Shown here: positions 1 through 32,000 of the stretch, piece after piece
How positions within the stretch are numbered: position 1 is the stretch's first letter
Layout of the letters: the number at the start of each line of letters is the position of its first letter
Assembly: GCF_000172995.2 (NCBI RefSeq)
Contig: NC_014731.1
Span: 1-32,000, forward strand
Length of the DNA: 32,000 nt
DNA from: Halogeometricum borinquense DSM 11551
GTDB taxonomy: Archaea; Halobacteriota; Halobacteria; Halobacteriales; Haloferacaceae
Reading direction: 5' to 3'
The notes under the pieces: generated by a model
Told to the model about the DNA's origin: nothing
The model's database searches: none
Seen by the model: the letters and a program-made list of their open reading frames with translations, nothing else
Made by a program: the position numbers and the translations under genes

Positions 1-230
1 GAAACCAGAGAGTCAGCAGCTCTAAGCAGTTAATCGGCATCGCCGATTTCATCGAGTGTTTCGGCCGCCAGCATATCCTCGATAGTCTCTGTGTCAGGCA
101 ATTTCGTTTACACTATCGGCTCTGAATCAAATAGTTAGTGCATAGAACGAGCACCGGACTCGGCGCGGTAGTTATCACGACATCGTGTTCGGTAAATAAA
201 ACATCACGCACAGGATTGATGTAACCATCT

Positions 231-1019
231 ATGAATAAACTCTCGTCTATATCCCTTGGCGTATTTGCCGTCGGACTCGTTGCAGCGGCGGCCGTCGTCA
301 CCACCACACTCCCGCTCTACACAGTTGTCGTTCTCTTTTGGATCGACTTAACGGTCTCACTGGTTCGGCGGGTATGTCAGACGTTGTTCGCCGCACCTCG
401 TGAAACGGTTTCACCGACTGGAGCGGACCCAGCACCAGAGGGAGGTAACTCAACGCTGTCGCCGTACGAGCAGGGACTCTTCCGGTTCTTCTCGGCGAAA
501 GTCGGGTCGATCTCATTAGTTGATCGACTGCCACCAGTAACGCTCCACAATGTCCGACCGTTCGTGAACGTCGTACTCATCTCACTGTTCTTTTTCATCC
601 CGATATCAGCAGTTGGGCTATCGTGGAAGATTCTTCCATCGGCGGTGTTCGACGAGTTTTGGTCGTGGCCAACACCAGCGCTTATCGCCGCTGGGGTGCT
701 CGCTGTCACGGTGAAACACGGACTGATCGTTCGACACCACACACGTTCGGGATGGCCGACTGCTGGGGCTGTCGCACCGCAGTGGCACCTCGGATTGTGG
801 ATGCTGTACTGGGTCCCGCTATGGTTTCTGACCAGTCTCCACGCGACAGGTCCCGAAGTGGGAACACTACTGACACTCATTGCGAGTCTCGTCGTTATCG
901 GCCGGACGATACGCGATAGTCGCTCGGTTGGCACAGCTATCCCAGACTCGTCGGAGGATACAACCGACTCAGAGTCTCCGGTGAACCCGAACTACCAGAT
1001 GCAGAGCCCGTCTCGGTAA
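231..1019 (+). CDS. Multi-pass membrane protein of unknown function
   Basis: 262-aa ATG-initiated ORF. It has several long hydrophobic runs (GVFAVGLVAAAAVVTTTLPLYTVVVLFWI, VVLISLFFFIPISAVGL, LGLWMLYWVPLWFL, LLTLIASLVVIG) and an acidic Ser/Asp tail. Codon third positions are GC-rich. No family motif recognised by eye. Confidence 0.55.
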   Translation: MNKLSSISLGVFAVGLVAAAAVVTTTLPLYTVVVLFWIDLTVSLVRRVCQTLFAAPRETVSPTGADPAPEGGNSTLSPYEQGLFRFFSAKVGSISLVDRLPPVTLHNVRPFVNVVLISLFFFIPISAVGLSWKILPSAVFDEFWSWPTPALIAAGVLAVTVKHGLIVRHHTRSGWPTAGAVAPQWHLGLWMLYWVPLWFLTSLHATGPEVGTLLTLIASLVVIGRTIRDSRSVGTAIPDSSEDTTDSESPVNPNYQMQSPSR

Positions 1020-1171
1020 TACGACCCAATCGCCGTGCTGTCCGAATTGCAGGTGCAGTTGACAGTCTTCTCCCGTTCGGCAACGCCGCAAGCAGTTTCC
1101 GCCGCACCGAAGGGCAGTTTGCCATCGCAGTCGTTCTCTCAATCGGTGTCCCACTCGTTAGTACCGAGGCC

Positions 1172-1306
1172 ATGCGGATCGACTCGGTCCTGCTTCTCAG
1201 TGTAGTGACGTTAGCGGTGCTCGGAGTCTACTTCGGCGTGAGTTTTTGCTTTCCGTTACTGTTTTCCATCCCATCGCACTTGCAGCAAGCAAGCAGGCGG
1301 CTATAA
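1172..1306 (+). CDS. Possible 44-aa hydrophobic micro-protein (below the ORF-track cut-off)
   Basis: ATG at 1172 and TAA at 1304-1306. The translation MRIDSVLLLSVVTLAVLGVYFGVSFCFPLLFSIPSHLQQASRRL contains TM-like segments. Supported only by ORF logic. Confidence 0.2.
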   Translation: MRIDSVLLLSVVTLAVLGVYFGVSFCFPLLFSIPSHLQQASRRL

Positions 1307-1512
1307 ACAGTAGTCCGCTTATGCTATTGAGGGAAACCATCCTGTTATCTGATATTTGAACGATACGACTATACTTTCTTTGCTACTGTCGCCAGACTGT
1401 TCGTCAGCACGTGTCGATTGATACACCTATGATTTCGGGCTTCAATCCAACGAGTGCTCCTGAAACCGTGGCTAGATCGTCAATAGTGAAGGGGTACTCA
1501 TTCCCGCCTCCA

Positions 1513-1533
1513 CCCCCGTTTCCACGTGGGACC
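1513..1533. promoter_or_regulatory. ORB-like dyad with C-string (possible origin-recognition-box-like site)
   Basis: The sequence is CCCCCGTTTCCACGTGGGACC, a C5 run directly followed by GTTTCCAC and a CCACGTGG palindromic core. As I recall it, the complement of the archaeal ORB is a G-string plus GTGGAAAC. The site lies in a 770-bp ORF-free, AT-rich stretch. Related GGACCACGT copies occur at 1567-1575 and 1648-1656. No orc1/cdc6 gene is adjacent. Confidence 0.25.
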
Positions 1534-1788
1534 TATCCGAAAATACAATTGACTGTGCTTCGTTCGGACCACGTCTTACCGGGATAGCAGGAGTGGTGCG
1601 ACGGGCTTCAAACGCCGGTACCTATGACGCTCCATCTGGTAGATAGGGACCACGTGTATTAGAATTTGTCCTTCTGTATCTCAATTTACTCTCATGTACT
1701 GTCTAATACATGCGGTATCTACTTCAATCCTACAAGGGTTCGTCTGTAACCATAGCTAAAGTCAAATTCAGAGTCAAGTATGAACTCC

Positions 1789-3543
1789 TCACATATCTTC
1801 AAAGAGATGCGAAGCATGGGATGTATCCAGATCAACTCCGTGGGCGTGGTATCCAAGCTTACTGGCTACCTTCAAAGTCGTTCCTGAGCCAGCGAAGGGG
1901 TCAAGAACCCGACCAGGTGAGTAGTCAGCATCACACTCGCACTCAGTCCACCGCACAGTTTGTCTCTGTGGGAAGGTGAACTCGCGGAAATACCCTTTCA
2001 AAACTTCCTTAGCGTCGTCAGCCAATTCTTGAGTCGATTTCTTATTCCGACCTGCGCCAGTTTGGTATTCCTTGGCTTTTCCAGCATCCGAAATGCCAAC
2101 TGCTTGTACAGCTCTTAAATGCTCAAATCCGAGTTCAGACTCGACAAAACGCTTAATCGCCCTCTGCGCCTGTCCTCGACGAGGGTTCAATTTGTAATAT
2201 TCGTATTTGATTAGATGGTTTACTAATTCTTCTGGATCATCGAGGTCGGAGATAAGCTCGTCTTTGTTCTTGTTGGTCACACGACGACGAGGGGCACCGC
2301 AGTCTTCACAGACTTGTGAAGGGCAAGCCAGAGTTAAAGCTCTACGAGCAAGATCTTCGGGGAATGGTGCTAAATGGTTTCGAGTATTTCTGTCGTGGCT
2401 CATCGACCAAACATCGATAGGGTTCGCTCCGGTCTGGTACAAATCAATGTATGCTTCTCTATCGTAGTAGTAGTCGTCTCGATCAAGTACGAGATGGAAG
2501 ATGTGTTCGTGCCGAGGTGCGAGCCTGTCGTCGACTGGTGATGGGACACCATTCTCTTTTGTCCAAATTATATCATTTCGCACAGTCCAATCCCCCTTCC
2601 GCGCTTTCTCAGCGAACAATCCGGGGATACCTTGCAGAGATTTGTATCGATAGGTATCGCCGATATTCAAAAATACAGAACCTGTTGGCTTCAAGAACTT
2701 TTTCCACTGATCCAATATCGTCACTAAGTTCTCTACATACTCTTCAGGATCGCTCTCTTGTCCAAATTCTTCGTCATCTTCGTCTAAATACTCTCTTTTT
2801 CTCCAGTAAGGAGGTGACGTGATTATAAGATCAACAGATTCCTCCTTTACCGGTATCTCAGAACGAGAACGTTCTTCAGCCGTGTTGAAGGGTGTGATGT
2901 ATCGGGCATCTGCCTCATGCAGCTCTAGTTCGGTCTCGTTTTTTTCGTGTTTGAATCCGTGTATCCTACGAATCTCTTCGGTTGGGGGGAGACCGAACTC
3001 TCGAAGTCTAAAGAAAGTCTTGAGTTCCTTGTCGAGATCTGCTACAACGTCTGGATGACTCTCTAACCGTTCGCGGACACGAAGATCAATTGTCTCCTCA
3101 GGCGTATTTGTCGCACTCTCATCTCCTAGGCGAACGAGGTTCGTATAGAACTCCCGGAACGAGACCTCGTGCGGAAAAGATACGCTGTCCGTGTTAATGT
3201 GCGTCTCGATTATTTCGATTAGACCATCCTTCGACCAGAGGCCATCTTCTCTCAGTTTGTAGTGATCTTTTATTTCGTCATAGAAGTAGTGTGAGAAGGC
3301 AACGTTTTTTTCGAAGTAGTCCTTGAGGCTATGGCTGTCTAGGGTCGCCGTGTCAACACCACCATCGTTCTTTACTTGGGCCGAGAAGCGACTAAGGTCG
3401 TCCTTCTCTGGATCTCGAAAATTTGTTGGGATGAGTATCTTATCTAAGTTATTGGAAAATATATTTGCAAATCTGCGCACATTCTCGTCAAAAAGATAGA
3501 AATCCTTCACCTCGGTTGGGTGACTGAGATCCTGATTAGACAT
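1789..3543 (-). CDS. Beta-class N6-adenine/N4-cytosine DNA methyltransferase with a long N-terminal extension and a Cys-rich insertion
   Basis: Motif IV DLIITSPPYW (SPPY = 2806-2817) precedes motif I DPFAGSGTT (FAGSGTT = 1876-1896), which is the beta-class permutation. IIWTK and APFPEDLARR are typical N6_N4_Mtase-family strings. I prefer the ATG at 3541-3543 (MSNQDLSHPTEV, 584 aa) over the track start at 3672, because the extra 43 codons overlap the neighbouring gene's upstream region and are Ser/Lys-rich junk. Codon usage is AT-rich. Confidence 0.88.
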   Translation of the reverse strand: MSNQDLSHPTEVKDFYLFDENVRRFANIFSNNLDKILIPTNFRDPEKDDLSRFSAQVKNDGGVDTATLDSHSLKDYFEKNVAFSHYFYDEIKDHYKLREDGLWSKDGLIEIIETHINTDSVSFPHEVSFREFYTNLVRLGDESATNTPEETIDLRVRERLESHPDVVADLDKELKTFFRLREFGLPPTEEIRRIHGFKHEKNETELELHEADARYITPFNTAEERSRSEIPVKEESVDLIITSPPYWRKREYLDEDDEEFGQESDPEEYVENLVTILDQWKKFLKPTGSVFLNIGDTYRYKSLQGIPGLFAEKARKGDWTVRNDIIWTKENGVPSPVDDRLAPRHEHIFHLVLDRDDYYYDREAYIDLYQTGANPIDVWSMSHDRNTRNHLAPFPEDLARRALTLACPSQVCEDCGAPRRRVTNKNKDELISDLDDPEELVNHLIKYEYYKLNPRRGQAQRAIKRFVESELGFEHLRAVQAVGISDAGKAKEYQTGAGRNKKSTQELADDAKEVLKGYFREFTFPQRQTVRWTECECDADYSPGRVLDPFAGSGTTLKVASKLGYHAHGVDLDTSHASHLFEDM

Positions 3544-3698
3544 TGGGTACTTTCCAGTCCTCATCGAGCTTGAAGACTTTGACGAAACGTTCGGTGACAT
3601 CGATGTTAGACGGTTTGATAGGATTCTTATTTTGTGTAATTGGAGAGAAAATTCTATACGGCCGTACTTCATCGGTCAATAGTACCCAGACAGGAGCC
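3544..3698. promoter_or_regulatory. Shared divergent promoter region between the methyltransferase and the GHKL ATPase
   Basis: 155-bp AT-rich spacer between the two head-to-head start codons (3543 minus, 3699 plus). It contains TATA-like strings such as ttctatac near 3652-3659. No transcript data, so individual boxes are not assigned. Confidence 0.4.
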
Positions 3699-5963
3699 AT
3701 GGCCCAATCGAATCTATCTTACAGCGACCTTGCTTCGAGCCTATACTCAGATTGCCACACAGAACAGGATGTTACGGAATTCCTCCATGACCAGCTCAAT
3801 GATGCTGAATGGGTAGCGCTTGGCAATCAGTCAAATAACTACAGTATCGTAGAGAACCAACAAAGTGAACCAATGGCCGCTCTCACGGAACTGATCGTCA
3901 ACTCAATCGACGCCATCATTCTCAAACAATTTCACCAAACTTACGGAGACGACTTTAGAGGAGACGAATTCAAGAATCTCCACGAGGCCGTTGAAGGAGT
4001 AGTTGACCTTGATACTGCTGAGATTAATCTAACGGCAACTGGTGAACAAAACGGTCCCTTATCTCTCTCTCTTTACGACAATGGATGCGGGCAACCAAGA
4101 GACCGCTTCGAAAAAACATTCTTGAATGTCCTTACTCCTGGAGAAATTAAGCAGGATTACGACTTCTTACAAGGAAAATATGGGATGGGTAGTACGGGTG
4201 TCCTCCCATTTTGTGGCGAGCGAGGATATAAATTCATCGCGTCAGCGGCTTACGACGAAGAACAAAAGTGGTCGTGGTCGCTGATTCGCAAGAACCGGGA
4301 GAAGACGAGGTACGAATATCTAAAAATCGACGGAGAGATTCCAACGTTCGAGGGAAAGTTCGCTGAAGAGAGTTCAGGGACATTTGTCAAAGTATTCGAC
4401 TATGATGCGGAGTACAAATCGAACATTACGAAGTACTTCCGCGGGATGCTTGAGCGGTATTTAGTTAACTCTCCGATTCCCATTACATTGAGAGAAACGC
4501 GGTATAGTAGTAGTTGGGGAGACCAACACACGCGAGGACTACGTCCCCGATTAAACGAGTCACCCGAAGTCGTCAAAGACGTCGATAAATTCGAACACAC
4601 GTTCGATAACGATGTCTTAGGGACAAAACAAATCGAGATCTATCTTATTGAATCGAAAAAGGAACTTGAAGAGAGAGGAATTAATCCGGACCGAAGAGGG
4701 GAGTTCGTTGGTGGTAAGCAGAACGACCATGCGATACTGTTCACTGTGAATGGGCAAACACACGGTGATCAAGGAGCTACTTTCCTCAAGACTCGCTGTA
4801 GCTACAACCGTGTCGGAGGAGACTCTATTGTGATGATTGACTTCTCCGACGTGTCGGACTCGGATATCGTCGACTTATTCAAGCCCTCCAGAGACCGTCT
4901 CCAAAACAAGGACCCTGCAAAGGCTCTGAAGTCGGAACTCGAGGAGATTCTCATCGACAACGACATGCTGGATCGGGAGGAACAGCGACGTCGAGACCGA
5001 ATAACAAAAGAGGATGCTGACGACCTATCAGAAGACATTTTGGAGGATCTACTTGAGAGAAACCCGAGTATCAAGAGATACCTTGAGACCGGTGAAAAGA
5101 AGCCTCGAGTAAAAGATGGAGACGGTAAGCAGGAACTCGAAGAGTACGACGGGGAATTCTTCCCCGACCGCTTCTTCGCCATCAAGAAGTTCCGCTCACG
5201 TTCGGACTACGAAATCTATTCCGAAGACGACGAGGATGGAGAACGCTTCAGGTTTAGAGTCCCAGTCAACTCAGACAAAAGGGTTCGGTTCGAACTAAAC
5301 GCCGAAGACGACTATCTCACGAGGAACATGGAACGGGGGGAAATCAAATCTTCCATACCCCCTGTACTGAAGACTAAGCATCTCAAGCATGGAATATTGA
5401 ATCTGACATTCGAACCACCAAGTGGGGCAGAAGTTGGGGATCAAGTACCGATTCGGCTTCAAGTCTCTCCAGCAAAACCACAGGCTCTCTCTCTCAACGT
5501 CGTGATGGAATGTACCGAGCCGGTTGAAGAAGAGCCAAAACTAAAAAAGAAACCCGACAAGACACCAGCAGAAGGGTTCGAGCTACCCCACAATCAGTGG
5601 GTTGATGAAGAAGAATGGGATGACTTCGAATTCGACGAACAAAGCATCGTCTCAGTACAACCTCGACCTGGTGAAAGTGGAATGGATATCTTCATCAATA
5701 GAGACGCTGCTCCTCTCCAGAACTATCTGAAGAGACACAACCTGAAGGACTCCGGGAAGACGATGGTGATGGAACGCTATCGACTTGCTACTGTATTCTT
5801 CTCAGCGACGCAGTACATTGAGCTCCGGCAACAGTATCAGGAGCATGAGGACTGGGAAGAGATTGAATTAACTCGGGTGGTAGAAGATGGAATGCGGGGA
5901 ATCGGTCAGGTCTTGTTGGACCTTATCATCGACGATGAAACACTCGACAAGGTGACCTACTGA
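3699..5963 (+). CDS. GHKL (Bergerat-fold) ATPase, MORC/paraMORC-like, with a large uncharacterised C-terminal region
   Basis: Three Bergerat boxes occur in the canonical order: N-box ELIVNSIDA (3888-3911), G1 DNGCG (4077-4091) and G2 GKYGMGSTG (4173-4199). I prefer the ATG at 3699 (MAQSNLSY, preceded by caggag, 754 aa) over the track's TTG at 3543. After the ATPase come about 500 residues with a very charged stretch (DREEQRRRDRITKEDADD, KKKPDK) and no motif I recognise. Confidence 0.8.
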   Translation: MAQSNLSYSDLASSLYSDCHTEQDVTEFLHDQLNDAEWVALGNQSNNYSIVENQQSEPMAALTELIVNSIDAIILKQFHQTYGDDFRGDEFKNLHEAVEGVVDLDTAEINLTATGEQNGPLSLSLYDNGCGQPRDRFEKTFLNVLTPGEIKQDYDFLQGKYGMGSTGVLPFCGERGYKFIASAAYDEEQKWSWSLIRKNREKTRYEYLKIDGEIPTFEGKFAEESSGTFVKVFDYDAEYKSNITKYFRGMLERYLVNSPIPITLRETRYSSSWGDQHTRGLRPRLNESPEVVKDVDKFEHTFDNDVLGTKQIEIYLIESKKELEERGINPDRRGEFVGGKQNDHAILFTVNGQTHGDQGATFLKTRCSYNRVGGDSIVMIDFSDVSDSDIVDLFKPSRDRLQNKDPAKALKSELEEILIDNDMLDREEQRRRDRITKEDADDLSEDILEDLLERNPSIKRYLETGEKKPRVKDGDGKQELEEYDGEFFPDRFFAIKKFRSRSDYEIYSEDDEDGERFRFRVPVNSDKRVRFELNAEDDYLTRNMERGEIKSSIPPVLKTKHLKHGILNLTFEPPSGAEVGDQVPIRLQVSPAKPQALSLNVVMECTEPVEEEPKLKKKPDKTPAEGFELPHNQWVDEEEWDDFEFDEQSIVSVQPRPGESGMDIFINRDAAPLQNYLKRHNLKDSGKTMVMERYRLATVFFSATQYIELRQQYQEHEDWEEIELTRVVEDGMRGIGQVLLDLIIDDETLDKVTY

Positions 5964-6287
5964 AGCTAACTCCAAACAACTCAACCCATAGGATTAGTCT
6001 GTAGCCCATGCAAATACACAAGTATAGAGCTCCGTAGACATGGTATTCAAATGAATATTTCCGTCGAACTCCCGGGGTTTGGGAAGATCGGTGTCGGCAG
6101 TAACTATCGTCCGGCCAATCCGGACACTACCCAATCATACCTTTCGACTCCGCTAACATCGCCTATCCTACCGTGTCAGCTACCGATTCCAACCACAATA
6201 AGAAACAGTCACTCGTCGTCTTCGACAGGCTCCAGCGTCGAGGCGTCGAAAAACGAGGTGACGACAACAGCGAGTCCTTGAGAACGT

Positions 6288-7916
6288 TTACTCTGGGATC
6301 GTTACTGTCACCGTTTCGGTATCGACGACTTCACCATCTCGGATGAATTTGATTGTGAGTTGGCGGTCCCCTGATGTGACCGTGAGATCCGGATGGAGAT
6401 ATTCAGTCGTGCTTGCTCCCGGTTTGATTTGTGATTCGAACGAGAGTGATTCGGTCGAACTCACGCCGTCGATCTCGTACCGAACCGAATCGTACACCAG
6501 CACCGAATCCCCAGTATTCTGAACGTCAAGGGTCAGGTCAGAGAGTTCCGGGGTATCGCTGTTATCGTTCCCGAACACGGTCGTGTCCACACTATTGATT
6601 TGAGCACTCGGGCCGTCGAATTCTTGACTACTGCTCGCCGTGACAGAATTTCCAGCACTAGTTAGTTCGAGTTTTACCGTCTCCTCGCCGCCATTGCTGA
6701 TGAACAACGCGGAGCCAGCACCCCAGCTATCATCCACAATCTCGTACTCTTCGGTCTCACCGCCAGCGAGCGATTGGATAGTCTGACTTTCCTTCACTTC
6801 ATGACCGTTGACTATCAGGCTTGCAGAGAAGTCGGTGGCAACATCACCGTTGTTCGACAGGGTAAATGTCGCACTAGTGAGCCGCCCATTCTCCCACACG
6901 GGAGTGAACGAATCGATACTGAGACTTGCTGAGGAGATTTCACGAGTGAACTCTTGGGTCGTGAACCCAGATGGGGAGTTCGCAATCGCCTGAAGTTGAA
7001 TTTCTCCCGACGTCTCTGGTTCGTAGATCGTTCCGCTGTAATGCGTAATCTCGTACTGGACGCTCTGTCCGGGTGAAATAGACTCGTTGTACGTCGAGGC
7101 AAGTACTTCGTCACCACGCTGGATACCCGCCCACGCTGAAGCCGTGAGGTCGCCTTGGTTTTCGACGGTTACCCGTGTCGATTCTAGCGATCCACCCTCC
7201 CAAACGGGTTCGACGTTCGTGATTGCCAAGTCGGGCCCCTCAAATGTCTTTGTGAACGAACTGGAGAGTTCATCTGCGGATGTAGTGACCGTGACCGAAC
7301 CGTGGACCTCACCGGCTGAGTGGATCGAGACTTTTCCGTAGGACGGAGTGATCGAGAATGACTCCGTCTCACCGGGCATGACCCAGACGTACGGACTCGA
7401 CTGCATTTCCGAGTCTCGAGCGTTGACGACCGCCTCAGAGATCTTCACGGGGAAATCACCGTTGTTGTTCACCGTTACGTTGACTCGTTGAAGTGTGTTC
7501 CCAGACCAAGCTGCTTCCGTAGTCGTGATTGTGGGTGACGCACCTTCGTAGGAGGCAGTCTTTGTCGACTTTGTCTCACCACCCTGCTGGAGGATAATCG
7601 TGTAATTTCCCGGACGGGGGTCAACGAGACTGAACGCCGCCACTTCTTGATCCGGCTCCAGCGTCGTCTTTTGGATCACTTGGCCGGACGGTCCCTCAAG
7701 GAGAGCGTCTGAATAGTCGTCTACAGTGTAGTTGAACATCAAAAGCGGCTGATCCTCATACTCTCCAAGCCGAAGATCAGATACGGTTGGACCGCTACCC
7801 AAGCCTGTCGCATCGAGTGCCGCCCCGCAGCCCGCAAGGGGTGCGAGTATCAGGAGAGTAGAAAAGGCGACCGCGAGTCGTCGAGTATCTGCGTCCGCTT
7901 GCATTGATAATCTCAA
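6288..7916 (-). CDS. Tat-type lipoprotein with about five tandem CARDB/Ig-like modules
   Basis: The N-terminus DTRRLAVAFSTLLILAPLAGC carries a twin-arginine motif plus a lipobox Cys. A roughly 100-aa unit recurs with the CARDB-like signature: VNVTVNNNGDFPV, TRVTVENQGDLTA, ATFTLSNNGDVAT, LTLDVQNTGDSVL. The start could instead be the second Met at 7904. Confidence 0.75.
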   Translation of the reverse strand: MRLSMQADADTRRLAVAFSTLLILAPLAGCGAALDATGLGSGPTVSDLRLGEYEDQPLLMFNYTVDDYSDALLEGPSGQVIQKTTLEPDQEVAAFSLVDPRPGNYTIILQQGGETKSTKTASYEGASPTITTTEAAWSGNTLQRVNVTVNNNGDFPVKISEAVVNARDSEMQSSPYVWVMPGETESFSITPSYGKVSIHSAGEVHGSVTVTTSADELSSSFTKTFEGPDLAITNVEPVWEGGSLESTRVTVENQGDLTASAWAGIQRGDEVLASTYNESISPGQSVQYEITHYSGTIYEPETSGEIQLQAIANSPSGFTTQEFTREISSASLSIDSFTPVWENGRLTSATFTLSNNGDVATDFSASLIVNGHEVKESQTIQSLAGGETEEYEIVDDSWGAGSALFISNGGEETVKLELTSAGNSVTASSSQEFDGPSAQINSVDTTVFGNDNSDTPELSDLTLDVQNTGDSVLVYDSVRYEIDGVSSTESLSFESQIKPGASTTEYLHPDLTVTSGDRQLTIKFIRDGEVVDTETVTVTIPE

Positions 7917-8395
7917 ATGTCCGGACAGTGTCTTGAATCTGTTGAGATAATATCCAAATTGATAATCTCAATCGCCTCTGTACTAGCAATAGGTCCGAAA
8001 AGATGTCCCATGTTCGTATCACACAATTTCAAATTTTGGATTGACTTCGGCCAATTCGGACACCACCCGCCCAATCTTTTCGCATCCACTAGCCACGGCT
8101 AACATGCAGTGCCCACAGACACTACCGCAAATCAGCTACTCGCTGTCGTCGAGCGCTTCGACTTCGGACGCCGCAAGTGCGACGGTGTGCCGACCGAATG
8201 TGTTACCCCACAGGGTTTGTCTGAAACTGGCCACTCGAAGCATATGAAACGGAGGTCCGATGAACGTCGGAAACCCGGCCCCTGTCACGTGCTTCGCCAC
8301 CGTCACAGTCAGTATAGTTCGTCAAGAAGACGCCATATGGTGAACACAGATCCGGCGACCCTAGCCTTCCTCAGTGGCTTAGTGGTCTTCGCCCT

Positions 8396-8629
8396 TTGCT
8401 TCCTCGTCAACGACACACTGAAGTCTACGAGTTAGGTGTCCGGGCCGGGTTGTTCTCGCAGGACGTTGCCGACCGACTCGAAGAACTCTGGATCGAGAAC
8501 CGGTCGGAGTCGTACTATCGAACTGGAATCGCTGGCGAGTATCGCGCGCAAACGCTCCTCTCGCTTGCCGGCACGCTCCACGAGGAAGTCGTCGCACTGA
8601 CGCGGACGCAGGACTGTCTCTGTGACTGA
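8396..8629 (+). CDS. Hypothetical small protein (weak)
   Basis: 77-aa ORF with a TTG start. The acidic, helix-like segment EVYELGVRAGLFSQDVADRLEELWIENRSESYY looks protein-like. The 5' end is unclear, and a short upstream ORF in another frame (MVNTDPATLAFLSGLVVFALCFLVNDTLKSTS) hints at a frameshifted remnant. Confidence 0.25.
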   Translation: MLPRQRHTEVYELGVRAGLFSQDVADRLEELWIENRSESYYRTGIAGEYRAQTLLSLAGTLHEEVVALTRTQDCLCD

Positions 8630-8867
8630 CCGAGAAGAACCACTGTGACTGACACACAGCAGGCGTCCGCGAGACGGGGATCAAGGCATCCCGACGAACC
8701 AACAAAGACACCCGTGGATTTTAATCCAAATCTGACAGAACTACAAGTGTTGGTGGAGACGTTCGCGGTCACAGTGGCGAGGGTGAGCCGGTTAGGACCA
8801 CGAGTACGTTCACGCTCGGCATGGCGAATCTGCACTTTCACAACCGAGTCCGATTCCCCGATATCAA

Positions 8868-10904
8868 ATGACAGACGATACCCCAGACGACCCCGACGGC
8901 GAAGCACAACGAGCCCAGAAACTCCGAGAGACAGTTGATCCCACCACGGCGACGGACGACGAAATCGAGGCCCTGTGTGCGCTCCTCGACGGCCGCCACG
9001 GGCGCTCAGACGCCCACGCAGCCCTGTCGAAGATCTCGTCCCACCCCAACTGCACACGACGTGTCGCAGTGGCCCTCCAGCCGTACCTCGTCCACGAGAC
9101 CAGACGAACACGGGACGAGGCCCTCGACATGCTGACGTGGATCGCACGGACGGACCCGAATGCGCTCGATACCACTATCGAGTGGCTCCTGGAACACTTG
9201 GACACCGAGGACGAGCACATGCGTGACACCTCCGTGACATCCCTCAGGAAACTCGCCGAGGCCGAGCCTGTCCTCCTTCGCCCGCACGTGGACGCTCTCA
9301 TTGGCTCTCTCGACGACGACGCTGTGCGGGCCAACGCAATCAGCCTGTTGTCGACGATTTCACACGCCTATCCAGAAGCGATTGCTCCTGCCAGAGACGA
9401 GTTGATAGCACTGTCTGCGGACGAGACGATCGACGCCAGTGCGATCCCGTCGCCGCTCGGCACCGTCGCATTGGTACGGCCAGATATCATCGATCCTGTC
9501 GTCGAGATGCTGCGAGAGGACCTCGCTGCGGCGGAGCGAGATCAAGCGCGGATCGGGATTGGGAGTGCACTCGGCAGGATCGCTGTGGCATATCCCGAGT
9601 CGGCCCCGATGGTGGTCGAGGAACTGCTGTCACTCGCCGAGACGGATCCTGACGATCGGTCCCCTGATATCGACCGTAGTGTCGTACTCAGTTTTCTCGG
9701 CGGCATCGGGGTCGCACACCCCGAGACGGTCGTTCCCGAACTGGACCGTCTCAGGGCACTCCTTGACGATGACAACCGAATGGTGCGCTCGTCCGCGGTG
9801 GAGACTCTCGGAAACATCGCAACCGTTCGGCCTGCTGCAGTCCGGCCGGCTATCGATGACATTGTGGCGAGATTCGACGACACCAGCGAAGATCTGCAGT
9901 TCGACGTCGTGACGGCTCTCGGGAAGATCGCAGCAGCTGATCCTGAGATCGCGCCGCGCGTCGTCGCGAAGTTGCACGACTGGTTCGAAGACGACACGGC
10001 AGAAGACGAAGCAGTCGGGAGCGACGCGACAGAATACGGGCTGTTCGACTTGACTGGCAGCGTCGAAGACGAGAATGCGGCGACTCACGACGACTTCGAG
10101 TGGCAACTCCAGGAGGACATCATCCGTGCCTACGGCCGAATCGGTGCTGCTACTCCCGACGCCCTCGATCCCGTGATGGACGAGATTCGAGCCTGCCTCG
10201 CTGACGAGAACCTCTCAGCAGAGGCTGCCGCTGCGCTCGGTGAGATCGGCGGTGTTCGTCCCGAGACAGTGGCTCCCGCTGTTGAGGATCTCCAAGAGTT
10301 GCTTGCTGAGGGCCCCTACTGGAACCGGAGAGCGGCCGCCAGCGCGCTCGGAACGATTGGGGCCGCAGCCCCCGAGATGGCCGAACTCGTCGTCGACGAT
10401 CTGCAGCACCGTCTCGCGGACAGCAACTATCGTGTGCGCGCGGCGGCTGCCGAGGCACTTGGCACGATTGCCACCACGGATTCGGACGTGGCCGCACGCG
10501 TCAGCGAGGAGGTACAGCTGCTCCTCGACGACGATGAATGGAAGGTCCGTGCGGCAGCGCTCGAAGCACTCGGACAGATGGGTGCTGCGGATCGAGACAC
10601 AGCCGAGCGTGTCGTCGAGGATCTGCAGACCGGCCTTCGCGATACCGATTCGGACGTTCGGCCGTCGGCAGCGAACGCACTGGCAGCCATCGGCGTTTCC
10701 CAGCCAGTGCTCACCGCCACGGCCGTCGAAGCGCTCGAGTCCCGATTCGAATGTGACGAGGAGTATCTCTTCGTCCGATCGTCGATCGCCGAGGGATTGC
10801 AGGCGCTCAACACCGCCCACTCCGATGCTGTCACAGTGAGCGACACCGAACTGCAGCGAGTCGCCGACGCTGACGTGAACTTGGTGGTGGAGGAGAGTCA
10901 GTAG
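8868..10904 (+). CDS. HEAT-repeat (PBS-lyase HEAT-like) protein
   Basis: 678-aa acidic ORF with an ATG start. HEAT/PBS-type units recur: VRSSAVETLGNIA, RRAAASALGTIGAA, VRAAAAEALGTIA, VRAAALEALGQMGA, VRPSAANALAAIG. Spacing is about 31-38 aa in the C-terminal half, with more degenerate units in the N-terminal half. Confidence 0.85.
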   Translation: MTDDTPDDPDGEAQRAQKLRETVDPTTATDDEIEALCALLDGRHGRSDAHAALSKISSHPNCTRRVAVALQPYLVHETRRTRDEALDMLTWIARTDPNALDTTIEWLLEHLDTEDEHMRDTSVTSLRKLAEAEPVLLRPHVDALIGSLDDDAVRANAISLLSTISHAYPEAIAPARDELIALSADETIDASAIPSPLGTVALVRPDIIDPVVEMLREDLAAAERDQARIGIGSALGRIAVAYPESAPMVVEELLSLAETDPDDRSPDIDRSVVLSFLGGIGVAHPETVVPELDRLRALLDDDNRMVRSSAVETLGNIATVRPAAVRPAIDDIVARFDDTSEDLQFDVVTALGKIAAADPEIAPRVVAKLHDWFEDDTAEDEAVGSDATEYGLFDLTGSVEDENAATHDDFEWQLQEDIIRAYGRIGAATPDALDPVMDEIRACLADENLSAEAAAALGEIGGVRPETVAPAVEDLQELLAEGPYWNRRAAASALGTIGAAAPEMAELVVDDLQHRLADSNYRVRAAAAEALGTIATTDSDVAARVSEEVQLLLDDDEWKVRAAALEALGQMGAADRDTAERVVEDLQTGLRDTDSDVRPSAANALAAIGVSQPVLTATAVEALESRFECDEEYLFVRSSIAEGLQALNTAHSDAVTVSDTELQRVADADVNLVVEESQ

Positions 10905-10918
10905 GCAGTCCACTGGTG

Positions 10919-11104
10919 TCAGGACACGACTCGAACCAACCAGGTGTCGCTGTGCGCGGGGTCAGCCAGCAATTTCTGCACGACAGTCCCAAGAAGGATC
11001 GCGTGTCCGAAGAGCGGATCGTCGTCGCCGTGCCAGAACGTAAACTCACCGTCAGGATGAATGGTGACCGTGTTCACCTTCGTTCTTTCTGCAATCGTTA
11101 CCAC
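10919..11104 (-). CDS. Hypothetical 61-aa ORF (weak)
   Basis: ATG-initiated ORF convergent with the HEAT gene. The translation [34 protein letters not shown] is protein-like, but no motif was recognised. It may be a fragment. Confidence 0.25.
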
Positions 11105-11280
11105 TTCTGAGTAGACTTGGACCCCGAGCTTCTGTCTTCATTGGGCTGGGAACAGAGATTGGCACGTTTGGTGCTGGAGTCAGCCTATCCATCGTTTACC
11201 TCACGTATCGGAAAATAGGAGCCGCTTCAATGACCCACTCTTGGTTCAACTGGAAGAGAAAGAACTGATTGAGTCCCGAA

Positions 11281-11715
11281 TCAAACACGGTCGAAGTGAC
11301 TGTAAATCTGGTCTGTTGTTTGGAGAGGAGCGTGTCGAAGTCTCTTCTTCATATCGTAGATGTGCTTGTCTTCGTAGGTCATCATCCGATAAACGACCGA
11401 GTGACGAAGTGAGTGAGGGGTCACGTCGTCTGGGGACCCTCGTCCACCCATGACGTTGTACGGACGGATGTCGTCAGCGAGTTCGCGGGTTTCTGTAGAA
11501 AGGCTCCAAACTCGGCACTGTGATGTCATTCAGATTGTCAATGTCGCGTTCATCGTACCAACGCAAAAAATGTCCAAGACGGTATCTGTGAACTTGCCGC
11601 CGACAGGGACACCGTAGCGATTACAGGTGAGCCGGCTGCGATGGCGAGCGCGCTCGAAATTGTGATGAGTAGATGAGAGTTCTTGCTGAGGGTCTGACTC
11701 GAAATCGAACCTCAC
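11281..11715 (-). pseudogene. Tyrosine recombinase / phage-type integrase remnant (C-terminal catalytic region, in-frame TGA)
   Basis: ORF 11281-11529 encodes TPHSLRHSVVYRM (HxxR box) and RLRHAPLQTTDQIYSHF (box II with the catalytic Tyr). ORF 11530-11715 is in the same frame and separated only by a TGA at 11530-11532. No N-terminal domain exists, because an unrelated ABC fragment starts at 11728. Confidence 0.7.
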
Positions 11716-11727
11716 TGGTGGAGTGTG

Positions 11728-11984
11728 TCAGTTCACTGGATCGAGATCGTGACTGGAGAAGAACACCGCCGCGCCGCGGTCGGCTTCCTCGCGGACGATT
11801 TCCCGAAGCGTCCTGACACCAGTGGGGTCAAGGCCGGTGGAGGGCTCATCGAAGACGAGGAGATCCGGTGACCCGACCAGAGCCATCCCAAGCGCAAGGC
11901 GCTGGCTCATCCCTTTCGGTAGCCGCCTACCGGCTGGTCGGCCGCGTGGGCTACGCCGACCCGTCCGAGGACGGTGTCGGGGTC
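11728..11984 (-). pseudogene. ABC-transporter ATP-binding protein internal fragment (frameshifted, truncated at both ends)
   Basis: The fragment reads VLGRVGVAHAADQPVGGYRKG, then a frameshift at about 11910, then MSQRLALGMALVGSPDLLVFDEPSTGLDP. This corresponds to the signature (YSKGMxQRL-like), Walker B (LLVFDEP) and D-loop, followed by the H-loop FFSSH. The Walker A region and the C-terminus are absent. Confidence 0.75.
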
Positions 11985-12014
11985 GTCGTCTGCGTCTTTC
12001 AGTTCAATCGCTGT

Positions 12015-12430
12015 TTCGACATTGTCGTTGACAAGCTTCGGTACATCAACGAGTACACGAACGACCTGAAGTAAATGCGGGGAATGTCGAAAACGGAGTA
12101 TGTTGACGATATCGTCGTCCAACGGGCGGTTGAGAGAACGTTCATGAATCTCATTCAATCCTGTATTGATCTCGACCAGCATATTCGTGCTTCAGAGAGC
12201 CTCTCCAAGTGGGACTGCAAAAAAAAGAGATCGAGTCGCTTGGGAATGCAGGCATACTCTCACCCAACGTTCAAGACCAGATGGAAGAAGCCGTCGGGTT
12301 TCGAAATATCCTCGCCCATCGGTACGGTGATGTGAACCACGACGTTGTCTACGCTGTGCTACACAACGACCTCCACTGGTTCGACCAATTTCAGCAGGAA
12401 ATCGCGCAGTGGTTTCAGCAACGAGACTAA
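12015..12430 (+). pseudogene. hepT: HepT (DUF86, HEPN-domain) toxin remnant with an in-frame TAA and a frameshift in an A8 run
   Basis: The C-terminal part AVGFRNILAHRYGDVNHDVVYAVL carries the HEPN Rx4H motif. The N-terminal part DIVVDKLRYINEYTNDLK*MRGMSKTEYVDDIVVQRAVERTFMNLIQSCIDLDQHI has the HepT helix pattern but is broken by a TAA at 12072-12074. The frame changes inside aaaaaaaa at 12219-12226, and an A9 run would restore WDCKKKEIESLGNAGIL. There is no ATG at the 5' end and no MNT partner gene. Confidence 0.8.
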
Positions 12431-12537
12431 CCCTGTCACCGAAACCGTTCACGCGAGCAGAGTGTGCAGGCATGGACGAGACGGGCGAGCAGGACTACCG
12501 GCGCATCCCCAGTCACAATCACCGCCGCTGCTTGAGC

Positions 12538-14343
12538 TCAGGCGAAATCGGTGAGGTTCGTCGCCGTCAGGTTCTCCGTATCCTCTTCCAGTTCGTGGTC
12601 AAGGGAACTCCGACTGGGGACCTCAAACTCGACAACCGGAGTGTCCGACGAGACAATGTCGATGATCGTGTGCAGCTCATCCATGATCCCGACCGCACCG
12701 TCATGTGTACATCCCGTGATTGTACACCAAGCTCGTGATCGCGTGATCGCCACGAACACTTCGTTTCGCGCCTGCACAAGCTCGCGATACGGGTTTGTGA
12801 TTGCATTGTTGAGTCCAACGACATACACCGAGGCAGCTTCATTTCCTTTTGCGAGATGAATCGTCGAGATCGTTACCTCACCCGGCCGCGAAAATTCGGT
12901 TCTGTCACCTTCCCACGCACAGGTCGCTCCTAAATCATGGGCGCGCAGCAATGACTGAAGCTGCTGACCGCGATCCTTTGCGTCCAGCCCAAGCGGGACG
13001 ACGAGGATACGCTCCGGAGGTAAGCCCTCCTCACGAACATCAGCCACAACCTGGTCAACGACCCAGTCGAGCTCTGCAGCTGGATCGTCGAACGCTTCGG
13101 CCGACACGAATGGCCCGGCTGTATCAAACGTAGAGAGTGGATGTGGTGAGTTTGCTTCAGGCCGCTGAAGACGTGCCTTACTCCCTGTTTTCCGGAAGTC
13201 ACCATCGACGTCATAGCCGAGATTCTCCCAGCCGTCTTGCCGCGTAATTGCTTGGACAGGACCGCCATCACGGAGGAGTCCCATCCCAAGGACGTGTGCA
13301 GTCAACAGAACCTCCAGGGGTGCGCGATAGGATTTCCGCATGATGTGGCTTTTTTGCACCCCGTTTGAATACGACCCGCTCAGGTCAACAACAGGATCGC
13401 CGGTGTCGTCAACGCCGAAAATTTCCTTGGGGCTCGGGGCACGCAAACTGTGGAGATTTTGTGCCTCGTCGTAGCCCCAAATGAGCCGGTTGGACGAGTC
13501 AAGTGCAGCGAGACACATATTGAAGAAGTGCGGACCGAAGTCTTGTGCCTCATCGACGAGAATCGCATCAAAGAGGTCTGGGATGTCCCCGGTCGCAAGC
13601 AGTTCAGCCGCCACCGCTTCCTGGGGATCAGTGTCGGAGCCGAATTCTGCACGAGCATCGGTCACCGAACGGAAGGTAGCGTTTGGAGTTGCCTCTGCGA
13701 TTCGTTTGTATATGCCCTCGCCAGTTGTGTGGCCACCCCACCCGTGGATGATCTCGATGGACGAATCACTCTCCGCCAGTGATTGTCCGTTCGAGAACCG
13801 CCTGTAGAATCGTTCCGTGAGATCGGTAATGTGATCGTAGAGACTCTTCGTTTGGAACGTCAGCGCGATGGTCCAGTCCTTGTGATCGACCGCCATTTTC
13901 GCCGCCTTCATGGCAAGGAGGACGGTCTTCCCAGACCCAGCGATCCCTCGAATTTGCTGCGGTCCAGGTGGGATCCGCATGCCGATCTTTTCCTGTTTCA
14001 AATCGAACTTCGCAAGCTGACTCGTGACGTGTTCGTAGTAGTCGCGTCGCGTCTCAGGATTTGCGGGCGGCGACATACTGATATCGCTGATTGCCTGTCC
14101 GCAGCTGAGGACAGCACGTGCTGTGTCATATTCGGCTGAGGTTAACGGGTCAAACGTGCGGATCGCGTCAAGTTGCTCCCGGAGTGCCACAGGCGTTAAC
14201 TCATCACCTAACAGCACGCGAGGGGCGCTTGGCCCCGTAAAGCCGCGTGCCTCCCATTCCTCGCGGGTGATATTCGGGAGGACAACAAACGGATTCATCG
14301 GGATTGCTACCTGTCCACCGTCCAAGAGCTCTGGTTCGTCCAT
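12538..14343 (-). CDS. Superfamily-1 (UvrD/Rep-like) helicase-family ATPase
   Basis: 601-aa ORF. It has Walker A GIAGSGKT (13924-13947), motif II ILVDEAQDF (DEAQD = 13540-13554), a UvrD_C-like ISTIHLAKGNEAASVYVVG and motif VI VAITRSRAW. About 125 N-terminal residues have no recognisable motif, and no nuclease motif was seen. Confidence 0.85.
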   Translation of the reverse strand: MDEPELLDGGQVAIPMNPFVVLPNITREEWEARGFTGPSAPRVLLGDELTPVALREQLDAIRTFDPLTSAEYDTARAVLSCGQAISDISMSPPANPETRRDYYEHVTSQLAKFDLKQEKIGMRIPPGPQQIRGIAGSGKTVLLAMKAAKMAVDHKDWTIALTFQTKSLYDHITDLTERFYRRFSNGQSLAESDSSIEIIHGWGGHTTGEGIYKRIAEATPNATFRSVTDARAEFGSDTDPQEAVAAELLATGDIPDLFDAILVDEAQDFGPHFFNMCLAALDSSNRLIWGYDEAQNLHSLRAPSPKEIFGVDDTGDPVVDLSGSYSNGVQKSHIMRKSYRAPLEVLLTAHVLGMGLLRDGGPVQAITRQDGWENLGYDVDGDFRKTGSKARLQRPEANSPHPLSTFDTAGPFVSAEAFDDPAAELDWVVDQVVADVREEGLPPERILVVPLGLDAKDRGQQLQSLLRAHDLGATCAWEGDRTEFSRPGEVTISTIHLAKGNEAASVYVVGLNNAITNPYRELVQARNEVFVAITRSRAWCTITGCTHDGAVGIMDELHTIIDIVSSDTPVVEFEVPSRSSLDHELEEDTENLTATNLTDFA

Positions 14344-14462
14344 GAAGAACTTGCGCAGTGCAAAGCCCTGTCGCCGTGCCTGCTCGAGTGGTGTGGATTG
14401 AGATTGCGACGTGCCGCGCAGATGCCACGTCTCGCCAGCGATGCGGTCAATTTGATCGATAG

Positions 14463-15206
14463 GGCACTGTCTAGTTAAGCCAGTTTGAGGAATGAGCAGG
14501 TCGTTGAGTTAATTGGGTAGAATGCTCGCAGACCTGCTCAGCAAGTGCTTTGCGACGGATTATGAAGAAACTTGGGAGCGTGAGCGGACGGCGACACCCG
14601 TCAGGGTGTTCGCCGTCCAGCTCCACGCGACCGGGTGTTCACTGAGAGAAACAAAACAGATTCTTCGCTATCTCGGCGTTGAACGCTCTCACCAAGCTGT
14701 TTGGCAGTGGGTACATCGGCTGGCTGACAGCGGTCACAAGCCGCCTGAGGCGGAGCCGAAGCGGGTTGCGGTTGACGAGACCGCTGTCAAAATCAATGCG
14801 AGTGGTCTTGGTTGTACGCCGCAATAGACATTGAGACAAAACTGATTCTCGATGTCGAGTTGTTTGGACGACATGGTACCGATCCGGCGGCTGCGTTTCT
14901 CCATCGACTCTCGGAGAAACACGATCTCTCAGATGCTGTGTTTCTCGTTGATGGCTACGGCTATCAGACTGCCCTCTCTCGATTAGGAGTGAGCGGTCGG
15001 CTTGACTACGTCGAGCGAAACCTCATCGAAAAGTGGTTTCATACCCTCAAAATGCGAGTCGACCGCTTCCATAATTCGTGGGTGGGCAGTCACGGAAGCG
15101 TCCGCGAGTGGTTCATACAATTTGCGCAATATTATAATTTTTATCGACCGCATCAATCGCTCGATGGACGAACGCCAGTTGAGGAGGTCACTAACTAGAC
15201 AGTGCC
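14463..15206 (+). mobile_element. IS6-family insertion sequence (ISH-type), copy A, transposase frameshifted, no target-site duplication
   Basis: 744 bp, bounded by 15-bp terminal inverted repeats: GGCACTGTCTAGTTA at 14463-14477 and its reverse complement at 15192-15206. The flanking 8-mers differ (atcgatag versus tcttagac). It is near-identical to the copy at 16968-17712. Confidence 0.9.
14513..15198 (+). pseudogene. IS6-family DDE transposase, frameshifted
   Basis: Two overlapping ORFs (14513-14827 and 14812-15198) together match the intact 228-aa copy. At about 14794-14800, copy A reads caatgcgagtgg where copy B reads caacggtgagtgg. That 1-nt deletion turns VAVDETAVKINGEWSWLYAAID into KINASGLGCTPQ followed by a stop. 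Confidence 0.9.
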
Positions 15207-15346
15207 TCTTAGACAAGAATGTCAAATATCTGTGGAAACATAAATGGCCGGCATAGATAGTTGCCGACTCGGGGACAACTTCCTGCAATTGTTTGGACGC
15301 TCTACGATACTTTTTCGATGATCTGTTACGCCACTACTGACATAAG

Positions 15347-15740
15347 ATGACCGACAGTGGTGGAGACGAACCAGCGGCATCGTCGGCGTACGGGCCGTTG
15401 CTTGACGAGAGAAACGGTGCTGAGAGGCTGACCCGTTGTAGTCACAGACGTTCGGGAGTTACAGGCAATCGACGCGGATCTTGCTGCCCACTACGTCCTC
15501 GGGAACGACATCGACGCTGGGGATACCACGGTATGGAACGACGGCGACGGATTCGATCCGATCGGGGATTCCGGTTCGAAACAAGATCAGTTTCGTGGCT
15601 CGTTTGACGGTCGCGGCCACGAGATCCGTAATTTGACGATCGACAGGCCCAATCGAAACGCCGTCGGTCTGTTCAGTGTCGTCTCGGGCGTACGGATCAA
15701 GGCTGTCGATCTTGTCGCCGAGTCGATGGCCGCGGATTGA
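15347..15740 (+). pseudogene. Fragment of a GLUG-motif-type surface protein (N-proximal region only)
   Basis: The frame open over 15432-15740 has no start codon, so it is absent from the ORF track. It translates to VVTDVRELQAIDADLAAHYVLGNDIDAGDTTVWNDGDGFDPIGDSGSKQDQFRGSFDGRGHEIRNLTIDRPNRNAVGLFSVVSGVRIKAVDL. This is the pattern that precedes GLUG repeats in large bacterial and archaeal surface proteins (LQxI...YxLxNDID...PIG...FxGxFDGxGHxIxNL...VGLF). An upstream ATG ORF starting at 15347 is in another frame. The fragment ends after about 100 aa. Confidence 0.5.
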
Positions 15741-15872
15741 CGTCAGGTAGTCACGACTTTTTGACAATCTTACTGATTTTCACATGAAACTACCCACTGC
15801 TCACTTCTTCAGCCATATGTGTTGTGAATACGATTTCTTTATTCACAAGGTAGCTAAATAGTCAATCAGTAA

Positions 15873-16073
15873 ATGGTTTGGTCCCTCCCGGAGACACGCG
15901 CCGAGCGAATGCTACAACTCATCGCAGGCGTATTGGTCGTAGTAGCAGTCGCTGATTTTCTGGAGTTGATAGACTTGTTCTCGTACTGGACATACGTATT
16001 TTTTATTAGTACAGTATCAATTATTTATGATATCATTGGCACCAGGAAAATGCTCAGAGAGGTGAGTAGTTGA
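15873..16073 (+). CDS. Small two-TM membrane protein (hypothetical)
   Basis: 66-aa ATG ORF in an AT-rich stretch. It has two hydrophobic segments (MLQLIAGVLVVVAVADFL and WTYVFFISTVSIIYDIIG). Confidence 0.35.
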   Translation: MVWSLPETRAERMLQLIAGVLVVVAVADFLELIDLFSYWTYVFFISTVSIIYDIIGTRKMLREVSS

Positions 16074-16374
16074 GGCAAAATCCGGATACCACGCGCCCAA
16101 CCAACCAATCGTTTTGCTGTACTGCTTACTAGCTATGAAGAGACTCACCGAATTCACAACATTGTCACCGGCCAGTGCCGCATCCGTTACGAATCGTTCA
16201 TGCACGGAGCCGAGGCAGGTCCACCACTGCACCGTCGCCCCGTTCCTCATCGCGAACCGCCGCGTGCTGTCCCGTCGAATTGGCGGAAAGGTATGCCGAA
16301 ACAAGTCAATAGCGAGCGAAAAAGACTTCGCTTCTGTCGGAACTGTTTACTCCGTATCGTCCCTTGGCCAACCA

Positions 16375-16635
16375 ATGCGAGTCCTCGACCGGAAACGATA
16401 CTCCTACGTCTTACTGGCCCGCGACGGGGAGTGGATTCTCACGTTCTTACTCGGCGGCCCCGTCGAGCGCGACGTCTCCGTGCGATTGACGCCCGTAGAG
16501 ATCACTGCAATCGAAGCCGGTGACTCGTCGGCCGCCGACCTGGTCGAGAAATTCAGCGCTGACCTATCGGCCACCGAGGACAGACAGATAACTCCCACCG
16601 TCTGGCCTGCAAAGGACGCCGAGAGTGTGTCGTAG
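16375..16635 (+). CDS. Hypothetical 86-aa acidic protein
   Basis: An internal ATG at 16375 in the 16114-16635 ORF gives MRVLDRKRYSYVLLARDGEWILTFLLGGPVERDVSVRLTPVEITAIEAGD. This has haloarchaeal-like acidic composition, whereas the upstream part of the track ORF looks non-coding. Confidence 0.4.
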   Translation: MRVLDRKRYSYVLLARDGEWILTFLLGGPVERDVSVRLTPVEITAIEAGDSSAADLVEKFSADLSATEDRQITPTVWPAKDAESVS

Positions 16636-16693
16636 TGCCGCAGGTCGTTCCAACAGCGCTCTTCGGTTTCGATCGAGGCGTGTCTGTCCAGCG

Positions 16694-16927
16694 TCAGGAT
16701 GAAGTTCCTCCCTCCACAACCTGAAACTTCTCGATGTGGATCGCCGAGATGCAACGGAACACCCGCTTTCGCCCAGATTCGTCGACAGGGTCGGTTGCCG
16801 TCTCCGTGACATCGGTTGGGGTCCCGCCAGTATCAGTCGGAGTTCCCCCGTTATCGTCGTTCGAACTCAGGCACCCGGCGAAAGCTGAAAGTGAGAGTGT
16901 CGCAATGAAACTCCGTCTATATTTCAT
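16694..16927 (-). CDS. Small Tat-type lipoprotein, possibly frameshifted or truncated
   Basis: From the ATG at 16925-16927 the sequence reads MKYRRSFIATLSLSAFAGCLSSNDDNGGTPTDTGGTPTD. It has a twin-arginine RRSF motif, a lipobox AGC and a Thr/Pro/Asp linker. The ORF stops after 77 aa, and a protein-like continuation (RNFILTLDRHASIETEERCWNDL) lies in another frame. Confidence 0.45.
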   Translation of the reverse strand: MKYRRSFIATLSLSAFAGCLSSNDDNGGTPTDTGGTPTDVTETATDPVDESGRKRVFRCISAIHIEKFQVVEGGTSS

Positions 16928-16959
16928 ACTCTCAATAATATCAACTGTACTTTCAATCT

Positions 16960-16967
16960 GCCTATTT
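16960..16967. repeat. Left 8-bp target-site duplication of IS6 copy B (GCCTATTT)
   Basis: GCCTATTT lies immediately outside the left terminal repeat and is identical to the 8-mer at 17713-17720. Confidence 0.85.
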
Positions 16968-17712
16968 GGCACTGTCTAGTTAGTGACCTCCTCAACCGGC
17001 GTACGTCCGTTGAGCGATTGATGCGGTCGTTGAAAGTTATAGTATTGCGCAAATTGTATGAACCACTCGCGGACGCTTCCGTGACTGCCCACCCACGAAT
17101 TATGGAAGCGGTCGACTCGCATTTTGAGGGTATGAAACCATTTTTCGATGAGGTTTCGCTCGACGTAGTCAAGCCGACCGCTCAATCCTAATCGAGAGAG
17201 GGCAGTCTGATAGCCATAGCCATCAACCAGAAACACAGCATCTGAGAGATCATGTTTCTCGGAAAGTCGATGGAGAAACGCAGCAGCCGGATCGGTACCA
17301 TGCCGTCCAAACAACTCGACATCGAGAATCAGCTTCGTCTCGATGTCTATTGCGGCGTACAACCAAGACCACTCACCGTTGATTTTGACAGCGGTCTCAT
17401 CAACCGCAACCCGCTTCGGCGTTGCCTCAGGCGGGTTGTGACCGCTGTCAGCCAGTCGATGTACCCACTGCCAAACAGCTTGATGAGAGCGTTCAACGCC
17501 GAGTATTCGAAGAATTTCTTTTGTCTCTCTAAGCGAACACCCGGTCGCGTGGAGCTGGACGGCGAACACCCTGACGGGTGTCGCCGTCCGCTCACGCTCC
17601 CAAGTTTCTTCATAATCCGTCTCAAAGCACTCGCTGAGCAGGTCTGCGAGCATCTTGACCAACTAACTCAACGACCTGCTCGTTCCTCAAACTGGCTTAA
17701 CTAGACAGTGCC
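16968..17712 (-). mobile_element. IS6-family insertion sequence (ISH-type), copy B, intact, with 8-bp target-site duplication
   Basis: 745 bp. The terminal inverted repeats are GGCACTGTCTAGTTA at 16968-16982 and its reverse complement at 17698-17712. It is flanked by a perfect direct repeat GCCTATTT, the 8-bp size typical of IS6. Confidence 0.92.
16976..17653 (-). CDS. IS6-family DDE transposase (intact)
   Basis: It carries VAVDETAVKINGEWSWLYAAID (first Asp region, a hallmark IS6 string), FLVDGYGY (second Asp) and ERNLIEKWFHTLKMR (Glu region). I prefer the ATG at 17653 (MLADLL); the track start at 17662 is a TTG three codons upstream. Confidence 0.9.
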   Translation of the reverse strand: MLADLLSECFETDYEETWERERTATPVRVFAVQLHATGCSLRETKEILRILGVERSHQAVWQWVHRLADSGHNPPEATPKRVAVDETAVKINGEWSWLYAAIDIETKLILDVELFGRHGTDPAAAFLHRLSEKHDLSDAVFLVDGYGYQTALSRLGLSGRLDYVERNLIEKWFHTLKMRVDRFHNSWVGSHGSVREWFIQFAQYYNFQRPHQSLNGRTPVEEVTN

Positions 17713-17720
17713 GCCTATTT
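17713..17720. repeat. Right 8-bp target-site duplication of IS6 copy B (GCCTATTT)
   Basis: Identical to 16960-16967 and immediately outside the right terminal repeat. Confidence 0.85.
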
Positions 17721-17897
17721 TCTTGCAACAAATGTTCGACATGCAAACGAACTATCACCGTGAGGATGCGAATCCGGGACGGTGCGTTTCGGAAAAACCC
17801 CTGCCCGAATGTATCGTTCGGGACCGAAAGCGTGCCGTGACACCGCGAAATCGGGCACCGTCTCGCGATCCGTCTCGGTGGGAGAATACGGGGCTTC

Positions 17898-18302
17898 TCA
17901 GAGGTTGCTTTCGAGCAACGAGACGATTGACTCCATCCGTTTGTCGACTTTGTCCATGTTGGTGCACGGTTCTTTGTCCACCGTGAGGACTCCATCTTCG
18001 TAGCTGATGTCACCGGTCATCCCTGCTTCGTTCTTGAACACGACCGACTCGAGGTCCGCCTGGAGGGCTTCCCGCCCCAGTTCGTCGCTACAGATCGCCT
18101 CGAAGGCATCGATTGTCGGCTGGAAGTACACTTTCGTCCATCCCTCGAACCAGAGATCTTCGTTGACTCTCTCGTCGATGAGTGATTCCCACTCGATATC
18201 GAGACCGACCTGGAAACCGGCTGCGTCGTCCATCGATTCCTTTAGGGACGGCATTTCATCCTCCTTGAACTCCTTTACTTTTCGCTTATCTCCTAGATCC
18301 AT
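17898..18302 (-). CDS. Acidic hypothetical protein (134 aa)
   Basis: ATG-initiated ORF with strongly acidic, haloarchaeal-type composition (EDEMPSLKESMDDAAGFQVGLDIEWESLIDERVNEDLWFEGW). No motif recognised. Confidence 0.6.
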   Translation of the reverse strand: MDLGDKRKVKEFKEDEMPSLKESMDDAAGFQVGLDIEWESLIDERVNEDLWFEGWTKVYFQPTIDAFEAICSDELGREALQADLESVVFKNEAGMTGDISYEDGVLTVDKEPCTNMDKVDKRMESIVSLLESNL

Positions 18303-18336
18303 TAATTTTTCACTCGGCTATAATATTTATCCTTAG

Positions 18337-18546
18337 TCATTTAACACTACTTATTCGAATCGTCCTTTCACCGCGAGACGCACCGCCTGACGACGGATTT
18401 GGGACACCTGTGTCGAAAGCTTCGCTATCGGGATAGACGTCAACCAGTGTTTCCAGGCGACCCAAGTACTCTTGCTGGTCCGGCTCGGGAACCGGATACG
18501 CCGACCACGGGTCAGCTGTCGGATACTTTTTGATCGGAAGAAACAT
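18337..18546 (-). CDS. 69-aa ORF carrying one copy of the xLxRLExLxxxYPD repeat motif
   Basis: MFLPIKKYPTADPWSAYPVPEPDQQEYLGRLETLVDVYPDSEAFDTG. The string YLGRLETLVDVYPDS matches the unit that repeats about 30 times in the divergent giant gene starting 10 nt away. It could be a real small paralogue or an inverted gene fragment. Confidence 0.35.
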   Translation of the reverse strand: MFLPIKKYPTADPWSAYPVPEPDQQEYLGRLETLVDVYPDSEAFDTGVPNPSSGGASRGERTIRISSVK

Positions 18547-18555
18547 CTTCAGAGT

Positions 18556-20139
18556 ATGAACGACGAGCCCTCCGGCGGAGACGACGTGACCACTGATGAG
18601 ACCGATTCCATCGTGGTCGAGACACTACTCGACGCGCTGAGCCCAGCCGAGGAACTCGGCGACGGAAGGGTCGATGAGGTCGACGACCGTCGGAGGCAGG
18701 CCGAGCAACTCGATGGACTCGTCGCCGAACGCTCACCTGACGAGGGACAGTCTCACCTCGTCGCCGTCGCATATACTGCGATGGTGGACGCTGTCGAGGC
18801 TGGTCGGTTCGAGCGTCTCGCCGTCCCCATCGACCGCCTCGCGACTCTCGTCGGAAGACACCCGTCGTCCGTGCATCTCCGAACGCTGCTGGCTAGGATT
18901 CTCGCCAAGGCAACGTGGGACGAGGGTGCGGCGGGACGGTTCGACGCGCAGGCGGCTCACCTGGGCCACCTCGAATCGCTGGCAGAGAGGGCGCCAGACG
19001 ACGAGGTCACGACTGCCCTCGCACGGGCACGCTTTTTCGCCGCATATCACACGGGGGCGGCCGAACGCTTCGACGAACTCGGGACGCATATCGACCGGCT
19101 CGACTGGCTGGTCGAGGACACAGACGACGTGGGGGTACGACAGGAGTTCGCCCAGGCGTTAGTCAACGCCATGATCGACGCGGGCAAGGCCGGTCGTCTC
19201 GACGCCCTCGACGATCGATTGAGCCGCCTCGATCTCCTAGTCGCCGAGTACCCACACTCACAACTCCAGGTGTCACTCGCGAATGCCCTTGCCATCACCA
19301 CGTTCCATTCCCTGGAGGCAGATCGCGTCGACGACTGTCAGACCCACCTCGACCGCCTCGACGACCTCGCCGCCAAGTACCCGAACACGGACGCCATCCA
19401 GGGCCACTGTACCAGCGCACACTGCCACGTGGTCACCTCCCAAGGCGACCAGCCTGTATGCGAGCGGTCCCTGGACCGTCTCGAAACGCTCGCGACGGAC
19501 AACCCCGACACAATCCCGGTCCAGCTCAGGGTATCCCAGGCCTTCCTCGGCGCGGCACTCGCCGGCCGAAAGCTCCCCGACGGGTTCCGACCCCGTCTCG
19601 AACGGCTCGATGTCCTCCTCAGTGCCGACGGTAACTCCGATACCGACTGGCAGCAGCGACTCGCTGAGACCATCGTTTCCACCGGCCTGGGGCCCGTGGA
19701 CAGCGCTCGACTCGGCGACAGCCTAGAGGCACTGCTCGACAGTCTAGACTCCCTCGTCGCGGACCACCCTGACGACGACCTGCTTCGTCTCGTGTTCGCC
19801 CGGGCGCTCCAGTGGACCACGGCTGCCAAGTGTAAGGCGGGACAGTTCAACGCAACGGAGGCGTCGATCGATCGTCTGGAGCGGCTGGCAACCGAGACAC
19901 CAGACTCCGACCCGGTCCGCCACGTGTTCGCCCGGACCAGCGTCAACGCAGGTATCGACGCGGCGAGGCCGGACGACTCGACATCCTCGAATCCCACATC
20001 CACCGGCTCGCGCGCCTGGTGGCTGACCATTCGGACCCGCACTTCCGTAGCGCCCTGGCGAAGGCCCACCCCGTCGCGACAGTACACCAAGGGCGGGCCG
20101 CCCGATTCGACCAGGTCAAGGCCCATCTCGACAGCCTAG
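18556..20139 (+). CDS. Giant 44-aa-repeat alpha-solenoid protein, 5' segment (frame ends after a 1-nt frameshift near 19962)
   Basis: The ATG at 18556 (MNDEPSGGDDVTTDE) has no signal peptide. About 11 units of the form HLDRLDxLAxxYPDxxxVQxxLAxALxNAxxxxGxAGRFDxxxx follow. After VNAGIDA (about 19962) the translation turns into Arg/Ser/Pro/Thr-rich junk, while the repeat continues in the frame of the next ORF. Confidence 0.75.
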   Translation: MNDEPSGGDDVTTDETDSIVVETLLDALSPAEELGDGRVDEVDDRRRQAEQLDGLVAERSPDEGQSHLVAVAYTAMVDAVEAGRFERLAVPIDRLATLVGRHPSSVHLRTLLARILAKATWDEGAAGRFDAQAAHLGHLESLAERAPDDEVTTALARARFFAAYHTGAAERFDELGTHIDRLDWLVEDTDDVGVRQEFAQALVNAMIDAGKAGRLDALDDRLSRLDLLVAEYPHSQLQVSLANALAITTFHSLEADRVDDCQTHLDRLDDLAAKYPNTDAIQGHCTSAHCHVVTSQGDQPVCERSLDRLETLATDNPDTIPVQLRVSQAFLGAALAGRKLPDGFRPRLERLDVLLSADGNSDTDWQQRLAETIVSTGLGPVDSARLGDSLEALLDSLDSLVADHPDDDLLRLVFARALQWTTAAKCKAGQFNATEASIDRLERLATETPDSDPVRHVFARTSVNAGIDAARPDDSTSSNPTSTGSRAWWLTIRTRTSVAPWRRPTPSRQYTKGGPPDSTRSRPISTA

Positions 20140-22682
20140 AAGCGCTGGCGGCAGACGCTCGCCACGAGGACGAAGTCCTGACCCACTACGCCAATGCCCT
20201 GGCGGACGCCGCCCAGTACGCGGACGACGCCGGTCACAGCGAGGGCTACTGGAGCCGGTTCGACCGATTCGAGGCCCTGGCTGCGGACGCTCCCGATAGC
20301 CGCGTCCCGTTCCACCTCTCCAATGCACTCTTCGACACCAGCAGGATCCTCCTCGATCCCGTCTTCGACGAGGAATCGGACGTCCAGGTCGATTTCGGGG
20401 TGATCGAGGCTTGTCTCGACCGGCTAGACCGGCTCACCGACGACCACCCCGAGGACACCGAGATACAACTGCAATTCGCGAGGGCACTCGCGAATCGCGT
20501 GTGTGCAGCCCCCTTCGCGGACGACGGGAGTCACCTCGGCGAGACGTCCGTCCGCTTCCACCTCGACCGTCTCGACGCCTTGGCGGCCAGGTATCCGGAC
20601 GCAACGTGGATCCAGTCCGAACTGGCCAGTGCCCTGTACAACGCGGCGGTTGCAGCGGCCGACGGTGATCACGTCGCGGACCGACGGTCCGCCCAAGCAC
20701 GTCTCGACGCCCTGGCTACCGACTACCCCGACACCGACGATGTACAACGCATGCTCGCGAAGACCCTCTCGCTGGCTACGTTCCACGACTCCGAGGCCGG
20801 TCAGTTCGAACGGGTCGAGACACACCTCGACCGTCTCGAAACCCTCGCGTTCGACCACCCGGCCGGCGACGCGTGTCAGTCCGAACTCGCCAGTGCCCTC
20901 GCAAACGTCGCTCCCTACCAGCGTCGGGATGGGTACGTCGACGACCTCGCGGCCCGGTTCGACCGATTCGAGACGGTGTCCATCGCCCATTCCGACGTGG
21001 GGATCGCCCGGTCCCTCGCGAAGGGGCTGGTGAGCACGGTCCGGTCGCTCGTCGTCCCGGTCTATATGGACGGCAGTGACAGACGACTGGAGTACGACAC
21101 CATCCAGCGGTACCTCGACCGGCTGGAGGGGCTCGCAGGTGAGTATCCTACAGACGAGGAGATTCATCGACGGCTCGCCGAAGGCCTCGTCACCGGCGTC
21201 ACTGCTGCGTCCCACCTCGCACACGACGGTCGTATCGAGTCCGACGAGCACGAACGCTACCTCGATCGCCTGTCGGAACTGGCGACCGAGTTCCCAACGG
21301 ACGACGGAATCACAGCGCAACTGGCGACGGCCCACCGCAGGGTCGCGCGGGACGCCGGGGGAGTCGGTACCTTCGAGACCCAACAGCGCCACCTCGACCG
21401 CCTCCACGAGTTGGCTTACGACCACCCACACAACGATGACGTGTTGTTCGAACTCGCCCAGGCGCTGGAGGACGTCGCGTCCGTCGACGGCGATCCCGAT
21501 GCGGTCGTCCCAGTGGATTGTGAGAGTTACTTCGACGTGGTCGAGGCCGCCGCTCTCGCGTACCCAGCAGACGTGAACGTCCTTTTTCAGATTTCTAGAG
21601 GCCTCGTCACCGCGGCGGCGTCCGAAGGGAACGCTGGTCGGTTCTCGGAGCTCCGTGCGTGTATCGACCAGCTTGAGGAAATGGTCACCGAGTACCCCCT
21701 CCAGAGCGAGATCCGTATCCAGCTGGCCGTCGCCCACTTCAACGCGACGGCGCCAGCCGGCAAAGCCGGTCGGTTTGACCAGGTCCACTCACACCTCGAC
21801 CGTCTGGAGACGCTGGCTGCCGAGTATCCCGACACCAGACGAGAGGTTCACGAGCGGCTGATTAAGGCTCTGTTCAACACCGCGAAATACCAGGGGCAAG
21901 CCGACCGGTTCGACGCCCTGACCGACACGATCGACCGGGCCGAGGAACTGGCCGCGACCTACCCATCCAGTGACGAGGTCCAGCGGACCTACGCCCTGAC
22001 CCGTTTCACCGCGGCCACGGCCGCGAGACGAGCCGACCGGTTCGAGGAGTGTCGGATCCACATCGACCGCCTGGACGACCTCGTGACCGACTATCCCCAC
22101 GTCCCCGAGATCAGACGCCGGTTCGCGAAGGCGCTCCACGGCATGATGGACGCGTTGTGGAGCGCCGACCGTGTCGATGAGGCACGGGCCACGATGGACC
22201 GCCTCCGATCGGCGGCAGCAGCGTTTCCGGCTGACGAGGAGCTGCAGTGTGTCTCCGCGCGAGCTCTGGTGAACCACTCACGGAATGCTGGTGCGGCGTG
22301 TCACCTTGACCTCCTCTCCGACCACCTCGACCAGCTGGTGACCCTCTACGAATCGTATCCCAGCGGGGAGACTGCCCTCCGCTTGGCCCAGGGACTGTTC
22401 AACACCGTCAGATATCGAGGGGAGGCCGGGCAGTTCGATGATCTCTTCCGGTCGCTCGACCGCCTCGACGACCTCGCCGCCAAGTACCCCGACGGTGACG
22501 TTCCCTACCTGTACGCCAAAACCCTCTCTATCGTCTCGAAATACCTAGGAGAAAACGGCCGGTCCGAGACGGCTGAGCAGTGTCTCGGCCGCATTGAGGC
22601 ACTGGCCGCGGCGCACCCGGCTGACGAGGTGATCCAGTCACGGCTGTCCGAGACACGCCAGCGAAACGCGGTTGAGGAATGA
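20019..22682 (+). CDS. Giant 44-aa-repeat alpha-solenoid protein, 3' segment (continuation of 18556-19962)
   Basis: About 19-20 further units are present (HLDRLETLAFDHPAGD, YLDRLEGLAGEYPTDE, HLDRLHELAYDHPHND, HLDRLETLAAEYPDTR, HIDRLDDLVTDYPHVP, SLDRLDDLAAKYPDGD). The frame is open upstream of the track's GTG start at least to 19920. From 19962 it reads GEAGRLDILESHIHRLARLVADHSDPH, completing the unit broken in the 5' segment. Confidence 0.8.
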   Translation: MADHSDPHFRSALAKAHPVATVHQGRAARFDQVKAHLDSLEALAADARHEDEVLTHYANALADAAQYADDAGHSEGYWSRFDRFEALAADAPDSRVPFHLSNALFDTSRILLDPVFDEESDVQVDFGVIEACLDRLDRLTDDHPEDTEIQLQFARALANRVCAAPFADDGSHLGETSVRFHLDRLDALAARYPDATWIQSELASALYNAAVAAADGDHVADRRSAQARLDALATDYPDTDDVQRMLAKTLSLATFHDSEAGQFERVETHLDRLETLAFDHPAGDACQSELASALANVAPYQRRDGYVDDLAARFDRFETVSIAHSDVGIARSLAKGLVSTVRSLVVPVYMDGSDRRLEYDTIQRYLDRLEGLAGEYPTDEEIHRRLAEGLVTGVTAASHLAHDGRIESDEHERYLDRLSELATEFPTDDGITAQLATAHRRVARDAGGVGTFETQQRHLDRLHELAYDHPHNDDVLFELAQALEDVASVDGDPDAVVPVDCESYFDVVEAAALAYPADVNVLFQISRGLVTAAASEGNAGRFSELRACIDQLEEMVTEYPLQSEIRIQLAVAHFNATAPAGKAGRFDQVHSHLDRLETLAAEYPDTRREVHERLIKALFNTAKYQGQADRFDALTDTIDRAEELAATYPSSDEVQRTYALTRFTAATAARRADRFEECRIHIDRLDDLVTDYPHVPEIRRRFAKALHGMMDALWSADRVDEARATMDRLRSAAAAFPADEELQCVSARALVNHSRNAGAACHLDLLSDHLDQLVTLYESYPSGETALRLAQGLFNTVRYRGEAGQFDDLFRSLDRLDDLAAKYPDGDVPYLYAKTLSIVSKYLGENGRSETAEQCLGRIEALAAAHPADEVIQSRLSETRQRNAVEE

Positions 22683-22737
22683 CCGTTTCCACGGCCGTTC
22701 CTCTCGTGTCGAAGGTGTCGGCGTTCGTGGAGACGGT

Positions 22738-25700
22738 CTAGTCGGCCGTCCCGTCGGATTCGAAGGCGGCCGCGGCGAGGTCGTCGCCCACGACTTCCCG
22801 AAGCCCGTGGTCGAGTCGAGCGACGTAGTCCGCGCTGACACGTGGGTTGGCAGTCGAGAGTTCGTCGGCCGACCGTCTGAACGTCCGTTTGAGCGTGTCG
22901 TCGGTCCGGACGATGCCAGCCTCAGCCGCAGTTTCGATGGACGCACGGACAGCGGCGACGTAGGCTTCGATCTGTTCGAACGGTTCGCCACCTTTCACCC
23001 CTTCCACGACGATGTCGGCGTACACTTCCTCCAGGAACCCGACAGGATCATCGACGCTCGCACTCGCGGCGAACGCGCGGAGTTCATTGTCGAGGCGTCG
23101 CCGCCACGTCGTCGTGTCGTCCTCGACCGCTTCGACCGTATCGACGTAGGCGCGCGTATACACGGACGCGACGAACTCGGCGGGGTCCTCGGGTACCGCT
23201 CGCGTTGCGGTCGCCTCGATTCGTTCGGTGACGACATCCAGCCACGTCTCCACGTTCGCGTGGTCGCTGTTGGTGCGGCCGACGACAGCGAGTGCCCGGG
23301 CATAGATCCGTTCGAAGATACCGGCCCGCTCGATGCCGACCCACTCGAAGTCGGCCCGTTCCTCGGCGGCGGTGAGGACCTCCGTAACGCCGAATCTGAC
23401 TTCCGCTGGTTCGGCTTCGACGGCGAGCGCGAGTGCGGTTCCGAAGACGGAGCTGACGTAGTTCACGGGATGTGGAGGGTTATCCGCCGCCGTTGCCCCG
23501 GTTTCGACCTGAGAGAGTACTGCCTGTACCAAACGGTCATGCGACCGGTTGCCGATATCGGCCCGCGTCACTACTGTTTGGAGGACCGCCGCATCCACTT
23601 CCGCGAAGGCGTCGAACCACTCCATCTTCGTCGGCCCGTCGATCTCCCAGCGGCACTCACGGAAGGACCTGGCGAGCGAGGTGATCCATTCCTGGGAGAC
23701 GCTCGCCTCCCCGTTTGCCGCCCAGTTCACTGCTGCATCGCCAAAAACGCCATCTAGGAACGCGACTGGGTCAGTGACCAAGTCGCCCGCGGCTGCCACC
23801 GTCTCGATGCGGTCGGTGAGCGCCTCGAACCAGACACGCTCCCGGCGTGGCGAGATTCCGGACGCCGAGTCGCGTACCCGCCGACGTGAACTCTTGGACG
23901 ATGAGTCGTCGTCGAATCCGTGTACGTGGGTTGACAGCGCCTCGCGGTAGACCGCCGTCAGGAATCGCTCTCGATGGGCTGTTTCTGTCGCCGCGCCCCG
24001 GGTTACGGACCTGTCGTACAGTTCGATCCAATCCTCGAACCGTGGCGAGTCCGAAAACGGAAGCGCGCCGATGCCGTAGGGGCCGTCGTTGACGCCGTCA
24101 GCGCTCTGCTCGACGCTGGCAAACGCCGCGAGGGCTGCCGCGTGGAGGTCAGCACGCACCGTCCACGCCTCGGCAGCGAAGTCCGACGCCGCGACGGTGT
24201 CGACGAGCCGGTCGCACGCACCGAATAACCGTTCCGCACGGTCGAAGTTGCGGGCTGCGACGACGCGCCGGACGGCCTGCCCGTAGACCTCGGCGACGAA
24301 CGCCACAGGGTCGTCGAGATCCGCGGTCGTCGCGGTTCGGCAGAGGTCCTCCCCGACCGCCACCAGCCAGGGCTCGATCCGTTCGTCAGGACATCCGTGT
24401 TCGAATACCCAGAAGCCGAGTGCGCCAGTGTAGGCGTGCCGGAGCAACTCCGCTCGATTGTCCTGGCGCTGTATGAACACGACCGAATCCCTGATCTGGG
24501 AGCCGAACGCGTCCACCCATGGCGAGAGATTGTCGGGAGAACACGCTGCGCCAGCCACGGCCCCGATTGTGGACGCGAAACTGTTCCCGATGACGAACGC
24601 TGCGAATCCCTCCTCGTTAGTTGCGGCCGCCTGTTGGACGAGTGCGGCGACCGGCGCGAACGCATCGTCGGCCGCCGTGGTGTCCGCAACAGTCTCGATG
24701 ATTCGCTCGGTCATCGCGCCGTAGACGCGACAGCGGAGCGTCAGTCCCGGTTCTTCGGAGATTTCCCCCGCATCGACCGTCCTGTGAAGGACTTGATCGA
24801 CACACGCGAGTGCGCCGTGATTCGGTCCCGAACCGTCTGTCGGCCACGCGAGCCGTGCCAGAGCGTTCGCGAATGCACCCACGAACGGTTCGTGGTCGCC
24901 GCCGACGGAGTCGCGTCCGGGCGGAGTCGCGGTCTCGTTCGTGAGAGCCACCGCACGGTCAGCAATGGCTTCGATCCACTCGTCAGTCGTGGGGTTCTCG
25001 CTCGCCACCGCTGCCATGGCAGTGCCGGAGACCGCTCCTCGGTACCTGATGGCCCCGTCGGTATCGCTTCGATTCAGCCCGACATCCCCAACGAGGTCGT
25101 CGAACAGTGCCAGCCACTGTTTTGCGGCACTCGGTCGCGCGGTCCGCGCGACAACAGCGACGGCGTCGGCGAGTACCCGACCCACGAACGCCGCGTCGAG
25201 ATCTTTGTCGGGCATGCCAGCGATTGCCGCCAATGTACTCTGGTCCGTGATTTTCTCCACGTCGAGCGTCAGACGGGACGGGTGTCGGGTGTCCGGCCAG
25301 TCCATCGCCGAAAGGAGGTCGTCGGCGACCGCTCGGGATGTCCGATCAGGTGCGACTGCGATATCGTCTAGCTCGAACTCGGTTCGGTCGCGCCAGGCGG
25401 CGACGTCGGCACAGCCGGTCCGGTCGGCGATGGCGTCGAACTGCTCGCGGAACTCGTCGTCACAGATGAGCAGTGCACCCGAACAGGTGCCGTCAGCGAC
25501 CCACTCGACCAGCGACCGAACCCCCGCATCACTCGTGATCCGTGCTGGCCCGGCACCGTAGGTTGCGACCACGACCGCGTCCGACGTGGCGTCGATGCCC
25601 ACTCTGATGTAGTCGGGGCGGCTGAGATCGGAGAGTCTGACCGTCGCCCCCCACGTCGTGAGTTCCGTGGCGACGTTCGCTGCAAGCCGTCGCTTCCCGC

Positions 25701-26970
25701 TCGCTTTCGGTCCCGAGAGGACGACGACCCCGCCATCGAGTGCATCGACGACCTCGTTGACGCTGACCCCCGCCGGTCCGTCGTCCGTTTCGGGGCCGTC
25801 GTCCGAGTTCGGGAACTCCCGCTCTGCTGCAGCCGTGTGTAACGTCTCTGGTTCCTCCCAGTGCCAGGCACCGACGAGTGGAGCGGAGCCGTACTCGTCG
25901 GGTCCGACCGCGGCCTTGTCCAGTGACGATCCGACTGCTCGCATGCCAGCTCGGATCTCCTCGAAGGCGGCACTCGCGTTGGTGATGGCTGTCTCGGTTT
26001 CGGGCTGGGCCGCCAACCGCTGGCCGATCTTCGTCCGTATCGACTCGGACGCGAACACCCGAAGGTGATCGATCGTTCCCGGTGGGAGATCGAAGGCGAT
26101 TTCGAGCGCTTCGGCGGCTCCCGCCAGCGGCCGATGGCGAACGAGCGGCTCGAACCACGCCGTGTCGTCGGCGGCGAGCGAACTCGCGACGAGAGCGAGT
26201 GCGGTGGCCACCGCTGGCGACAATGCAGTCGGGTCACGACCGGCGTCCTCGGCACGTGGATGGAGCGACGAGATGAGTTCGAATGTCGCCTCACCCAGTG
26301 GTTCGACCGTGATATCACAGTCACCGACCACCGTCCTGACATCCGGTCCGACCAGAACCGTTTCGGACCCGTACTGCGAGAGCGAGAGGAAGGCCGCGGG
26401 TGTGACGGTCTCCTCGATGGTCCCGACCCGCTCTTGGAGGCCCTCGTCCGCGAACTCGTAGTTAGGATAGGTGATGCGTTCGACGAGGGACGCGCGATCC
26501 TCGTTACTCAGTCCAGCAGGACGTCGGTGGCTGGTGCGCTTGCGGATTTCGTCGATCACATCGCTGCTCTCCGCAGGCGGCGTTCGAACCACGAGCACTG
26601 AATCGACCTGCCCGACGATGTCACTGGACATGGGGAGATCGCTTTGGCATAACCAGTCGAGACTCCGTGGCCGCGTTACGAGGACGGCACCTCCGGGACG
26701 AGCGAACAGGGCGTTCATGCTGGGCGGTTCTCCGTCCGTCGAGTAGTCTTCGTCGCTCAGATCGAACGTCGCCGCGACAAAATCGTCGATGACCACGAGT
26801 TCGTCGTCTTCGACGGCGCTTGCCGCCGCGAGGCGCTCGACGGACGGGCCGACCTGCCGCAGGTGATGTGACTTCCCAACGCTGGGTGCCCCGAGGACGA
26901 GTGTAACTTCGCCTGGGCTGACCGCGTTGCACAGTTCGCCAGGTGTGACCTCTCGAATAGCATCTTCCAT
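22738..26970 (-). CDS. 1410-aa tandem P-loop NTPase with a long alpha-helical repeat C-terminus (STAND/NLR-like architecture)
   Basis: The first P-loop has GAPSVGKS (26869-26892) with LVVIDDF about 28 aa later. The second has SGPKASGKR (about 25690-25716) with ALLICDDEF about 75 aa later. Residues about 660-1330 (22981-24993) carry at least six copies of a degenerate unit ending in DPVAFVAEVYGQA, DPVAFLDGVFGDA, HPVNYVSSVFGTA, DPAEFVASVYTRA, DPVGFLEEVYADI. There is no signal peptide. Confidence 0.85.
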   Translation of the reverse strand: MEDAIREVTPGELCNAVSPGEVTLVLGAPSVGKSHHLRQVGPSVERLAAASAVEDDELVVIDDFVAATFDLSDEDYSTDGEPPSMNALFARPGGAVLVTRPRSLDWLCQSDLPMSSDIVGQVDSVLVVRTPPAESSDVIDEIRKRTSHRRPAGLSNEDRASLVERITYPNYEFADEGLQERVGTIEETVTPAAFLSLSQYGSETVLVGPDVRTVVGDCDITVEPLGEATFELISSLHPRAEDAGRDPTALSPAVATALALVASSLAADDTAWFEPLVRHRPLAGAAEALEIAFDLPPGTIDHLRVFASESIRTKIGQRLAAQPETETAITNASAAFEEIRAGMRAVGSSLDKAAVGPDEYGSAPLVGAWHWEEPETLHTAAAEREFPNSDDGPETDDGPAGVSVNEVVDALDGGVVVLSGPKASGKRRLAANVATELTTWGATVRLSDLSRPDYIRVGIDATSDAVVVATYGAGPARITSDAGVRSLVEWVADGTCSGALLICDDEFREQFDAIADRTGCADVAAWRDRTEFELDDIAVAPDRTSRAVADDLLSAMDWPDTRHPSRLTLDVEKITDQSTLAAIAGMPDKDLDAAFVGRVLADAVAVVARTARPSAAKQWLALFDDLVGDVGLNRSDTDGAIRYRGAVSGTAMAAVASENPTTDEWIEAIADRAVALTNETATPPGRDSVGGDHEPFVGAFANALARLAWPTDGSGPNHGALACVDQVLHRTVDAGEISEEPGLTLRCRVYGAMTERIIETVADTTAADDAFAPVAALVQQAAATNEEGFAAFVIGNSFASTIGAVAGAACSPDNLSPWVDAFGSQIRDSVVFIQRQDNRAELLRHAYTGALGFWVFEHGCPDERIEPWLVAVGEDLCRTATTADLDDPVAFVAEVYGQAVRRVVAARNFDRAERLFGACDRLVDTVAASDFAAEAWTVRADLHAAALAAFASVEQSADGVNDGPYGIGALPFSDSPRFEDWIELYDRSVTRGAATETAHRERFLTAVYREALSTHVHGFDDDSSSKSSRRRVRDSASGISPRRERVWFEALTDRIETVAAAGDLVTDPVAFLDGVFGDAAVNWAANGEASVSQEWITSLARSFRECRWEIDGPTKMEWFDAFAEVDAAVLQTVVTRADIGNRSHDRLVQAVLSQVETGATAADNPPHPVNYVSSVFGTALALAVEAEPAEVRFGVTEVLTAAEERADFEWVGIERAGIFERIYARALAVVGRTNSDHANVETWLDVVTERIEATATRAVPEDPAEFVASVYTRAYVDTVEAVEDDTTTWRRRLDNELRAFAASASVDDPVGFLEEVYADIVVEGVKGGEPFEQIEAYVAAVRASIETAAEAGIVRTDDTLKRTFRRSADELSTANPRVSADYVARLDHGLREVVGDDLAAAAFESDGTAD

Positions 26971-27208
26971 GAATTCCCTACGACCGCTCCCGCCGACGAC
27001 TGCGTCCGGGCGGCAGACCCCGCCGAGTGTATCTCGTCAGTAAGTCTACTTGTGAGATAATTGTTTGCTGTTGGAATAGCCATCGACGAGTCACTGATAC
27101 GTCACCTGAAGATATTTTCCCGCTTGTCCACCAAGAGTCGCTATACAGTGTGACCAGCCGACGAGAGCACCCAAGAACGAGGATGCAAGGACACAACGAA
27201 ACCGGATA

Positions 27209-27700
27209 GTGGCCATCCCAAACATCTCGGATGACCGTCATCGAGTCGATACGCACTTCCAGCGTTTGTAGCTCATAGCGGGCCAACAGTCCAGCAATCC
27301 CAAGCTGCAGCGCGACGTATTCGGCGGTATTGTTTCCCGTCCGGGAGCTGACGGGACGGCCGAGCCGGGCGAGTTCGGTTTCGGTAGCGTCCATGATGAC
27401 CGCGCCTGCACCCGCTGGGCCGGGGTTGCCGCGTGAACTTCCATCGACGTAGAGGATGAACGAGTTGCCCGTCGGCTCCGGGGCCGGTGGCTGGCTGAGA
27501 TCCGACACCAGCACGCTGTCGAGCGCGCGACGCAACTCGGATGGGGTGGTTGTGGGATCAAACAGGCCACCATATCCGGGCACGGCGGCATCGATGGCGT
27601 CGGTGGCAGCTGCTATCTCGTAGCCGATACGTGCAAGTACCTCATCGACGAGCGTCGCGAGTGGTGAGCAGTGTTCGACCGGGAGCGGTTCCTCAGTCAC
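27209..27700 (-). pseudogene. rnhA: Type-1 RNase H, N-terminal two-thirds (gene disrupted, probably by inversion)
   Basis: From the GTG at 27698-27700 the sequence reads VTEEPLPVEH...SFILYVDGSSRGNPGPAGAGAVIM...TGNNTAEYVALQLGI...VRIDSMTVIRDVWDGH. This supplies the first Asp, the Glu and the second Asp of the RNase H DEDD set in canonical order. After His (27209-27211) the ORF continues to 26978 as non-RNase-H-like sequence. The track ORF's 5' extension to 27859 is antisense to the C-terminal fragment. Confidence 0.8.
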
Positions 27701-27705
27701 GCCAG

Positions 27706-27873
27706 CACGACGACCCGAGGGAATCGGGTGTTGAGACGTACAGCACAGCCATCGAAGCAGCACTAGCGACGATTCCAGAACACCGGTATACACATCTCGC
27801 TGACAGTGATCCGAATCCTGCTGACGCGTTGGCGACAGTGGGCGCCGATATCGCGGCATTGGGACCCGGGTAG
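27706..27873 (+). pseudogene. rnhA: Type-1 RNase H, C-terminal fragment on the opposite strand
   Basis: The last 55 codons of ORF 27541-27873 read HDDPRESGVETYSTAIEAALATIPEHRYTHLADSDPNPADALATVGADIAALGPG. The H-x5-N-x2-AD-x-LA pattern is the C-terminal catalytic His/Asp segment of RNase HI. It joins seamlessly to ...DSMTVIRDVWDGH from the minus-strand part. Confidence 0.7.
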
Positions 27874-28008
27874 GAGTTTGTTTAACAGATGGCGAGGAAC
27901 GCCTACGTCGGGATATTTTTTGCTTCTTAAGCGCGGCAGGAAGTCAAATATGGGAGTCGTACTAGCTTATTTTTGGATGACATTTATGTGCGTCTAGTAT
28001 CTGGATTG

Positions 28009-29142
28009 ATGCGGATGACTCAATTATCCAACCAGTTCACGTCGAGGAATCAATCGCGTCGCCGTTTTCTGACCAAACTGGGCGCCACGGGCGTCACCCT
28101 TGCAGGGATGGGTTCCACACTCGTCGATACGGCCACCGCAACTGCAGGCTACACCGAATTCGACGAGGTCTGGTGGGACCGCATCGACAACACCTGGTAT
28201 ACAAAATGGGAAGCACCCTCTGACTGGCCTCTTGACCTCAGCTCAGCGAACACGTACGACGCGGGTATCACTATCAGCCGTGTGCTCTACCTCGCTAACA
28301 TCACCGAACAACCCAACGGTAACTACAACTATGATACCCCTGGTTACGAGTACGAATTCGGCCTCAACTCGTTCGGCGTCGTCGCCGCCCGTCCCCGCGA
28401 TAGCGCCGACGGCTCCGGCCCCCTCGACGAACCAGAATCGGGCAAGCCCGCTTTCGAGAAGGCCTTCCACTCCAAACATACCCTCGAATCGAATATCGAG
28501 AACTACTCCGGGACGAACAACCTCTCCAGTATGCTCAATCCTGATCAAATCCATCTTCATCGGGGAGTCCCGGATGCGGTCGTTGAGGCATCCGGTAACG
28601 ACTGGTTGACCGACAAAGACCTCGAGAACGTCGATACCAGCGAGACCAACACCAAAATAGTCGGCGGCGCTGGCCTCGCACTCGGTGTCCTCGGTGCCAC
28701 CATCCCCAGCGGCGTCGGCCAAGTCGCCAGCGGCGCAAGTATCGCACTCTCCGCAGGAACGCTTGTGAGCGATCTCCTTGACACGGAACCTGGTAGCCAA
28801 CAGACGATGACTGACGACACCTGGAAACATCAACTCAAAGAGAATAACGACAAGTTCTACGGCGACCGCAAGAACATCGCTGGCTTCCAACACAGCGCCA
28901 ACCTTCCTCTATTCGTTCCCGAAGGCGAATCGATGGAGATCTCCTTCCGCGACCGCATTGAGTTCGACGGTGATGATCGAGGCACCTACATCCACGGCTA
29001 CCCCGTGGGGGCAGATGAGTTTATCAAAAACAACCTCGAAGACTCATTCACAGTTTCTATCCCAGCGAACGAGGTCGGCAAGGAAGCCGATATACCCAGT
29101 GTCACCGACAAATCTGGCACTGGGCCCCAGCAACTACCCTAG
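28009..29142 (+). CDS. Tat-secreted protein of unknown function
   Basis: The twin-arginine signal is NQSRRRFLTKLGATGVTLAGMGSTLVDTATA. I prefer the ATG at 28009 (or 28015) over the track's TTG at 27973. The mature part is acidic, with an internal Gly/Ala-rich hydrophobic stretch (GGAGLALGVLGATIPSGVGQVASGASIALSAG). Confidence 0.7.
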   Translation: MRMTQLSNQFTSRNQSRRRFLTKLGATGVTLAGMGSTLVDTATATAGYTEFDEVWWDRIDNTWYTKWEAPSDWPLDLSSANTYDAGITISRVLYLANITEQPNGNYNYDTPGYEYEFGLNSFGVVAARPRDSADGSGPLDEPESGKPAFEKAFHSKHTLESNIENYSGTNNLSSMLNPDQIHLHRGVPDAVVEASGNDWLTDKDLENVDTSETNTKIVGGAGLALGVLGATIPSGVGQVASGASIALSAGTLVSDLLDTEPGSQQTMTDDTWKHQLKENNDKFYGDRKNIAGFQHSANLPLFVPEGESMEISFRDRIEFDGDDRGTYIHGYPVGADEFIKNNLEDSFTVSIPANEVGKEADIPSVTDKSGTGPQQLP

Positions 29143-29719
29143 GTAGTACTGATTGTCGCGCTTGCAAGACATTTCTCTCGTTATATTAGTACCATTAAAT
29201 ATAAATCGGTTAGAATAAACACAAACCACAGTATTTTAGATTTTTTGTTATCTGGTCCTCTCCATCCGGCAAGTAGCTTGGAATGACTCTAACCCTCAAC
29301 AGCAAAGACACATCACGCTAGTATCTTCGGATCAACCCGGATGGCACGTTCCTCATCTCCACCCAGTGTAGGTAGAGTGGCATGACGTGGCAACGGAGGG
29401 ACTCACCATCCGGATGTTGACACAAGACACTGAAAGGACACACTCGCAGTTCTAACGACGGCTGCTTCAGCGGGATAGGATTTCAACACAACAGTCTAGC
29501 GTTTGTACTCCTCTGGAGTAATTTGACTCGGAGCAGCAGCCTTCAGGCGACTAATATCGGTCTCAGTGTACCGAATTCAGTGTCAGTCTCTTCCAGCCAC
29601 TTTGAGAGACCCTGAGCCTGCTGATGGTGACGGGATTCAGTGGGCGTGCTGCAGACAGGGTGCGTCTCTCGCACGAGGTCGATTCTCTGACCGGCGAGTG
29701 GTCAGAGGCGACGGTGCAG

Positions 29720-29932
29720 TTAGCGTAAGGTAGAAACGATAAGGAGGGCGAGAATGCCGAGTACAATAGCGACTGCCAACTTGAGCGCAAGTCTCATCCG
29801 AATACCAAGTAACCGTATCAAGAAGAAAACGACAGCAGTGGCAACTAGAAAGCAGGCAGCGAGTACGACAACACCCACGAGAGGCCCGATGTCTTCGGAT
29901 GATCCATTTCGAGGACGACTGGAATTAGTCAT
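29720..29932 (-). CDS. Small two-TM membrane protein (hypothetical)
   Basis: 70-aa ATG ORF with two hydrophobic helices (PLVGVVVLAACFLVATAVVFFLI and LAVAIVLGILALLIVS). Confidence 0.4.
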   Translation of the reverse strand: MTNSSRPRNGSSEDIGPLVGVVVLAACFLVATAVVFFLIRLLGIRMRLALKLAVAIVLGILALLIVSTLR

Positions 29933-30422
29933 TTAATAGAAGAGATCAGTGGTCAATACAATTAGTTACTGATGTGGATCCGTGAGTGGTCGCTGAATGT
30001 GCAGTCGGATAAGTAACCAGTCGAAGACAATACGATAGTGGCTCCTACCCCGGAGTCTCGAAGTCTGAACACATCGCTCAGCGGTTGACGTACCACACGG
30101 AGTTCTGGACATCGTGAAGTCACGTGGCTCTGGCTACGGACACAGCGTCTGCGGCACCGAACTCACGACAGTTGCGACGACAATCCTAGCACCGAAGGCG
30201 TGTTCCGGAAGAGAGGGCACTCAGCACCACCAACAGTGCGACTCTAGAGCGCCAGATTCGCTCTATACTGGAGTTTTCAGCGTGTACTCGCTAATTGAGA
30301 GCGCGAAACGAGCAGCAAATCCAAGCTGTTCAAAAGCAGCCCGGTGCTGTCATCCAGATCGGCTCACTAGGTACAGCGATACGAATTTCGTCAAAGTGAC
30401 ACAGACGGACGGCTTATCAGCC

Positions 30423-31616
30423 TTAGACGTTACCGTTGATGATGTCGGCGACCCGCTGACGGTCGAACAGTTGCTCCTCTTCGGGAACATCATGAATCGA
30501 TCCCGGCCACTCGCCGTACTCGTCGGGATACAGCTGTTTGGCGAGCGCCTCTGTTGAGAAGAGATCGATAATCGGCCCCATGTATTGGCCGCCAGTCCGG
30601 ACGAAGTTCCCGTTTTCGACGGCACGTAGTTGACTCAGCACGTCGTGGTCTTGTGCCGTCTCGACGACCTTCTGGAGCTGGGAGTCATCGATATACGAGA
30701 GGTAGCCGATCATCCCGATGTAGTCGGGGTCAACATCGAGGAGTTTCTCGATCCCAACCGGCTTGAACGGAACGTATTCTTCGCCCTGGAACGCATTGTT
30801 GACACCCAGCATCCGGAAACTCCGTGTATCGTTCCGTGGCGCGTCGATGTTCGCCGCGAAGAACTTCCCAGACTCGGGGTCGAACCCGAAGTTGAACGCG
30901 GCGACTGTCGGTTCGTCGCCTCCCGAGACGGGCACACGGGATTCAATGTCGGCGTAAAACGACTCCTTGAGAGTGACCCACGCCTCGTACTGAGCTTGGC
31001 GCTGGAAAATCTGTGCTGCCTTCTCGAACGCCTCGTAGAGCGTGTAGTACGGATCGCGTCCGCCGAATGGGAACCGAATCAGCGACCCGAGAATCGGGCC
31101 GACGTTCGATTCGATCTCTTCGAGGTCTTCGTCGTCCCACCCTGAGTACTTCTTCAGCATACGCGAGTCCATGAGATGGACGTCAGCGTCAACGTCGTAG
31201 AACACCTCCTTATCGTACTTCGATTCGGCCGATTCACCGAGCGTTCGGACGGCGTCGGCATCGAAATCGACGCCGGGGAGCGCATCGTAGTACTTCAGCG
31301 GGAGCCGGTCGAAGGCGGCGACGGCTTTCGGCTGGATGCCAAATCCCATCGCGATGTCCATCCACGCTCCGGGAATGCTCGCGTACGTTTCCGGGACTTC
31401 CTCGAACGTGTGGCGCCCCGCCGGCTCAATCGCCACCTCGTACGACGTCGGAGTGTCCGTCGGCGAGTTCGTCGCCGTGTCAGCCGCATCTGCCGGTGTT
31501 GGGTCACCACCATCGCTGGTGCATCCTGCGAGTAGACCCCCGCCGAGGATGGTACTGCCGCCCTGTATCATCTCTCTCCGCGTCGGAATCTCGTGAACGT
31601 CAGTCTCTGCTGCCAT
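30423..31616 (-). CDS. ABC-transporter substrate-binding lipoprotein, periplasmic-binding-protein type (FecB/BtuF-like, probably iron-siderophore)
   Basis: The signal is TRREMIQGGSTILGGGLLAGC (RR plus lipobox Cys), followed by a Thr/Asp/Pro linker. The mature part has the layout I associate with Peripla_BP_2 proteins (YEVAIEPAGRHTFEEVPETYASI, DKEVFYDVDADVHLMD, LLDVDPDYIGMIG). An iron-box-like operator overlaps its promoter. Confidence 0.75.
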   Translation of the reverse strand: MAAETDVHEIPTRREMIQGGSTILGGGLLAGCTSDGGDPTPADAADTATNSPTDTPTSYEVAIEPAGRHTFEEVPETYASIPGAWMDIAMGFGIQPKAVAAFDRLPLKYYDALPGVDFDADAVRTLGESAESKYDKEVFYDVDADVHLMDSRMLKKYSGWDDEDLEEIESNVGPILGSLIRFPFGGRDPYYTLYEAFEKAAQIFQRQAQYEAWVTLKESFYADIESRVPVSGGDEPTVAAFNFGFDPESGKFFAANIDAPRNDTRSFRMLGVNNAFQGEEYVPFKPVGIEKLLDVDPDYIGMIGYLSYIDDSQLQKVVETAQDHDVLSQLRAVENGNFVRTGGQYMGPIIDLFSTEALAKQLYPDEYGEWPGSIHDVPEEEQLFDRQRVADIINGNV

Positions 31617-31618
31617 GT

Positions 31619-31636
31619 TTTTAGGCTAGCCTAAAA
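31619..31636. promoter_or_regulatory. 18-bp perfect palindrome TTTTAGGCTAGCCTAAAA, a DtxR/IdeR-type iron-box-like operator
   Basis: The perfect dyad starts 3 nt upstream of the substrate-binding-protein start codon (31616). It lies between that codon and a TATA-like ttatata (31639-31646 on the plus strand). The core TTAGGCTAGCCTAA differs by one base from the TTAGGCTAACCTAA portion of the IdeR consensus as I recall it. Confidence 0.5.
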
Positions 31637-31763
31637 GTATATAACTATTTCTACCGGTCGATCAGACGACTACGAAAACGGGTCTCGACTACCCTGGCCT
31701 GTCCGGTCCAGCGGTGGGACTTGTGTCACTGCCACGGTGTCGTCCTCTTGATTCAATCGGGCA

Positions 31764-32000
31764 TCAGTCGGAGATGTTCCTCCCGTCACTCCCCGTCGTC
31801 TCCGCTTGTTCGGCCACGTATTCCTGTAACCGATCGTCGTCGATGACCTCAAGGAGGAGTTCCTCGTCGAGATGAGTAGCGAGCCGTCGGTGTGCACGTT
31901 CTCGACGATTGTCAATCTCTGATCGGTCGAGGTGAGTGGATTTGACGAACTCGATTTCGCGCTGGCGAATCCGTTGGAGTCGCTCCTGCTCGATGTCGTG
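31764..32000 (-). CDS. C-terminal part of a hypothetical protein (5' end beyond the window)
   Basis: The frame is open from the window edge to a TGA at 31764-31766. It translates to HDIEQERLQRIRQREIEFVKSTHLDRSEIDNRRERAHRRLATHLDEELLLEVIDDDRLQEYVAEQAETTGSDGRNISD, which is charged and helical and more protein-like than the track ORF 31670-31915 in another frame. Confidence 0.5.
   Translation of the reverse strand, partial: HDIEQERLQRIRQREIEFVKSTHLDRSEIDNRRERAHRRLATHLDEELLLEVIDDDRLQEYVAEQAETTGSDGRNISD

What the first reader, a model, noticed from the sequence alone, without database searches (positions are those of the whole stretch)
1789..5963. Head-to-head DNA methyltransferase and GHKL/MORC-like ATPase with no recognisable nuclease: candidate methylation-coupled defence or epigenetic module
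Seen in the sequence:
- The minus-strand gene has SPPY (2806-2817) upstream of FAGSGTT (1876-1896), the beta-class amino-methyltransferase order.
- The plus-strand gene has the three Bergerat-fold boxes in order: ELIVNSIDA, DNGCG, GKYGMGSTG.
- The two start codons face each other across 155 bp.
- Both genes use A/T-ending codons, unlike the flanking GC-rich genes.

Established knowledge: comparative genomics (Iyer, Abhiman and Aravind, 2008) placed prokaryotic MORC-like GHKL ATPases in restriction-modification-like neighbourhoods. I know of no characterised archaeal example.

Inference: this is a two-gene self/non-self module. The unassigned parts would supply sensing or effector activity. Those parts are about 500 C-terminal residues of the ATPase, including the highly charged segment around 4950-5300, and the roughly 240-aa N-terminal extension of the methyltransferase.
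Basis: partly seen in the sequence, partly recalled or inferred. Interest (0 to 1): 0.75.

Follow-up and report, generated by a model that had tools for sequence, protein, structure and literature searches.

The report
Methylase paired with unnamed GHKL ATPase
A DNA methyltransferase sits head-to-head with a member of a large, unnamed family of GHKL-type ATPases that in other genomes is usually encoded beside DNA-modification genes (methylases, phosphorothioation or DISARM genes), so the pair is most likely a restriction-modification-like defence module whose ATPase has no recognisable nuclease.

Summary
A beta-class N6/N4 DNA methyltransferase lies at 1789-3543 (minus strand). A 754-aa ATPase with Bergerat motifs lies at 3699-5963 (plus strand). 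Their start codons are 155 bp apart, inside a low-GC island of Halogeometricum borinquense DSM 11551.

A confident AlphaFold model (pLDDT 88.5) shows a GHKL domain plus transducer, matching Hsp90, GyrB, TopoVI-B and MutL. This is followed by a helical linker, an Ig-like sandwich and an end domain with no match other than Ig-like domains. No nuclease fold was found.

The ATPase belongs to an unnamed family of about 3,100 clusters at 50% identity. Pfam matches it only below its cut-off. NCBIfam, PADLOC and PHROGs do not match it, and I found no paper on it.

Of 160 related loci, 68 carry Ssp phosphorothioation genes. Twenty carry one type of N6/N4 methylase and three carry the window's type. Four carry a C5 methylase, three of them inside a DrmABC (DISARM-type) operon. 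Partner type follows the ATPase tree.

All six close relatives with readable context carry a short methylase in tandem. The window differs: its methylase is a long form otherwise seen in integrase-bearing elements, and it is divergently oriented.

The "MORC-like" label and a role for the methylase N-terminal extension are not. The function is inferred and untested.

The parts
1789..3543 (-). DNA methyltransferase gene, 584 aa (public annotation 591 aa, starting at 3564). Beta-class N6/N4 amino-methyltransferase of the 'long-form' subfamily.
   Evidence: PF01555 at 128 bits. PADLOC MTase_II PDLC03316, E 4e-103. 100% identical to P0121, 'DNA modification methylase', H. borinquense DSM 11551.
1789..2868 (-). 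Catalytic part of the methyltransferase (aa 226-584) plus stop codon. Motif IV TSPPY is at 2806-2817 and motif I FAGSGTT at 1876-1896. Invariant Cys residues (C407, C412, C415, C535, C537) suggest a metal site, which is an inference.
   Evidence: 45-51% identical to the short methyltransferases that sit in tandem with the ATPase in relatives.
2869..3543 (-). N-terminal extension of the methyltransferase (aa 1-225), function unknown. Conserved only in long-form methyltransferases.
   Evidence: No Pfam or PHROG match. 36-37% identical to the N-termini of the L081-L084 methyltransferases only. Absent from the short and intermediate-length relatives aligned.
3544..3698 (.). 155-bp divergent intergenic region with an AT-rich core (about 3616-3660). 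Presumed to hold both promoters.
   Evidence: Sequence read. No promoter was tested, and the bacterial-type scan is not informative for an archaeon.
3699..5963 (+). GHKL-type ATPase gene, 754 aa, member of an unnamed family.
   Evidence: 100% identical to P0001 (hypothetical protein C499_05940, H. borinquense DSM 11551). AF2 model pLDDT 88.5, pTM 0.73. Family of 3,091 clusters at E<=1e-3.
3699..4433 (+). Bergerat ATP-binding domain (aa 1-245). Motif I is E64/N68/D71, motif II D127xGxG131 and motif III G159..G164. All are invariant or nearly so across 155 family members.
   Evidence: Foldseek against PDB: Hsp90, ParE/GyrB, TopoVI-B and MutL, E 1e-12 to 1e-8. Conservation.
4434..4898 (+). Transducer-like domain (aa 246-400) with family-invariant N351-G-Q353-x-H355 and R398-D-R400.
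   Evidence: Fold matches extend over about 400-540 alignment columns of GyrB 43K, MutL LN40 and TopoVI-B. Conservation. The assignment of NGQxH as the gamma-phosphate switch loop is an inference.
4899..5108 (+). Highly charged helical linker (aa 401-470), followed by a low-confidence stretch (aa 472-480).
   Evidence: Secondary structure and pLDDT of the model. 52% charged residues over 4950-5300.
5151..5516 (+). Ig-like beta-sandwich domain (aa about 485-606).
   Evidence: Separate model of aa 481-754, pLDDT 89.9. Foldseek matches only Ig, fibronectin-III and Rib domains.
5577..5960 (+). C-terminal alpha/beta plus helical domain (aa about 627-754) with conserved P630, W640, N667 and D669. 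No match to any solved or viral structure beyond the Ig part. Candidate dimerisation or partner-binding domain.
   Evidence: The profile search against PDB sequences found nothing.

Best explanation
The two genes form a restriction-modification-like defence module carried on a horizontally acquired low-GC island.

The methyltransferase marks the host's own DNA at a specific sequence. The TSPPY motif points to N4-cytosine, possibly N6-adenine (inference from textbook motif knowledge).

The 754-aa protein is a GHKL-plus-transducer ATPase. Like MutL, Hsp90, GyrB and MORC, it is expected to dimerise through its C-terminal domain and to close its N-terminal gate on ATP binding, forming a clamp. I propose that it acts on DNA lacking the mark.

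Because it has no nuclease fold, it would either entrap or block the foreign DNA itself, or hand it to nucleases encoded elsewhere. Relatives do this visibly: they sit next to Mrr-type, DrmC (PLD), GmrSD-type or SIR2 genes.

Shown here: the folds, the motifs, the size of the family and its gene linkage to four kinds of DNA-modification module.

Inferred: defence function, discrimination of unmodified DNA, clamp action, and that the divergent long-form methyltransferase is the functional partner in this genome.
For: 1. Fold: GHKL plus transducer, with catalytic motifs invariant in 155 members.
2. Linkage: of 160 loci, 68 have Ssp genes. These were verified as SspC (E = 0), DUF4007, PAPS_reduct and Aminotran_5. 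Twenty have an N6_N4 methyltransferase with motif I before motif IV, and three, plus four further relatives looked up separately, have the window's motif order. Four have a C5 methylase, three of them with the ATPase directly upstream of DrmA (E 1e-157), DrmB and DrmC.
3. Partner type is coherent within clades of the ATPase tree, and there are several partner switches across it.
4. All six close relatives with readable context (52-55% identity; L001, L002, L165-L168) have a methyltransferase 12-47 bp downstream.
5. In 20 of the 21 clear N6/N4 methyltransferase-ATPase pairs the gap is -9 to 83 bp, and one is divergent at 128 bp. All orientations occur, as in classical restriction-modification pairs.
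6. Defence-island company: PglZ, OLD/AAA_15, McrBC-type, SIR2, Mrr, toxin-antitoxin and integrase genes.
7. The family is absent from 50,697 phage records.
8. Both window genes share an atypical composition (GC 46.7% and 47.6%), which suggests joint acquisition.
Against: - No nuclease or other effector fold was found in the protein, so the killing step is unexplained.
- Some members are solitary. Four Haladaptatus loci with about 10 kb of flank on each side, two further haloarchaeal relatives looked up separately, and a Thermodesulfovibrionales/Nitrospirota clade have no modification gene nearby. The ATPase therefore need not be self-toxic.
- In the window the methyltransferase is not the subfamily conserved with this clade. 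It is the long form, found elsewhere without this ATPase.
- The neighbourhood survey used crude ORF calling and BLAST clustering. Many contigs were too short to judge (32 of 155).
- There is no experimental evidence for any member. PADLOC has no model for the family.
Confidence: 0.55

Rival explanations
1. The ATPase is an accessory of the modification side rather than the restriction side. It would be an ATP-driven factor that loads, targets or regulates DNA-modifying enzymes (methyltransferases, SspABCD), or that reads the marks for chromosome organisation or gene regulation (an epigenetic role) with no antiviral action of its own.
For: - In phosphorothioation loci it is the constant partner, often directly after the cysteine desulfurase gene (16 loci). 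The adjacent nuclease or NADase genes vary: Mrr_cat, GmrSD_N with SIR2, and DndB-like.
- It lacks any nuclease fold.
- Solitary copies exist without obvious toxicity.
Against: - Type II methyltransferases and SspABCD work without such a factor in characterised systems (established knowledge; Ssp papers listed).
- Two-gene methyltransferase-ATPase cassettes with overlapping or near-overlapping genes look like toxin/antidote-style restriction-modification pairs.
- The family sits in mobile, patchy defence-island contexts.
Confidence: 0.2
2. In this particular genome the juxtaposition is secondary. The ATPase lost its ancestral tandem methyltransferase, and the neighbouring long-form methyltransferase is an orphan derived from an integrated virus or plasmid. 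It merely lies next door, or it has replaced the original one with a different specificity.
For: - Six of six close relatives with readable context have a short tandem methyltransferase, which the window lacks. Only 324 bp follow the ATPase, and there is no remnant.
- Long-form methyltransferases (52-57% identity) lie in integrase/D5-primase elements without this ATPase.
- The region is a mosaic with an IS240-type transposase ORF and a lone CRISPR repeat.
Against: - Both genes share the same atypical GC and GC3, distinct from the flanks on both sides.
- The ATPase ORF is intact with all motifs, which would be unexpected for an unprotected restriction-like gene.
- A divergent layout with a similar gap occurs in L006.
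- The catalytic domains of long and short forms are about 50% identical.
Confidence: 0.2
3. The protein is a true prokaryotic MORC or paraMORC, as defined by Iyer, Abhiman and Aravind (2008), working with a superfamily II helicase and a nuclease of a restriction-modification system.
For: - It has the same general architecture (GHKL plus S5-like transducer) and the same kind of neighbourhood in some relatives. Examples are C5 methylase with a DrmA helicase, and Huta_1710 next to a 1,764-aa DEAD/Helicase_C/MZB protein (paper PMC2292703).
Against: - HATPase_c_3 is below the Pfam cut-off, and no MORC S5 model matched.
- No MORC entry is among the top 50 PDB fold matches.
- The C-terminal domains differ from those given for paraMORC3 (restriction-endonuclease fold) and paraMORC4 (TIR).
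- There is no helicase or nuclease in the window module.
Confidence: 0.05

Closest known systems
Prokaryotic MORC / paraMORC GHKL ATPases of restriction-modification neighbourhoods (Iyer, Abhiman, Aravind 2008; PMC2292703)
   Same: GHKL ATP-binding domain plus transducer. Patchy, mobile distribution. Gene linkage to DNA methylases and, in some relatives, to superfamily II helicases.
   Different: No sequence-level membership: Pfam is below cut-off and PADLOC has no mza or Shedu hit. The C-terminal half is a helical linker, an Ig-like domain and an unmatched end domain, rather than a nuclease or TIR domain. The link to Ssp phosphorothioation genes is not mentioned in that paper (no occurrence of 'PAPS', 'Dnd' or 'desulfurase').
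Type II restriction-modification systems
   Same: A tightly linked two-gene cassette with a sequence-specific amino-methyltransferase. All gene orientations occur. Low-GC mobile context.
   Different: The non-methylase partner is a 754-aa ATPase with no recognisable endonuclease fold.
DISARM (DrmA/DrmB/DrmC with a methylase; class 2 has DrmE upstream of DrmA)
   Same: A haloarchaeal subfamily of this ATPase (about 900 aa, 30-36% identity) sits directly upstream of DrmA-DrmB-DrmC, with a C5 methylase nearby. As I recall from Ofir et al. 2018, DrmE occupies this position in class 2 DISARM.
   Different: The window has no DrmA, DrmB or DrmC. No PADLOC model of any kind, DrmE models included if the library holds them, matched the ATPase.
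Ssp phosphorothioation defence systems (SspABCD with SspE or SspFGH)
   Same: 68 of 160 relatives lie within SspB/C/D clusters, often right after the cysteine desulfurase gene. The logic is the same: a modification module plus a sensing or effector module.
   Different: The ATPase is not SspE (DUF262/DUF1524). No PADLOC model matched a phosphorothioation-clade member. SspH is described as having an FtsK/SpoIIIE-like C-terminal region, which this protein lacks. The window has a methyltransferase, not Ssp genes.
Shedu type I-D / VcSduA (paraMORC3: GHKL domain fused to a DUF4263 nuclease; PMC12137116)
   Same: A defence protein in which a GHKL ATPase is thought to gate an effector. A dimeric clamp is predicted.
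   Different: VcSduA is a single gene with a fused PD-(D/E)xK nuclease and no methyltransferase. The window protein has no nuclease and is methyltransferase-linked.

Membership tests
GHKL-plus-transducer ATPases (MutL, GyrB, TopoVI-B, Hsp90, MORC) | Bergerat ATP-binding fold with motifs I (ExxxNxxD), II (DxGxG) and III (GxxGxG) | tested here: met
   E64/N68/D71, D127-G129-G131 and G159..G164 are invariant or nearly so in the family. Foldseek probability is 1.0 to Hsp90, ParE, GyrB, TopoVI-B and MutL.
GHKL-plus-transducer ATPases (MutL, GyrB, TopoVI-B, Hsp90, MORC) | Transducer (ribosomal S5 domain 2-like) domain after the ATP-binding domain | tested here: met
   Fold alignments span about 400-540 columns, covering the GyrB 43K, MutL LN40 and TopoVI-B transducers. 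The model is confident over aa 246-400.
MORC family proper | Sequence membership (HATPase_c_3 above cut-off, a MORC-type S5 model, the MORC-specific motif) | tested here: not met
   PF13589 scores 19.3 bits against a cut-off of 25, and no other Pfam model matched. No MORC structure is in the top 50 fold matches. The MORC-specific motif itself was not examined.
paraMORC3 / Shedu I-D, paraMORC4 | C-terminal restriction-endonuclease-fold nuclease (DUF4263) or TIR domain | tested here: not met
   The C-terminal model (pLDDT 89.9) matches only Ig-like folds. No PADLOC hit.
paraMORC2 / paraMORC5 | ExxxH motif in the S5 domain (paraMORC2), or an HxH-bearing C-terminal domain (paraMORC5) | tested here: inconclusive
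   The family-invariant transducer motif is NGQxH, and the conserved C-terminal residues are P630, W640, N667 and D669. No conserved HxH appears among positions at 85% or higher. No reference sequences of these families were available to compare.
Beta-class N6/N4 DNA amino-methyltransferases (PF01555) | Motif IV (S/D/N)PP(Y/F) before motif I FxGxG, and a Pfam score above cut-off | tested here: met
   TSPPY at aa 243 and FAGSGTT at aa 550. PF01555 at 128 bits against a cut-off of 26.7.
Type II restriction-modification system | A cognate restriction endonuclease next to the methyltransferase | tested here: not met
   No nuclease family or fold in either protein. No other ORF of 80 aa or more between 1020-1788 or 5964-6287 apart from ones overlapping the two genes.
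DISARM | DrmA helicase, DrmB (DUF1998/MZB) and DrmC (PLD) with a methylase | tested here: not met
   Absent from the window module. Present next to the 900-aa relatives L010 and L095.
Ssp phosphorothioation system | SspB (DUF4007), SspC and SspD (PAPS reductase) genes | tested here: not met
   Absent from the window. Present in 68 of 160 relatives' loci.
Anti-phage defence system (general) | Experimentally shown protection against viruses or plasmids | not testable with these tools
   No paper on this family was found. Only genomic association is available.

The most novel reading that the evidence does not exclude
This unnamed ATPase family (about 3,100 clusters at 50% identity, bacteria and archaea) is a universal, nuclease-free 'reader/effector'. 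It plugs into chemically different DNA self-marking modules: N4/N6 methylation, C5 methylation with DISARM, and Ssp phosphorothioation. It stops unmarked DNA by ATP-gated entrapment, a prokaryotic counterpart of MORC-type silencing. The window pair would be its minimal two-gene archaeal form.
Probability: 0.25. Interest if true: 0.85.

Novelty: new variant of a known kind. Interest (0 to 1): 0.68.

Why it matters
GHKL ATPases in restriction-modification neighbourhoods were predicted in 2008, but few have been tested. This family has no name in Pfam, NCBIfam, PADLOC or PHROGs, and RefSeq calls it 'hypothetical protein'.

The family is large, has a uniform architecture, and is linked to three otherwise unrelated self-marking chemistries. 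If it is a defence component, three things would follow:
- a common missing piece would be added to Ssp and DISARM-type loci;
- a minimal two-gene system would be available for mechanistic work;
- there would be a test case for immunity without a dedicated nuclease, relevant to how eukaryotic MORCs came to silence foreign DNA.

It would also be one of few candidate modification-based systems tractable in haloarchaea.

Tried and rejected
- Sequence searches of the ATPase against PDB sequences, as a single sequence and as profiles, found nothing useful.
- PADLOC, NCBIfam and PHROGs gave no hit for the window protein. PADLOC and NCBIfam also gave none for the bacterial and 900-aa relatives tested.
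- A homologue search with the methyltransferase N-terminal 225 aa returned nothing at E<=1e-3, not even itself. I treat this as a limit of the tool's word-index candidate step, not as absence. A local tblastn then found the extension only in L081-L084.
- I looked for a remnant of a tandem methyltransferase downstream of the ATPase and found none.
- I looked for flanking direct or inverted repeats that would delimit a mobile cassette. Only short, chance-level repeats appeared.
- The megablast of the locus against PLSDB gave no match, so the replicon could not be confirmed that way.
- I tested whether the 685-aa protein upstream of long-form methyltransferases (L081, L084) is a GHKL ATPase. Only weak signals emerged: HATPase_c E 0.027, CckA ATP-binding domain E 0.5, hhalign probability 0.3%. 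The motifs ExxxNxxD, DNAGG and GSKGRG can be read by eye. This is left as a lead.
- The bacterial promoter/terminator scan is uninformative for an archaeon.
- Both structure-prediction jobs went to the ATPase, so the methyltransferase N-terminal extension was not modelled.

Full report
**What is in the window**

The window comes from Halogeometricum borinquense DSM 11551. The ATPase is 100% identical to hypothetical protein C499_05940, and the methyltransferase to a 'DNA modification methylase' of that strain.

The ATPase ORF runs 3699-5963 on the plus strand (754 aa). The starts face each other across 3544-3698, which is 155 bp.

GC3 is 0.47 and 0.52 for the two genes, against 0.59-0.79 for nine other ORFs of the window. 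No other credible gene lies between 1020 and 6287.

**The methyltransferase**

It is a clear PF01555 member (128 bits) and matches PADLOC type II methyltransferase models (E 4e-103). Motif IV (TSPPY, aa 243) precedes motif I (FAGSGTT, aa 550), which is the beta-class order. From textbook knowledge, SPPY favours N4-cytosine over N6-adenine. This was not tested.

Residues 1-225 are an extension with no Pfam or PHROG match. Homologues fall into two groups:
- a 'long form' of 584-604 aa that shares the extension (13 proteins at 47-57% overall identity; 36-37% over the extension in the four loci compared);
- many shorter forms of about 360-470 aa that lack all or most of it.

Three long-form homologues were looked up. 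Two lie in elements with integrase and D5-type primase genes. There they sit downstream of a 685-aa and a 247-aa protein. One lies after a GyrA-C-like beta-pinwheel protein. None is next to a relative of the window ATPase.

**The ATPase**

By sequence it is almost unannotatable:
- HATPase_c_3 scores 19.3 bits, below the cut-off of 25.
- There is nothing in NCBIfam, PADLOC or PHROGs.
- There is nothing in PDB sequences, even with a 79-sequence profile.

An AlphaFold2 model built on 79 homologues is confident (pLDDT 88.5, pTM 0.73). Foldseek against the PDB gives probability-1.0 matches to Hsp90, ParE/GyrB, topoisomerase VI-B and the MutL N-terminal fragment (E 1e-12 to 1e-8). The alignments span about 400-540 columns. 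Residues 1-400 are therefore a Bergerat ATP-binding domain plus transducer.

The catalytic positions E64, N68, D71, D127, G129, G131 and G159-G164 are invariant or nearly so across 155 members. So are K231, N351-G-Q353-x-H355 and R398-D-R400 in the transducer. Reading NGQxH as the counterpart of the GyrB 'QTK' switch loop is my inference.

No MORC structure is among the top 50 matches, so 'MORC-like' is no more apt than 'MutL-like' or 'Hsp90-like'.

The rest of the protein is:
- a charged helical linker (aa about 401-470);
- an Ig-like sandwich (about 485-606);
- a terminal alpha/beta-plus-helical domain (about 627-754).

A separate model of aa 481-754 (pLDDT 89.9) matched only Ig-type domains, both in the PDB and in the viral structure library. 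The few conserved C-terminal residues (P489, P522, Y539, R542, P630, W640, N667, D669) do not resemble a metal-dependent nuclease site. 'No recognisable nuclease' therefore holds at fold level, within the libraries available.

**Size of the family**

A full HMMER scan of 1.84 billion representative proteins found 3,091 clusters at E<=1e-3 and 1,148 at E<=1e-30. Most of the 150 listed are full-length matches of 720-920 aa.

Members occur in Halobacteria, Bacteroidota, Chloroflexota, Nitrospirota, Poribacteria, Planctomycetota, Verrucomicrobiota, Actinomycetota, Pseudomonadota, an Asgard archaeon and others. RefSeq calls them 'hypothetical protein' or 'ATP-binding protein'. No phage record encodes one.

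**What the family sits next to**

I fetched 80 genomic and 80 metagenomic loci. I called ORFs crudely, clustered the neighbours by BLAST, and named cluster representatives with Pfam and PADLOC. Of the 160 loci with a located match:

| Partner found nearby | Loci | Verification |
|---|---|---|
| Ssp-type phosphorothioation genes | 68 | SspC E = 0; DUF4007 (SspB) E 2e-62; PAPS_reduct (SspD); the ATPase often directly follows the cysteine desulfurase gene |
| Parts of such a set only (cysteine desulfurase or DndB-like) | 7 (of the 155 with an ATPase ORF of 700 aa or more) | mostly short contigs |
| N6_N4 methyltransferase with motif I before motif IV | 20 | immediately adjacent |
| Window-type methyltransferase | 3 | L001, L002, L089 |
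| C5 cytosine methylase | 4 | three (L009, L010, L095) are in the about 900-aa haloarchaeal subfamily; L107 lies elsewhere in the tree |

In L010 and L095 the operon was read out in full. A C5 methylase and an HhH-GPD gene lie upstream. The ATPase is followed directly by DrmA (E 1e-157), DrmB (1e-51) and DrmC (2e-13), a DISARM-type operon.

Huta_1710 (39% identity) lies between an MmeI-type methylase, an OLD-family gene and a 1,764-aa DEAD/Helicase_C/MZB protein.

In the 21 clear pairs with an N6/N4 methyltransferase tabulated:
- 20 have gaps of -9 to 83 bp;
- 10 are convergent, 7 have the methyltransferase upstream in tandem, 3 have it downstream in tandem, and 1 is divergent (L006, 128 bp).

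Four further tandem-downstream pairs come, and the window is a second divergent case.

A neighbour-joining tree shows that partner type is coherent within clades. The ATPase has therefore changed modification partner several times.

In the phosphorothioation clade the genes beside the ATPase vary:
- a 478-aa Mrr_cat protein whose start overlaps the ATPase stop, in 5 loci;
- a DndB-like protein with a small 170-aa protein;
- GmrSD_N with SIR2;
- a second HATPase_c_3 protein.

**The window's own clade**

The window's clade in the tree holds seven other members (52-55% identity). One (L085) is a 3-kb contig too short to judge. All six with readable context have a methyltransferase of about 360-380 aa 12-47 bp downstream on the same strand. 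These six are Halohasta salina, Halarchaeum rubridurum, Halorubrum terrestre and three metagenomic contigs. Upstream genes are not conserved, so the module there has two genes.

The window is the exception. It has no downstream methyltransferase and no remnant of one. Instead it has a divergent long-form methyltransferase whose catalytic part is 45-51% identical to the tandem partners. The shared atypical composition of the two window genes argues that they arrived together. Whether the long form methylates the same motif is unknown.

**Interpretation**

The most economical reading is a restriction-modification-like module. In it a self-marking enzyme is paired with an ATP-driven clamp that deals with unmarked DNA.

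What supports it:
- the family-wide, orientation-independent, near-zero-gap linkage to four chemically different marking systems;
- the mobile defence-island company;
- absence from phages.

What weakens it:
- no effector fold in the protein;
- solitary copies: four Haladaptatus loci with about 10 kb of flank on each side, two further haloarchaeal relatives looked up separately, and a Thermodesulfovibrionales/Nitrospirota clade;
- in this genome, the non-canonical methyltransferase.

The architecture is an N-terminal ATP gate, a transducer, a linker and a C-terminal domain that could dimerise. This is the architecture of MutL, Hsp90 and MORC. A DNA-entrapping or partner-gating clamp is therefore the natural mechanistic guess. 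In larger loci it could hand DNA to Mrr, DrmC or GmrSD-type nucleases. In two-gene modules it would have to act alone or use host nucleases. All of this is inference.

The main rival is that the ATPase serves the modification side or an epigenetic read-out. A local rival is that the window's juxtaposition is secondary. Neither is excluded.

**Comparison with known systems**

The family works like the MORC/paraMORC ATPases that Iyer and colleagues placed in restriction-modification contexts (PMC2292703). It fails the sequence tests for membership, and it lacks the nuclease or TIR extensions of paraMORC3 and paraMORC4.

It is not a type II restriction-modification system (no endonuclease). The window module is neither DISARM nor Ssp (the defining genes are absent), although relatives are embedded in both. 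It is also not Shedu I-D/VcSduA (PMC12137116), which fuses a nuclease.

I found no paper describing the family. The library searched does not include most subscription-journal papers.

**Verdict**

I rate it a new variant of a known kind, with interest 0.68.

Noticed in passing
window 1721-1750 (minus strand); degenerate copy about 1440-1468: There is a single intact CRISPR repeat (GTTACAGACGAACCCTTGTAGGATTGAAGT; Rfam CRISPR-DR24, 39.1 bits against a gathering score of 35). It lies 38 bp past the methyltransferase stop codon. A degenerate second copy (…GTTTCAGGAGCACTCGTTGGATTGAAGC) lies about 280 nt further on. No array and no cas genes are in the window. It looks like a decayed array or a stray repeat.
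   Followed up: partly
L081:5132-7189 and L084:5137-7182 (with a 247-aa gene, upstream of long-form methyltransferases): A 685-aa protein precedes the long-form methyltransferase in two integrase/primase-bearing elements. It shows ExxxNxxD, DNAGG and GSKGRG motifs in GHKL order, but only weak statistical support (HATPase_c E 0.027; CckA ATP-binding domain E 0.5). If it is real, the long-form methyltransferase also travels with a different GHKL ATPase.
   Followed up: partly
L010 and L095, about 6300-19400 (operon read out); L009 has the same gene clusters in a different arrangement: Haloarchaeal DISARM-type operon: C5 methylase, HhH-GPD glycosylase-like gene, a 900-aa relative of the window ATPase, then DrmA, DrmB and DrmC. 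The ATPase sits directly upstream of DrmA, the position I recall DrmE holding in class 2 DISARM, yet no PADLOC model matches it.
   Followed up: partly
L015:12391-13827 and the four other loci of that cluster (cluster 27): A 478-aa protein with an Mrr_cat restriction-endonuclease domain starts on the last base of the ATPase gene's stop codon in L015. It lies directly beside the ATPase in the other phosphorothioation-linked loci (on the opposite strand in L042). This suggests that some family members work with a separately encoded nuclease.
   Followed up: partly
L019, L021, L024, L028, L035, L047, L105, L110 (Thermodesulfovibrionales/Nitrospirota clade): In this clade the ATPase has no methylase or Ssp neighbour. 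It keeps a conserved set of neighbours: a 222-aa HAD hydrolase, a protein of about 890 aa in most of these loci, a gene I read as radical-SAM-like (not verified), and a 283-aa gene. This is either plain vertical synteny or an unrecognised modification module.
   Followed up: no
L169:6001-9936 (another H. borinquense strain, CP048739.1): A short methyltransferase 51% identical to the window enzyme is followed by a 209-aa gene, a McrB-like AAA protein and a McrC protein. The same methyltransferase family therefore pairs with quite different restriction-type partners.
   Followed up: no
window 11281-11529, 12209-12430, 12538-14343, 16976-17662: The surrounding region is a mosaic of mobile and defence-type genes. 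It holds a small ORF that looks like the C-terminal end of a tyrosine recombinase (not verified) and a HepT-like toxin gene (PF01934 in the public gene call). It also holds a UvrD_C-type helicase-like ORF and an IS240/rve-type transposase ORF.
   Followed up: no
window 22738-26970 (minus strand) and 20019-22682 (plus strand): A 1,410-aa ORF has no Pfam match at all. It lies next to an 887-aa BTAD/DUF6584 protein in the high-GC part of the window.
   Followed up: no
P0002 and P0006: Two close homologues of the ATPase are named 'regulator of replication initiation timing' by their sources. This name probably comes from a spurious match of the charged coiled linker and should not be propagated.
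   Followed up: no

Follow-up and report, generated by a model that had tools for sequence, protein, structure and literature searches.

The analysed DNA, hereafter the window, comprises 32,000 nucleotides of Halogeometricum borinquense DSM 11551 (NC_014731.1, positions 1 to 32,000). It harbors two overlapping open reading frames, ORF1 and ORF2 (Table 1), which together make up a single gene carried by a plasmid of this strain. Joining 18556-19962 to 19962-22682, that is, reading g19962 twice, yields a protein of 1375 residues whose only stop is the terminal one, in agreement with the initial annotation, which had assigned both ORFs to a single protein of about that length. At the junction, gac gcg (19957-19962) followed by the re-used g19962 translates as ...NAGIDAGEAGRLDILESHIHRL..., and the junction stretch of the repaired full-length protein reads ...NAGIDAGEAGRLD.... 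The 5' part is collinear with, and 96.5% identical to, the intact protein of Haloferax mediterranei, and the 3' part is collinear with the intact orthologues as well. The out-of-frame tail of ORF1 is present in the deposited 527-residue protein (ADQ68831.1, ELY28737.1). The N-terminal head shows no significant repeat unit before residue 80 and no Pfam domain, and throughout the 1375 residues of the repaired protein neither a Walker A motif nor a hydrophobic segment was found. The intact gene product, proposed to be soluble, acidic and cytoplasmic, has a 79-residue head followed by 29 repeat units. The T-rich stretch upstream of the ATG is a possible TATA-like box of a leaderless transcript.

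Table 1. Features of the repeat gene and its surroundings (coordinates of the window).
Feature	Position	Strand	Remarks
Block shared with Haloferax mediterranei pHM500	17713..27091		9.4 kb; ~95% DNA identity (blastn); includes the repeat gene
134-aa gene	17898-18302	-	Inside shared block
T-rich stretch ggatactttttgat	18522..18535	+	~27 nt upstream of ATG 18556; read from sequence
ORF1	18556 (ATG)-20139	+	ORF list; longest ORF version from TTG 18472
ORF2	20019 (GTG)-22682	+	ORF list; mechanical start at GTG 20019
5' gene part, original frame	18556..19962	+	Residues 1-469: acidic head and repeat units 1-9
N-terminal acidic non-repeat head	18556..18792	+	79 residues; 22 D+E, 5 K+R
Array of 29 tandem ~44-aa two-helix units	18793..22679	+	Residues 80-1375 of repaired protein
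Frameshift site	19962..19963	+	GG here, GGG in intact orthologues (one-G deletion)
3' gene part, shifted frame	19962..22682	+	Residues 470-1375 and TGA; no stop inside
Out-of-frame ORF1 tail	19963..20139	+	58 nonsense codons (ARPDDSTSSNPTS...), then TAG
1410-aa double-P-loop gene	22738-26970	-	Inside shared block

An HMM built from 25 units and run on the repaired protein identifies 29 significant units between residues 80 and 1375, including four that were not part of the seed (E 1e-6 to 7e-11), while a thirtieth candidate at residues 37-70 stays below significance (E 0.22). The tandem array of 44-residue repeats described in the initial annotation is therefore real, although its count and start, about 30 units from around residue 60, had to be corrected to 29 solid units from residue 80. 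The (L/I)DRLxxL anchors are spaced 41-52 residues apart, mostly 43-44, and a few units are separated by inserts of 2-9 residues. Periodicity, which repeat detection had been expected to reveal, is also evident from BLOSUM62 autocorrelation against 200 shuffles, which peaks at lag 44 for the whole repaired protein (z = 10.5), at lag 43 for the part before the break (z = 7.3) and at lag 44 for the part after it (z = 11.2). Unit spacing is kept over the break (anchors at 438, 482 and 525), which falls exactly between units 9 and 10, at residues 469/470. As DNA sequence the repeats are old, since Tandem Repeats Finder detects no array with a 132-nt period.

The AlphaFold2 model, which covers eight units (units 22-29, 21627-22679), was obtained with a pLDDT of 95.6 and a pTM of 0.88, and shows 16 helices, each modelled unit consisting of a 17-residue helix, a turn, a 20-residue helix and a second turn. 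According to this model, each unit forms an antiparallel helix pair (~17 and ~20 residues) closed by the YPD-type and AGR-type turns, and the hairpins stack into a solenoid of the TPR-like alpha-solenoid fold class. Foldseek matches of the model are all distant, and comprise OGT/SPY, LGN, consensus TPR, Rap, MalT domain III and importin-alpha. Concerning the earlier description as a TPR/Sel1-like two-helix solenoid, two helices per unit and TPR proteins as best PDB matches speak for its TPR half, but the Sel1 half finds no counterpart, Sel1 being absent from the Pfam matches of the repaired protein at E <= 0.01.

Like the canonical TPR superhelices (OGT/SPINDLY, CTPR) and the long-unit LGN, the array is made of antiparallel two-helix hairpins stacked as a solenoid, with a conserved Pro that follows the unit's first helix and with small residues at helix contacts. 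These TPR structures lead the Foldseek results (E 5e-5 to 1e-3), with TM-scores of only 0.27-0.49. The canonical TPR period is, however, 34 residues and not 44; on the repaired protein, TPR_Slam is the sole Pfam TPR model listed and stays below its threshold, with 20.4 bits where 35.2 are required, and alignment of the unit profile with consensus TPR by hhalign is not significant (probability 0.75%, E 0.075). Canonical TPR membership was rejected given the period of 43-44 and the lack of a significant TPR sequence-model match. Armadillo and importin-alpha repeats (42 residues) come close to the period of the array and give the highest TM-scores of the fold search (0.50-0.55), but their units contain three helices whereas the model has two per unit. 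The unit profile also weakly matches the designed armadillo-type repeat proteins 4rv1, 4rzp and 4hxt. Finally, Pfam DUF6584 (PF20225) reaches a whole-protein score of 63.7 bits (cut-off 27), but no individual stretch attains significance and the best one spans 34 of the 171 model positions (profile positions 12-45), so that the score is the sum of many weak hairpin matches. DUF6584 is also recorded for the orthologue and for one haloarchaeal-type NTPase-repeat relative, and matches 14 of the 45 best relatives described below. The repeat, which the initial annotation did not recognise as a named family, is partly covered by existing models, as DUF6584 by summed score, TPR_14 and TPR_Slam reach the protein or its relatives. 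Literature searches on DUF6584 and on the protein accessions returned nothing.

The repeat is rare. An exhaustive search with the unit profile found it in only 448 of 1.84 billion representative proteins, most of which are STAND NTPases of ~1000 residues (AAA_16, nSTAND5, some with SIR2 or TIR) that carry the repeats as a C-terminal array. Among the best 45 of these 448 relatives, AAA_16 is found in 22, nSTAND_NTPase5 in 11, SIR2_2 in 7, TPR_14 in 18 and TPR_Slam in 17; individual relatives include one TIR-NTPase-repeat protein and two haloarchaeal-type NTPase-repeat proteins. Such STAND/NLR-like NTPases, of Avs5-type architecture, are recovered at E values down to 1e-157, and their C-terminal arrays consist of the same ~44-residue unit with the core LxxLxxLAxxxPDxxEhxxxLAxxLxNA. 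They differ from the repeat protein in having 5-16 units after the NTPase and often an effector domain, whereas the repeat protein has 29 units, above the maximum of 16 among the 150 best-scoring representatives, and neither domain. With respect to the STAND/NLR-like class, the homologous sensor-type array is hence present and the N-terminal P-loop NTPase domain absent, and no NTPase family of Pfam or NCBIfam matches the repaired protein. PADLOC defence models give no match for the 906-residue part and a chance-level one for the 469-residue part (E 0.053). A word-indexed search with the unit alignment returned no matches, and scanning genome contigs with the repaired protein gave 34 pattern matches, none of them confirmed.

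C-terminal arrays of STAND/NLR-like NTPases are generally taken as the ligand-sensing part of these proteins. By analogy with them we infer that the intact repeat protein is a stand-alone ligand-binding solenoid, which would act as a superhelical scaffold, and that it is probably an NTPase-less derivative of a STAND array, expanded to 29 units and carried on a mobile plasmid block. The conserved Asn of the relatives' LAxGLxNA motif is retained in only 9 of the 29 units, which suggests that the binding mode may differ from that of the relatives. An OGT- or importin-like Asn ladder was discarded as binding mechanism for the same low count in that column.

Concerning the lesion itself, DNA alignment with H. 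mediterranei contains exactly one indel at the site (19961/2), where the window reads GCGGCG against GCGGGCG, and the intact CDS in NZ_CP039140.1 reads GCGGGCG. Orthologues were drawn from a plasmid collection and from the contigs of homologues of the neighbouring gene. Three intact orthologous sequences were obtained, each a single ORF of 1375 residues: those of H. mediterranei pHM500 in two assemblies (WP_004061050.1, a single 4128-nt CDS in NZ_CP039140.1 and NC_017944.1) and that of a second H. borinquense strain, one in-frame ORF that is 95.4% identical and gapless over all 1375 residues. The break position and the single missing G postulated beforehand are confirmed by this sole indel, and the survey of orthologues for single ORFs turned out as a one-gene origin predicts. 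Loss of a G from the GGG run at 19962-19963 ends translation after 469 genuine residues and 58 out-of-frame codons.

The lesion is accompanied by little decay. Beyond the one-G loss the gene has no further stops or indels, and dN/dS of the window against H. mediterranei is 0.34 and alike before and after the break. The window branch carries 30 synonymous and 34 non-synonymous changes of its own, as compared with 18/15 and 40/31 for the branches of the intact lineages; by our own calculation, omega is ~0.38 on the window branch versus 0.28 and 0.26 in the intact lineages. The gene in DSM 11551 is a pseudogene of recent origin or, at most, one divided into two parts; as omega is barely raised on the window branch, selection could still be acting on both fragments. 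We consider it likely that the locus holds one gene, disrupted by the loss of a G in DSM 11551, for a 29-unit TPR-like solenoid that would serve as an NTPase-less stand-alone scaffold.

Several other readings of the break were weighed against this one. A sequencing or assembly error, with the gene of the strain actually intact, would fit the location of the missing G in a short G run, and H. mediterranei CP007554.1 has an assembly-specific extra C in the same gene, which two further assemblies of its strain lack, so such errors do occur in the repeat gene. Nevertheless, the identical 527-residue product, out-of-frame tail included, was deposited from the complete genome (ADQ68831.1) and from the later Illumina AOHT draft (ELY28737.1), the draft contig and the window showing 100% identity across 5517 bp. 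In Becker et al. (PMC4230888), the genome of DSM 11551 and the H. borinquense genome that these authors obtained by Illumina sequencing figure as separate data sets. Because two sequencing projects yield the same frameshifted product, the deletion is probably real, and an error is very improbable, though both assemblies could conceivably share one culture-specific mutation absent from the original isolate. The initial annotation had preferred mutation or sequencing error to programmed frameshifting; mutation is retained, and sequencing error is judged unlikely given the agreement of the two projects. Production of the full-length protein by programmed -1 ribosomal frameshifting or other recoding can draw on the 121 nt around the site over which both frames are open, and on an omega that is not clearly raised in the window lineage. 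Yet all three intact sequences are in frame with GGG, the lesion is strain-specific, and, as already pointed out in the initial annotation, no X XXY YYZ slippery heptamer is seen at 19955-19965, C GCG GCG being none by our own reading; recoding is rejected as the least credible of the readings considered. Somewhat less remote, but still unlikely, is a gene that now functions as two separate solenoids, one made from ORF1 (469 genuine residues and the tail) and one from an ORF2 re-initiated at or near GTG 20019. A break exactly at a unit boundary leaves both pieces as whole-unit solenoids, and the lack of further decay and the omega of the window branch are compatible with function; on the other hand, gene calls on the draft contig include ORF1 but not ORF2, the protein collection lacks the exact GTG-20019 product, and low decay is equally expected of a very recent mutation (64 branch-specific substitutions only).

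A further alternative concerns the role of the protein and not the break, namely that it serves as detached sensor, or as decoy, in an NLR-like system of two genes, the second encoding the convergent 1410-residue double-P-loop protein. The two genes lie side by side in convergent orientation not only in the window but also in H. mediterranei and the second H. borinquense strain; moreover, relatives fuse the same repeat to NTPases, and one haloarchaeal-type relative joins a neighbour-like N-terminal P-loop domain (pairwise E 0.002) to these repeats. Against this, the ~1400-residue gene of H. mucosum, Natrinema altunense and Haloarcula hispanica adjoins a 105-residue gene in place of the repeat gene, the profiles of the neighbour family and of the STAND relatives align over the Walker A motif only (28 columns, probability 57%), and no PADLOC match was obtained. 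The neighbour, whose H. mediterranei counterpart is WP_004061051.1, has no Pfam, PADLOC or PDB sequence match, and its mediocre N-terminal model (pLDDT 71) gives generic double-NTPase matches only, with TM < 0.2. This pairing is thus unlikely, and a two-gene system is not claimed, given a neighbour without database matches, a Walker A-only alignment and an adjacency that is lost outside the closest clade. The broader proposal of a free-standing 29-unit sensor or decoy that split from NLR-like STAND proteins and acts in trans, perhaps with the 1410-residue protein, in a two-polypeptide conflict system, is slightly more speculative still; if true, the system would pass between haloarchaeal megaplasmids and the lesion of DSM 11551 would be a natural knockout of it.

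Returning to the disrupted solenoid gene, the finding is a well-explained, fairly ordinary young pseudogene of a repeat protein, which overturns no current understanding. Regarding annotation, the 527-residue "hypothetical protein" of DSM 11551 and the uncalled downstream stretch are best combined into one entry, labelled a frameshifted pseudogene of the WP_004061050.1 family. The analysis also defines a rare 44-residue long-TPR unit, mostly found as the C-terminal array of STAND NTPases, of which the repeat protein is an unusual case of the array alone. What such a detached array does could be approached through the intact copy of H. mediterranei, a genetically tractable species, and through DSM 11551 as a natural knockout.

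The split gene in the window is an uncharacterised one for a 1375-aa solenoid of long TPR-like repeats; its frameshift is recent and specific to this strain, the gene being intact in close relatives. Both the observation and the interpretation of the initial annotation were judged correct. The two plus-strand ORFs of the ORF list, 18472/18556-20139 and 20019-22682, lie in different frames and overlap by 121 nt. Joining 18556-19962 to 19962-22682, with g19962 used twice, yields a repaired protein of 1375 residues whose sole stop is the terminal one, and its junction, NAGIDA followed by GEAGRLDILESHIHRL, is identical to the reading originally proposed. The single missing G put forward there is also what the alignment with the Haloferax mediterranei DNA displays, with exactly one indel at the predicted site in the gene (GCGGCG in the window vs GCGGGCG). 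This position is the exact boundary of repeat units 9 and 10, and unit spacing is kept across the break.

The orthologue survey proposed with the initial annotation, to see whether they are single ORFs, found this to be so for H. mediterranei and for a second H. borinquense strain. The former, WP_004061050.1, is a single 4128-nt CDS in NZ_CP039140.1 and NC_017944.1, annotated "hypothetical protein", with 1375 residues 96.5% identical to the repaired protein, while the latter (GCA_040679015.1) is 95.4% identical and gapless over all 1375 residues. Hence, the orthologues are not consistently two genes, and these intact ORFs exclude programmed frameshifting as a conserved feature. The same H. mediterranei strain is also represented by a third assembly, CP007554.1, in which an additional C downstream of the frameshift site (position 13138 of its locus, equivalent to window 21691) breaks the gene into pieces of 1051 + 319 aa; since the two other assemblies lack it, it is specific to this record, probably as an error of assembly. 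The repeat gene of the window is slightly nearer at the DNA level to the H. mediterranei copy (97.6%) than to that of the other H. borinquense strain (96.7%).

Concerning the origin of the deletion, mutation or sequencing error had initially been preferred over programmed frameshifting, and of these two a real mutation is now favoured. A 527-aa protein of H. borinquense DSM 11551, deposited twice, as ADQ68831.1 (complete genome) and as ELY28737.1 (draft AOHT01000022.1), matches ORF 18556-20139 without a difference, out-of-frame tail included, and the contig of this draft shows 100% identity to window 17623-23139. The isolates of Becker et al. 2014 were sequenced on Illumina, and in the supplementary files "Halogeometricum borinquense DSM 11551" and "Halogeometricum borinquense" are separate genome sets (PMC4230888). 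The same product in both deposits, together with the separate sets, means that the frameshift was seen by two projects, which leaves a read error far less likely than a real mutation. The repaired gene differs from that of H. mediterranei by 49 synonymous and 50 non-synonymous changes (dS 0.049, dN/dS 0.34), with dN/dS of 0.31 before the break, 0.35 between both lesion sites and 0.39 after them. Comparison of the three sequences assigns 30 synonymous and 34 non-synonymous private changes to the window branch, vs 18/15 and 40/31 to the two intact lineages, and omega by our own calculation is ~0.38 vs 0.28 and 0.26. No further indels or stops were found in the gene, so the deletion is recent or else the fragments still matter, and the data fit either case.

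The proposed tandem 44-aa periodicity is borne out by autocorrelation and by a unit HMM. BLOSUM62 autocorrelation of the repaired protein peaks at lag 44 (z = 10.5 vs 200 shuffles), and each half is periodic on its own (lag 43, z = 7.3 before the break; lag 44, z = 11.2 after), with (L/I)DRLxxL-type anchor motifs every 41-52 residues, mostly 43-44. A unit HMM seeded with 25 units recovers 29 significant ones spanning residues 80-1375, four of them absent from the seed (E 1e-6 to 7e-11); a candidate thirtieth, residues 37-70, was not significant with this HMM. The 29 units align as a 44-column block with consensus GxAGRFDxLxxHLDRLExLAADYPDDDEVQxxLAxALxNA, preceded by an acidic non-repeat head (residues 1-79). 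Neither a Walker A motif nor a hydrophobic segment was found in the repaired protein. The units are too diverged at the DNA level for detection by Tandem Repeats Finder, which makes the array an old one. Only one long stretch of identical DNA is shared between units: units 5 and 28 (window 19348-19382 and 22455-22489) contain the same 35 bp, an exact direct repeat encoding LDRLDDLAAKYP, through which the array could recombine internally.

For residues 1025-1375 (units 22-29), AlphaFold2, supplied with a 17-row alignment that combined arrays of the window and of relatives, gave a model of sixteen helices with mean pLDDT 95.6 and pTM 0.88. Within each unit, a 17-residue helix leads through a 4-residue turn at the YPD motif into a 20-residue helix, and a 3-residue turn at the AGR motif closes the unit. 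Foldseek against the PDB matched TPR superhelices (E 5e-5 to 1e-3, TM-scores 0.27-0.49), among them OGT, SPINDLY, LGN, consensus TPR proteins, APC subunits, Rap proteins and MalT domain III, the highest TM-scores being those of importin-alpha (0.50-0.55). Model and matches uphold the two-helix solenoid suggested initially, and the predicted fold class is TPR-like with unusually long helices, all solved structures being distant. At the sequence level, however, the protein falls outside canonical TPRs: no Pfam TPR model scored above threshold, and hhalign of the unit profile against consensus TPR was not significant. Pfam DUF6584 exceeds its whole-protein threshold solely by adding up many weak partial matches.

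Scored against 1.84 billion representative proteins, the 44-position unit profile gave 448 matches at E <= 1e-3 (157 at E <= 1e-10), mostly proteins of ~1000 residues whose C-terminal half holds 5-16 units. Among the best 45 of the 448, AAA_16 occurs in 22, nSTAND_NTPase5 in 11 and SIR2_2 in 7, and TPR_14, TPR_Slam and DUF6584 in 18, 17 and 14, respectively; the consensus of their N-terminal halves contains a Walker A region, GRxxE...GxxGxGKSRL. Also in the family are a planctomycete TIR-NTPase-repeat protein and two acidic NTPase-repeat proteins with units 33-38% identical to those of the window protein, one from a genome bin named as Haloferacaceae. PADLOC recognises some relatives, through SIR2 domains only, and one matches Avs5. 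By these matches and domain contents, the repeat is of the kind that forms the array in a small group of NLR-like STAND proteins. Whereas those combine an NTPase with 5-16 units, the window protein has no NTPase and far more units than any relative listed, and thus appears to be an NTPase-less version of a STAND array. From homology and fold, the intact protein would derive from STAND sensor arrays and act on its own as a superhelical scaffold for binding.

Features surrounding the repeat gene in the window
Feature	Position	Strand	Remarks
N6/N4 DNA methylase, 627 aa	within 1789-5963	-	overlaps start of 806-aa ORF
806-aa ORF	within 1789-5963	+	no family match
HEAT-repeat protein, 678 aa	8868-10904	+	
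UvrD-like helicase C-terminal domain protein, 601 aa	12538-14343	-	
IS6-family transposase	16976-17662, with 16160-16967	-	205 bits to transpos_IS6; left edge of block
9.4-kb shared block	17713-27091	both	134-aa, repeat and 1410-aa genes; DNA identity with pHM500
134-aa acidic gene	17898-18302	-	divergent from repeat gene; no family match
1410-aa gene	22738-26970	-	convergent with repeat gene
293-aa ORF	26978-27859	-	RNase H domain in C-terminal half, N-terminal half unmatched; just outside block

The block is ~95% identical to H. mediterranei pHM500, an identity across genera that points to recent transfer between megaplasmids. Its surroundings are a variable plasmid region with DNA methylase, HEAT-repeat, UvrD-like helicase and RNase H-like genes, of which the methylase may form a restriction-modification pair with the 806-aa ORF. 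The IS6 transposase occupies the site of most of a 430-aa H. mediterranei gene, whose last ~190 bp remain. The family of the 1410-aa protein was found in haloarchaea only (29 clusters, 45-90% identity over full length). The protein carries two Walker A motifs that are conserved, GAPSVGKS and GPKASGKR, and its C-terminal part, long and helical, contains loose repeats of its own (DPxxFhxxVY...). It had no match in Pfam, NCBIfam, PADLOC or PDB sequences, and its N-terminal model, of moderate quality, resembles generic double-NTPase proteins only. Elsewhere, the family is usually followed by conserved 105-aa and 86-aa genes. The repeat gene adjoins it only in the window, H. mediterranei and the second H. 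borinquense strain; the position of the repeat gene is filled by a 105-aa gene in H. mucosum, Natrinema altunense and Haloarcula hispanica, hence a functional pairing of both proteins is possible but not supported. The 134-aa protein is ~90% identical in N. altunense, directly upstream of a 1412-aa homologue only 65% identical to the 1410-aa protein, conservation that is unusually strong for a small protein. HEAT-repeat proteins are also found near these N. altunense genes. In the second H. borinquense strain, SUKH/SMI1_KNR4 and Imm49 genes (6316-7686 and 18925-19443 of its locus) flank the module; both families comprise immunity proteins that belong to polymorphic toxin systems, which would suggest that the module lies there in a conflict-gene island.

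What the first reader, a model, noticed from the sequence alone, without database searches (positions are those of the whole stretch)
22738..26970. 1410-aa tandem P-loop NTPase with a previously unfamiliar W...DPVxF(V/L)xxV(Y/F) helical repeat: STAND/NLR-like sensor candidate
Seen in the sequence:
- There are two separate Walker A/B pairs. GAPSVGKS with LVVIDDF is unusually compact, about 28 aa apart. GPKASGKR with LLICDDEF is about 75 aa apart.
- About 850 mostly helical residues follow.
- Within about 22981-24993, a unit of the form W(I/L)xx(I/V)xxRIExxA...DPVAF(V/L)xxVYxxA recurs at least six times, at irregular spacing of 45-185 aa.

Established knowledge: an NTPase followed by a long repeat-sensor region is the architecture of STAND/NLR-type immune and signalling proteins (Avs and related).

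Inference: this is an NTP-driven switch with a repeat sensor. No effector domain such as a nuclease, protease or TIR was recognised by eye. The effector may therefore be novel, or may be supplied by a neighbour.
Basis: partly seen in the sequence, partly recalled or inferred. Interest (0 to 1): 0.7.

Follow-up and report, generated by a model that had tools for sequence, protein, structure and literature searches.

The report
Haloarchaeal giant two-P-loop repeat protein
This is a real, conserved but uncharacterised 1410-residue protein found only in salt-loving archaea, built like a STAND/AAA+ ATP-driven switch with a long helical-repeat arm; its central ATP-binding motif is altered and no immune role is shown.

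Summary
The ORF 22738-26970 (-) is a real gene: Halogeometricum borinquense DSM 11551 WP_006054795.1, "hypothetical protein", on a plasmid-sized contig. It has 29 full-length haloarchaeal orthologue clusters and dN/dS of 0.26-0.42.

Both Walker pairs exist. The first Walker A lysine is kept in only 15 of 30 close relatives. The second reads GKR, not GK[ST], in all 30, whereas 41 of 43 distant relatives have GK[TS].

AlphaFold2 gives two small alpha/beta P-loop domains (moderate confidence) and a confident 34-helix solenoid for residues 600-1410. Five repeat units score 38-52 bits against at most 5.2 bits in shuffles. Distant relatives carry the same motif as regular tandem arrays with a 48-50 residue period.

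Fold matches are generic AAA+/STAND. Pfam STAND models are sub-threshold and PADLOC finds nothing. The upstream RNase H-like gene is not a conserved partner. An 86-residue and a 105-residue orphan gene are.

Verdict: a new haloarchaeal variant of the AAA+/STAND-plus-solenoid design. The "STAND-like sensor" reading is plausible but unproven, and the immune role is speculative.

The parts
22738..26970 (-). Whole gene, 1410 aa (H. borinquense WP_006054795.1, 'hypothetical protein')
   Evidence: ORF list and translation. 29 full-length orthologue clusters. Exact database match. dN/dS 0.26-0.42.
26581..26970 (-). N-terminal compact alpha/beta P-loop-like domain (aa 1-130)
   Evidence: The AlphaFold2 model shows alternating strands and helices with block pLDDT mostly 55-84. 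The motifs TLxLGAPxxG, hhhhDDF and RPRxLDW are conserved across the wider family.
26869..26892 (-). Walker A 1, GAPSVGKS (aa 27-34). Canonical in this protein, but degenerate in half of the close family.
26779..26799 (-). Walker-B-like LVVIDDF (aa 58-64)
   Evidence: The motif is DDF in 17 of 30, EDF in 9 of 30, and DDL, QEF or ENF in the remaining 4 of 30.
25891..26358 (-). Helical linker domain (aa 205-360). It contains the superfamily-invariant LDLPPGT motif (aa 293-299, nt 26074-26094), a long helix at 323-353, and the most hydrophobic stretch of the protein (aa 249-267, nt 26170-26226).
   Evidence: AlphaFold2 block pLDDT 74-91 for residues 251-360 (73-77 for 205-240; one dip to 47 at 241-250). 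Invariant columns. Hydropathy.
25291..25761 (-). Central P-loop (NOD-like) module (aa 404-560)
   Evidence: AlphaFold2 shows five strands alternating with helices. It aligns with the canonical GxxGxGKT module of distant relatives. Foldseek gives AAA+/STAND-type hits.
25690..25713 (-). Walker A 2, GPKASGKR (aa 420-427). Arg replaces the Ser/Thr.
   Evidence: GKR in 30 of 30 close relatives, against GK[TS] in 41 of 43 distant relatives.
25453..25476 (-). Walker B 2, ALLICDDE (aa 499-506). C503 and D504 are invariant.
25207..25230 (-). AAIAGMPD (aa 581-588). Possible counterpart of the GxP motif of the STAND helical domain, but the alignment is ambiguous.
   Evidence: A581 and D588 are invariant and G585 and P587 nearly so. 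The distant relatives' motif GNPEIAKIA lies at a similar distance from Walker A.
22741..25173 (-). C-terminal alpha-solenoid, 34 helices (aa 600-1410)
   Evidence: AlphaFold2 pLDDT 84.9, pTM 0.83. Foldseek gives only generic HEAT/karyopherin-like hits with TM 0.14-0.26.
24274..24369 (-). Repeat unit 1 (aa 868-899), WLVAVGEDLCRTATTADLDDPVAFVAEVYGQA
   Evidence: 52.3 bits. Coordinates verified.
23734..23832 (-). Repeat unit 2 (aa 1047-1079)
   Evidence: 46.8 bits. Coordinates verified.
23434..23526 (-). Repeat unit 3 (aa 1149-1179)
   Evidence: 41.4 bits. Coordinates verified.
23149..23244 (-). Repeat unit 4 (aa 1243-1274)
   Evidence: 47.5 bits. Coordinates verified.
23014..23106 (-). Repeat unit 5 (aa 1289-1319)
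   Evidence: 38.1 bits. Coordinates verified.
16375..16635 (+). s86, an 86-aa orphan gene co-distributed with the big gene. Here it lies about 6 kb away, with an IS6 transposase and the TPR gene in between.
   Evidence: Homologues lie within 10 kb of the big gene in 11 of the other loci examined. The family has only 15 clusters among 5.8 billion proteins, and at least 5 sit on the same contigs as the big gene. In PLSDB it occurs in 4 plasmids, all of which carry the big gene.
18472..22682 (+). Convergent giant TPR/DUF6584/BTAD-like gene. It is split here into 555-aa and 887-aa overlapping ORFs.
   Evidence: Pfam. It is an intact 1375-aa gene at the same position in Hfx. mediterranei. Relatives lie next to the big gene in L001 and L015.
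26978..27700 (-). RNase H-like gene (240 aa as called by NCBI) ending 8 nt upstream of the big gene. Strain-specific neighbour, not a conserved partner.
   Evidence: Pfam RNase_H 1.3e-8 over half of the domain. NCBI gene call. A homologue is found only in L010, on the opposite strand.

Best explanation
The gene encodes a member of a rare family of giant multidomain P-loop proteins restricted to Halobacteria.

Shown:
- The domain order is a compact N-terminal P-loop domain, a helical linker domain with an invariant LDLPPGT motif, a central AAA+/STAND-type P-loop module, and a C-terminal alpha-solenoid.
- The solenoid derives from a two-helix repeat of about 49 residues (W-h-D-x-h-E-x-R-A ... 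P-x-x-F-L-x-x-V-Y). The repeat is regular in distant relatives and eroded to five recognisable units here.
- In the clade containing this protein, the central Walker A threonine is fixed as arginine (GKTT to GKRR).

Inferred mechanism: the protein acts as a STAND-like switch or scaffold.
- The solenoid binds a protein partner or ligand.
- The central module has probably lost Mg-dependent hydrolysis. It would then serve as a nucleotide-binding or purely conformational and oligomerisation module.
- The N-terminal P-loop domain, still canonical in this protein, is the only plausible working NTPase and the likely output end.
- The protein works together with two small co-distributed orphan proteins (s105 and s86).
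- It belongs to the accessory, plasmid-borne gene pool, so a role in inter-genome conflict or defence is possible but not shown.
For: - Real gene under purifying selection: 29 full-length orthologue clusters and dN/dS 0.26-0.42 in every domain.
- Wider family: 67 representative clusters (E at or below 1e-3) among 1.84 billion. Many align in a single stretch over profile positions about 5-545, and all named members are Halobacteria.
- Central module: it aligns with the canonical GxxGxGKT/ECRDE module of distant relatives. GKR occurs in 30 of 30 close relatives, against GK[TS] in 41 of 43 distant ones.
- Fold: AAA+/STAND-type hits include NRC3, Dark, RPP1, Avs4 (probability 0.96), SAMD9, NorQ, Hda, ClpB/Hsp104, and viral DnaC/DnaA-like proteins.
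- Pfam on 31 distant relatives: AAA_16 in 22, nSTAND3 in 19 (best 1.6e-8) and nSTAND_NTPase5 in 17.
- Solenoid: pLDDT 84.9.
- Repeats: 38-52 bits against 5.2 bits in shuffles. Distant relatives have tandem arrays with a 48-50 residue period.
- Small-gene linkage.
- Accessory location: plasmids or megaplasmids in 5 PLSDB records, variable neighbours, and an IS6 transposase, a type II methyltransferase and a defence-type helicase in the window.
- Precedent: STAND receptors with degenerate Walker motifs exist (KpAvs8), and most prokaryotic STAND sensors are TPR-like helical repeats (PMC13581612).
Against: - No curated STAND, AAA+ or defence model reaches threshold on this protein.
- Pfam hits in the relatives mostly cover only the P-loop and mostly fall below the gathering score.
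- The PDB sequence-profile search gives only P-loop-local hits, headed by SIMIBI proteins: ArsA, SRP54 and FtsY.
- The N-half model is only moderate (pLDDT 63.5) and its Foldseek TM-scores are low (0.1-0.36).
- A winged-helix domain is not evident in this clade.
- There is no recognisable effector domain.
- No relatives occur in viral contigs, and defence-gene enrichment was not tested statistically.
- Loss of the Walker A Ser/Thr and decay of P-loop 1 in half the clade argue that NTP hydrolysis is not central to the function.
Confidence: 0.4

Rival explanations
1. Non-immune regulatory or scaffolding STAND/AAA+-like protein. A large solenoid platform assembles other big repeat proteins (TPR or HEAT neighbours) or regulates a cellular process, as MalT/AfsR-type or other non-defence STAND clades do.
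For: - Giant TPR or HEAT-repeat genes sit beside it in several genera: the window, Hfx. mediterranei, L001, L015, L021 and L003.
- The neighbouring protein matches the BTAD domain.
- There is no effector domain and no PADLOC hit.
- 391 of 589 prokaryotic STAND clades are not defence-associated (PMC13581612).
- dN/dS is uniform, with no fast-evolving sensor region.
Against: - The phyletic distribution is patchy and largely plasmid-borne, and the neighbourhoods vary.
- Defence-type genes lie nearby in some loci.
- No DNA-binding or signalling output domain was detected.
Confidence: 0.3
2. Functionally decayed pseudo-NTPase. The clade has lost NTP chemistry altogether, and the protein survives only as a passive helical-repeat binding protein.
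For: - The central Walker A Ser/Thr is replaced by Arg in 30 of 30 close relatives.
- The P-loop 1 lysine is lost in 15 of 30.
- Repeats are eroded compared with the distant relatives.
- The locus is rearranged here: s105 is lost, the TPR gene is split, and an IS element lies nearby.
Against: - G420, G425, K426, R427, C503 and D504 remain invariant, which points to a retained, possibly altered, ligand site.
- dN/dS of 0.19-0.41 in the central module shows constraint.
- This particular protein keeps a canonical GKS plus DD in domain 1.
Confidence: 0.17
3. ClpB/Hsp104-like tandem AAA+ remodelling machine: two nucleotide-binding domains separated by a coiled-coil middle domain, forming hexamers that thread substrates.
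For: - The top Foldseek hits for the N-half are ClpB, Hsp104 and ClpA (E 1e-4 to 3e-3).
- There are two P-loop domains with a long helix between them.
- Distant relatives have a longer coiled-coil-like stretch at that position.
Against: - TM-scores are 0.14-0.19 and rmsd about 29 A.
- Domain 1 is only about 130 residues.
- No AAA, AAA_2 or Clp Pfam model matches.
- The two modules are not detectably related beyond the P-loop (hhalign probability 8%).
- An 800-residue solenoid is alien to Clp/Hsp100 proteins.
Confidence: 0.05
4. ArsA/SIMIBI-type ATPase. One relative (Halorubrum vacuolatum SNR53219.1) is named 'arsenical pump-driving ATPase'.
For: - The best PDB sequence hits of the central-module profile are ArsA, SRP54 and FtsY (E 3e-6 to 5e-4).
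- The GxGKTT-helix-strand stretch resembles the start of MinD/ArsA proteins.
Against: - The matches cover only 38-78 residues around the P-loop.
- NCBIfam ArsA scores 11.6 bits against a cut-off of 650.
- Foldseek gives AAA+/STAND hits and no SIMIBI proteins.
- There is no arsenic-resistance context.
Confidence: 0.03

Closest known systems
STAND NTPases (NB-ARC/AP-ATPase, NACHT, nSTAND families; prokaryotic Avs and bNACHT receptors)
   Same: - Single giant polypeptide with an N-terminal domain, a central ASCE-type P-loop module, a helical region and a long C-terminal helical-repeat arm.
- Distant relatives have GxxGxGKT, an acidic Walker B and a GNP(E/L)IA-type motif about 155 residues after Walker A, followed by a winged-helix-like stretch.
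- Weak Pfam hits to nSTAND3, nSTAND_NTPase5 and AAA_16, and Foldseek hits to NLRs, Avs4 and SAMD9.
- Accessory and patchy distribution.
- Degenerate Walker motifs have a precedent in KpAvs8.
   Different: - No STAND model passes its threshold on this protein, and PADLOC gives no Avs hit.
- The N-terminal 'effector' position is occupied by a second, compact P-loop domain plus a family-specific helical domain (LDLPPGT), not by a nuclease, protease, TIR or similar.
- The central Walker A reads GKR.
- The winged-helix domain is unclear in this clade.
- The repeat type is not recognised by any Pfam TPR, HEAT or ARM model.
Clp/Hsp100 tandem AAA+ proteins (ClpB, Hsp104)
   Same: Two P-loop modules in one chain, separated by a long helical or coiled-coil segment. 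These proteins are the top Foldseek E-values for the N-terminal half.
   Different: Very low TM-scores. Domain 1 is far too small for an AAA+ module. There are no Clp Pfam matches and no sign of pore loops or arginine fingers. The protein carries an 800-residue solenoid.
HEAT/ARM/TPR alpha-solenoids (karyopherin-like)
   Same: The C-terminal 810 residues are predicted with confidence as a two-helix-hairpin superhelix. Karyopherins, transportins and CRM1 are the best Foldseek hits.
   Different: TM-scores are only 0.14-0.26 with about 10% identity. No HEAT or TPR Pfam hit. The unit is about 49 residues with its own W...RA...P..FL..VY signature.

Membership tests
STAND NTPase superfamily | Canonical Walker A GxxxxGK[ST] in the central NTPase | tested here: not met
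   The motif is GPKASGKR, with Arg in 30 of 30 close relatives. The homologous position is GK[TS] in 41 of 43 distant relatives, so the ancestry is canonical but the present motif is deviant.
STAND NTPase superfamily | Walker B strand ending in two acidic residues (hhhhD[DE]) | tested here: met
   ALLICDDE. D504 is invariant and position 505 is mostly Asp. The register relative to the ECRDE of distant relatives is uncertain.
STAND NTPase superfamily | ASCE-type core fold (AAA+-like, strand order 5-1-4-3-2) rather than the KG/SIMIBI type | tested here: inconclusive
   Foldseek hits are AAA+/STAND proteins with probabilities up to 0.96-1.0, but with weak E-values and TM-scores. Sequence-only PDB hits favour SIMIBI proteins around the P-loop.
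STAND NTPase superfamily | Helical domain with a GxP motif, followed by a winged-helix domain after the NTPase | tested here: inconclusive
   Distant relatives have (A/S)xGNPEIAKIA plus a winged-helix-like LFEYL..R...T.EL....G stretch. This clade has AAIAGMPD at a similar distance. The alignment is ambiguous and the model is poor there, with segments below pLDDT 50 at 536-542, 561-577 and 611-620.
STAND NTPase superfamily | C-terminal superstructure-forming repeats | tested here: met
   A 34-helix solenoid with pLDDT 84.9 and profile-supported repeats.
STAND NTPase superfamily | Significant match to a curated STAND family model (NB-ARC, NACHT, nSTAND1-6, AAA_16) | tested here: not met
   On this protein: AAA_16 18.3 bits against a cut-off of 32.6, and nSTAND3 13.5 bits against 27.2. 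Of eight distant relatives examined in detail, one passes the nSTAND3 cut-off (28.3 against 27.2), and only over the P-loop.
Avs (antiviral STAND) and other catalogued defence systems | Match to a PADLOC-DB protein model | tested here: not met
   No families at E at or below 0.1 for the protein. Two distant relatives give only P-loop noise (LmuB, mad8; E 1e-4 or weaker).
Avs (antiviral STAND) and other catalogued defence systems | Recognisable N-terminal effector (nuclease, protease, TIR, SIR2 and similar) | tested here: not met
   Pfam and NCBIfam find nothing in residues 1-400 except weak P-loop matches.
Avs (antiviral STAND) and other catalogued defence systems | Protection against viruses, and ligand-induced oligomerisation | not testable with these tools
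   This needs genetics and biochemistry.
Clp/Hsp100 tandem AAA+ | Two full AAA+ modules matching the AAA, AAA_2 or ClpB_D2-small models | tested here: not met
   No such Pfam hits. Domain 1 is about 130 residues. Foldseek TM-scores are 0.14-0.19.
ArsA/SIMIBI ATPases | Full-length match to the ArsA/MinD-type models | tested here: not met
   NCBIfam ArsA scores 11.6 bits against a cut-off of 650 on the relative that carries that name. PDB hits are confined to 38-78 residues.

The most novel reading that the evidence does not exclude
The big protein, together with the two orphan small proteins s105 and s86, forms a previously undescribed conflict or defence module specific to haloarchaea. The eroded 49-residue-repeat solenoid would recognise a viral or plasmid protein. 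The GKR-bearing central module would act as a hydrolysis-dead oligomerisation switch. The N-terminal compact P-loop domain would be a new kind of NTP-consuming or NTP-dependent effector.
Probability: 0.15. Interest if true: 0.7.

Novelty: new variant of a known kind. Interest (0 to 1): 0.45.

Why it matters
Archaeal immunity and signalling beyond CRISPR and restriction-modification are poorly charted, and haloarchaea are genetically tractable.

This family has about 67 clusters at 50% identity. All are unannotated and no Pfam model covers them. It offers four things:
- an N-terminal P-loop domain sitting where STAND proteins usually carry an effector;
- a natural Thr-to-Arg replacement in Walker A that is fixed across a whole clade, which makes a test case for hydrolysis-independent NOD function;
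- a new family of two-helix repeats of about 49 residues;
- a tight link to two tiny orphan genes.

If the family proves to be a defence or conflict system, it would add a haloarchaea-specific receptor type. If not, it still defines a new protein family and corrects at least one misannotation ('arsenical pump-driving ATPase').

Tried and rejected
- Pfam, NCBIfam and PADLOC on the protein gave nothing above threshold.
- The RNase H-like upstream gene was tested as a neighbour-supplied effector and rejected. It recurs only in L010, on the opposite strand.
- A second homologue search with a 31-sequence full-length profile returned only 4 proteins, because the word index was saturated. That search was largely wasted.
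- The PDB sequence-profile search of the central module gave only P-loop-local hits.
- Foldseek of both halves against the PDB, and of the N-half against viral structures, gave generic AAA+/STAND and HEAT-like hits with no specific homologue.
- The IMG/VR scan found no relatives.
- The metagenome scan for distant relatives returned 7 loci. Together with L016, none of the 8 loci carries s86, s105 or the HEAT, TPR or helicase neighbours.
- hhalign of domain 1 against the central module gave no evidence that the two P-loops arose by duplication.
- Pfam, NCBIfam and PDB searches on s86 and s105 found nothing.
- Literature searches by accession and locus tag found nothing. The supplements of the 2026 STAND survey are not held, so I could not check whether the family is in its 589 clades.
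- A row-1 coordinate slip in alignment A1 dropped Met1. It is noted and corrected.

Full report

The ORF 22738..26970 on the minus strand encodes 1410 residues. It is identical to Halogeometricum borinquense DSM 11551 ADQ68833.1 / WP_006054795.1 (UniProt E4NVE9), annotated "hypothetical protein". The longest contig that carries it is 339 kb. The stretch 18000-27092 is 94.8% identical in DNA to the Haloferax mediterranei megaplasmid (records of about 505 kb).

A search of 5.8 billion proteins found 29 clusters. All are full length (1316-1463 aa), all are haloarchaeal, all are unnamed and none has a Pfam domain. Pairwise dN/dS is 0.26-0.42 and roughly uniform across domains. This is an expressed-type gene under moderate purifying selection, not a chance ORF in GC-rich DNA.

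Numbering caveat: the first row of alignment A1 lacked Met1, so residue numbers printed are one too low. All numbers below are true numbers, re-verified against the DNA.

**2. The two Walker pairs**

Pair 1 is G27-APSVGKS-34 and L58-VVIDDF-64. Pair 2 is G420-PKASGKR-427 and A499-LLICDDE-506.

Conservation changes their meaning:
- Among the 30 close relatives, the first lysine is kept (GKS) in only 15. The others have GTS, GQS, GGS, ELA and similar.
- The second motif is invariant at G420, G425, K426 and R427. It carries Arg where every working P-loop has the Mg-coordinating Ser or Thr. This is GKR in 30 of 30.

**3. A wider family**

A profile of residues 1-620 was scored against 1.84 billion representative proteins. 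It found 67 clusters at E of 1e-3 or better. Many are 900-2100 residues long and align in one stretch over profile positions about 5-545. The named members are Halobacteria (Haloglomus, Halorubrum, a Halobacteriales MAG). The rest come from metagenomes.

In these distant relatives:
- The central Walker A is canonical, GxxGxGK[TS] in 41 of 43.
- It is followed by hhhhECRDE, then an (A/S)xGNPEIAKIA motif about 155 residues after Walker A, then a winged-helix-like stretch.
- The window protein aligns convincingly through the NTPase core: GGVVVLSGPKASGKRR with GGLVVLxGPHGTGKTT, AVVVATY with VLFTSY, and EWVADGTCSGALLICDDE with EWLxEGxCxTVIIECRDE.

The GKR state is therefore a derived, clade-fixed change in a once-canonical ATPase.

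**4. Structure**

AlphaFold2 on residues 1-620 (19 sequences) gave pLDDT 63.5. The model shows:
- an alpha/beta domain at 1-130;
- a poorly predicted linker;
- a well-predicted helical domain at about 205-360, containing the LDLPPGT motif (largely invariant across the superfamily) and a long helix at 323-353;
- a second poorly predicted linker;
- a five-stranded alpha/beta domain at 404-560.

Foldseek against the PDB gave ClpB, Hsp104 and ClpA first (E 1e-4 to 3e-3, but TM about 0.14-0.19). After these came NRC3, Dark, RPP1, Avs4, SAMD9, NorQ, Hda, Skd3, RFC and BrxL. Against viral models the hits were DnaC-, DnaA-, clamp-loader- and MoxR-like ATPases. The fold is therefore of the AAA+/STAND kind, with no specific homologue.

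Residues 600-1410 (14 sequences) gave pLDDT 84.9 and pTM 0.83, with 34 helices of about 18-20 residues and no strands. The matches are generic karyopherin/HEAT-like, TM 0.14-0.26.

**5. Repeats**

A profile from one unit was iterated over the family. It finds five units in the protein (868-899, 1047-1079, 1149-1179, 1243-1274, 1289-1319) at 38-52 bits. The best score in 200 shuffled copies is 5.2 bits. The unit at 981-1008 is not significant.

The same signature forms regular tandem arrays with a 48-50 residue period in distant relatives. P0063, for example, has ten units in steps of 49-50 residues, reading DPxxVxxWVDAIExRAxxxAxDxDxHDxPPGxFLxNVYSM. No Pfam repeat model matches. It is the eroded remnant of a family-specific two-helix repeat that builds the solenoid.

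**6. Family assignment**

- On this protein, AAA_16 (18.3 bits) and nSTAND3 (13.5 bits) fall far below their cut-offs.
- Among 31 distant relatives, AAA_16, nSTAND3 and nSTAND_NTPase5 hit 22, 19 and 17 members respectively. In the members examined, these hits mostly cover only 40-60 residues around Walker A, and only one passes a cut-off.
- A sequence profile against the PDB finds only P-loop-local matches, headed by ArsA, SRP54 and FtsY. This explains the misnomer "arsenical pump-driving ATPase" on a Halorubrum relative.
- PADLOC finds nothing.
- The two P-loop modules are not detectably related beyond the loop.

Conclusion: the protein works like, and probably descends from, the AAA+/STAND radiation. 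Membership of any defined STAND family, or of Avs, is not established.

**7. Neighbourhood**

Twenty-odd loci from other genera were compared.

- No neighbour is universal.
- NCBI calls a 240-aa RNase H-like gene ending 8 nt before this gene. It recurs only in Halorubellus, on the opposite strand.
- The most consistent partners are two small orphan genes. s105 lies directly downstream and is co-directional. s86 is convergent with it.
- s86 homologues lie near the big gene in 11 other loci. The family has only 15 clusters in 5.8 billion proteins, and at least five sit on the same contigs as the big gene. In PLSDB it occurs in four plasmids, all of which carry the big gene.
- In this window, s86 is at 16375-16635 and s105 is missing. 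An IS6 transposase and a giant TPR gene lie in between.
- That TPR gene is intact (1375 aa) in one Hfx. mediterranei assembly (CP039140; 319 aa + 1051 aa in another, CP007554). Here it is split into 555-aa and 887-aa ORFs.
- HEAT-repeat proteins related to window 8868-10904 lie directly downstream of the big gene in Natrinema (L015, L021).
- A helicase related to window 12538-14343 (PADLOC "Helicase", 3e-95) lies 1.2 kb from it in Halovivax ruber.
- None of these partners accompanies the distant relatives.
- No relative is found in viral contigs.

**8. Interpretation**

Shown: the domain architecture, the repeat, the derived GKR state, the restriction to Halobacteria, the accessory and plasmid location, and the linkage to s86 and s105.

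Inferred: a STAND-like switch or scaffold.
- The solenoid binds a partner.
- The central module has lost Mg-dependent hydrolysis and serves as a binding or oligomerisation module.
- The N-terminal P-loop domain, canonical in this protein, is the output or working NTPase.

STAND receptors with degenerate Walker motifs, and with TPR-like sensors, are documented (PMC13581612). The same survey shows that most STAND clades are not defence-associated. A non-immune scaffold or regulator role is therefore nearly as likely. Pure decay, a Clp-like machine and an ArsA-like ATPase are less likely, for the reasons given under the rival explanations.

**9. Verdict**

The "STAND/NLR-like sensor" reading is a reasonable architectural analogy but unproven, and the immune role is speculative. 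The family is unannotated and is best described as a new haloarchaeal variant of the AAA+/STAND-plus-solenoid design. Interest is moderate.

Noticed in passing
window 18472-20139 (+) and 20019-22682 (+): The convergent giant TPR/DUF6584/BTAD-like gene is split into overlapping 555-aa and 887-aa ORFs. The Hfx. mediterranei orthologue is one 1375-aa gene in CP039140 and 319 + 1051 aa in another assembly. This could be a frameshift, a pseudogene or a sequencing error. NCBI calls only a 527-aa piece here.
   Followed up: partly
window 16375-16635 (+); L022 12354-12671 (+): Two orphan small genes, s86 and s105, form a tail-to-tail cassette tightly co-distributed with the big gene. Neither has any Pfam, NCBIfam or PDB similarity. 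s105 is absent from this window, and only a 37-residue remnant survives in Hfx. mediterranei.
   Followed up: partly
window 1789-3672 (-) and 3543-5963 (+): A low-GC (0.45-0.48) island holds a type II DNA methyltransferase (PADLOC MTase_II, 3.6e-103). Its listed ORF overlaps an 806-aa ORF with a weak GHKL ATPase match (HATPase_c_3, E 0.0012). This may be a restriction-modification or other defence module.
   Followed up: no
window 12538-14343 (-): A UvrD-like helicase matches PADLOC model PDLC03002 'Helicase' (3e-95). A 52%-identical, NERD-containing homologue lies 1.2 kb from the big gene's orthologue in Halovivax ruber (L020 13161-15296).
   Followed up: partly
window 8868-10904 (+): A 678-aa HEAT-repeat protein. 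Homologues of 50-55% identity lie directly downstream of the big gene's orthologues in Natrinema (L015 14468-16438; L021 12455-14413) and about 5 kb away in Halovenus (L003).
   Followed up: partly
window 16976-17662 (-): An IS6/IS240-family DDE transposase lies between s86 and the TPR gene. This fits a rearranged locus.
   Followed up: no
window 26978-27700 (-): A divergent RNase H-like gene. Only the N-terminal half of the RNase_H model matches, and it scores 46.9 bits against a cut-off of 300 for haloarchaeal RNase HI. It ends 8 nt before the big gene. It probably shares an operon in this strain but is not conserved elsewhere. Whether the catalytic residues are intact was not checked.
   Followed up: partly
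window 26170-26226 (-), aa 249-267 of the big protein: ALSPAVATALALVASSLAA is the most hydrophobic 19-residue window of the protein (Kyte-Doolittle 1.75). An equivalent G/A/P-rich hydrophobic stretch followed by acidic residues sits at the same position in most distant relatives examined (top-ranked in 7 of 9). It may be a membrane-associating or buried core helix.
   Followed up: partly
L003 21272-24157 (-): Halovenus rubra carries a second, partial (961-aa ORF) paralogue of the big gene about 7 kb downstream of the full-length copy.
   Followed up: no
P0094 (Halorubrum vacuolatum SNR53219.1); locus L016: A distant family member is named 'arsenical pump-driving ATPase' in GenBank. NCBIfam ArsA scores only 11.6 bits against a cut-off of 650, so this is a misannotation driven by P-loop similarity. 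It lies beside a type IV pilus-like operon (T2SSE, T2SSF, DUF7261-7289).
   Followed up: partly

Follow-up and report, generated by a model that had tools for sequence, protein, structure and literature searches.

Our analysis of a 32,000-nucleotide stretch of the Halogeometricum borinquense DSM 11551 genome (hereafter the window) identifies a gene of the RNase HI family that lies in two pieces on opposite strands. This gene is very probably a unitary pseudogene produced by one small inversion, a one-off event in which the DNA was broken and rejoined independently of homology. Specifically, the first three quarters of the gene have been turned end to end. The reading frame is disrupted relative to intact homologues, and the ancestral state can be recovered from the DNA itself and is seen in a relative, at the upstream junction of the sister strain L008. 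A preliminary description of this DNA had proposed that an RNase H gene was split over two strands by an inversion of about 500 bp, and that proposal is borne out by collinear homologues, by the extension of domain profiles upon re-inversion and by the L008 junction. The coordinates of the relevant features are collected in Table 1.

Table 1. Features of the split RNase HI-family gene and its surroundings (window coordinates).
Feature	Position	Strand	Basis
Inverted segment, 497 bp; ends 27213-27707 equally possible	27212..27708	.	Flip restores family and upstream junctions
RNase HI-family codons 1-163 (GTG start, N-terminal domain, catalytic D86/E127/D152)	27212..27700	-	Pfam; tblastn; 86-88% DNA identity to intact gene of H. 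borinquense L001
Codons 164-217 and stop (27871-27873); C-terminal helix region; original orientation	27709..27873	+	85% identity to paralogue; 77% DNA identity to L001
Read-through tail, 77 codons and stop (26978-26980), fused to truncated ORF	26978..27211	-	Absent from all homologues; pI; low GC
Eight former 5'-leader bases GTGCTGGC, moved along with inverted segment	27701..27708	-	L008 reads …GGTG GTGCTGGC GTGACTGAGG…
Former upstream (promoter/leader) region, not inverted; left end of strain-variable cassette	27099..27211	+	Homology stop; L008
Strain-variable cassette slot, from 1410-aa gene to Peripla_BP_2 gene	27099..30225	.	L007/L009 comparison
1410-aa P-loop protein gene (ADQ68833.1/ELY28736.1), landmark outside the rearrangement	22738..26970	-	
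375-aa gene, twin-arginine-like N-terminus (SRRRFLTKLG); same variable cassette; in the ancestral RNase H orientation	28015..29142	+	

As the gene now stands, the minus strand carries a 240-aa ORF that opens with a GTG start codon at 27700-27698 and encodes RNase HI-family codons 1-163 down to 27212. Its translation (MTEEPLPVEH…FILYVDGSSRGNPGPAGAGA…NNTAEYVALQ…EVRIDSMTVIRDVWDG) displays YVDGSS and NNTAEY, followed near the junction by …RIDSMTVIRDVWDG(H). This piece matches the Pfam families RNase_H (PF00075; 34.5 bits, gathering cut-off 25.8 bits) and RVT_3 (PF13456; 24.0 bits, cut-off 21.6 bits), with the alignment spanning profile positions 3-73 of 141 in the former case and covering the first half of the profile alone in the latter. 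Past ...VWDG, 77 unrelated codons follow before the ORF stops at 26978-26980, 8 nt ahead of the ATG (26970) of the 1410-aa gene; this read-through had been noted in the preliminary description and is confirmed here, and the tail occurs in no homologue. The tail has a pI of 11.1 (13 Lys and Arg versus 4 Asp and Glu), compared with 4.2 for the genuine RNase H part, and GC content drops to 0.44-0.53 across this intergenic stretch. From its composition and its absence from homologues, the read-through tail at 26978-27211 is predicted to be non-coding DNA read in antisense.

On the plus strand, translation from 27706 gives HDDPRESGVETYSTAIEAALATIPEHRYTHLADSDPNPADALATVGADIAALGPG and then a stop at 27871-27873, such that the piece at 27706-27873 reads HDDPRES…YTHLADSDPNPADALATVGADIAALGPG followed by the stop codon. 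By itself this piece found no match in Pfam and NCBIfam profile searches. It is identical at 46 of 54 positions (85%, E = 3e-30) to residues 164-217 of the intact paralogue WP_013440792.1 and extends the profile alignments upon re-inversion, and its earlier reading as an RNase H C-terminus is upheld on both counts. In the numbering of the 217-aa ancestral protein, it holds H192, N199 and the fourth catalytic Asp, D202 (...NPAD...LA), and the first three catalytic residues (D86, E127 and D152) lie on the minus strand, the same division that had been recognized at the outset. Only in the conceptual re-inverted protein do all four DEDD carboxylates fall in one polypeptide.

It could be supposed that the N- and C-terminal pieces are separately expressed genes that complement each other or have taken on new roles. 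Neither piece contains an internal stop, and the public gene calls annotate the 240-aa ORF as an RNase H. The same calls leave the stranded 54-codon C-terminal piece out of the genes at the locus, and exact look-ups of the 240-aa product returned nothing on record, though the gene appears in locus tables. We nonetheless consider the existence of two functional genes exceedingly improbable. The C-terminal piece lacks a start of its own, the sole ORF that contains it (27541-27873) opening with 55 antisense-derived residues, and the N-terminal piece is missing the fourth Asp as well as the final helices and bears a 77-residue basic tail. Moreover, the arrangement is found in no relative, and the region is deleted in the sister strain. 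With the three-residue core on one fragment and the fourth Asp and final helices on the other, neither should be able to form an RNase H fold, and the copy is presumably dead; neither fragment is likely to be expressed as anything useful.

In terms of the protein that was lost, re-inverting 27212-27708 yields a 217-aa sequence whose top relative (218 aa) is 84% identical at 100% coverage (E = 7e-110). The rejoined protein has 805 relatives, the best 120 of which are all 216-253 aa long and 75-84% identical with 99-100% query coverage, and more than 100 full-length homologues are collinear with it. A tblastn search of the window with the rejoined protein returns two opposite-strand pieces (E = 7e-114 and 1e-31), and an opposite-strand split of one RNase H gene to this degree is far beyond chance. 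Of the 31 loci compared from other species of haloarchaea, 29 give one collinear match, a contig end interrupts one, and in another the match is confined to residues 5-127; the window alone gives two opposite-strand matches. A split shared by relatives had been set beforehand as an outcome that would speak against an inversion, and the comparison showed no relative to share it.

The profile evidence points in the same direction, as the RNase H domain is covered to its end only after re-inversion, a comparison the preliminary description had proposed. Specifically, the RVT_3 alignment grows from positions 2-75 to positions 2-121 of 123 (31.5 bits), and the NCBIfam RNase HI alignments reach their ends once the pieces are joined. 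The PDB chains 3U3G and 4E19 align over the whole joined domain, the fourth Asp (…NPADALA…) included, with thladsdpnpadala of the plus-strand piece paired with thvpratneradalan of 4E19. With respect to family assignment, the NCBIfam model NF041306 (RnaseHI_Halo) scores 47.7 bits against the N-terminal piece and 51.3 bits against the re-inverted protein. Because this score of 51 bits compares with a cut-off of 300, the split gene is assigned on profile scores to a paralogous haloarchaeal family, and not to the canonical haloarchaeal RNase HI. Of 136 positions conserved at 95% or more, the rejoined sequence departs from the consensus at 8, whereas homologues (n = 121) do so at 1.6 on average and at no more than 6, an excess that may be taken as weak evidence for relaxed constraint or decay. 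A scan of species-representative genomes with the 5' end of the gene gave no match and hence no intact allele of this exact copy, the best intact relative of which is 84% identical.

The breakpoints can be placed precisely. Across the junction the family alignment reads …RDVWDG/DDPTEP…, and the ancestral protein VWDG/DDPRES, with no His in either (slashes mark junctions). In the window, homology stops at codon G163 (27212-27214) and resumes at D164 (27709-27711). A flip of 27212-27708 recreates TGG GAT GGC/GAC GAC CCG (VWDG/DDP) and, at the other end, the upstream junction GGATAGTG/GTGCTGGCGTGACTGAGG, which L008 keeps as GGATgGTGGTGCTGGCGTGACTGAGG. A single pair of breakpoints, in other words, restores two independent things, namely the reading frame with its family junction and an upstream junction that is seen in nature. 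With G at 27212 and C at 27708, ends at 27213-27707 would fit just as well, and this 1 nt (G…C) is the only inverted homology between the ends. No base was gained or lost at either junction. The left break falls in the old 5' leader, 8 nt ahead of the start codon, where it separates the two GTG units of a tandem GTGGTG; the right break is inside the coding sequence, exactly between codons 163 and 164.

Three models of re-inversion were aligned to the intact gene of strain L001, which itself matches the window in two pieces (27212-27690 in reverse at 88% and 27708-27869 forward at 77%). The best was 27212-27708, with a score of 880. The preliminary description was right about the inversion and 3 nt off in placing it at 27209-27705: this version, with two His codons, scored 872, a one-His variant (27209-27708) scored 868, and both conflict with the family junction and with L008. 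The seamless ...VWDGH(H)DDPRES... junction proposed on that basis gives way to a direct Gly-Asp junction without His, and the His codons at both junctions, which had been taken for gene sequence, are by-products of the tandem GTGGTG having been cut between its copies. The GTG at 27209-27211 stayed in place and the second GTG travelled with the segment, which accounts for His at both junctions; the latter is now the plus-strand CAC at 27706-27708, the last three bases of the leader fragment 27701-27708. Neither codon was part of the ancestral protein. A frameshift was also considered in place of an inversion and was rejected, the other two minus-strand frames below 27212 being free of RNase H sequence. 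Metagenome scans gave no match for either the left or the right ancestral junction.

The decisive evidence for these breakpoints is the upstream junction of L008 (GCA_004150395.1, RZHH01000002.1). This sister strain is 99.1-99.6% identical to the window on both flanks and 99.3% identical through 27212, and in the window orientation it reads …CAAAACCGGATGGTG GTGCTGGC GTGACTGAGGAACCGCTCC…, which is the un-inverted state. Its junction consists of the window up to 27211 followed by the reverse complement from 27708 on, with zero bases added or missing and one SNP (…GGATgGTG/GTGCTGGCGTGACTGAGG…), and the flip restores it base for base. L008 also lacks window positions 27636-29682, a deletion of roughly 2 kb that removes most of the gene. 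As this deletion sits on an un-inverted background, the two sister strains must have disrupted the same gene independently. The giant gene of L008 is recorded as a 'partial' 923-aa product; a real truncation was considered and dismissed, as the interruption is caused by a run of 70 N.

With respect to genomic context, the split gene is not at a conserved 'rnhA locus'. Homology with Haloferax mediterranei pHME505 (93%), H. mucosum and two H. borinquense strains ends at 27091-27098, and homology with the H. borinquense strains picks up again at 30226, which defines 27099-30225 as a strain-variable slot. In DSM 11551 and L008 this slot holds the RNase H paralogue and the 375-aa gene; L007 and L009 have Imm49 and SUKH/SMI1_KNR4 genes there, between flanks that are 94-96% identical. 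In those other strains the Imm49/SUKH immunity genes adjoin a conserved pair of giant genes. A search for the orthologous locus through the 1410-aa neighbour found no adjoining RNase H in pHME505, H. mucosum or the two H. borinquense strains; because the gene sits in a variable cassette, only L008 is informative about the ancestral locus. The 375-aa protein has no Pfam or PADLOC match, and neither its gene nor sfsA accompanies the family in the 31 other loci. Elsewhere in the window, a 397-aa protein corresponds to ADQ68837.1/ELY28733.1 of DSM 11551, and the 1375-aa gene that neighbours the locus carries a frameshift.

A more complex history, in which the fragments were left by several rearrangements or by recombination with the paralogue, might be suspected at a locus that is a strain-variable slot, lies beside the frameshifted 1375-aa gene and has suffered a 2-kb deletion in the same gene of the sister strain. 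Set against this, one flip restores both junctions with nothing missing or added and keeps both flanks collinear with all four related loci, and multi-step routes would require more events for the same result. The segment is also no copy of the paralogue, to which the split copy is 79% identical at the DNA level overall. We accordingly judge a multi-step origin very unlikely.

The intact paralogue in question is the 218-aa WP_013440792.1, encoded on the same replicon in DSM 11551 and followed by sfsA. It shares exact runs of 52 nt and 32 nt with the split copy, inside the inverted segment, and a similar gene on the same replicon could confuse assemblers into mis-orienting a segment. That the inversion is such an assembly artefact, one of the options raised at first, is nevertheless extremely improbable, since the junctions are identical in three assemblies, namely the finished Sanger/454 genome, AOHT01000022.1 and Logan contigs from run ERR481281. 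Window positions 17623-32000 are 100% identical to AOHT01000022.1, an independent Illumina-era draft, and since that draft ends at 17623 the window must derive from a different assembly. The Logan contigs are 100% identical over 22460-27383, through the left junction, and over 27409-32000, through the right junction. The break between them sits within the 52- and 32-nt runs common to the paralogue and not at a junction, as is expected of a k = 31 graph in shared runs of this length. Furthermore, these runs lie 170-320 nt away from either junction, and the paralogue is merely 79% identical overall.

The inversion is fixed in strain DSM 11551, as judged from three type-strain assemblies; all three being of the type strain, it could be specific to the culture-collection stock, and a small minority of cells might carry the other orientation. 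H. borinquense DSM 11551 has a finished genome with five plasmids, obtained from Sanger and 454 reads (PMC3035229). The 339-kb replicon that carries the split gene (339,010 bp) is probably one of these five plasmids; it is absent from PLSDB.

We also considered a programmed switch, in which the 497-bp segment would flip reversibly as an inverton and thereby toggle the RNase H paralogue or redirect transcription towards the 1410-aa gene. Both junctions are base-exact, which is how conservative site-specific recombination joins DNA, the left break is only a short way 5' of the start codon such that a flip uncouples the gene from its promoter, and the truncated ORF ends 8 nt short of the neighbour's ATG. 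Several observations argue against a switch, however. Arms of an inverted repeat are absent from 27212 and 27708, where the inverted homology amounts to 1 nt, and neither an invertase nor an integrase gene turned up nearby among the ORFs scanned. A single orientation, the inverted state, occurs in the assembled contigs of three assemblies of the strain, with de Bruijn contigs unbranched through both junctions, and an alternative state is found in 0 of 29 complete homologous loci of other species. The right break lies within coding sequence, and the inverted state offers a basic nonsense tail and no alternative protein. Lastly, the sister strain has simply deleted the gene. On balance, a programmed switch appears very improbable.

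In the search for a recombinase, Pfam was run on ten large window ORFs and PADLOC on five proteins, the 1410-aa neighbour among them, and no serine or tyrosine recombinase was found; the RNase H, the 375-aa protein and both giant genes had no PADLOC match. The closest ORF resembling a recombinase encodes an IS6-type DDE transposase at 16976-17662, some 10 kb away. The preliminary remark that neither long inverted repeats nor an invertase gene could be seen holds, with no repeats at the ends and no recombinase among the ORFs scanned, and of the mechanisms it entertained, microhomology is essentially absent (1 nt) and both the artefact and the site-specific switch are disfavoured. Two further sequence features were weighed and set aside. 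Each ancestral break has a GGATRG motif 1-2 nt to its 5' side, at a frequency no higher than expected by chance. A 19-nt, 84% inverted repeat (27227-27245 and 27796-27814) cannot have mediated the inversion, because it lies away from the breaks and, prior to the inversion, its copies were in direct orientation.

Base-exact rejoining would also be expected from a site-specific recombinase acting on pseudo-sites, which is formally possible. In a broader form, the inversion, being exact to the base yet free of end homology, might be something other than a random accident. It could be the footprint of an unrecognized haloarchaeal recombination activity (a recombinase- or topoisomerase-like activity on degenerate sites), or it could be a reversible switch of low frequency by which an RNase H paralogue carried on a plasmid, within the strain-variable slot, is silenced. 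We hold this to be very unlikely; were it true, the independent loss in the sister strain would reflect selection against the gene.

Taken together, these observations favor a single homology-independent event over a switch, given the 1 nt of homology, the lack of an adjacent recombinase, the absence of gained or lost bases and the one orientation observed. We propose that the ancestor carried an intact plus-strand gene for a 217-aa RNase HI-family protein on the 339-kb replicon, transcribed from the region that is now 27099-27211 and with the 375-aa gene next downstream. Two breaks, one 8 nt 5' of the GTG start and one between codons 163 and 164, would then have been rejoined in the opposite sense with no base gained or lost. 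Codons 1-163, with three of the four DEDD residues, would thereby have passed to the minus strand, lost their promoter and acquired 77 nonsense codons, and codons 164-217, with the His and the fourth Asp, would have been left behind on the plus strand with no start codon. What was the promoter region (27099-27211) would now read antisense through codons 163 to 1 and the orphan C-terminal piece towards the 375-aa gene, and the promoterless N-terminal piece would point at the 1410-aa gene. Candidate routes for such break-and-rejoin include topoisomerase- or gyrase-type strand exchange and the precise joining of two breaks, between which the data favor neither. The event is recent, judging from a rejoined ORF free of additional stops and frameshifts.

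Loss of this copy was probably tolerated, which fits with the presence of the intact 218-aa paralogue WP_013440792.1 on the same replicon. H. volcanii reportedly has several type-1 RNase H paralogues, some of them on pHV4, for which back-up roles have been suggested (PMC7776575, PMC12639248), and by analogy this multiplicity would fit redundancy here as well. Haloarchaeal paralogues of type-1 RNase H seem to be dispensable, given that this copy was hit by a different mutation in each of two sister strains and that the type strain still has an intact paralogue. Overall, the inversion is a genuine gene-killing mutation of an ordinary kind, though an unusually clean one, and reveals no new system. 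In practical terms, the 240-aa 'RNase H' call in the type-strain genome is to be read as a pseudogene fragment with a 77-codon nonsense tail. The locus also provides a well-documented natural example of a small archaeal inversion, with exact ancestral junctions, no end homology and no base lost, and might be entered as one case in studies of how illegitimate recombination proceeds in polyploid haloarchaea.

In comparison with known systems, the closest counterparts of the ancestral protein are the haloarchaeal 216-218-aa 'ribonuclease HI family proteins' (WP_013440792.1, WP_363466654.1), which are type-1 RNases H whose N-termini are extended by about 75 residues. The re-inverted sequence is full-length by this standard (217 aa), is 75-84% identical over 100% of its length and shares the invariant motifs YVDGSSRGNPGPAGAGA, NNTAEY, RIDS and YTHLADSDPNPADALATVGADI. 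Unlike members of this family, the present gene lies in two opposite-strand pieces that are unable to encode the domain, and it has more conserved-position changes than any of 121 homologues (8 versus a maximum of 6); unlike the intact paralogue, which has sfsA 3' of the gene, the split copy sits in a different genomic context. The RNase HI of Halobacterium salinarum NRC-1 (PDB 4E19/4NYN) likewise combines a type-1 RNase H fold with an N-terminal extension, and it aligns with re-inverted residues 73-210, placing all four DEDD residues, but it belongs to NF041306, whereas the split gene belongs to a different paralogous family.

As a rearrangement, the inversion resembles the switches operated by Hin/Gin/Cin serine invertases, FimB/E and Bacteroides-type invertons in that a short segment (0.3-1 kb is typical) that takes in the region just 5' of a start codon was inverted precisely with no bases lost. 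It differs from these switches in having no flanking inverted repeats and no recombinase gene among the ORFs scanned, and in its intragenic break, its one observed orientation and its lack of conserved occurrence in relatives. Compared with typical illegitimate rearrangement, this rejoining stands out for its cleanness, both junctions being free of indels. In all other compared respects the event is like a spontaneous illegitimate rearrangement: the breakpoints share 0-1 nt of homology, one lineage is affected, a redundant paralogue is present and a sister strain has independently disrupted the same gene by deletion.

Disruption of the RNase HI-family gene that is split by an inversion in DSM 11551 is also found in a sister strain, where it takes a different form. 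Specifically, contig RZHH01000002.1 carries a deletion of approximately 2.0 kb at positions 11936-12016 of the corresponding locus (L008), such that window positions 27636-29682 are absent. The missing segment begins at codon 22 of the RNase H gene, which is un-inverted here, and reaches past the 375-aa gene on the downstream side. Close to the joint, one side reads GAGGTAC and the other GAGGTCG. In the sister strain, the RNase H gene was thus disrupted independently.

With respect to genomic setting, the split copy occupies a slot whose content varies between strains (see table). In DSM 11551 the slot holds the RNase H paralogue together with the 375-aa Tat-like protein, and in two other H. 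borinquense strains (loci L007 and L009) it holds Imm49 and SUKH/SMI1_KNR4, which are immunity-type genes. The borders of the slot are sharp, with …GAGTCACTGAT ending on one side and CCACCAACAGTGCG beginning on the other. The spacer at 29150-29300, downstream of the 375-aa gene, is sharply AT-rich (GC 0.30).

Positions of the variable slot and the neighboring giant genes (window coordinates unless a locus is named)
Feature	Position	Arrangement	Sequence matches
Variable slot	27099-30225; L007 3385-5872; L009 11399-13886	between Peripla_BP_2 gene and 1410-aa gene	
Giant gene, 1410 aa	22738-26970	convergent with 1375-aa gene	N-terminal GAPSVGKS P-loop
Giant gene, about 1375 aa	18472-22682	convergent with 1410-aa gene	weak BTAD/DUF6584 matches

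Relatives of the 1410-aa protein fall into 29 clusters at 45-90% identity from many haloarchaeal genera, and several are plasmid-borne; PADLOC returned no match for either giant gene. The 'partial' 923-aa giant protein of strain RZHH01 (WP_242492810.1) was considered as a real truncation and rejected, as the scaffold contains a run of 70 Ns at L008 13645-13714. The 1375-aa gene harbors an exact direct repeat of 35 nt (19348-19382 and 22455-22489), each copy of which encodes LDRLDDLAAKYP, and this repeat accounts for the end at 22460 of a Logan contig assembled from run ERR481281. The same gene, conserved elsewhere, is broken into overlapping ORFs (18472-20139 and 20019-22682) by a 1-nt deletion at 19964, where GGG in L008, L009 and H. 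mediterranei pHME505 is reduced to GG. Both DSM 11551 assemblies contain this deletion, so the locus seems to harbor a second pseudogene.

Elsewhere in the window, a stretch of approximately 3.2 kb is bracketed by 90-nt inverted repeats that are 92% identical (14463-14552 and 17623-17712), and it contains a transposase ORF of the IS6 type (DDE_Tnp_IS240) at 16976-17662. Position 17623 is exactly where the independent draft contig AOHT01000022.1 ends, and the 14463-17712 segment is therefore probably a repeated mobile element. Other window features are an N6/N4 DNA methylase (1789-3672), a HEAT-repeat protein (8868-10904) and a UvrD-C-like helicase (12538-14343).

In terms of related RNase H copies, two stretches of the split copy, 52 and 32 nt long, are exactly identical to the intact DSM 11551 paralogue (window 27354-27438; 4001-4657 in the paralogue locus, L092), although overall identity between the two genes is only 79%. 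These runs may reflect either a strongly constrained GNPGPAGAGAVIMD…ELARLGRP region or gene conversion in the past. A family homologue in MAG A07HR60 (KI543234.1, L041 3019-3399) matches solely across residues 5-127 with 3 kb of flank searched, and may represent another truncated copy of this RNase H family.
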